Positions 1 through 19,961 of a DNA stretch of 19,961 nucleotides are shown here, piece by piece. The stretch spans positions 1 through 19,961 of the forward strand of contig CBDCTH010000011.1 in NCBI GenBank assembly GCA_965222155.1, read 5' to 3'. Numbering within the stretch: the stretch's first letter is position 1; every line of letters starts with the position of its first letter. This DNA comes from Gammaproteobacteria bacterium (GTDB taxonomy: Bacteria; Pseudomonadota; Gammaproteobacteria; Eutrophobiales; Eutrophobiaceae). The notes under the pieces were generated by a model, which saw only the letters and a list, made by a program, of their open reading frames with translations, ran no database searches and was not told the origin of the DNA. The translations under genes were made by a program, and so were the position numbers.

Positions 1-183
1 CGTGTGCGGGAATGGTACGGAGGGTGTCTACTGACTTTGAGATGCCCCTGTTGTCAGGAACATTGCTGTCCGTAGCTGTAACGCATACTGTGTTTTCCTG
101 GTGTTTTCCAACATAAAAAGGTTACAAGCAGTTTTTCCATTGTAGAATGTCGGTACTCAAATCAGACTGACAGAGGAAATGTA

Positions 184-840
184 ATGTTGAAAGCACAAAA
201 GTTTTGGTTATTTTTCGTTGCCCCCGGGGTTTTATCGGCCTGTTATCAGGAGGCGAAGGTCGCGGATGGCGAGGCATTCCGGGTGCAGGCGGCGGATGTG
301 GATAAGAGCAATCCGAACTGGAAACAGCAACTTGACAAGCCCGGGGTTATGGACTTTAAACCCGGCGAGAAATACTACTGGGAGATGGAAACCAACGTAG
401 GCAATATGAGCTTCCTGCTGTTCCACGAGAGCACGCCCATGCATGTGAGCAGTACGATATACCTCACCGAGCTGGGGTTTTATGATGAGGTGCTGTTGCA
501 CCGGGTCATCCCCGGATTCATGGCGCAGGGCGGCGATCCCACCGGCACCGGACGGGGTGGTCCCGGCTATCGTTATGAGGGCGAGTTTCCCGCGGGCCTG
601 TCCCACGATCGCCCTGGACTGCTGAGCATGGCGAATGCCGGGCCCGGAACGGACGGCAGCCAGTTCTTTATAACCTTTGTGCCTACTCAATACCTGGATG
701 GCAAGCACACAATCTTCGGGGAACTGGTAGCCGGTCAGGAAACGCTGAAGGCCCTGGAAGAACGCGGCAACAACAGCGGCCGGACTGTCGAGAAACTGGA
801 GATCATCAAGGCCACTATCCGGCGCGAGACCGTATCCTAG
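184..840 (+). CDS. Cyclophilin-type peptidyl-prolyl cis-trans isomerase, predicted lipoprotein
   Basis: Cyclophilin motifs [42 protein letters not shown] and [10 protein letters not shown]-terminal hydrophobic stretch ends in lipobox LSAC (Cys20). SD AGAGGA lies upstream of the ATG. Confidence 0.93.
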
Positions 841-863
841 AGAACCGCTGTATGGAGCAAGGC

Positions 864-3524
864 ATGACTGACGATAAACTAAAAACCATTACGGTAAATA
901 ACAAGGAATACCGGATTTATTCACTACAGGCGCCGGACGGGAGGCAAGACATCAGCCGCCTGCCCTATTCCCTGAAAATCCTGCTGGAGAACCTGTTACG
1001 CCACGAGGACGGGGTCAATATCACCCGCGCCGACATCACTGCCCTGGCCGATTGGGATGCGAAGGCAAAGCCGGAACAGGAGATCTCCTTTACCCCGGCC
1101 CGGGTATTGATGCAGGACTTTACCGGCGTCCCGGCTGTGGTTGATCTCGCCGCCATGCGCGACGCCATGCAATCACTGGGCGGCGACCCGGAAAAGATCA
1201 ATCCGCTGTCGCCGGCTGAACTCGTCATTGATCATTCAGTGATGGTGGACGTCTTCGGCACGGCGGATGCGGCGCAACGAAACGCGGTCATTGAATTCAA
1301 ACGCAACCGGGAACGCTATGAGTTCCTGCGCTGGGGACAACAGGCGTTCTCCAATTTCAAGGTGGTGCCGCCGGACACCGGCATTGTGCACCAGGTCAAC
1401 CTGGAATACCTGGCCAGGACGGTGTTCACCAGGGAGGTTGACGGCGTGGTCGAAGCCTATCCCGATACCGTGGTCGGCACCGATTCCCATACCACGATGA
1501 TCAACGGCCTGGGCGTACTCGGCTGGGGCGTGGGCGGTATTGAGGCGGAAGCGGCAATGCTGGGACAACCTATCACCATGCTGATCCCCGAAGTGGTCGG
1601 TTTCAAACTCAGCGGCGCGCTGCCTGAGGGCGCTACGGCCACGGACCTGGTCCTGACCGTGGTTGAAATGCTCAGGAAACACGGCGTGGTGGGCAAGTTC
1701 GTCGAATTTTACGGAGACGGCCTGGACAACCTGTCGCTGGCCGACCGGGCGACCATCGCCAACATGGCGCCGGAATACGGCGCGACCTGCGGCATCTTCC
1801 CCATTGACCGGGAAACCGTCAATTACCTGCGCCTGTCAGGCCGGGATAATGAGCAGGTTGAACTGGTCGAGGCTTACGCAAGGGCGCAGGGGATGTGGCG
1901 TGACACCGGGACGCCGGAAGCCGATTATTCCGCCACCCTGAGTCTTGATATCGGCACGGTAACGCCCAGCCTGGCAGGGCCGAAACGGCCCCAGGACCGG
2001 ATCCCTCTGGCGCATGCCAAAGACAGTTTCCGCGGGCACCTGGCGGACGCTACCAGGGGTCGGGACGGTGGCGGGGTTGCCCGGGTGGAAACGCCGCTGG
2101 GTGACCATTACGATTTGAAAGACGGTGCGGTAGTCATTGCGGCCATCACCTCTTGCACCAATACGTCAAACCCCTCGGTAATGGTCGGCGCCGGGCTGGT
2201 CGCAAAAAAAGCCGGCGCGCGTGGGCTGGCGGTCAAACCCTGGGTAAAGACCAGCCTGGCGCCGGGCTCCCTGGTAGTGCGCGACTACCTGAACCGGGCC
2301 GGGCTCACGGCTGATCTCGACAACCTGGGATTCAATATCGTCGGCTACGGTTGCACCACCTGTATCGGCAATTCCGGCCCCTTGCCCGAGGAGGTAAGTC
2401 GGGGGATTGCGCAAGGTGATCTGGTCGCTACTGCGGTATTATCCGGCAACCGCAACTTTGAAGGCCGGGTTCATGCAGAAGTCAAAATGAATTTCCTGGC
2501 CTCGCCGCCGCTGGTGGTCGCCTATGCAATAGCCGGAACGATGGATATCGACCTGCAGAATGACCCCCTGGGCCGCGACGCCGACGGCAACGCCGTCTAC
2601 CTGAAGGATATCTGGCCCAGCCAGGCCGAGATCAATGGCGTCATCGCCGCATCGGTCGATTCGGACATGTTCCGTAATTCATACCGGCAAGCCTTTACCG
2701 GTGATGCCAACTGGACCGGCATCAACGTCCCGGAGAGCAACCGCTATCAATGGAGCAACGACTCCACTTACGTACAGAACCCTCCTTATTTTGAGGGCAT
2801 GAGCGCCACGCCAGACGCGCTTGAACCGATACAGGGCGCAAGAATACTGGTAAAGCTGGGCGACAGCATCACCACCGATCACATCTCCCCTGCCGGCGCC
2901 ATCAAGGCCGACACGCCGGCGGGCAGGTACCTGATCGATAAAGGGGTAAAGCCGGTGGATTTCAACTCATACGGCTCCCGGCGCGGCAACCACGAGGTGA
3001 TGATGCGCGGCACCTTTGCCAATATCCGTTTGCGCAATCAACTGGCGCCGGGAACTGAAGGGGGATGGACCATACACCAGCCTTCCGCTGAACAGATGTC
3101 GATTTACGCGGCGGCGATGAGGTACAAGGAGGAAGACGTGCCCTTGATCGTCCTGGCAGGCAGTGAATACGGCACCGGTTCATCCCGGGACTGGGCGGCA
3201 AAAGGCGCCAGGCTGCTTGGCGTGCGCGCGGTGATTGCAGTCAGCTTTGAGCGCATACACCGTTCCAACCTGGTCGGCATGGGGGTGCTGCCCCTGGTGT
3301 TCAAGCCCGGTGAAAATACCGATAAACTCGGTTTGACGGGGCGGGAAACCTATTCCATCCACGGCCTGGAAAGCGGCGCCAGGGAAGTCGGGGTCAGCGC
3401 CAGCGCGGATGACGGGACCCAAACTGAATTCACTGCGATTGTCCGGGTGGACACACCAAAGGAATGGGACTACTACAACAACGGCGGCATCCTGCACTAT
3501 GTCCTGCGGGAATTAGCCGCCTGA
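864..3524 (+). CDS. acnA: Aconitate hydratase A (AcnA/IRP family)
   Basis: Motifs [72 protein letters not shown] (Fe-S cysteines), TTDHISPAG and [15 protein letters not shown] 864 has GGAG 6 nt upstream; the ORF track start at 852 is the alternative. Confidence 0.97.
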
Positions 3525-4697
3525 AGCAACAAGCTCCGTTTTTTGTCTTTGCGAAATATATGATGTGACAAGCAGCGCGAGCATCACGCAGTAGCACAGA
3601 CTGGTAAACCGCAGGACTGCAATCATGTCGAATTTTTCAACGATAAATGAACTGGCAGCAGGTGCGATGGCAGTTCCCAGCGCCGAGTTGAATATCAGGT
3701 AACTGATCATCCTCGGAGTGGGCGCCGCAACCAGCATGATGCCGAATGCGATGATCAGTTTCAACATCCCACCGGTAACAAGACCCAGGATAAATATGCT
3801 GACAGTCAAATGCGAGACTGAATCGACACTCCACAAGGTAACAGTCAACACGGTAGACAATACACCGGAAATAAATATGACCCTGGTCAGCGTGAACCTG
3901 AGTACAAGGAAGAACATTATCAGCTGGCCGATAAACATACCCAGGAACAACCGGCTGACCAGTTTGCCTGCCATATCCGGGTTCAGATTAAATTGTTCCT
4001 GGGTGTAATTGGGTATCCAGGAATAGATCGTGACAAAGCCTGCCAGGTAGATCAGGATAGCAGCGCCGATCAGGTAAATTTCAACAGGCCAGTAGTTGCC
4101 GGCGCCTGCATTAACGGGAGTGGAACCCTGTCTCGACGTAGCCGGGTAACTGGAGAACCAGGCAATGAGGGCTATGAGCAGCGCTACTGAAAAAGCAAGC
4201 AGGTAGGCGCTGCTCCAGTGCAATTGGTTCAGAATAAATTTACCGGCAAGAAAAGTGCTGATGACACCGGCCATACTGTAGAACGAATCGGTCAGCAGCA
4301 TCATTGACGCGCGCAGTCCGGAAGTATAGATATTTGTGATGACGACTATCGCAGCCGTCAAATTCACGCCGCAGGACAGGCCGACCACAAACAACCATAA
4401 CGGAAAAAAGAGATAGAGATCGACGATATAGATACTTGCCAGTGAAACACAGGTCAATCCCGAACAACACAGGATGATATTCTTTATCCGGGCCAGGTCG
4501 AAAATAACCAGCGAAATCAGGGTGCCGACCAGGATTCCAGCAGTCAGGTAGCTGAAACCGGCAGTTGCGGTGGTTATCGAGAGGTCGTAGTGTCGGGCAA
4601 TTGGGGCGGTGACGATGCCCAGCGGCGAAATAACCGCAGACATGACAAAATAAGCCATAAAGCTCGTCAATGTAATCCTGTATTTGTTTGCCGGCAT
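3513..4697 (-). CDS. tsgA: MFS transporter, TsgA-like
   Basis: 394 aa with about 12 hydrophobic segments. [11 protein letters not shown] and the N-terminus ([13 protein letters not shown]) resemble my recollection of E. coli TsgA (LLFTDSFFSMAG). Overlaps the acnA 3' end by 12 bp, convergently. Confidence 0.75.
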
Positions 4698-4754
4698 CGG
4701 TCAGGGAAGGTTCGTTGTCAGGGAAGCGGGATGCCCGGCTGGAGTCTTCGCAAA

Positions 4755-5423
4755 CTATTTCAGTATTCCATTCATTAAAATCTGTTTAATGTTTTTCCTG
4801 GTTTGATTATAAAATCTTGGGTCGTCAAGGTTTTTCCCCAGTACGGAATCAATTTGTATGGCAAAATCCGCATAATGTTGTGTCACGGCCCAGATCATCA
4901 TAATCAGGTGGTAGGGGTCGATATCAACCATCTCCCCCCGTTTCACCCATTTTCTTATCACCCGGGCCTTTTTCTTTACTATGTCACGTAAATAGGTATC
5001 CAGCACGGGCTTCAGGATGGGCGCACCGGCGGCAATCTCATTTGCGAATACACGCGATGACATTGGGTACACCCTGGAAAATTCTATTTTCTGGTCAATA
5101 TATGCGCCGATTTCGTGTTCCGGCGATTCCTTCTCGTCCAGTTCCTTCAAGGGTTGCAGCCATATTTCCAGGATGTTGCGCAACACGGTGAGATAGAGTT
5201 CTTCCTTGGATGAAAAATAATAGAGCAGGTTCGGTTTGGACATATCGGCCTTGTCTGCGATCTGGTCGATTGTCGCACCCCGGTAGCCGTACATGGAAAA
5301 GATTTCTGTCGCCGCATTCAGGATTTTTTCCCTGTTGCGGACCTGAATCCGGCTGTCTTTCTTCCTGTGCTCCTTCTGTTCCAGGTCCAGGGCGTCAAAC
5401 AGGGGAGGGTTTGAACTCAACAT
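4755..5423 (-). CDS. rutR: TetR-family pyrimidine-sensing regulator (RutR/PydR)
   Basis: HTH ATIDQIADKADMSKPNLLYYFSSKEELY. RutR-type C-terminal motifs LEIWLQPL, SRVFANEI and DPYHLIMMIWAVTQHYADF keep the Trp/Trp/Gln uracil-binding positions. Divergent from the pyrimidine catabolic operon. Confidence 0.9.
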   Translation of the reverse strand: MLSSNPPLFDALDLEQKEHRKKDSRIQVRNREKILNAATEIFSMYGYRGATIDQIADKADMSKPNLLYYFSSKEELYLTVLRNILEIWLQPLKELDEKESPEHEIGAYIDQKIEFSRVYPMSSRVFANEIAAGAPILKPVLDTYLRDIVKKKARVIRKWVKRGEMVDIDPYHLIMMIWAVTQHYADFAIQIDSVLGKNLDDPRFYNQTRKNIKQILMNGILK

Positions 5424-5468
5424 AATTTGCTCACTTGGCTTGATCTAGTTTTTAATTTGTCGGCATAT

Positions 5469-5484
5469 TTGACCAAAGGATAAA
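5469..5484. promoter_or_regulatory. Putative RutR operator
   Basis: TTGACCAAAGGATAAA matches the RutR consensus TTGACCAnnTGGTCAA at 11/14 positions and lies between rutR and the -35 of the catabolic operon. A perfect half-site TGGTCAA is at 5561-5567. Confidence 0.65.
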
Positions 5485-5491
5485 ATAAAAA

Positions 5492-5520
5492 TTGTCGAGA
5501 ATAAAGTTCGCCTTTATAAT
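5492..5520 (+). promoter_or_regulatory. Sigma70-type promoter of the beta-ureidopropionase-hydA-mmsA operon
   Basis: TTGTCG (5492-5497), 17-nt spacer, TATAAT (5515-5520), 74 nt before the GTG start at 5595. Confidence 0.7.
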
Positions 5521-5594
5521 CTATCTTTGGCTTATGCCTGAACGGTATTATATACAACACTGGTCAAAGTCATATCACAAGAAGGAAACAGCCC

Positions 5595-7944
<2,350 letters not shown>

Positions 7945-7959
7945 AGTAGAATACGACCC

Positions 7960-9495
7960 ATGAGATCAATACAAGCAGTAGAAAACCTGAATGCAAGCGA
8001 CCGGATAGTCGGTCATTACATCAATGGCCGGACAATAACAGACGGCAATGAACGTACCCTGGCAGTTTATAATCCCGCTACGGGCCAAGTCGCCCGCCGG
8101 GTAGCGCTGGCGGGTAAGGCAACGGTGGAAAAAGCCGTTGCAGCAGCAGCAGCGGCCTTTCCGGGATGGCGCAGCACACCTCCTGTGAAACGTGCCCGGC
8201 TCATGTTCCGTTTCAAGACCTTATTGGAACAGCATGAGAATGAGATTGTCAGCCTGTTGACCGAAGAACACGGTAAAGTCCTGGATGATGCATGCGGCGA
8301 GTTTACCCGGGGTGTGGAGGTGGTCGAATATGCCTGCGGCGCGCCCGAATTGTTGAAGGGAGAGCACAGTAAGGACGTCGGTCCCGATATCGACAGCTGG
8401 TCCGAATTTCAACCGCTGGGAGTGGTCGCCGGCATTACGCCATTTAATTTCCCGGCCATGGTGCCTTTATGGATGTACCCCATGGCCATCATCTGCGGCA
8501 ATACGTTTGTGTTGAAACCATCGGAAAAAGACCCGAGCGCACCGACCCGTATCGCTGAACTGCTCCAGGAAGCAGGATTGCCGGACGGTGTATTTAATGT
8601 AGTCAATGGCGACAAGGAAGCTGTTGATGCGTTATTGACCGATCCCCGGGTGCAGGCTGTCAGTTTTGTCGGTTCAACACCCGTGGCTGAATACATCTAT
8701 CGCACCGGGACGGCAAACGGAAAGAGAGTACAGGCACTGGGAGGGGCGAAGAATCACGCCGTTGTGATGCCGGATGCCGATACTGACAATGCAGTGAACG
8801 CGTTAATGGGCGCCGCTTATGGCTCCTGTGGCGAGCGCTGTATGGCCATTTCCGTAGTAGTCTGTGTCGGTGATGCGGTAGCCGACGAGATGGTAACCCA
8901 ACTGGCCGCGCGGGTAACAGGCCTGAAGATCGGTCCGGGTATCGACAGCCGTAATGAAATGGGTCCCCTGATCAGTAAACCGCACTTTGAAAAAGTACGC
9001 AGCTACGTTGATACAGGTATCGCGGAAGGCGCAGAACTGGTGGTGGACGGACGCGAGATTAATGTTCCTGAGCAGCCGGAAGGCTTCTTTATGGGCGGCT
9101 GCCTGTTTGACCGGGTCACACCGGACATGCGTATATACAAGGAGGAAATCTTTGGCCCCGTATTATGCATGCTGCGCGTCCAGAGCCTGCAGGAGGCAAT
9201 GCAACTCATCGATGAACATGAATACGGAAACGGCACCTGCATATTTACCCGTGACGGCGGCGCTGCCCGTTATTTCACTGACAATATACAGGTCGGCATG
9301 GTCGGCGTCAACGTGCCCTTGCCGGTACCGGTTGCCTGTCACAGTTTCGGCGGCTGGAAACGCTCCCTGTTCGGCGACCTGAGCATTTACGGTCCCGATG
9401 CCATACGTTTTTATACACGGCGTAAAACCATCAGCCAGCGCTGGCCTTCAGATTCCGTTGAGAAAGCGCAGTTTTCCTTTCCCAGCACTCAGTAA
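7960..9495 (+). CDS. mmsA: CoA-acylating (methyl)malonate-semialdehyde dehydrogenase
   Basis: GITPFNFPAMVPLWMYP, LKPSEKDP, SFVGSTPVAEYIY, QALGGAKNH, catalytic GERCMAIS, EEIFGPV and GMVGVNVPLPVP. Confidence 0.93.
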   Translation: MRSIQAVENLNASDRIVGHYINGRTITDGNERTLAVYNPATGQVARRVALAGKATVEKAVAAAAAAFPGWRSTPPVKRARLMFRFKTLLEQHENEIVSLLTEEHGKVLDDACGEFTRGVEVVEYACGAPELLKGEHSKDVGPDIDSWSEFQPLGVVAGITPFNFPAMVPLWMYPMAIICGNTFVLKPSEKDPSAPTRIAELLQEAGLPDGVFNVVNGDKEAVDALLTDPRVQAVSFVGSTPVAEYIYRTGTANGKRVQALGGAKNHAVVMPDADTDNAVNALMGAAYGSCGERCMAISVVVCVGDAVADEMVTQLAARVTGLKIGPGIDSRNEMGPLISKPHFEKVRSYVDTGIAEGAELVVDGREINVPEQPEGFFMGGCLFDRVTPDMRIYKEEIFGPVLCMLRVQSLQEAMQLIDEHEYGNGTCIFTRDGGAARYFTDNIQVGMVGVNVPLPVPVACHSFGGWKRSLFGDLSIYGPDAIRFYTRRKTISQRWPSDSVEKAQFSFPSTQ

Positions 9496-9524
9496 CAGCT
9501 TAACGGGGGGAAGTTCCGGCGAGG

Positions 9525-9550
9525 TGGATTCCGGGTCAAGACCGGAATGG
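9525..9550. repeat. REP-like palindromic element
   Basis: TGG-ATTCCGG-GTCAAGA-CCGGAAT-GG has a 7-bp stem. Its reverse complement shares the CCATTCC...GGAATCCA frame with the element at 13018-13043. Confidence 0.6.
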
Positions 9551-9661
9551 AATACTGGCGTCTATCGACTTTTAGATGGACCGCCCTGTCACTATTAATC
9601 CGCGCAAATTTTGTTTCGTTGGTTATACTGGCTGCCTTTGCAATATTGAGGGCTTGTCAGG

Positions 9662-10405
9662 TTGTCCGGTCATATCATCGAACTTGAACAAATAAGCAAA
9701 TCCTACGATGACAAACCGGTTATTCGGGATGTCTCCCTGGCGCTGCCGGTAAATACCACGACAGCGATTGTCGGGGAGAGCGGCAGCGGCAAGTCAACCC
9801 TCCTGCAACTGATCAACGGACTGGTTTTACCTGATTCCGGCAGCGTTCGGATACAGGGTGAGTTACTGGATTACAGCCGTTTACCCGGAATACGCCGCAC
9901 CATGGGTTACGCCGTACAGGGAGCAGGCTTGTTTCCCCATCTCACGGTAAGGGAAAACGTAACCCTGGTGGCCAGGCTTGATGGATGGCCGGCCGGCCGG
10001 ATCAGGGACCGATATGACAACCTGCTGGCACTGTTTGGCCTGGATGACGAATTATCCGGACGCTCCCCCCACAGTCTGTCCGGCGGGCAGGCACAACGGG
10101 TGGGATTATGCCGGGCCATGATGCTGGACCCGCCGTTACTGTTACTGGATGAGCCATTCTCAGGACTCGATCCCATTATCCGCGCGTCCATCTACCGGGA
10201 AATGCTGCAACTGGAACATATCGGCGACAGGTCCATCCTGCTGGTGACGCATGATATGAGTGAGGCAGCCAGACTCGCCGAGCGGCTGGTAATCCTGAAA
10301 CAGGGTCGGATAATCCAGCAAGGCAGCATGCAGGAGATTAAAACAAGCCCGGCTGACGACTATGTCAGGGAGTTATTCCTGAACGAGGCCTGGGATGATG
10401 GCTAA
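9662..10405 (+). CDS. ABC transporter ATP-binding subunit, osmoprotectant (OpuA/OpuCA/ProV-like), no CBS domains
   Basis: Walker A GESGSGKST, Q-loop GYAVQGAGLFPHLTV, signature LSGGQAQRVG, Walker B LLLLDEPFSGLDP, H-loop VTHD. TTG start with GAGGG upstream. Confidence 0.88.
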   Translation: MSGHIIELEQISKSYDDKPVIRDVSLALPVNTTTAIVGESGSGKSTLLQLINGLVLPDSGSVRIQGELLDYSRLPGIRRTMGYAVQGAGLFPHLTVRENVTLVARLDGWPAGRIRDRYDNLLALFGLDDELSGRSPHSLSGGQAQRVGLCRAMMLDPPLLLLDEPFSGLDPIIRASIYREMLQLEHIGDRSILLVTHDMSEAARLAERLVILKQGRIIQQGSMQEIKTSPADDYVRELFLNEAWDDG

Positions 10406-11885
10406 TCCACGGCGTATCCTCACGCTTCTACTCCTGTACCTGCTCTGTATGCCGGCGAGTCTCGCCCAAATCACTGTCGGGAGCAAAAACTTCAATGAAA
10501 GCTACCTGCTGGCCGAAATAATTGCACAGTCGCTGGAATTGGAAGGGTTCAGTGTTGACAGGAAGTTTGGCCTGGGCGGCACACTGGTCTGTTACGAGGC
10601 CCTGGCGAACGGCGCGATAGATGTTTACGTGGAGTATACAGGCACCCTGGCGGAAGTCATCCTGAAGACAGATATTCCGGCAACGGCCCTGGACCAACTG
10701 AATACCGCGGTCTCGGAACGGGGCCTGCAGGTACTCGATCCACTCGGGTTCAACAACACGTACGCCCTGGTGATGCGGGAAAAAACCGCCGAAGAGAAAG
10801 GGATTTCATGGATATCGGACCTCGCATCCCACCCGGAACTGGTTCTGGCCTTCTCCCTGGAATTCCTGAATCGGGAAGACGGCTGGCCCGGCCTGGACGC
10901 GACTTACGACCTGTCCGGAAAGCCCACAGGTATTGAACACGGTCTGGCCTACCAGGCCATCGTCGATGGGTCTGTTGATGTGATTGACGCCTACTCCACT
11001 GACGGGGAACTGTCCAGGTATGCCTTGACCGTGCTCGACGACGACCGAGGTTATTTCCCGCAATATTTTGCTGTCCCGTTTACGCGCCTGGACCTGCCGG
11101 ACAGAGCCAGGGAAGTCCTGCTTGGCCTGTCTGGAAGAATCGACGATGACCGTATGCAGGAACTGAACAGGATGACGACCATCGACGGTAAGAGCTTTGC
11201 AGAAGTTGCGAGTGAATTCATCCGGGATGAAGGACTGGGGGATACGGAAGTTGAATACGGGCTTGTCTCTTCGATCCTGGGCAATACCGTGACCCATCTC
11301 AAGCTGACGGCTATAGCCCTGGCCCTGGGCTGCCTGTTGGGTCTGCCGCTGGGCATTCTTGTTTTTCGCATCCGTTCCGTGGCGAGAGTCACCGTTTACC
11401 TTGCCGGGTTGCTGCAGACCATCCCTTCCATCGCATTACTGGCGCTGATGATCCCGCTGTTCGGGATTGGTGAACGACCGGCGATCATCGCGCTGTTTCT
11501 GTATTCCCTGTTGCCCATACTGCGAAACACCATTACCGCGCTGGTCACTATCGACCCGCTGTTGAAACGGGTGGCCGAAGCCATAGGCTTGACCAGGTGG
11601 GAACAACTGCGCCATGTATTACTACCGATGGCGCTACCGACTATCCTTGCGGGCGTCAGGACGGCAGCCATCATCAGCATCGGCACGGCGACCCTGGCTG
11701 CGTTCATCGGCGCAGGCGGGCTGGGTGAACCTATCGTAACCGGACTGGCGCTGAACGATACCAACCTGATCCTGCAGGGCGCCATCCCGGCGGCGGGCCT
11801 GGCCATCCTGGTGGAACTTTTCTTTGAGTTACTGGAAAGATTACTGGTGAAACCTCACATGCTGGCGGGGCAGTTGCCGAAATAG
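10395..11885 (+). CDS. Betaine-type ABC transporter, fused substrate-binding (N-terminal, OpuAC-like) and permease (C-terminal) protein
   Basis: Signal peptide, then ITVGSKNFNESYLLAE, YVEYTGT, GFNNTYAL, EFLNREDG, DAYSTDG and FPQY. C-terminal permease has QTIPSIALL, an EAA-loop region (VAEAIGLTRWEQL) and IGAGGLG. Overlaps the ATPase gene. Confidence 0.88.
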   Translation: MMANPRRILTLLLLYLLCMPASLAQITVGSKNFNESYLLAEIIAQSLELEGFSVDRKFGLGGTLVCYEALANGAIDVYVEYTGTLAEVILKTDIPATALDQLNTAVSERGLQVLDPLGFNNTYALVMREKTAEEKGISWISDLASHPELVLAFSLEFLNREDGWPGLDATYDLSGKPTGIEHGLAYQAIVDGSVDVIDAYSTDGELSRYALTVLDDDRGYFPQYFAVPFTRLDLPDRAREVLLGLSGRIDDDRMQELNRMTTIDGKSFAEVASEFIRDEGLGDTEVEYGLVSSILGNTVTHLKLTAIALALGCLLGLPLGILVFRIRSVARVTVYLAGLLQTIPSIALLALMIPLFGIGERPAIIALFLYSLLPILRNTITALVTIDPLLKRVAEAIGLTRWEQLRHVLLPMALPTILAGVRTAAIISIGTATLAAFIGAGGLGEPIVTGLALNDTNLILQGAIPAAGLAILVELFFELLERLLVKPHMLAGQLPK

Positions 11886-11904
11886 TTCTGGTGAGAAATC
11901 CGGG

Positions 11905-12915
11905 CTAGCGCTGACCGGCAAACCCGGGGATGACGGCTTCTGCGTATCTGGCAATGATCTCTTCTTCATTGCCGTTGTCCAGGTAGATGTTGAATTGTGT
12001 TATCCCTGCCTTTTCCAGTTCCCTCAATTTGGCAACATGGTCGGCAGGACTGCCTAATACACAGAAGCTCCTGACGATGTCAGGGGTAATGAAGTCCAGG
12101 AAAGGGTTATCACTCCGGCCATGTTTTTTATAATCATAGCCACGCCGTTTTTCAATATAAGCGGTCAGACTGCCCGGCACTTCCCCGGTATTTGCGCCAT
12201 ACTTCTCAACAATATCGGCAACGTGGTTGCCTACCATGGCGGGGAACCACCTAGTCGCTTCAACGCATTCATCCAGTGAGCCAAAATAAGCCGGCGCAGC
12301 AGACATGACCCTGAAGGCCGACATATCCCGTCCGGCAGCCTTGCCGGCTGTCCGGCACTGCTCTACAAACCAGGATATCAGTGCCGGTTCCGCTATCTGC
12401 AGGATTACCCCATCACCATGCCTGCCCGCTGTTGCCAAAGCTTTTGGACCATAAGCGGCTATCCATACCGGGAGATCATAGCTGGCAGCCCAGTCGAACT
12501 GGACGGGTTCCGGACATTCTTCATAAGTCACCTCCTCACCACGGGCCAGGGCTTTCACCTTTTGCGCAAATTCAGTCAGACGGCTCAGGCCGGCAGGTTT
12601 TTTACCCATTACCCGCATGGAACTGTCACCCCGACCCAGGCCTATATCAAACCGGCCGCCACTTTGCAGGGCCAGACTTGAAAACATGCTGGCCGCCACG
12701 GACCAGTCCCTGACGTTCGGATTGGTGACACAAGGACCGAAGCGCATGTTTTTCGTGTATTCCATACACATGGCGATAGCGGCATAACAATCGCGCCAGA
12801 GGATATGTGAGTCATAAAACCAGCAATAACTGAACCCGCCTGTTTCCGCCTGGCGCACCAGGTAACGCGCCCGGTCCGGGCTGACGGAACCCTTGAAGCA
12901 AATACCGAATTCCAC
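11905..12915 (-). CDS. LLM-class (luciferase-like/Mer-like) oxidoreductase, TIGR03842/CPS_4043-like
   Basis: WFYDSHILW, GPCVTNP..RD, GLGRGDS, VWIAAYGPKAL, RWFPAMVGNHVADIV and GYDY..HGRSDNP..DF match my recollection of the CPS_4043-type family. GTG start with SD AAGGAGG 8 nt upstream. Confidence 0.82.
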   Translation of the reverse strand: MEFGICFKGSVSPDRARYLVRQAETGGFSYCWFYDSHILWRDCYAAIAMCMEYTKNMRFGPCVTNPNVRDWSVAASMFSSLALQSGGRFDIGLGRGDSSMRVMGKKPAGLSRLTEFAQKVKALARGEEVTYEECPEPVQFDWAASYDLPVWIAAYGPKALATAGRHGDGVILQIAEPALISWFVEQCRTAGKAAGRDMSAFRVMSAAPAYFGSLDECVEATRWFPAMVGNHVADIVEKYGANTGEVPGSLTAYIEKRRGYDYKKHGRSDNPFLDFITPDIVRSFCVLGSPADHVAKLRELEKAGITQFNIYLDNGNEEEIIARYAEAVIPGFAGQR

Positions 12916-12994
12916 TTACATTCCCTCCTTTAAACTGAAAACCACGTTATAACTAAAGCCAGTATCGTTAAGGCCGTTTGAGTAACATTAACAA

Positions 12995-13084
12995 TGTCAC
13001 TTCTCAACCCCTCGACAGCCATTCCTGCGAAAGCAGGAATCCAGCGTAAGTAACAAAACAGTGATACTGTCACTTCTCAACCCC
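12995..13084. repeat. 17-bp direct repeats flanking a REP-like hairpin
   Basis: TGTCACTTCTCAACCCC occurs at 12995-13011 and 13068-13084. Between them is the perfect hairpin ATTCCTGC-GAAA-GCAGGAAT (13021-13040). Confidence 0.75.
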
Positions 13085-13102
13085 CCTGAAAATCCATGTG
13101 AC

Positions 13103-14598
13103 TCAATGTCTGCCAATGGATTGAACCCTCATCAACAAATAATAGATAAACCCGGCCAGCAATGCCCCCACAAACCAGGCATAGTGATACAAGCTGGTAA
13201 AAAAAGACGGTAAATCGCCTGTCACACCGATAGCATTTAAAAACCCGGGGGCAGTGGGCGCAATGCCCAGGCACAAGGCTATCACCGCATTCATATTCCA
13301 GCCCTTTTTATAGCTGTATGCTCCCTGCTCCCGATAAAGCTCAGCGGTTTCCAGGCGGCATTTCCTCACAAAGAAATAATCCGTGATCATGATGCCGGCA
13401 ATGGGTCCCAGCAGGGATGAATAACCGATAAGCCAGATAAACAGGTATGCGCCGGCAGATTCCAGCAGTTTCCACGGCATGATTGCAATGCCTATCCCGG
13501 CGGTGATATATCCCCCCAACCTGAATGAAATCCTCCCCGGCGCCAGGTTGGAAAAACCGTTGGCAGGCGCAACGACGTTTGCGGCCAGGTTTGTGGTTAA
13601 CGTGGCAATCGTCAGTGCAATCAGTCCCAGGATGACCCCGGCTCCGTCAAGCCGTCCCGCCAGGACAACCGGGTCCCAGATCGCTTCTCCAAAAATGATT
13701 ACGGTCGCCGAGGTAACAAACACACTGACAAGAGCCAGTATCGCCATAGGGACAGGCAAACCTATTCCCTGGCCGAGCAACTGGTCGCGCTGGTTGCGCG
13801 CATAACGGGTGAAATCCGAAATATTGAGTGACATGGTTGCCCAGAAGCCCACCATCGCCGTCAAGCCGGGCCAGAATACCTGCCAGAATTCTCCCTCCCG
13901 TACCCCACCGGACACGAACGCCGAAGGTCTTGACAACATGTCGCCAAAACCTCCGGCGCGTACATACGCCCAGGCCAGTAGAGCAAACGCGGCCAGTAAC
14001 AAAAAAGGCGCTGCCAGGGTCTCCAGCCAGCGGATGGCCTCCGTCCCTTTCTCTATAAAGACAAGTTGTAATGCCCAGAATGCCAGGAAACACAGTAACT
14101 GGGCAAAGTCGATATCAATAAACGGGATAGCCGATCCGGTGAAAGCATCCGCGCTCATTGCATTGAGTATCTGGTAGATGGCAAAGCCCCCTACCCAGGT
14201 CTGGATGCCGAACCAGCCGCAGGCGACCAGGCCGCGCAGCATGGCCGGCAGTCTGGCCCCAATCGTACCGAAGGAAGCGCGTAACAAAACGGGAAACGGC
14301 ACACCATATTTTGTACCGGCATGACCGTTCAACATCATCGGGATCATGATGATGAGATTGCCCAGAAATATCGTCAATACCGCCTGCCACCAGGCCATGC
14401 CCTGCTGCATCAGGCCGGAAGCCAGTAGATAAGCCGGAACGGAAACAACCATGCCGAACCAAAGCGCCGAGATATTGTCCAGCTCCAGGTCCTCTGTTTC
14501 TCCCCCGCCGGGGCGAGGTCCTCGTTCCATAGGGAATTCTCCGGATTCACCCGGATATCCGGCTTCTGATGAGGCATTTGAACAGCAGTTGCATTCAT
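13103..14598 (-). pseudogene. NCS1-family nucleobase:cation symporter with a 1-nt frameshift near 14478 (pseudogene or sequence error)
   Basis: The conserved N-terminus SLWNEDLAPAGEKQRTWSW is in ORF 14410..14598. The continuation NISALWFGMVVSVP, GTKYGVPFPVLLRASFG, CGWFGIQTW, SLNISDFTRYA, NLAANVVAP and PWKL is in ORF 13103..14530. Adding one base gives about 498 aa. Confidence 0.8.
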
Positions 14599-14605
14599 GA
14601 GGATT

Positions 14606-15841
14606 TCAGGGCTGACGCTTCACCGGCAGGCCCACCAACCCGCGACTCTGGACGCCGGTTTTCCATTCAAGCCGGTCTGCGCTCACAGCCGGTTCCAATC
14701 CGGGAAGACGCCGTAATATTGTGTTAAACATGATCTCCATATTCTGGCGCGCCAGGTGATTACCCAGGCAATGGTGAACACCGCCACCAAACGCCAGGTG
14801 ACGATTCGGGTCGCGCCGAATATCAAATGCATCCGGCTCATCAAAACAGGCGCTGTCCCGATTGGCTGAAGCGTACAGAAAGCCCAGCTTTGCGCCTTTT
14901 TCAAACACGTATCCCCGGTATTTCATATCTTCCAGCGCATACCGGTGAAAATAGGGCAAGGGCGGTTCATAGCGAAACATTTCCTGTACCGCGGTATGAA
15001 TCAGCCCGGGGTCTGCCTTCAGCGCGGCCATCTGCTCCGGGTGTTGAAACAAGGCCAGCATACCGTTTCCCAGCGCATCAATCGTTGAACCGTGTCCCGC
15101 CATGAGAATAGTCATGGCGGTCGAAACCAGTTCATCATGATTCAGGCAATCGCTGCCATCCCGCCATGCGATCATTTCTGAAATCAGGTCAGAGCCCGGC
15201 TGTTCCCGACGCATTGCCGTCATTTCAGTCATGTAAGCCACAAACTCCGTCGTAGCCCGCTCCGCCAGTTCCCTGTGCGCTTCGGTCCGTTCAGGTTCAA
15301 AAAACTGGACGATATCTTCCGACCATGTGCGTAACCGGGAACGGTCCGGTTCCGGTACGCCCAGCATTTCCCCTATGACAAATCCCGGTACGGGGGCAAC
15401 CAGGTCTTCCATGAAATCGAACTCTTTTTCCGCTTCAATGGTGTCGATTTTACGGTTGACTAAAGCCTGGATAAAGCTCTGCATCTGATTGATCCGCGCA
15501 GGAGTGAAAAGCCTGAATACCGCCTTCCTTAACCGGCTGTGCAGTTCCCCTTCACTGTCAATAATCGACACCTTCACATAACGGCTGTGGGCCGGCGCCG
15601 CCTCCCAGTTCTGTCTTTCACGATATGCGGCAATCTCCTCGCAGGTCATGACATGATCCATGGTCCTGCCCAGACGTTCATCCATAACCAGTGTTTTAAT
15701 ATCATCATACCGGGAGAACAGCCAGACTTTCCAGTCCTCGTGATAACGGACGGGACATTCCTCTCGCATACGCGCATAGACGGAATAAGGGTCCCGGGCA
15801 AATTCTGTTGAATAGGGTTCAAAACTGAAAAGATGGTTCAT
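14606..15841 (-). CDS. Cytochrome P450
   Basis: Heme motif HLAFGGGVHHCLG, K-helix EMFR (ExxR), SANRD, FDEPDAFDIRR and N-terminal FARDPYSVYARMRE. Start is uncertain: ATG 15841 has AGGA upstream; ATG 15850 and GTG 15883 are in frame. Confidence 0.93.
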   Translation of the reverse strand: MNHLFSFEPYSTEFARDPYSVYARMREECPVRYHEDWKVWLFSRYDDIKTLVMDERLGRTMDHVMTCEEIAAYRERQNWEAAPAHSRYVKVSIIDSEGELHSRLRKAVFRLFTPARINQMQSFIQALVNRKIDTIEAEKEFDFMEDLVAPVPGFVIGEMLGVPEPDRSRLRTWSEDIVQFFEPERTEAHRELAERATTEFVAYMTEMTAMRREQPGSDLISEMIAWRDGSDCLNHDELVSTAMTILMAGHGSTIDALGNGMLALFQHPEQMAALKADPGLIHTAVQEMFRYEPPLPYFHRYALEDMKYRGYVFEKGAKLGFLYASANRDSACFDEPDAFDIRRDPNRHLAFGGGVHHCLGNHLARQNMEIMFNTILRRLPGLEPAVSADRLEWKTGVQSRGLVGLPVKRQP

Positions 15842-15996
15842 TATCGGCATCCTGTATTCAGGTATTACCTTTGACAGCTTCACAATGCTTTATAACGGGC
15901 ATGATTAACGCTACGTTACTGAATAAGCGGCCCCATTTTCAGTTCGTGTTCCAATTGCCTTATATGGCGAATGAACAGGTATTGTAAGACATCCTG

Positions 15997-16026
15997 AACA
16001 GAAAGGGGCGCGCAGCGCGCCCCTTT
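15997..16026 (-). terminator. Probable intrinsic terminator downstream of the TonB-dependent receptor
   Basis: Perfect 11-bp stem AAAGGGGCGCG-(3 nt)-CGCGCCCCTTT at 16002-16026. On the minus strand it ends in TTTCTGTT. It starts about 25 nt after the TBDR stop. Confidence 0.7.
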
Positions 16027-16051
16027 ACCCGGTTATTGATCGGCACAGGGT

Positions 16052-18250
16052 TTAATCGGCGCCGAATGTCTTGGAAAAACGCACTCCGAATTCACTCCGG
16101 TCATTACTGCGGATGGTAATGGAAAAAGGATTGCCGAAAGTGCCGGATGCATTATCGTAGACTTCGTTCAGGACGTTCTCTCCGTAGATTGCAACGTGCC
16201 AACTGGGGTTGTCGGGTTGATAACGGATATTAAAATCCAGCAGTTCGCGGCTCTCGACCAGGTTCAAAGGATTGTTGTTCGCTTCACCGTACATCTCACC
16301 CCGGTAATTGTAATTAAGGCGAAATGCGAGAGAACCGCCGCTGTTCATGGGTACCACGAACTCTGGTGATATCGAAAACGTCCAGTCCGGCGTCAATTGC
16401 GGAACACCGCCTTCAACGGTCCCTATTACGGCCGGGTCAACTTCGGTAAATTCCGAATCCATGTAACCGACGGCGGTCTGCACACTGAAATTCTCATCCA
16501 CCTGTAATTTGCCTTCAAACTCCACTCCCCAAGTGCGCGATTCACCGGCATTTTCAGTGATGGTCAGAAATCCGAAATCCGGATCGAAACGATTGGTCTG
16601 CAACTGCAGGTCGGTATAATCCGTCCAGAATATGGTCGTCGCCAGGCGCAAACGGTCGAACAGGACACCTTTTATTCCTCCTTCATAGTTCAGGGCAAAT
16701 TGCGGGTCAAAGGAGACGAACGTCGCATCGCCACCGAACGGCCGGGCCGGGAACCCGCCGCTTTGATATCCGCGGGAGATCGCTACGTAAAAATTCAAAT
16801 CATCATTGATGGAATAAGTGGCAGACGCATCCCAGGTCACTTCCGTCCAGTCTTCCGAGCGCGGCACCGGGATGGCCGGCTGGAACAGCGCCGCCACCCC
16901 GGCGGCATCCTTACTGTCATCGCTGACGCGCACACCACCGCCTATCACAAGGGTATCAGTCAGTGAATAATCCACCGAACCAAACAGGGCCCAGCTCTCA
17001 ACATCCTGGGAGACATTGATCTCGCCGTCGGTGACAAACGGAGGGAAGATTTCGAATGGCCGGGATACCGTCTCACCGTCTTCGGTATAATAATAGGCGC
17101 CAGTGACAAAATTCCAGGAAGCAAAATCACCACTGAATTGTATTTCAGCAGAGTACTGGTCAGCCTCACCCCGTTCCGGAAAGACAATTGCGCCAAGGCT
17201 GTCCTGCTGATCCGTACCGCCTGTGTATTCGCTGAAACGATAACTGCCGATAAACTTTGCGGAATAGACATTCGTAATACTCCAGTCCGCGCTGGCAGAA
17301 ACACCATAGGCCTGACTGGTCTGTTTCGCGATGTTGTCTGCCGGCGAGGCATTATCATCGGGGTCGGGGGCAAACAGGCTGCCGGGCAAACCATTGGGAA
17401 ATTGCCCCGGGGGCGCATTAAAATAGGTTGGGGACTGGCCGTGGGCGCTATCGGAGAAATCCGCGGTCAGCAATAGGGAAAAATCATCAGAAGGGGTGAA
17501 ATTGAACATGGCGCGCAGCGCGGCTTCACGAATCTGGCCCAGTTCAACTTCCGTATTCGGCTGATTGATAAATTCTCCTACGCCATTGCGCCGGTTATAC
17601 AATCCGGTAATTGAGGCGGACAGGTTGTCCGATAACGCGGTAGTACCGTAAAAATCGAATTTCCCGCGCGCTCGGGTACCCCCTTGTACGGTCAGTGTTG
17701 CCTCATCCTCTCCCCCGGGCTTCTTTGTTATCACGTTGATTGCGCCGCCTATCGAATTGCGCCCGTATAACGTACCCTGGGGGCCGCGCGCCACTTCAAC
17801 CCGCTCGATATTGGACAGGCTCAGGTTTGAACCGACCTGGCGACCCAGGTAAACGCCATCAAGATACAGGCCCACCGCCGAATCAACCGTAATGATATGG
17901 TCCTGAGTGCCGACGCCGCGCATGAACACGCTGGTATGATTCTGGTTGCCGTTGCCGAAATTTCCGATAAACAGGTTGGGCACGTTCTTACCCACGTCAT
18001 ACAGGTCGCCCATATTCAGGTTGGCGAAATCCTCCTCGGTAAAAGCAGTCAATGCAACAGGTATATCCTCGAGGCTCTCTTCCCGTTTTCTTGCCGTCAC
18101 GACAATTTCCTCAAAAACACTTGCGCCACTGCCTGCATCCTGGGCAAAGGCAATGTTTGTGTTCACCAGAAAAAACGATGCACATAAAAACAGACTGGTT
18201 ATACGAAGGCACCATTCAGTGCCGACAGTAAAGATGTTGACTTTAGCCAT
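16052..18250 (-). CDS. TonB-dependent outer-membrane receptor
   Basis: Signal peptide ending AFA/QD, TonB-box region EEIVVTARKREESLEDIPVALTAF, plug motif IERVEVARGPQGTLYGRNSIGGAINVIT, and C-terminal YGENVLNEVY...FGVRFSKTF. ATG 18250 has GGGGG 8 nt upstream; GTG 18256 is the alternative. Confidence 0.93.
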   Translation of the reverse strand: MAKVNIFTVGTEWCLRITSLFLCASFFLVNTNIAFAQDAGSGASVFEEIVVTARKREESLEDIPVALTAFTEEDFANLNMGDLYDVGKNVPNLFIGNFGNGNQNHTSVFMRGVGTQDHIITVDSAVGLYLDGVYLGRQVGSNLSLSNIERVEVARGPQGTLYGRNSIGGAINVITKKPGGEDEATLTVQGGTRARGKFDFYGTTALSDNLSASITGLYNRRNGVGEFINQPNTEVELGQIREAALRAMFNFTPSDDFSLLLTADFSDSAHGQSPTYFNAPPGQFPNGLPGSLFAPDPDDNASPADNIAKQTSQAYGVSASADWSITNVYSAKFIGSYRFSEYTGGTDQQDSLGAIVFPERGEADQYSAEIQFSGDFASWNFVTGAYYYTEDGETVSRPFEIFPPFVTDGEINVSQDVESWALFGSVDYSLTDTLVIGGGVRVSDDSKDAAGVAALFQPAIPVPRSEDWTEVTWDASATYSINDDLNFYVAISRGYQSGGFPARPFGGDATFVSFDPQFALNYEGGIKGVLFDRLRLATTIFWTDYTDLQLQTNRFDPDFGFLTITENAGESRTWGVEFEGKLQVDENFSVQTAVGYMDSEFTEVDPAVIGTVEGGVPQLTPDWTFSISPEFVVPMNSGGSLAFRLNYNYRGEMYGEANNNPLNLVESRELLDFNIRYQPDNPSWHVAIYGENVLNEVYDNASGTFGNPFSITIRSNDRSEFGVRFSKTFGAD

Positions 18251-18350
18251 TTCCACTACCCCCTATACGCTACGTATTTGAAGCCGGATTCTGTACAAGA
18301 TCGCCGGTAGCCGCCGTATTATCCCGGTACGGAGTACGGGCAGCAGGGTA

Positions 18351-18379
18351 ATGATTCCATTTTCTGACCATAGAGTCAA
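18351..18379 (-). promoter_or_regulatory. Candidate TBDR promoter with overlapping RutR-like operator (18364-18379)
   Basis: Minus strand TTGACT, 17-nt spacer ending TGG, AATCAT (extended -10 like). TTGACTCTATGGTCAG matches TTGACCAnnTGGTCAA at 11/14 positions and covers the -35. Confidence 0.6.
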
Positions 18380-18398
18380 AAAAATATTTATCATTTAA

Positions 18399-19712
18399 TC
18401 AAAATATTTTTTTGATGACCGGTTTTGTCAGAGGTTTTTCTTCGCTAAGCACAAACGCCTGTTGTAATAAATGACGCGCCAGGTCGGCATCGCTGTCATC
18501 CCGTACATGCAGGTAGGCTATTGGAGTATGTGGGTCAATACGGGCGCCAATTCCCGCGATATCCGTCAACCCGACACTGTGATCAATGCTGTCTTCAACC
18601 CGCTTTCTGCCCCCGCCCAGTGCCACGATCACATTTCCGGCCTGGCGTACGTCAATATCGGCGAGGTAACCCTCTCCATCGAGAAAGACAGGTTTGATAA
18701 CCGGGCTGGGCGGCAGATAACGATCGATTCGTTCAATAAGATCAGGAGGACCTCCCATGGCCGTGGTCATTTCCATAAAGACCCGGGTCGCCTGCCCTTG
18801 ATCCAATGCGGATTGTAATAATTTCCCCGCTGCATGGCGGTCTTCCCCGATACCGGCCAATGCCAGCATATCGGTCGCCAGGGTGAGAACGACTTCGTGC
18901 AGGCGAGGGTCACGATAAGCGCCTGTCAGATAATTGATGGTCTCGCGTACTTCAAGGGCATTACCGGCGTTGCGTCCCAGGACTTCCGACATATCGGTGA
19001 TTACGGCCCTGACGGGCAGGCCGATTTCAGCCGCAGTATTGATAATGGTATCAGCCAGCGCATCAGCGGCTGTTTCAGTTTCCATAAAAGCGCCGCTACC
19101 TGTTTTGATATCCATGACCAGGCCGTCCAGGCCGGCTGAAACTTTTTTGGATAATATCGACGCGGTAATCAGTGGAACGGACTCGACGGTTGCCGTGACG
19201 TCACGTATTGAATAGAAACGCCGGTCTGCAGGGGCGAGTTCAGCCGTCTGGCCGATGATCGCACAGCCCACCGACCTGACCGTTCGTTTGAAGACATCAA
19301 GGCCCGGGGCGGTATCATAGCCGGGGATACTGTCCAGCTTGTCGAGGGTGCCGCCGGTATGCCCCAGACCACGTCCGGAAATCATGGGTATATAAGCGCC
19401 GCACGCGGCCACTAGAGGCGCCAGAATTAAACTGACCTTATCGCCCACGCCACCCGTTGAATGTTTATCGACGACCAGCCCGTCGATACCTTCAGCGGCC
19501 CAGTCAAGCACACTACCTGAATTTACCATAGCCCTGGTCAGTTCAGCGGTTTCGGCAAAATTCATGGATTGAAAACAGATGGCCATGGCCAGGGCTGATA
19601 TTTGCTCGGATGCAATTGAGCCGTCTGCCAGACCGTTGACGAAGAAGCTTATCTCAGCAGGCGTAAGCGCCTCTCCGATTCTTTTTTTCCTGATAATTTC
19701 CTGGGGGAGCAT
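18399..19712 (-). CDS. deoA: Thymidine phosphorylase
   Basis: MLPQEIIRKKR N-terminus, VDKHSTGGVGDKVSL, PMISGRGLGHTGGTLDKLDSIPGY, APADRRFYSIRDVTATVES, ITASILSKK and LGGGR. ATG 19712 matches the usual DeoA N-terminus; the ORF track start is 19763. Confidence 0.95.
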   Translation of the reverse strand: MLPQEIIRKKRIGEALTPAEISFFVNGLADGSIASEQISALAMAICFQSMNFAETAELTRAMVNSGSVLDWAAEGIDGLVVDKHSTGGVGDKVSLILAPLVAACGAYIPMISGRGLGHTGGTLDKLDSIPGYDTAPGLDVFKRTVRSVGCAIIGQTAELAPADRRFYSIRDVTATVESVPLITASILSKKVSAGLDGLVMDIKTGSGAFMETETAADALADTIINTAAEIGLPVRAVITDMSEVLGRNAGNALEVRETINYLTGAYRDPRLHEVVLTLATDMLALAGIGEDRHAAGKLLQSALDQGQATRVFMEMTTAMGGPPDLIERIDRYLPPSPVIKPVFLDGEGYLADIDVRQAGNVIVALGGGRKRVEDSIDHSVGLTDIAGIGARIDPHTPIAYLHVRDDSDADLARHLLQQAFVLSEEKPLTKPVIKKIF

Positions 19713-19827
19713 GCGAGCGAGTGTATCTTCGTATATTAACTTATTTTCTGATCTCCGTGGCATACCGGCCCAGCCACGCTTACGTTATACTATCACCAGA
19801 TGCTGAACCGGCAAACGGGCAAACACC

Positions 19828-19961
19828 ATGGCAACAATCAAACCAGATGATCTGATAACAAGCGTTGTGGATTCCCTGCAGTTTATATCCTACTACCATC
19901 CGCAGGATTTTATCGCAGCGGTACACAACGCCTACCAGCGGGAAGAATCCCCGGCGGCCAA
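19828..19961 (+). CDS. Class I (Fe-S) fumarate hydratase, 5' part, truncated by the window edge
   Basis: Hand translation from ATG 19828 gives MATIKPDDLITSVVDSLQFISYYHPQDFIAAVHNAYQREESPAA. This matches the N-terminus I recall for proteobacterial class I fumarases (DDLIQSVADALQFISYYHP.DFI...AY.REESPAA). Absent from the ORF track. Confidence 0.88.
   Translation, partial: MATIKPDDLITSVVDSLQFISYYHPQDFIAAVHNAYQREESPAA

Follow-up and report, generated by a model that had tools for sequence, protein, structure and literature searches.

We propose that the window, by which we mean the whole stretch of 19,961 nucleotides of gammaproteobacterial DNA analysed here, represents an accessory island for the scavenging and catabolism of uracil and thymine, in which ring reduction would be carried out by an F420-type reductase under the control of a RutR-like regulator, and to which a cytochrome P450 and an ABC importer encoded in the same stretch do not belong. 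We put the probability of this reading at about 60%. The island occupies a conserved chromosomal site of an uncultured gammaproteobacterial genus, with an aconitase gene on one side and a fumarase-like gene on the other. Profile searches confirmed the presence of every gene named in the original prediction, which had been made from the DNA letters alone: those for the RutR-like regulator, the dihydropyrimidinase (hydA), the CN-hydrolase, MmsA, DeoA, the TonB-dependent receptor, the P450, the NCS1 permease and the LLM-class oxidoreductase (Table 1). It had missed a two-gene OpuA-like ABC importer (9662-11885) between mmsA and the LLM gene, with which the plus-strand block consequently ends.

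A search for RNA families found none at the Rfam gathering score within the window. The terminator-like hairpin listed in Table 1 is absent from the list of the automatic scan. The core of the REP-like hairpin in the spacer between the NCS1 and LLM genes has 13 copies genome-wide, and contigs of three runs break or rejoin at the repeat in this spacer.

Table 1. Positions, strands and supporting matches of the features in the window
Feature	Position	Strand	Evidence or description	Assignment
RutR-like TetR-family regulator	4755..5423	-	PF08362 171.9 bits, PF00440; TIGR03613 254.8 bits, below cut-off of 368	island
RutR-like box 1	5469..5484		TTGACCAAAGGATAAA; divergent rutR/CN-hydrolase promoter region	
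Nitrilase-superfamily beta-ureidopropionase candidate (CN-hydrolase)	5595..6467	+	PF00795 210.9 bits	island
Dihydropyrimidinase	6484..7944	+	TIGR02033 602.3 bits, cut-off 393	island
MmsA, CoA-acylating (methyl)malonate-semialdehyde dehydrogenase	7960..9495	+	TIGR01722 683.3 bits, cut-off 448.5	
ABC transporter ATPase, ProV-like	9662..10405	+	PF00005; TIGR01186 214 bits, below cut-off	backbone neighbour
OpuAC-type binding protein fused to permease	10395..11885	+	PF04069 192.5 bits, PF00528 80.7 bits	backbone neighbour
LLM-class F420-type oxidoreductase, candidate uracil/thymine reductase	11905..12915	-	TIGR03842 489.2 bits, cut-off 295.45	island
28-nt direct repeat pair around REP-like hairpin	12984..13084		NCS1-LLM spacer	
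NCS1 nucleobase:cation symporter	13103..14530	-	PF02133 380.4 bits; TIGR00800 349.3 bits, just below cut-off of 353	island
Cytochrome P450, intact	14606..15883	-	PF00067 99 bits	backbone gene relocated into island
Terminator-like hairpin 3' of receptor gene	15997..16023	-	GGGGCGCG-CTG-CGCGCCCC then TTTCTGTT; read directly from the sequence	
TonB-dependent receptor, type A	16052..18256	-	PF07715 plug and PF00593 barrel; signal peptide	island
RutR-like box 2	18364..18379		minus strand TTGACTCTATGGTCAG; overlaps -35 of promoter-like site before receptor gene	
Thymidine phosphorylase DeoA, cytoplasmic	18399..19763	-	TIGR02643 598.9 bits, equivalog cut-off 570.7	

Of the reductive route of pyrimidine breakdown, the locus encodes step 2, probably step 3, and the final step. 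A PreA-type dihydropyrimidine dehydrogenase (NF006183) is found above its cut-off in none of the 23 genomes of the genus, which bears out the description of the window as a RutR-type pyrimidine locus lacking the canonical reductase. The best NF006183 match, of about 155 bits, was rejected as PreA, as it is the biosynthetic PyrD (NF005574, 365 bits). RutA was not found in this genome (best TIGR03612 match 161 bits against a cut-off of 498), and an AptA-type transaminase is encoded outside the window on contig C12 (690 bits against 500). For the CN-hydrolase, no NCBIfam model scored above its own cut-off; its closest solved chains are the animal beta-ureidopropionases 2vhh (E 1.7e-57) and 6ftq (3.3e-55), followed at lower rank by N-carbamoylputrescine amidase (6.6e-52) and D-carbamoylase (about 1e-27). 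It might be argued that the locus serves the use of hydantoins or N-carbamoyl-amino acids through a D-hydantoinase, a carbamoylase and a hydantoin permease rather than that of pyrimidines: the dihydropyrimidinase family is, by the name of its model, also the D-hydantoinase family, D-carbamoylases are also matched by the CN-hydrolase, and Mhp1, a hydantoin permease, is the closest solved chain to the NCS1 protein (8e-37). However, we consider this very improbable, because the CN-hydrolase is far closer to the beta-ureidopropionases (1e-57 against about 1e-27), the regulator is RutR-like along its whole length, the locus includes a thymidine phosphorylase and MmsA, and AptA-type beta-amino-acid transaminases recur in related loci. 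It has also been suggested that DeoA releases bases which NCS1 then imports. This order is not supported: the N terminus of DeoA is hydrophilic and has no signal peptide, so that the enzyme acts inside the cell.

Based on its gene neighbours and on the gene content of its carriers, the LLM-class protein of the TIGR03842 family is probably an F420H2-dependent uracil/thymine reductase that takes the place of the missing dihydropyrimidine dehydrogenase. The genome encodes F420 biosynthesis (FbiC 1150 bits against a cut-off of 1018, CofD 288 against 257, CofE 274 against 181) and the F420 reductase Fno (204 against 150), and CofD is above its cut-off in all 23 genomes of the genus. In a survey of 80 loci from other genomes, whose LLM proteins are 70-85% identical to the one described here, tblastn placed within 10 kb of the LLM gene a RutR-like regulator in 42 loci, NCS1 in 42, dihydropyrimidinase in 29, MmsA in 21 and the CN-hydrolase in 12. 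Seventy-three of these loci lie outside the genus, and for them ORF clustering, whose counts are floor values, gave a pyrimidine-type neighbour in at least 53, an F420 biosynthesis gene in at least 56, both in at least 43 and neither in 7; Fno is present in at least 40, an M20 carbamoylase in at least 34 and AptA in at least 13. The usual gene order is cofG-cofH-cofD-cofC-cofE-fno-LLM. In most of the proteobacterial loci examined, the LLM protein is the sole enzyme encoded directly after the F420 biosynthesis and F420-reductase genes, beside genes for pyrimidine breakdown. Within the genus, the NCS1 gene adjoins the LLM gene in 9 of 11 loci. Since the LLM gene occurs in just one of 339 other genomes of an even sample of the class, LLM could not be profiled against PreA across the class, and five diverse carriers were used instead (Paracoccus denitrificans, Marinomonas, Vibrio, Halomonas and Mesorhizobium); all five have a dihydropyrimidinase above cut-off and none of them has a PreA match at E<=1e-30.

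Alternatively, uracil might be reduced by an unrecognised enzyme encoded elsewhere, with the TIGR03842 protein performing some other F420-linked job, either a side reaction on an intermediate or a reaction on an unrelated, co-regulated substrate. The closest solved chains to the LLM protein are F420-dependent methylene-H4MPT reductases (E about 1e-28), which act on a pterin and not on a pyrimidine, and the literature searched gave no enzyme assay or other biochemical data, and no mutant or expression data, for any TIGR03842 member. In addition, ORF clustering found no pyrimidine-type neighbour within 10 kb in 20 of the 73 loci outside the genus, a count which includes loci that end early, such as those of Marinomonas and Vibrio, where the dihydropyrimidinase gene lies at or just past the locus end. 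We nevertheless judge such another role to be unlikely. Members of the family from alpha-, beta- and gammaproteobacteria share more than 70% identity, which points to a single conserved function; its gene directly follows the F420 biosynthesis and fno genes beside pyrimidine genes; its carriers have dihydropyrimidinase but not PreA; and reduction is the only gap in the encoded pathway. For the ring-reduction step, the LLM protein remains the best candidate, in line with the original prediction.

Within the genus, LLM and dihydropyrimidinase are each found in 12 of the 23 genomes and together in 11, although such co-occurrence counts overstate independence, as the genomes, being of one genus, are kin and the island forms a single linked block. 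The exceptions are one genome with dihydropyrimidinase and no LLM (G001) and one with LLM and no dihydropyrimidinase (G017), both fragmented assemblies. MmsA is also present in some backbones of the genus that lack the island. The assembly studied here additionally carries an island-less version of the site, on contig C12; that this copy is simply a decayed locus was rejected, as comparison with island-less species shows it to be the backbone state with deletion scars. In sister species, the slot that separates the receptor gene from the NCS1 gene is variable and contains a UNG-like glycosylase, a GMC oxidoreductase, a NIPSNAP protein and a second RutR paralogue.

Neither the P450 nor the OpuA-like ABC importer is a step of the pathway; their genes are residents of the backbone at this chromosomal site. 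Both importer genes, for the ATPase and for the fused OpuAC permease, are at the site in all five island-less genus loci examined, and the OpuAC fusion is found in only 2 of the 80 LLM loci, both from the same genus. The P450 carries the motifs FGGGVHHCLG, EMFR and AGHGST, which we take to be the FxxGxxxCxG Cys-ligand loop, the ExxR motif and the I-helix AGxxT. It had been assigned an oxidative tailoring step ahead of reduction by the LLM enzyme, which on thymine or modified pyrimidines might be, for instance, methyl hydroxylation or demethylation. Several observations make this idea attractive: the gene is intact and is 75 bases away from the NCS1 gene, upstream of it and in the same orientation; in six genus loci it comes after rutR or rutR-tsgA at a distance of 21-99 bases; in one island-less genome nothing separates it from deoA; and in a single cluster of five loci AraC-like regulators (L122 type) adjoin a P450 homologue, whose other neighbour in locus L122 is an NCS2 nucleobase permease. 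However, the P450 is present in 20 of the 23 genus genomes, including 8 of the 10 with neither LLM nor dihydropyrimidinase, its backbone slot next to the ABC importer is the same in all five island-less loci examined, and it is found in none of the 73 LLM loci outside the genus. Among 48 loci with P450 homologues of 25-53% identity, none has dihydropyrimidinase, LLM, NCS1, deoA or rutR and only one a CN-hydrolase, and no ferredoxin or reductase partner is encoded in the window. A part for the P450 in the pathway is accordingly improbable, and this piece of the original prediction corrects to a neighbour by chromosomal position and not by function. Deriving another function for the P450 from its neighbours was given up, as none recurs in more than 9 of the 48 loci and most are housekeeping genes.

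RutR binds uracil or thymine and an operator of the TTGACCAnnTGGTCAA type. The regulator of the window aligns over residues 22-220 end to end with E. coli RutR (3loc, E 1.2e-57), which supports its placement in the RutR family in the wider sense only, as it falls below both NCBIfam equivalog cut-offs (TIGR03613, Table 1; NF011584, 220.5 against 230 bits). The E. coli operator consensus TTGACCANNTGGTCAA was used to search for boxes. With up to three mismatches, the window contains five matches against 0.89 expected, a number reached by none of 200 shuffles; three lie within coding regions and the other two, boxes 1 and 2, are intergenic and each differ at three positions from the consensus, which derives from E. 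coli. Box 1 is at the same position in all eight genus loci with rutR, and promoter-like sites at 5457-5486 and 5492-5520 contain or adjoin it. Box 2, in the spacer that separates deoA from the receptor gene, is conserved in 5 of the 7 loci with a type A receptor and overlaps the -35 hexamer of a promoter-like site (18379-18351) that begins TTGACT. No RutR-like box with up to three mismatches precedes the deoA, P450, NCS1 or LLM gene in the window. Of the boxes claimed for both promoters, the one in the rutR/CN-hydrolase region is thus upheld, but the second precedes the receptor gene and not deoA. Given the conservation of the boxes, a RutR-like repressor would control at least the divergent rutR/ring-opening promoter and the receptor promoter. 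The 9-mer ACGTAGCGT, found just before the start codons of the receptor and P450 genes, was considered as a shared element and dropped: it has 17 copies in the genome, is present in only 1 of 11 genus loci, and its window count at two mismatches was equalled by 38 of 200 shuffles.

The TonB-dependent receptor has a signal peptide that ends in AFA and is followed by the stretch EEIVVTA, in our judgement the TonB box. All 12 LLM-positive genus genomes have a receptor of type A or B and none of the 11 LLM-negative ones does (E<=1e-110, eight candidates scored per genome), and this tracking of LLM, together with the conserved RutR-like box at its promoter, supports the receptor as a member of the island. 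The receptor tree was a quick one with SH-aLRT support only. Homologues of 40-46% identity are found in LLM/pyrimidine loci of Woeseiaceae, Halioglobus, Azotimanducaceae, UBA6724 and a sister genus. Two further homologues, found in the class sample without an LLM anchor (G262 and G047), have no pyrimidine genes within 9 kb, and a 43% identical paralogue within the genus has as its neighbours an amine oxidase, another CN-hydrolase and a PhyH dioxygenase. Among the homologues of the P450, the receptor and the LLM protein, linkage to pyrimidine genes is seen in most LLM loci and, in several lineages, for the receptor, but not for the P450 or these two receptor homologues.

We suggest that the encoded system might work as follows. 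The receptor would take a pyrimidine compound across the outer membrane, free bases would be imported by the NCS1 permease, and cytoplasmic DeoA would free thymine or uracil from imported deoxynucleosides. F420, reduced by NADPH through the Fno encoded elsewhere in the genome, would allow the TIGR03842 enzyme to saturate uracil or thymine at the C5-C6 double bond, replacing dihydropyrimidine dehydrogenase. The ring would then be opened by the dihydropyrimidinase, and the nitrilase-type beta-ureidopropionase would release ammonia, CO2 and beta-alanine or beta-aminoisobutyrate, from which the AptA-like transaminase and MmsA could bring carbon into acetyl- or propionyl-CoA.

In a section of a 2021 review on F420, the reason why Proteobacteria make this coenzyme is listed as unanswered (PMC8498797). 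If the LLM enzyme reduces uracil and thymine, this question would be answered, and a third, unrelated kind of dihydropyrimidine dehydrogenase would stand alongside those linked to NAD(P)H or ferredoxin. Control of the TonB receptor by RutR would mean that the outer membrane is a site of active capture of dilute pyrimidines. A combined reading, in which TIGR03842 reduction of uracil and thymine is the first physiological job of F420 in Proteobacteria, the receptor is the first outer-membrane importer of the TonB-dependent class to take up a pyrimidine base or nucleoside and is switched by a RutR-type repressor, and the variable slot of the sister species extends the system to modified pyrimidines such as 5-hydroxymethyluracil, is speculative and, taken as a whole, doubtful.

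Uses of F420-type enzymes comparable to the one proposed here can be found in other systems. [quoted passage not shown] This bioinformatic proposal is of the same kind as ours, with an F420-type LLM enzyme replacing a NAD(P)H- or ferredoxin-linked ring reductase beside a cyclic amidohydrolase; however, the part of that report describing the clusters deals with a purine-derived substrate and does not address pyrimidines. Genetic evidence for saturation of the uracil C5-C6 bond by a predicted F420/FMN oxidoreductase comes from SSGG-03002/NpsU, which according to the relevant section of the report is required for this reduction in mureidomycins, while in vitro assays of SSGG-03002 gave no product (PMC10714638). 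The likeness to the LLM protein drawn here is one of proposed function, and the reaction is a biosynthetic tailoring of uridyl peptides (mureidomycins and napsamycins) as opposed to the free-base catabolism proposed here. Mer, the F420-dependent methylenetetrahydromethanopterin reductase, shares the fold family of the LLM protein over a full-length alignment, and the TIGR03842 model, like Mer, is classed as F420-dependent. However, Mer functions in the C1 metabolism of methanogens, whereas TIGR03842 proteins are encoded in Proteobacteria beside pyrimidine genes, and on the Mer model, whose cut-off is 276 bits, the LLM protein reaches only 128.

The regulatory likeness is to the E. coli RutR/Rut system, with a regulator that aligns end to end with RutR and operator-like boxes at two promoters. 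Nonetheless, the lack of a detectable RutA and the scores below the equivalog cut-offs set the locus apart from that system, and the presumed targets of the regulator belong to the reductive route and not to Rut. A further likeness is to the Pyd pathway (PydA or PreT/PreA, dihydropyrimidinase, beta-ureidopropionase, transaminase and MmsA), as the locus groups the genes for dihydropyrimidinase, a beta-ureidopropionase candidate and MmsA, with the matching transaminase of this genome elsewhere. Where the Pyd pathway has a PydA/PreA-type reductase, the locus described here has an LLM enzyme of the F420 class, a TIM-barrel protein unrelated to that reductase, and its beta-ureidopropionase candidate is of the nitrilase (animal) type, in contrast to the M20 type seen in most other LLM loci.

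In this analysis, we revisited a proposed pyrimidine scavenging locus that takes up the window, which is all of contig C11 in a 4.55 Mb assembly of 12 contigs. Open reading frames and family scans of the window recovered every gene named in the original prediction, and its overall description was largely right, except that the two ABC transporter genes had been overlooked (see the table). The locus encodes the ring-opening and decarbamoylation steps and the final dehydrogenase. For the CN-hydrolase, the best matches among solved structures are animal beta-ureidopropionases (1.7e-57), with N-carbamoylputrescine amidase at 6.6e-52 and D-carbamoylases at about 1e-27. It had been proposed that DeoA releases the base ahead of NCS1 import; however, DeoA carries no signal peptide, and it would hence work in the cytoplasm on nucleosides that have already been imported.

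Genes and RutR-like boxes of the window
Feature	Positions	Strand	Family model	Bits (cut-off)
Peptidyl-prolyl isomerase	184-840	plus
Aconitase	852-3524	plus
TsgA-like MFS transporter	3513-4697	minus
RutR-like TetR regulator	4755-5423	minus
Box 1	5469-5484
CN-hydrolase	5595-6467	plus
Dihydropyrimidinase	6484-7944	plus	TIGR02033	602 (393)
MmsA	7960-9495	plus		683 (448)
ProV-like ABC ATPase	9662-10405	plus
Fused OpuAC binding protein-permease	10395-11885	plus
LLM oxidoreductase	11905-12915	minus	TIGR03842	489 (295)
NCS1 permease	13103-14530	minus
Cytochrome P450	14606-15883	minus
TonB-dependent receptor	16052-18256	minus
Box 2	18364-18379
Thymidine phosphorylase (deoA)	18399-19763	minus		599 (571)

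No reductase gene of the usual type is present at the locus, RutA was not found in the genome, and none of the 23 genomes of the genus has a PreA match above the cut-off. The match of about 155 bits to the PreA model in 22 of these genomes represents the dihydroorotate dehydrogenase of biosynthesis (NF005574, 365 bits). The genome encodes F420 biosynthesis proteins, namely FbiC (1150 bits, cut-off 1018), CofD (288, cut-off 257) and CofE (274, cut-off 181), as well as the NADPH-dependent F420 reductase Fno and an AptA-type transaminase. CofD is found in all 23 genus genomes; the luciferase-like LLM gene and the dihydropyrimidinase gene occur in 12 each and together in 11, the two exceptions to the pairing being fragmented assemblies. 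The most economical reading is that Fno would charge F420 with a hydride from NADPH and that the LLM enzyme would then hand the hydride of F420H2 to uracil or thymine. The proposal that the LLM enzyme is the ring reductase is the best-supported part of the original interpretation, and the enzyme is the best candidate for this step.

The LLM family is more than 70% identical over alpha-, beta- and gammaproteobacteria, and its neighbourhood was sampled in 80 loci from other genomes, 73 of them outside the genus. Within 10 kb of the LLM gene, tblastn detected RutR-like regulators and NCS1 permeases in 42 of the 80 loci each, followed by dihydropyrimidinase (29), MmsA (21) and CN-hydrolase (12). 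Clustering of open reading frames gave floor values, as no more than 64 of the 80 LLM genes were picked up by the crude caller: at least 53 of the 73 non-genus loci have a pyrimidine-type neighbour, at least 56 an F420 biosynthesis gene and at least 43 both, and in seven neither was detected. The usual gene order is cofG-cofH-cofD-cofC-cofE-fno-LLM, and an M20 carbamoylase is present in at least 34 and an AptA transaminase in at least 13 of these 73 loci. Five named carriers (Paracoccus denitrificans, Marinomonas aquiplantarum, a Vibrio, Halomonas icarae and Mesorhizobium quangtriensis) all have a dihydropyrimidinase above the cut-off, and none has a PreA match at E<=1e-30. The 10-kb counts underestimate the linkage, because the loci retrieved from the Marinomonas and the Vibrio end at the dihydropyrimidinase gene or shortly before it.

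The RutR-like regulator can be aligned over its full length with E. coli RutR (3loc, 1.2e-57) and scores below both NCBIfam equivalog cut-offs. Using the operator consensus of E. coli RutR, five matches with at most three mismatches were found in the window, where 0.89 were expected and none of 200 shuffles gave five or more; three of the five fall within coding sequence. Box 1 sits in the divergent spacer between rutR and the CN-hydrolase gene and is conserved beside rutR in all eight rutR-bearing genus loci. Box 2 is situated in the spacer of the deoA and receptor genes, overlapping a promoter-like site at its -35 hexamer, and is conserved in five of the seven loci with a type-A receptor, the kind found in the window (it is missing from L023 and L024). 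At the same mismatch limit, no box was found in the window upstream of the deoA, P450, NCS1 or LLM genes. The claim that boxes lie at both promoters thus holds for rutR/CN-hydrolase and for the receptor but not for deoA. Together with a strong hairpin and T-run 3' of the receptor gene, box 2 makes this gene look like a separate transcription unit with a RutR-type operator. The 9-mer ACGTAGCGT (minus strand) is found within short inverted repeats at 15908-15916 and 18267-18275, directly upstream of the start codons of the P450 and receptor genes; it is not kept in relatives and is probably due to chance.

At a threshold of E<=1e-110 and with eight candidates scored per genome, each of the 12 LLM-positive genus genomes has a receptor of type A (66-85% identical to that of the window) or of type B (36%), and the 11 LLM-negative ones have neither. 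In a quick tree, for which SH-aLRT is the only support measure, both types cluster with homologues of Halioglobus, Woeseiaceae, Azotimanducaceae and UBA6724 from LLM or pyrimidine loci, and this clade is separate from eight paralogues of the same genome. The NCS1, LLM and receptor genes are consecutive in a sister genus. Against a link between receptor and pyrimidines, the two clade members found without the LLM gene as anchor (in G262 and G047) lie apart from any pyrimidine genes. In the receptor sequence, a signal peptide and a likely TonB box could be recognised. The receptor belongs to the island, the proposed accessory block for uracil and thymine uptake and breakdown; it is probably part of a RutR-type regulon and plausibly part of the system. 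With the terms tried, the searchable literature gave no paper on a TonB-dependent receptor for pyrimidines or nucleosides. A 43% identical paralogue in the genus, which also counts against the link, is part of a conserved four-gene group with a flavin amine oxidase, a further CN-hydrolase and a PhyH dioxygenase (L174-L178 and L181). The group occurs in genus members with the island (G014, G020) or without it, and may be a system of its own for scavenging a small nitrogen compound.

The P450 had been proposed as an oxidative step of the pathway. The gene is intact in the window, and orthologues with 69-81% identity are found in 20 of the 23 genus genomes, including eight of the ten that lack both LLM and dihydropyrimidinase. 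All five island-less loci examined have the order aconitase, ABC ATPase, ABC permease, P450, which places the P450 and the ABC importer in the chromosomal backbone that would have received the island. MmsA is present in three of these loci, and a fumarase-like gene ends four of them (not L184), in one case with deoA between it and the P450 gene. In most island-bearing relatives the P450 gene follows rutR or rutR-tsgA, and in the window it precedes the NCS1 gene. A distant tie of the P450 to nucleobases could be seen in one cluster of five loci, in which an AraC-like regulator adjoins the P450 homologue and, in L122, an NCS2 nucleobase permease lies on its other side, and in G002, a genus genome that has no ring-opening genes, where no gap separates deoA from the P450 gene and both are on one strand (L182, 8086-10643), which suggests co-transcription there. 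However, outside the genus homologues were found in only eight of 399 other genomes of the class at E<=1e-60 (best identity 45%), and none of 48 loci of P450 homologues (25-53% identity) contains dihydropyrimidinase, LLM, NCS1, deoA or rutR; a CN-hydrolase is present in one, and no neighbour is shared by more than nine. The original prediction had named such a lack of linkage in other genomes as an outcome that would speak against the P450. Judged by this gene context, the P450 stands outside the pathway.

Where the window has the P450, between receptor and NCS1 genes, sister species carry three genes (L015, 5107-7931; L016, 5504-9348; L038, 347-1201). These encode a 283-residue UNG-like protein that retains GQDPYP and PHPA motifs, a choline-dehydrogenase-like GMC oxidoreductase (NF002550, 665 bits, cut-off 605) and a NIPSNAP protein, and may form a module for a modified pyrimidine. 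A second RutR paralogue, accompanied by a palindromic box of its own (TTGACAT..TTTGTCAA), is often found in this slot as well. Neither the UNG-like nor the NIPSNAP gene is present in the window's genome.

Both ends of the window have near-identical counterparts on contig C12 of the same assembly (bases 1-3528 at 99.1%, 19779-19961 at 100%). Between the matching ends, the C12 site (L026, 893000-912000) has aconitase, MmsA (85% identical protein) and the ABC genes, together with a 44-residue LLM fragment and a P450 without its first 93 residues; rutR and the ring-opening, NCS1, receptor and deoA genes are missing. Contigs of two runs from one study match the window exactly and span all gene junctions except 9754-11852, and a run of another study also bridges the NCS1-P450 junction. 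In run X1, the island version has a word depth of about 107-122 and the joint 15856 to 19778 a depth of 69, which is weak evidence because its shorter side has only 30 letters. Together with an assembly contamination of 7.28%, these data point to two co-existing strains, with and without the island, and the depths suggest that the island-bearing strain is the more abundant one. Fno (npdG) matches with identical scores on two contigs (L168 on C8, 7290-7919; L169 on C10, 92777-93406) are a further sign of redundant contigs or a strain mixture. Contigs from three runs break or rejoin at 12984-13084, where two 28-nt direct repeats, 73 bases apart, flank a REP-like hairpin with a 20-nt core that is present in 13 copies genome-wide; these elements widen the NCS1-LLM spacer to 187 bases, compared with about 60 in relatives.

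In the openly searchable literature, we found no report of an F420-dependent uracil or thymine reductase, also under the family name TIGR03842, and no paper combining F420 with 'pyrimidine catabolism'. A 2021 review on F420 does not mention uracil and gives the role of the cofactor in Proteobacteria as open (PMC8498797). Two comparable ideas have been published: saturation of the uracil ring in mureidomycins requires a predicted F420/FMN oxidoreductase (PMC10714638), and a putative F420-type LLM reductase has been proposed for uric-acid clusters of Chloroflexota (PMC12507026).

Follow-up and report, generated by a model that had tools for sequence, protein, structure and literature searches.

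The closest described counterpart of the enzyme considered here is PreT/PreA (PydX/PydA), an NAD(P)H-dependent system which reduces the C5=C6 bond of pyrimidine bases as step 1 of their reductive catabolism and whose genes neighbour those for dihydropyrimidinase (DHPase) and carbamoylase. In PreA, a DHO_dh barrel is combined with Fe-S clusters (C-terminal 4Fe-4S domain), and its partner PreT is a flavoprotein resembling GltD. Step-1 variants that draw on other electron donors have a precedent in PydAc, a ferredoxin-dependent enzyme from Clostridium chromiireducens (Wang et al. 2020, PMC7332683, cited in PMC12507026), which, according to the accessible part of the latter source, is still a DHO_dh protein (PF01180) with FMN; for pyrimidines, that part of PMC12507026 names no PydA variants other than those depending on NAD(P)H or ferredoxin. 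Uracil is also the substrate of RutA/RutF, in which an enzyme of the luciferase-like (LLM) fold is coupled to a dedicated cofactor reductase under the control of RutR, RutA being an FMN/O2 monooxygenase that opens the ring. Within the same fold, Mer (PDB 8qpl, 1z69), the F420-dependent 5,10-methylene-H4MPT reductase, uses F420H2 as hydride donor for an unsaturated carbon adjoining a nitrogen. Two published proposals come close in chemistry or in position. NpsU/SSGG-03002 of napsamycin/mureidomycin biosynthesis in Streptomyces is put forward, in the accessible part of PMC10714638, as a putative F420/FMN oxidoreductase reducing the uracil ring of a uridyl-peptide antibiotic, for which no in-vitro activity was obtained. 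A putative F420-dependent LLM ‘yanthine reductase’, a bioinformatic suggestion in the accessible part of PMC12507026, is an F420-type PF00296 enzyme that occurs in Chloroflexota uricolytic clusters where a PydA-like/YgfK-like ring reductase is missing, and would act in the degradation of a purine (uric acid).

The gammaproteobacterial locus analysed here (the window, that is, the whole of contig C11 with its 19,961 bp, from a 4.55-Mb assembly of 12 contigs) carries an LLM gene which, judging from gene context and from presence and absence across genomes, probably encodes an F420H2-dependent uracil/thymine C5=C6 reductase replacing PreT/PreA. Such an enzyme would have in common with PreT/PreA the reaction, the place in the pathway and the DHPase and carbamoylase neighbours; unlike them, it is a non-homologous single barrel devoid of Fe-S motifs, and its proposed hydride donor is a diffusible deazaflavin. 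From PydAc, as characterized in the accessible part of PMC12507026, it differs in both fold and cofactor. The pairing of an LLM fold with a dedicated cofactor reductase, the putative RutR control and the presumed uracil substrate recall RutA/RutF, whereas the LLM protein does not match the RutA model. With Mer it shares the fold, probably the F420 site, and the type of hydride transfer proposed; by contrast, the pterin-binding segment of Mer is replaced by a family-specific stretch of residues ~223-276, and the hosts of the LLM gene are not methanogens. The resemblance to NpsU/SSGG-03002 in chemistry and ring, and that to the ‘yanthine reductase’, are comparisons by description only (PMC10714638 and PMC12507026, accessible parts).

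Table 1. Features of the window, with coordinates, strand and the profile scores or other evidence for each.
Feature	Coordinates	Strand	Evidence and remarks
RutR-like TetR regulator	4755..5423	-	TIGR03613 254.8 bits (cut-off 368), NF011584 220.5 bits (cut-off 230); divergent from hydrolase operon
RutR-type box	5469..5484	.	3 mismatches; RutR/amidase intergenic region; kept in place in L019-L023
Nitrilase-superfamily amidase	5595..6467	+	TIGR03381 238 bits, below cut-off (410)
DHPase, step 2	6484..7944	+	TIGR02033 602.3 bits (cut-off 393.25)
CoA-acylating (methyl)malonate-semialdehyde dehydrogenase (MMSDH), last step	7960..9495	+	TIGR01722 683.3 bits (cut-off 448.5)
TIGR03842 LLM oxidoreductase, candidate F420H2-dependent uracil/thymine C5=C6 reductase	11905..12915	-	ORF and profile
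NCS1-family nucleobase:cation symporter	13103..14530	-	TIGR00800 349.3 bits, just below cut-off (353.1)
Second RutR-type box	18364..18379	.	3 mismatches; 108 bp upstream of TonB receptor gene; kept in L020 and L021
Thymidine phosphorylase, frees base from nucleoside	18399..19763	-	TIGR02643 598.9 bits (cut-off 570.7)

The minus-strand genes for thymidine phosphorylase, a TonB-dependent receptor, a P450, the NCS1 symporter and the LLM enzyme form a series that runs convergent with the amidase-DHPase-MMSDH operon (Table 1); an MFS transporter is also encoded on the minus strand, and the plus strand further carries genes for a cyclophilin-like protein, AcnA and a two-gene betaine-type ABC transporter. 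As a preliminary description of this DNA had pointed out, a Mer-like LLM gene follows a nucleobase permease gene: the two lie on the same strand, 187 bp apart, and the NCS1 gene directly precedes the LLM gene in seven close relatives as well (L020-L026). The symporter probably imports uracil/thymine. The same description held that steps 2 and 3 of the reductive pathway are encoded, which is right for DHPase and plausibly so for step 3, the amidase being, from its sequence, a probable beta-ureidopropionase whose closest solved relatives are enzymes of that activity (2vhh, 8pt4, 6ftq; E 1e-55 to 1e-57). The regulator is termed ‘RutR-like’ because it falls below the cut-off of both RutR models. 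Among the 14 large ORFs of the window there is no PreT, PreA, F420 biosynthesis gene or flavin reductase, exactly as had been reported.

The gap at step 1 extends to the whole assembly. PreA (NF006183) does not exceed its cut-off anywhere in it (best score 158 bits versus 335), the best sub-threshold match being the only DHO_dh protein of the assembly, the class-1 dihydroorotate dehydrogenase PyrD, and a single protein carries Fer4_20, namely GltD (glutamate synthase small subunit). RutA is likewise absent from the assembly: the best frame, situated away from the LLM gene, reaches 161 bits where the cut-off is 498. As PreA, PreT and RutA were not found, the organism has the second, third and final steps of the pathway without a known step-1 enzyme, and no Rut pathway. 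A supply of F420, in turn, is encoded in the genome, with cofD (288 bits), cofE (274.8), a fused cofGH (fbiC; 1150.6), cofC (118) and npdG (204.3) all scoring above their cut-offs; cofD adjoins cofE, and cofC adjoins npdG, the gene for NADPH:F420 oxidoreductase, all of them unlinked to the window. Both outcomes favour the interpretation given in the preliminary description, which had suggested that the genome be searched for preT/preA and for F420 genes.

A second, degraded version of the locus is located at C12:900647-909830, with flanks 99-100% identical to window positions 1-3528 and 19779-19961. This allele retains the MMSDH and ABC transporter genes at full length and with 82-96% nucleotide identity, but has no MFS transporter, RutR-like, amidase, DHPase, NCS1, TonB receptor or thymidine phosphorylase (DeoA) gene; its P450 gene is truncated and its LLM gene is reduced to two small fragments. 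The LLM gene has thus decayed jointly with the pyrimidine-specific genes, while MMSDH and the ABC transporter were kept. Given this duplicate, an estimated contamination of 7.28% and the fact that contigs C8 and C10 duplicate each other, the window may represent a strain-variant contig of a mixed assembly.

Clues to the cofactor come from the neighbourhoods of related genes. The LLM protein has 169 relatives in species-representative genomes, the best 80 of which (70-85% identity, from Gamma- and Alphaproteobacteria) were analysed by mapping the proteins of the window and of one Marinomonas locus onto the respective loci; the remaining 89 are below about 70% identity. In 49 of the 80 loci, npdG is directly upstream of the LLM gene; in 47, the two are part of a cofG-cofH-cofD-cofC-cofE-npdG-LLM string, which is headed by a RutR-like gene in 44. 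A different arrangement characterizes 20 salvage loci of the Devosia type, which encode Fgd, CofE and a putative F420-0 ABC importer (TIGR03868-73; binding protein above cut-off, permease and ATPase narrowly below) and in 17 of which the LLM gene comes after the Fgd-cofE-importer genes, L073, L081 and L097 being incomplete or otherwise ordered. Since cofD was missing from all five Devosia-type genomes in which it was sought, these bacteria apparently import the cofactor. The LLM gene is accordingly joined physically to a source of reduced F420 in 69 of the 80 loci, and the presence beside it of two unrelated F420 reductases, NpdG and Fgd, argues that its product consumes F420H2. The other 11 loci belong to the clade of the window and two further ones; in 10 of these, L027 being the exception, the LLM gene stands beside genes for NCS1, DHPase, amidase or carbamoylase.

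The pyrimidine connection is not confined to the latter group. DHPase, amidase or M20 carbamoylase genes occur within the 10-kb flanks in 45 of the 80 loci. For instance, Marinomonas foliarum has one contiguous block of genes for DHPase, NCS1, carbamoylase, RutR-like regulator, CofGHDCE, NpdG and LLM, to which one Vibrio adds MMSDH and an omega-aminotransferase, and one Devosia carries a RutR-MMSDH-carbamoylase-DHPase locus separate from its LLM gene. Regulatory sites point in the same direction. Using TTGACCAnnTGGTCAA, the RutR operator consensus of E. coli and not one obtained from the present loci, we counted 84 RutR-type boxes with at most two mismatches in the 80 loci (1.51 Mb), compared with 3-7 in five shuffles. 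Eighteen boxes are placed in the gap between the RutR-like gene and cofG, and 10 in that between the carbamoylase and RutR-like genes; in Devosia, 19 precede the LLM gene by ~40 bp and 14 lie ahead of the Fgd-cofE cassette, and the separate Devosia DHPase locus has a RutR-type box, too. The RutR-like genes of the related loci, like that of the window, score below the cut-offs of the curated RutR models. Two proteobacterial classes, and three different gene architectures, show the association of the LLM gene with DHPase and RutR-type boxes.

In the organism of the window, the regulatory signal is fainter. One of the two boxes listed in Table 1 precedes the TonB receptor gene, which heads the minus-strand string receptor-P450-NCS1-LLM, and overlaps a promoter-like site at 18379-18351, in a scan that overall yielded no more sites than shuffled sequence; as promoter and terminator counts over positions 11700-18500 stayed within those of the shuffles, we make no operon claim from that scan. 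The genome as a whole contains 29 boxes with at most two mismatches, against a rough chance expectation of ~15, and all 29 lie outside the window and away from the F420 genes. With the genome-wide count so near chance, the case for direct RutR control in this organism consists of the two three-mismatch boxes that are kept in close relatives.

If the LLM enzyme stands in for PreT/PreA, the two should seldom meet in one genome, and an anticorrelation of this kind, which the preliminary description had proposed to look for, is indeed apparent. Among the genomes of 50 of the 80 loci (9 Marinomonas, 7 Devosia and 6 Vibrio included, with 12 named genera; the other 30 loci are mostly from further Marinomonas and Devosia species), PreA exceeds its cut-off in none, the best sub-threshold score being 222 bits in one Motiliproteus MAG, and DHPase exceeds its cut-off in 47, the other three having no DHPase at E ≤ 1e-80. 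A sample of 250 genomes of the class contains, besides the assembly of the window, nine DHPase-positive genomes, four with PreA right beside DHPase, one with LLM (G079, which has no PreA) and four with neither. A sample of 401 genomes of the phylum contains 71 DHPase-positive ones; the 70 of these other than the assembly of the window comprise 52 with PreA, three with LLM and 16 with neither, so that to find DHPase without PreA is, on its own, nothing unusual. Two of the three LLM carriers lack PreA, and the third (G330), with three copies of DHPase, has both. Where PreA is found in control genomes, it is 1-3 kb from DHPase. Altogether, LLM occurs in four of the 401 unselected genomes (that of the window included), and every one of these belongs to the 71 DHPase-positive genomes, whereas the 330 DHPase-negative ones have no carrier; the hypergeometric probability of such a coincidence is ~0.001, or 0.005 when the assembly of the window is set aside. 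In the pooled data PreA is present in 1 of 55 LLM carriers versus 54 of 73 DHPase-positive non-carriers, so that PreA and LLM are nearly mutually exclusive across genomes, with the proviso that the carriers are phylogenetically clumped and their counts overstate independence.

We consider these distributions and gene contexts to be best accommodated by a pathway in which the base would be imported by the NCS1 symporter or freed from its nucleoside by thymidine phosphorylase, and F420 would be reduced by NADPH via NpdG/Fno or, in Devosia, by glucose-6-phosphate via Fgd. The LLM enzyme would then transfer a hydride from F420H2 to C6, and a proton to C5, of the base, yielding 5,6-dihydrouracil or dihydrothymine; DHPase would open the ring, the amidase would release beta-alanine or beta-aminoisobutyrate, and transamination followed by MMSDH would lead to the acyl-CoA. 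A pyrimidine-sensing RutR-like repressor probably controls the whole gene set. As to the presumed substrate, the data do not discriminate between uracil, thymine and a related base.

The main alternative likewise sees in the protein a reductase that uses F420H2 and belongs to the pyrimidine regulon, but with another substrate: either malonic or methylmalonic semialdehyde, which it would convert to the 3-hydroxy acid (as RutE/YdfG and PydE do), or a base that has been modified or oxidised, for example 5-hydroxymethyluracil or a compound resembling barbiturates. The genomic context, which points to a user of F420H2 under pyrimidine control and not to its substrate, is compatible with this possibility, and F420-dependent LLM enzymes do include dehydrogenases acting at the alcohol/aldehyde level (Adf, FGD2). 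We nevertheless find it unlikely, because step 1 would then have no enzyme in 54 of the 55 LLM genomes, even though DHPase is so widespread among the carriers. The semialdehyde, moreover, is already handled by MMSDH in the window and in the Vibrio-type clusters, and to make or import an entire cofactor for the sake of a side reaction, one which elsewhere is catalysed by NADPH enzymes, would seem less economical. Reduction of uracil or thymine remains the preferred reading of the LLM gene.

Family membership and fold bear on the two other alternatives. The LLM ORF (336 aa, GTG start) aligns from residue 1 with the 15 relatives compared and belongs to TIGR03842, an NCBIfam ‘hypothetical equivalog’ model named for LLM class F420-dependent oxidoreductases, which it matches over residues 2-331 with 489.2 bits against a cut-off of 295.45 (488.8 bits for the same protein in the genome-wide profile search); PF00296.27 is recorded for it as well. 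The preliminary description had singled out TIGR03842 versus RutA as the distinction to be made, and among the 20 families that the ORF matches at E ≤ 0.001 the RutA model TIGR03612 does not figure. Next in rank, both below their cut-offs, are the Mer models NF002619 (128.1 bits versus 276) and TIGR03555 (116.5 versus 348.7), and models of FMN-type LLM proteins, TIGR04027 and TIGR03885, are matched weakly (E about 1e-5). PreA and PreT families are absent from the profile matches, and the relation of the LLM enzyme to PreT/PreA would thus be one of functional analogy, not of membership. In a sequence search of the PDB, all 10 matches are F420-dependent (Mer, FGD2, Adf, FGD1 and 9hav, an F420 glucose-6-phosphate dehydrogenase). 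An AlphaFold2 model (pLDDT 84.4, pTM 0.86), which served solely to assign the fold class, shows a (beta/alpha)8 barrel with at least 260 Foldseek matches in the PDB at E ≤ 0.001, LLM proteins at the top; F420 enzymes fill ranks 1-20 of the listing, an FMN-type LLM protein first turning up at rank 21. The best structural matches are Mer with F420 (8qpl, 1z69), FGD2, Adf and FGD1, the same order of relatives as in the sequence search, and Mer leads by both measures (E 1e-28 for sequence; Foldseek E 9e-21, TM 0.76).

An FMN-dependent luciferase-like monooxygenase, opening the ring in the manner of RutA with flavin from a flavin reductase, is very improbable in the light of these data: the fold is indeed common to RutA and SsuD, and weak FMN-type profile matches exist, but the nearest relatives all use F420, the LLM gene is coupled in the large majority of the related loci to an F420 reductase and to genes that make or import F420, and ring opening by an oxygenase, a chemistry that deazaflavins do not support, would leave DHPase without a substrate. 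The comparative context thus settles the predicted cofactor as F420 rather than FMN. The preliminary description had left the choice between F420H2 and FMNH2 open when it proposed that the enzyme reduces the C5=C6 bond of the base; the F420 half of that proposal is upheld by the RutR-box cofGHDCE-npdG-LLM operons, the FMN half is not, and base reduction itself has gained support as an interpretation of the gene contexts. The least probable alternative is a housekeeping F420 enzyme, be it a methylene-tetrahydropterin reductase of the Mer type or some other, with fortuitous pyrimidine neighbours, for although Mer is the nearest characterized family (~27-28% identity), neither Mer model reaches its cut-off, the position of Glu6 of Mer is occupied by Cys or Thr, and the link to DHPase and RutR-type boxes recurs across classes and architectures.

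Provided that the LLM enzyme is the pyrimidine reductase proposed here, it would constitute a third, non-homologous solution to step 1, after PreTA/DPD with NAD(P)H and PydAc with ferredoxin. F420 would, moreover, acquire a concrete physiological role in Proteobacteria, one that would explain why some marine and soil species make or import this cofactor; why Proteobacteria synthesise F420 is presented as unanswered in the accessible part of a 2021 review (PMC8498797). A tentative extension, to which we attach somewhat less than even weight, is that many marine Gammaproteobacteria and Devosia make F420 (through cofGHDCE) or scavenge it (through the F420-0 importer and CofE) mainly or only for the LLM enzyme, the cofactor pathway being substrate-induced via a RutR-type repressor, and that the enzyme would amount to a dihydropyrimidine dehydrogenase free of iron-sulfur clusters, which may be an adaptation to scarce iron. 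Induction of F420 biosynthesis by substrate through a RutR-type regulator, and bacteria living on the F420 of others, would both be new for the ecology of the cofactor. In a literature search with subscription journals, supplements and RegPrecise outside its scope, we found no published description of such an F420-dependent uracil/thymine reductase, nor any work on TIGR03842 or joining F420 with pyrimidine catabolism or RutR; tables of RutR regulons (RegPrecise, supplements of PMC5343134) might name cof genes among the targets of RutR.

The family itself is large, with 6971 proteins at E ≤ 1e-40, and the source names of the homologues are all generic. Its mean column identity is 82% across the two classes. 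At position 6, where the wild-type Mer of M. jannaschii (8qpm) has Glu, the alignment places Cys6 of the window protein, and of the 16 aligned family members five have Cys in this column and 11 have Thr; Glu6 has a catalytic role in Mer, and PDB 8qq8 is the E6Q mutant of the M. jannaschii enzyme. A segment of ~residues 223-276 is invariant in the family and includes a 10-residue insertion relative to Mer; it coincides with the least confident part of the AlphaFold2 model (pLDDT 61-64) and may serve as a substrate lid.

In a Devosia-type locus, L088, the gene for the TIGR03842 luciferase-like oxidoreductase (LLM) is preceded by F420-related genes, including one for a putative F420-0 ABC importer, and RutR boxes, i.e. 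matches to the RutR-type operator consensus, are interspersed among them (see the table). Cassettes like this one were found in 19 further loci (L066-L097), and cofD was not detected in any of the five genomes with such a cassette that were examined. Together, these features suggest that the cofactor is scavenged, under the control of pyrimidines.

Features outside and within the window discussed in this section (C8, C10 and C12 are contigs of G000, the assembly that contains the window)
Feature	Location	Details
Devosia-type cassette	L088:5299-11002	order: RutR box, Fgd, cofE, putative F420-0 ABC importer, RutR box, LLM
Second Mer-like F420-type LLM	G000 C12:853410-859581 (L111)	362 aa; just upstream of fused cofGH
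Third F420-type LLM	G000 C10:56912-57859	
cofC-npdG pair, two copies	G000 C8:6526-7925; C10:92013-93412	identical scores
Degraded second allele	G000 C12:900647-909830	corresponds to window 1-19961
Hydantoinase-like gene	G000 C12:1713627-1715882	31% identity to DHPase; adjoins CN-hydrolase (30%)
Class-1 dihydroorotate dehydrogenase	G000 C12:791806-792663	NF005574, 365 bits
PreA-like frame	G023 C1:1617732-1618934	437 aa; 222 bits (below cut-off)
P450 and TonB-dependent receptor	window 14606-18256	between thymidine phosphorylase and NCS1
17-bp exact direct repeat	window 12995-13011; 13068-13084	two copies 73 bp apart, inside NCS1-LLM spacer

The presence of a second and a third F420-type LLM in G000, the former accompanied by genes for a member of the fumarylacetoacetate hydrolase family and for an M20 deacylase, indicates that F420 serves more than one predicted enzyme in this organism. 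The same genome encodes a second, distant hydantoinase-like protein, which, together with the adjoining CN-hydrolase, may represent a separate hydantoin or carbamoyl-amino-acid system.

The duplication of the cofC-npdG pair is consistent with redundant contigs in the G000 assembly, the contamination of which amounts to 7.28%. Sequence comparison also showed that the window as a whole has a second, degraded allele, with flanks 99-100% identical to those of the window. This allele retains the MMSDH and ABC genes, lacks those for RutR, amidase, DHPase, NCS1, the TonB receptor and DeoA, and carries a truncated P450 gene and two fragments of the LLM gene. Given this allele, the assembly may be a mixed one in which the window is a strain-variant contig.

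The sole dihydroorotate dehydrogenase of the gammaproteobacterial assembly G000 belongs to class 1; a class-2, quinone-dependent PyrD was not detected there. Scores against the PreA model were similar, ~138-154 bits, in the close relatives G001-G003, G005 and G007. One LLM carrier, the Motiliproteus MAG G023 (L055), contains a PreA-like frame, and no DHPase was found in it at E<=1e-80; this gene complement may reflect a different pathway variant. In the phylum sample, G330 is the only genome that encodes LLM as well as PreA; its PreA gene adjoins one for a DHPase, of which it has three copies in all. Thus, the two systems can coexist.

Loci L019 and L021-L023 likewise have a P450 gene in their pyrimidine clusters, with 72-78% identity to that of the window. 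The direct repeat between the NCS1 and LLM genes has no further copy in the G000 assembly, and the spacer that harbours it, 187 bp in the window, is far shorter in close relatives (3 to 110 bp in L020-L026).
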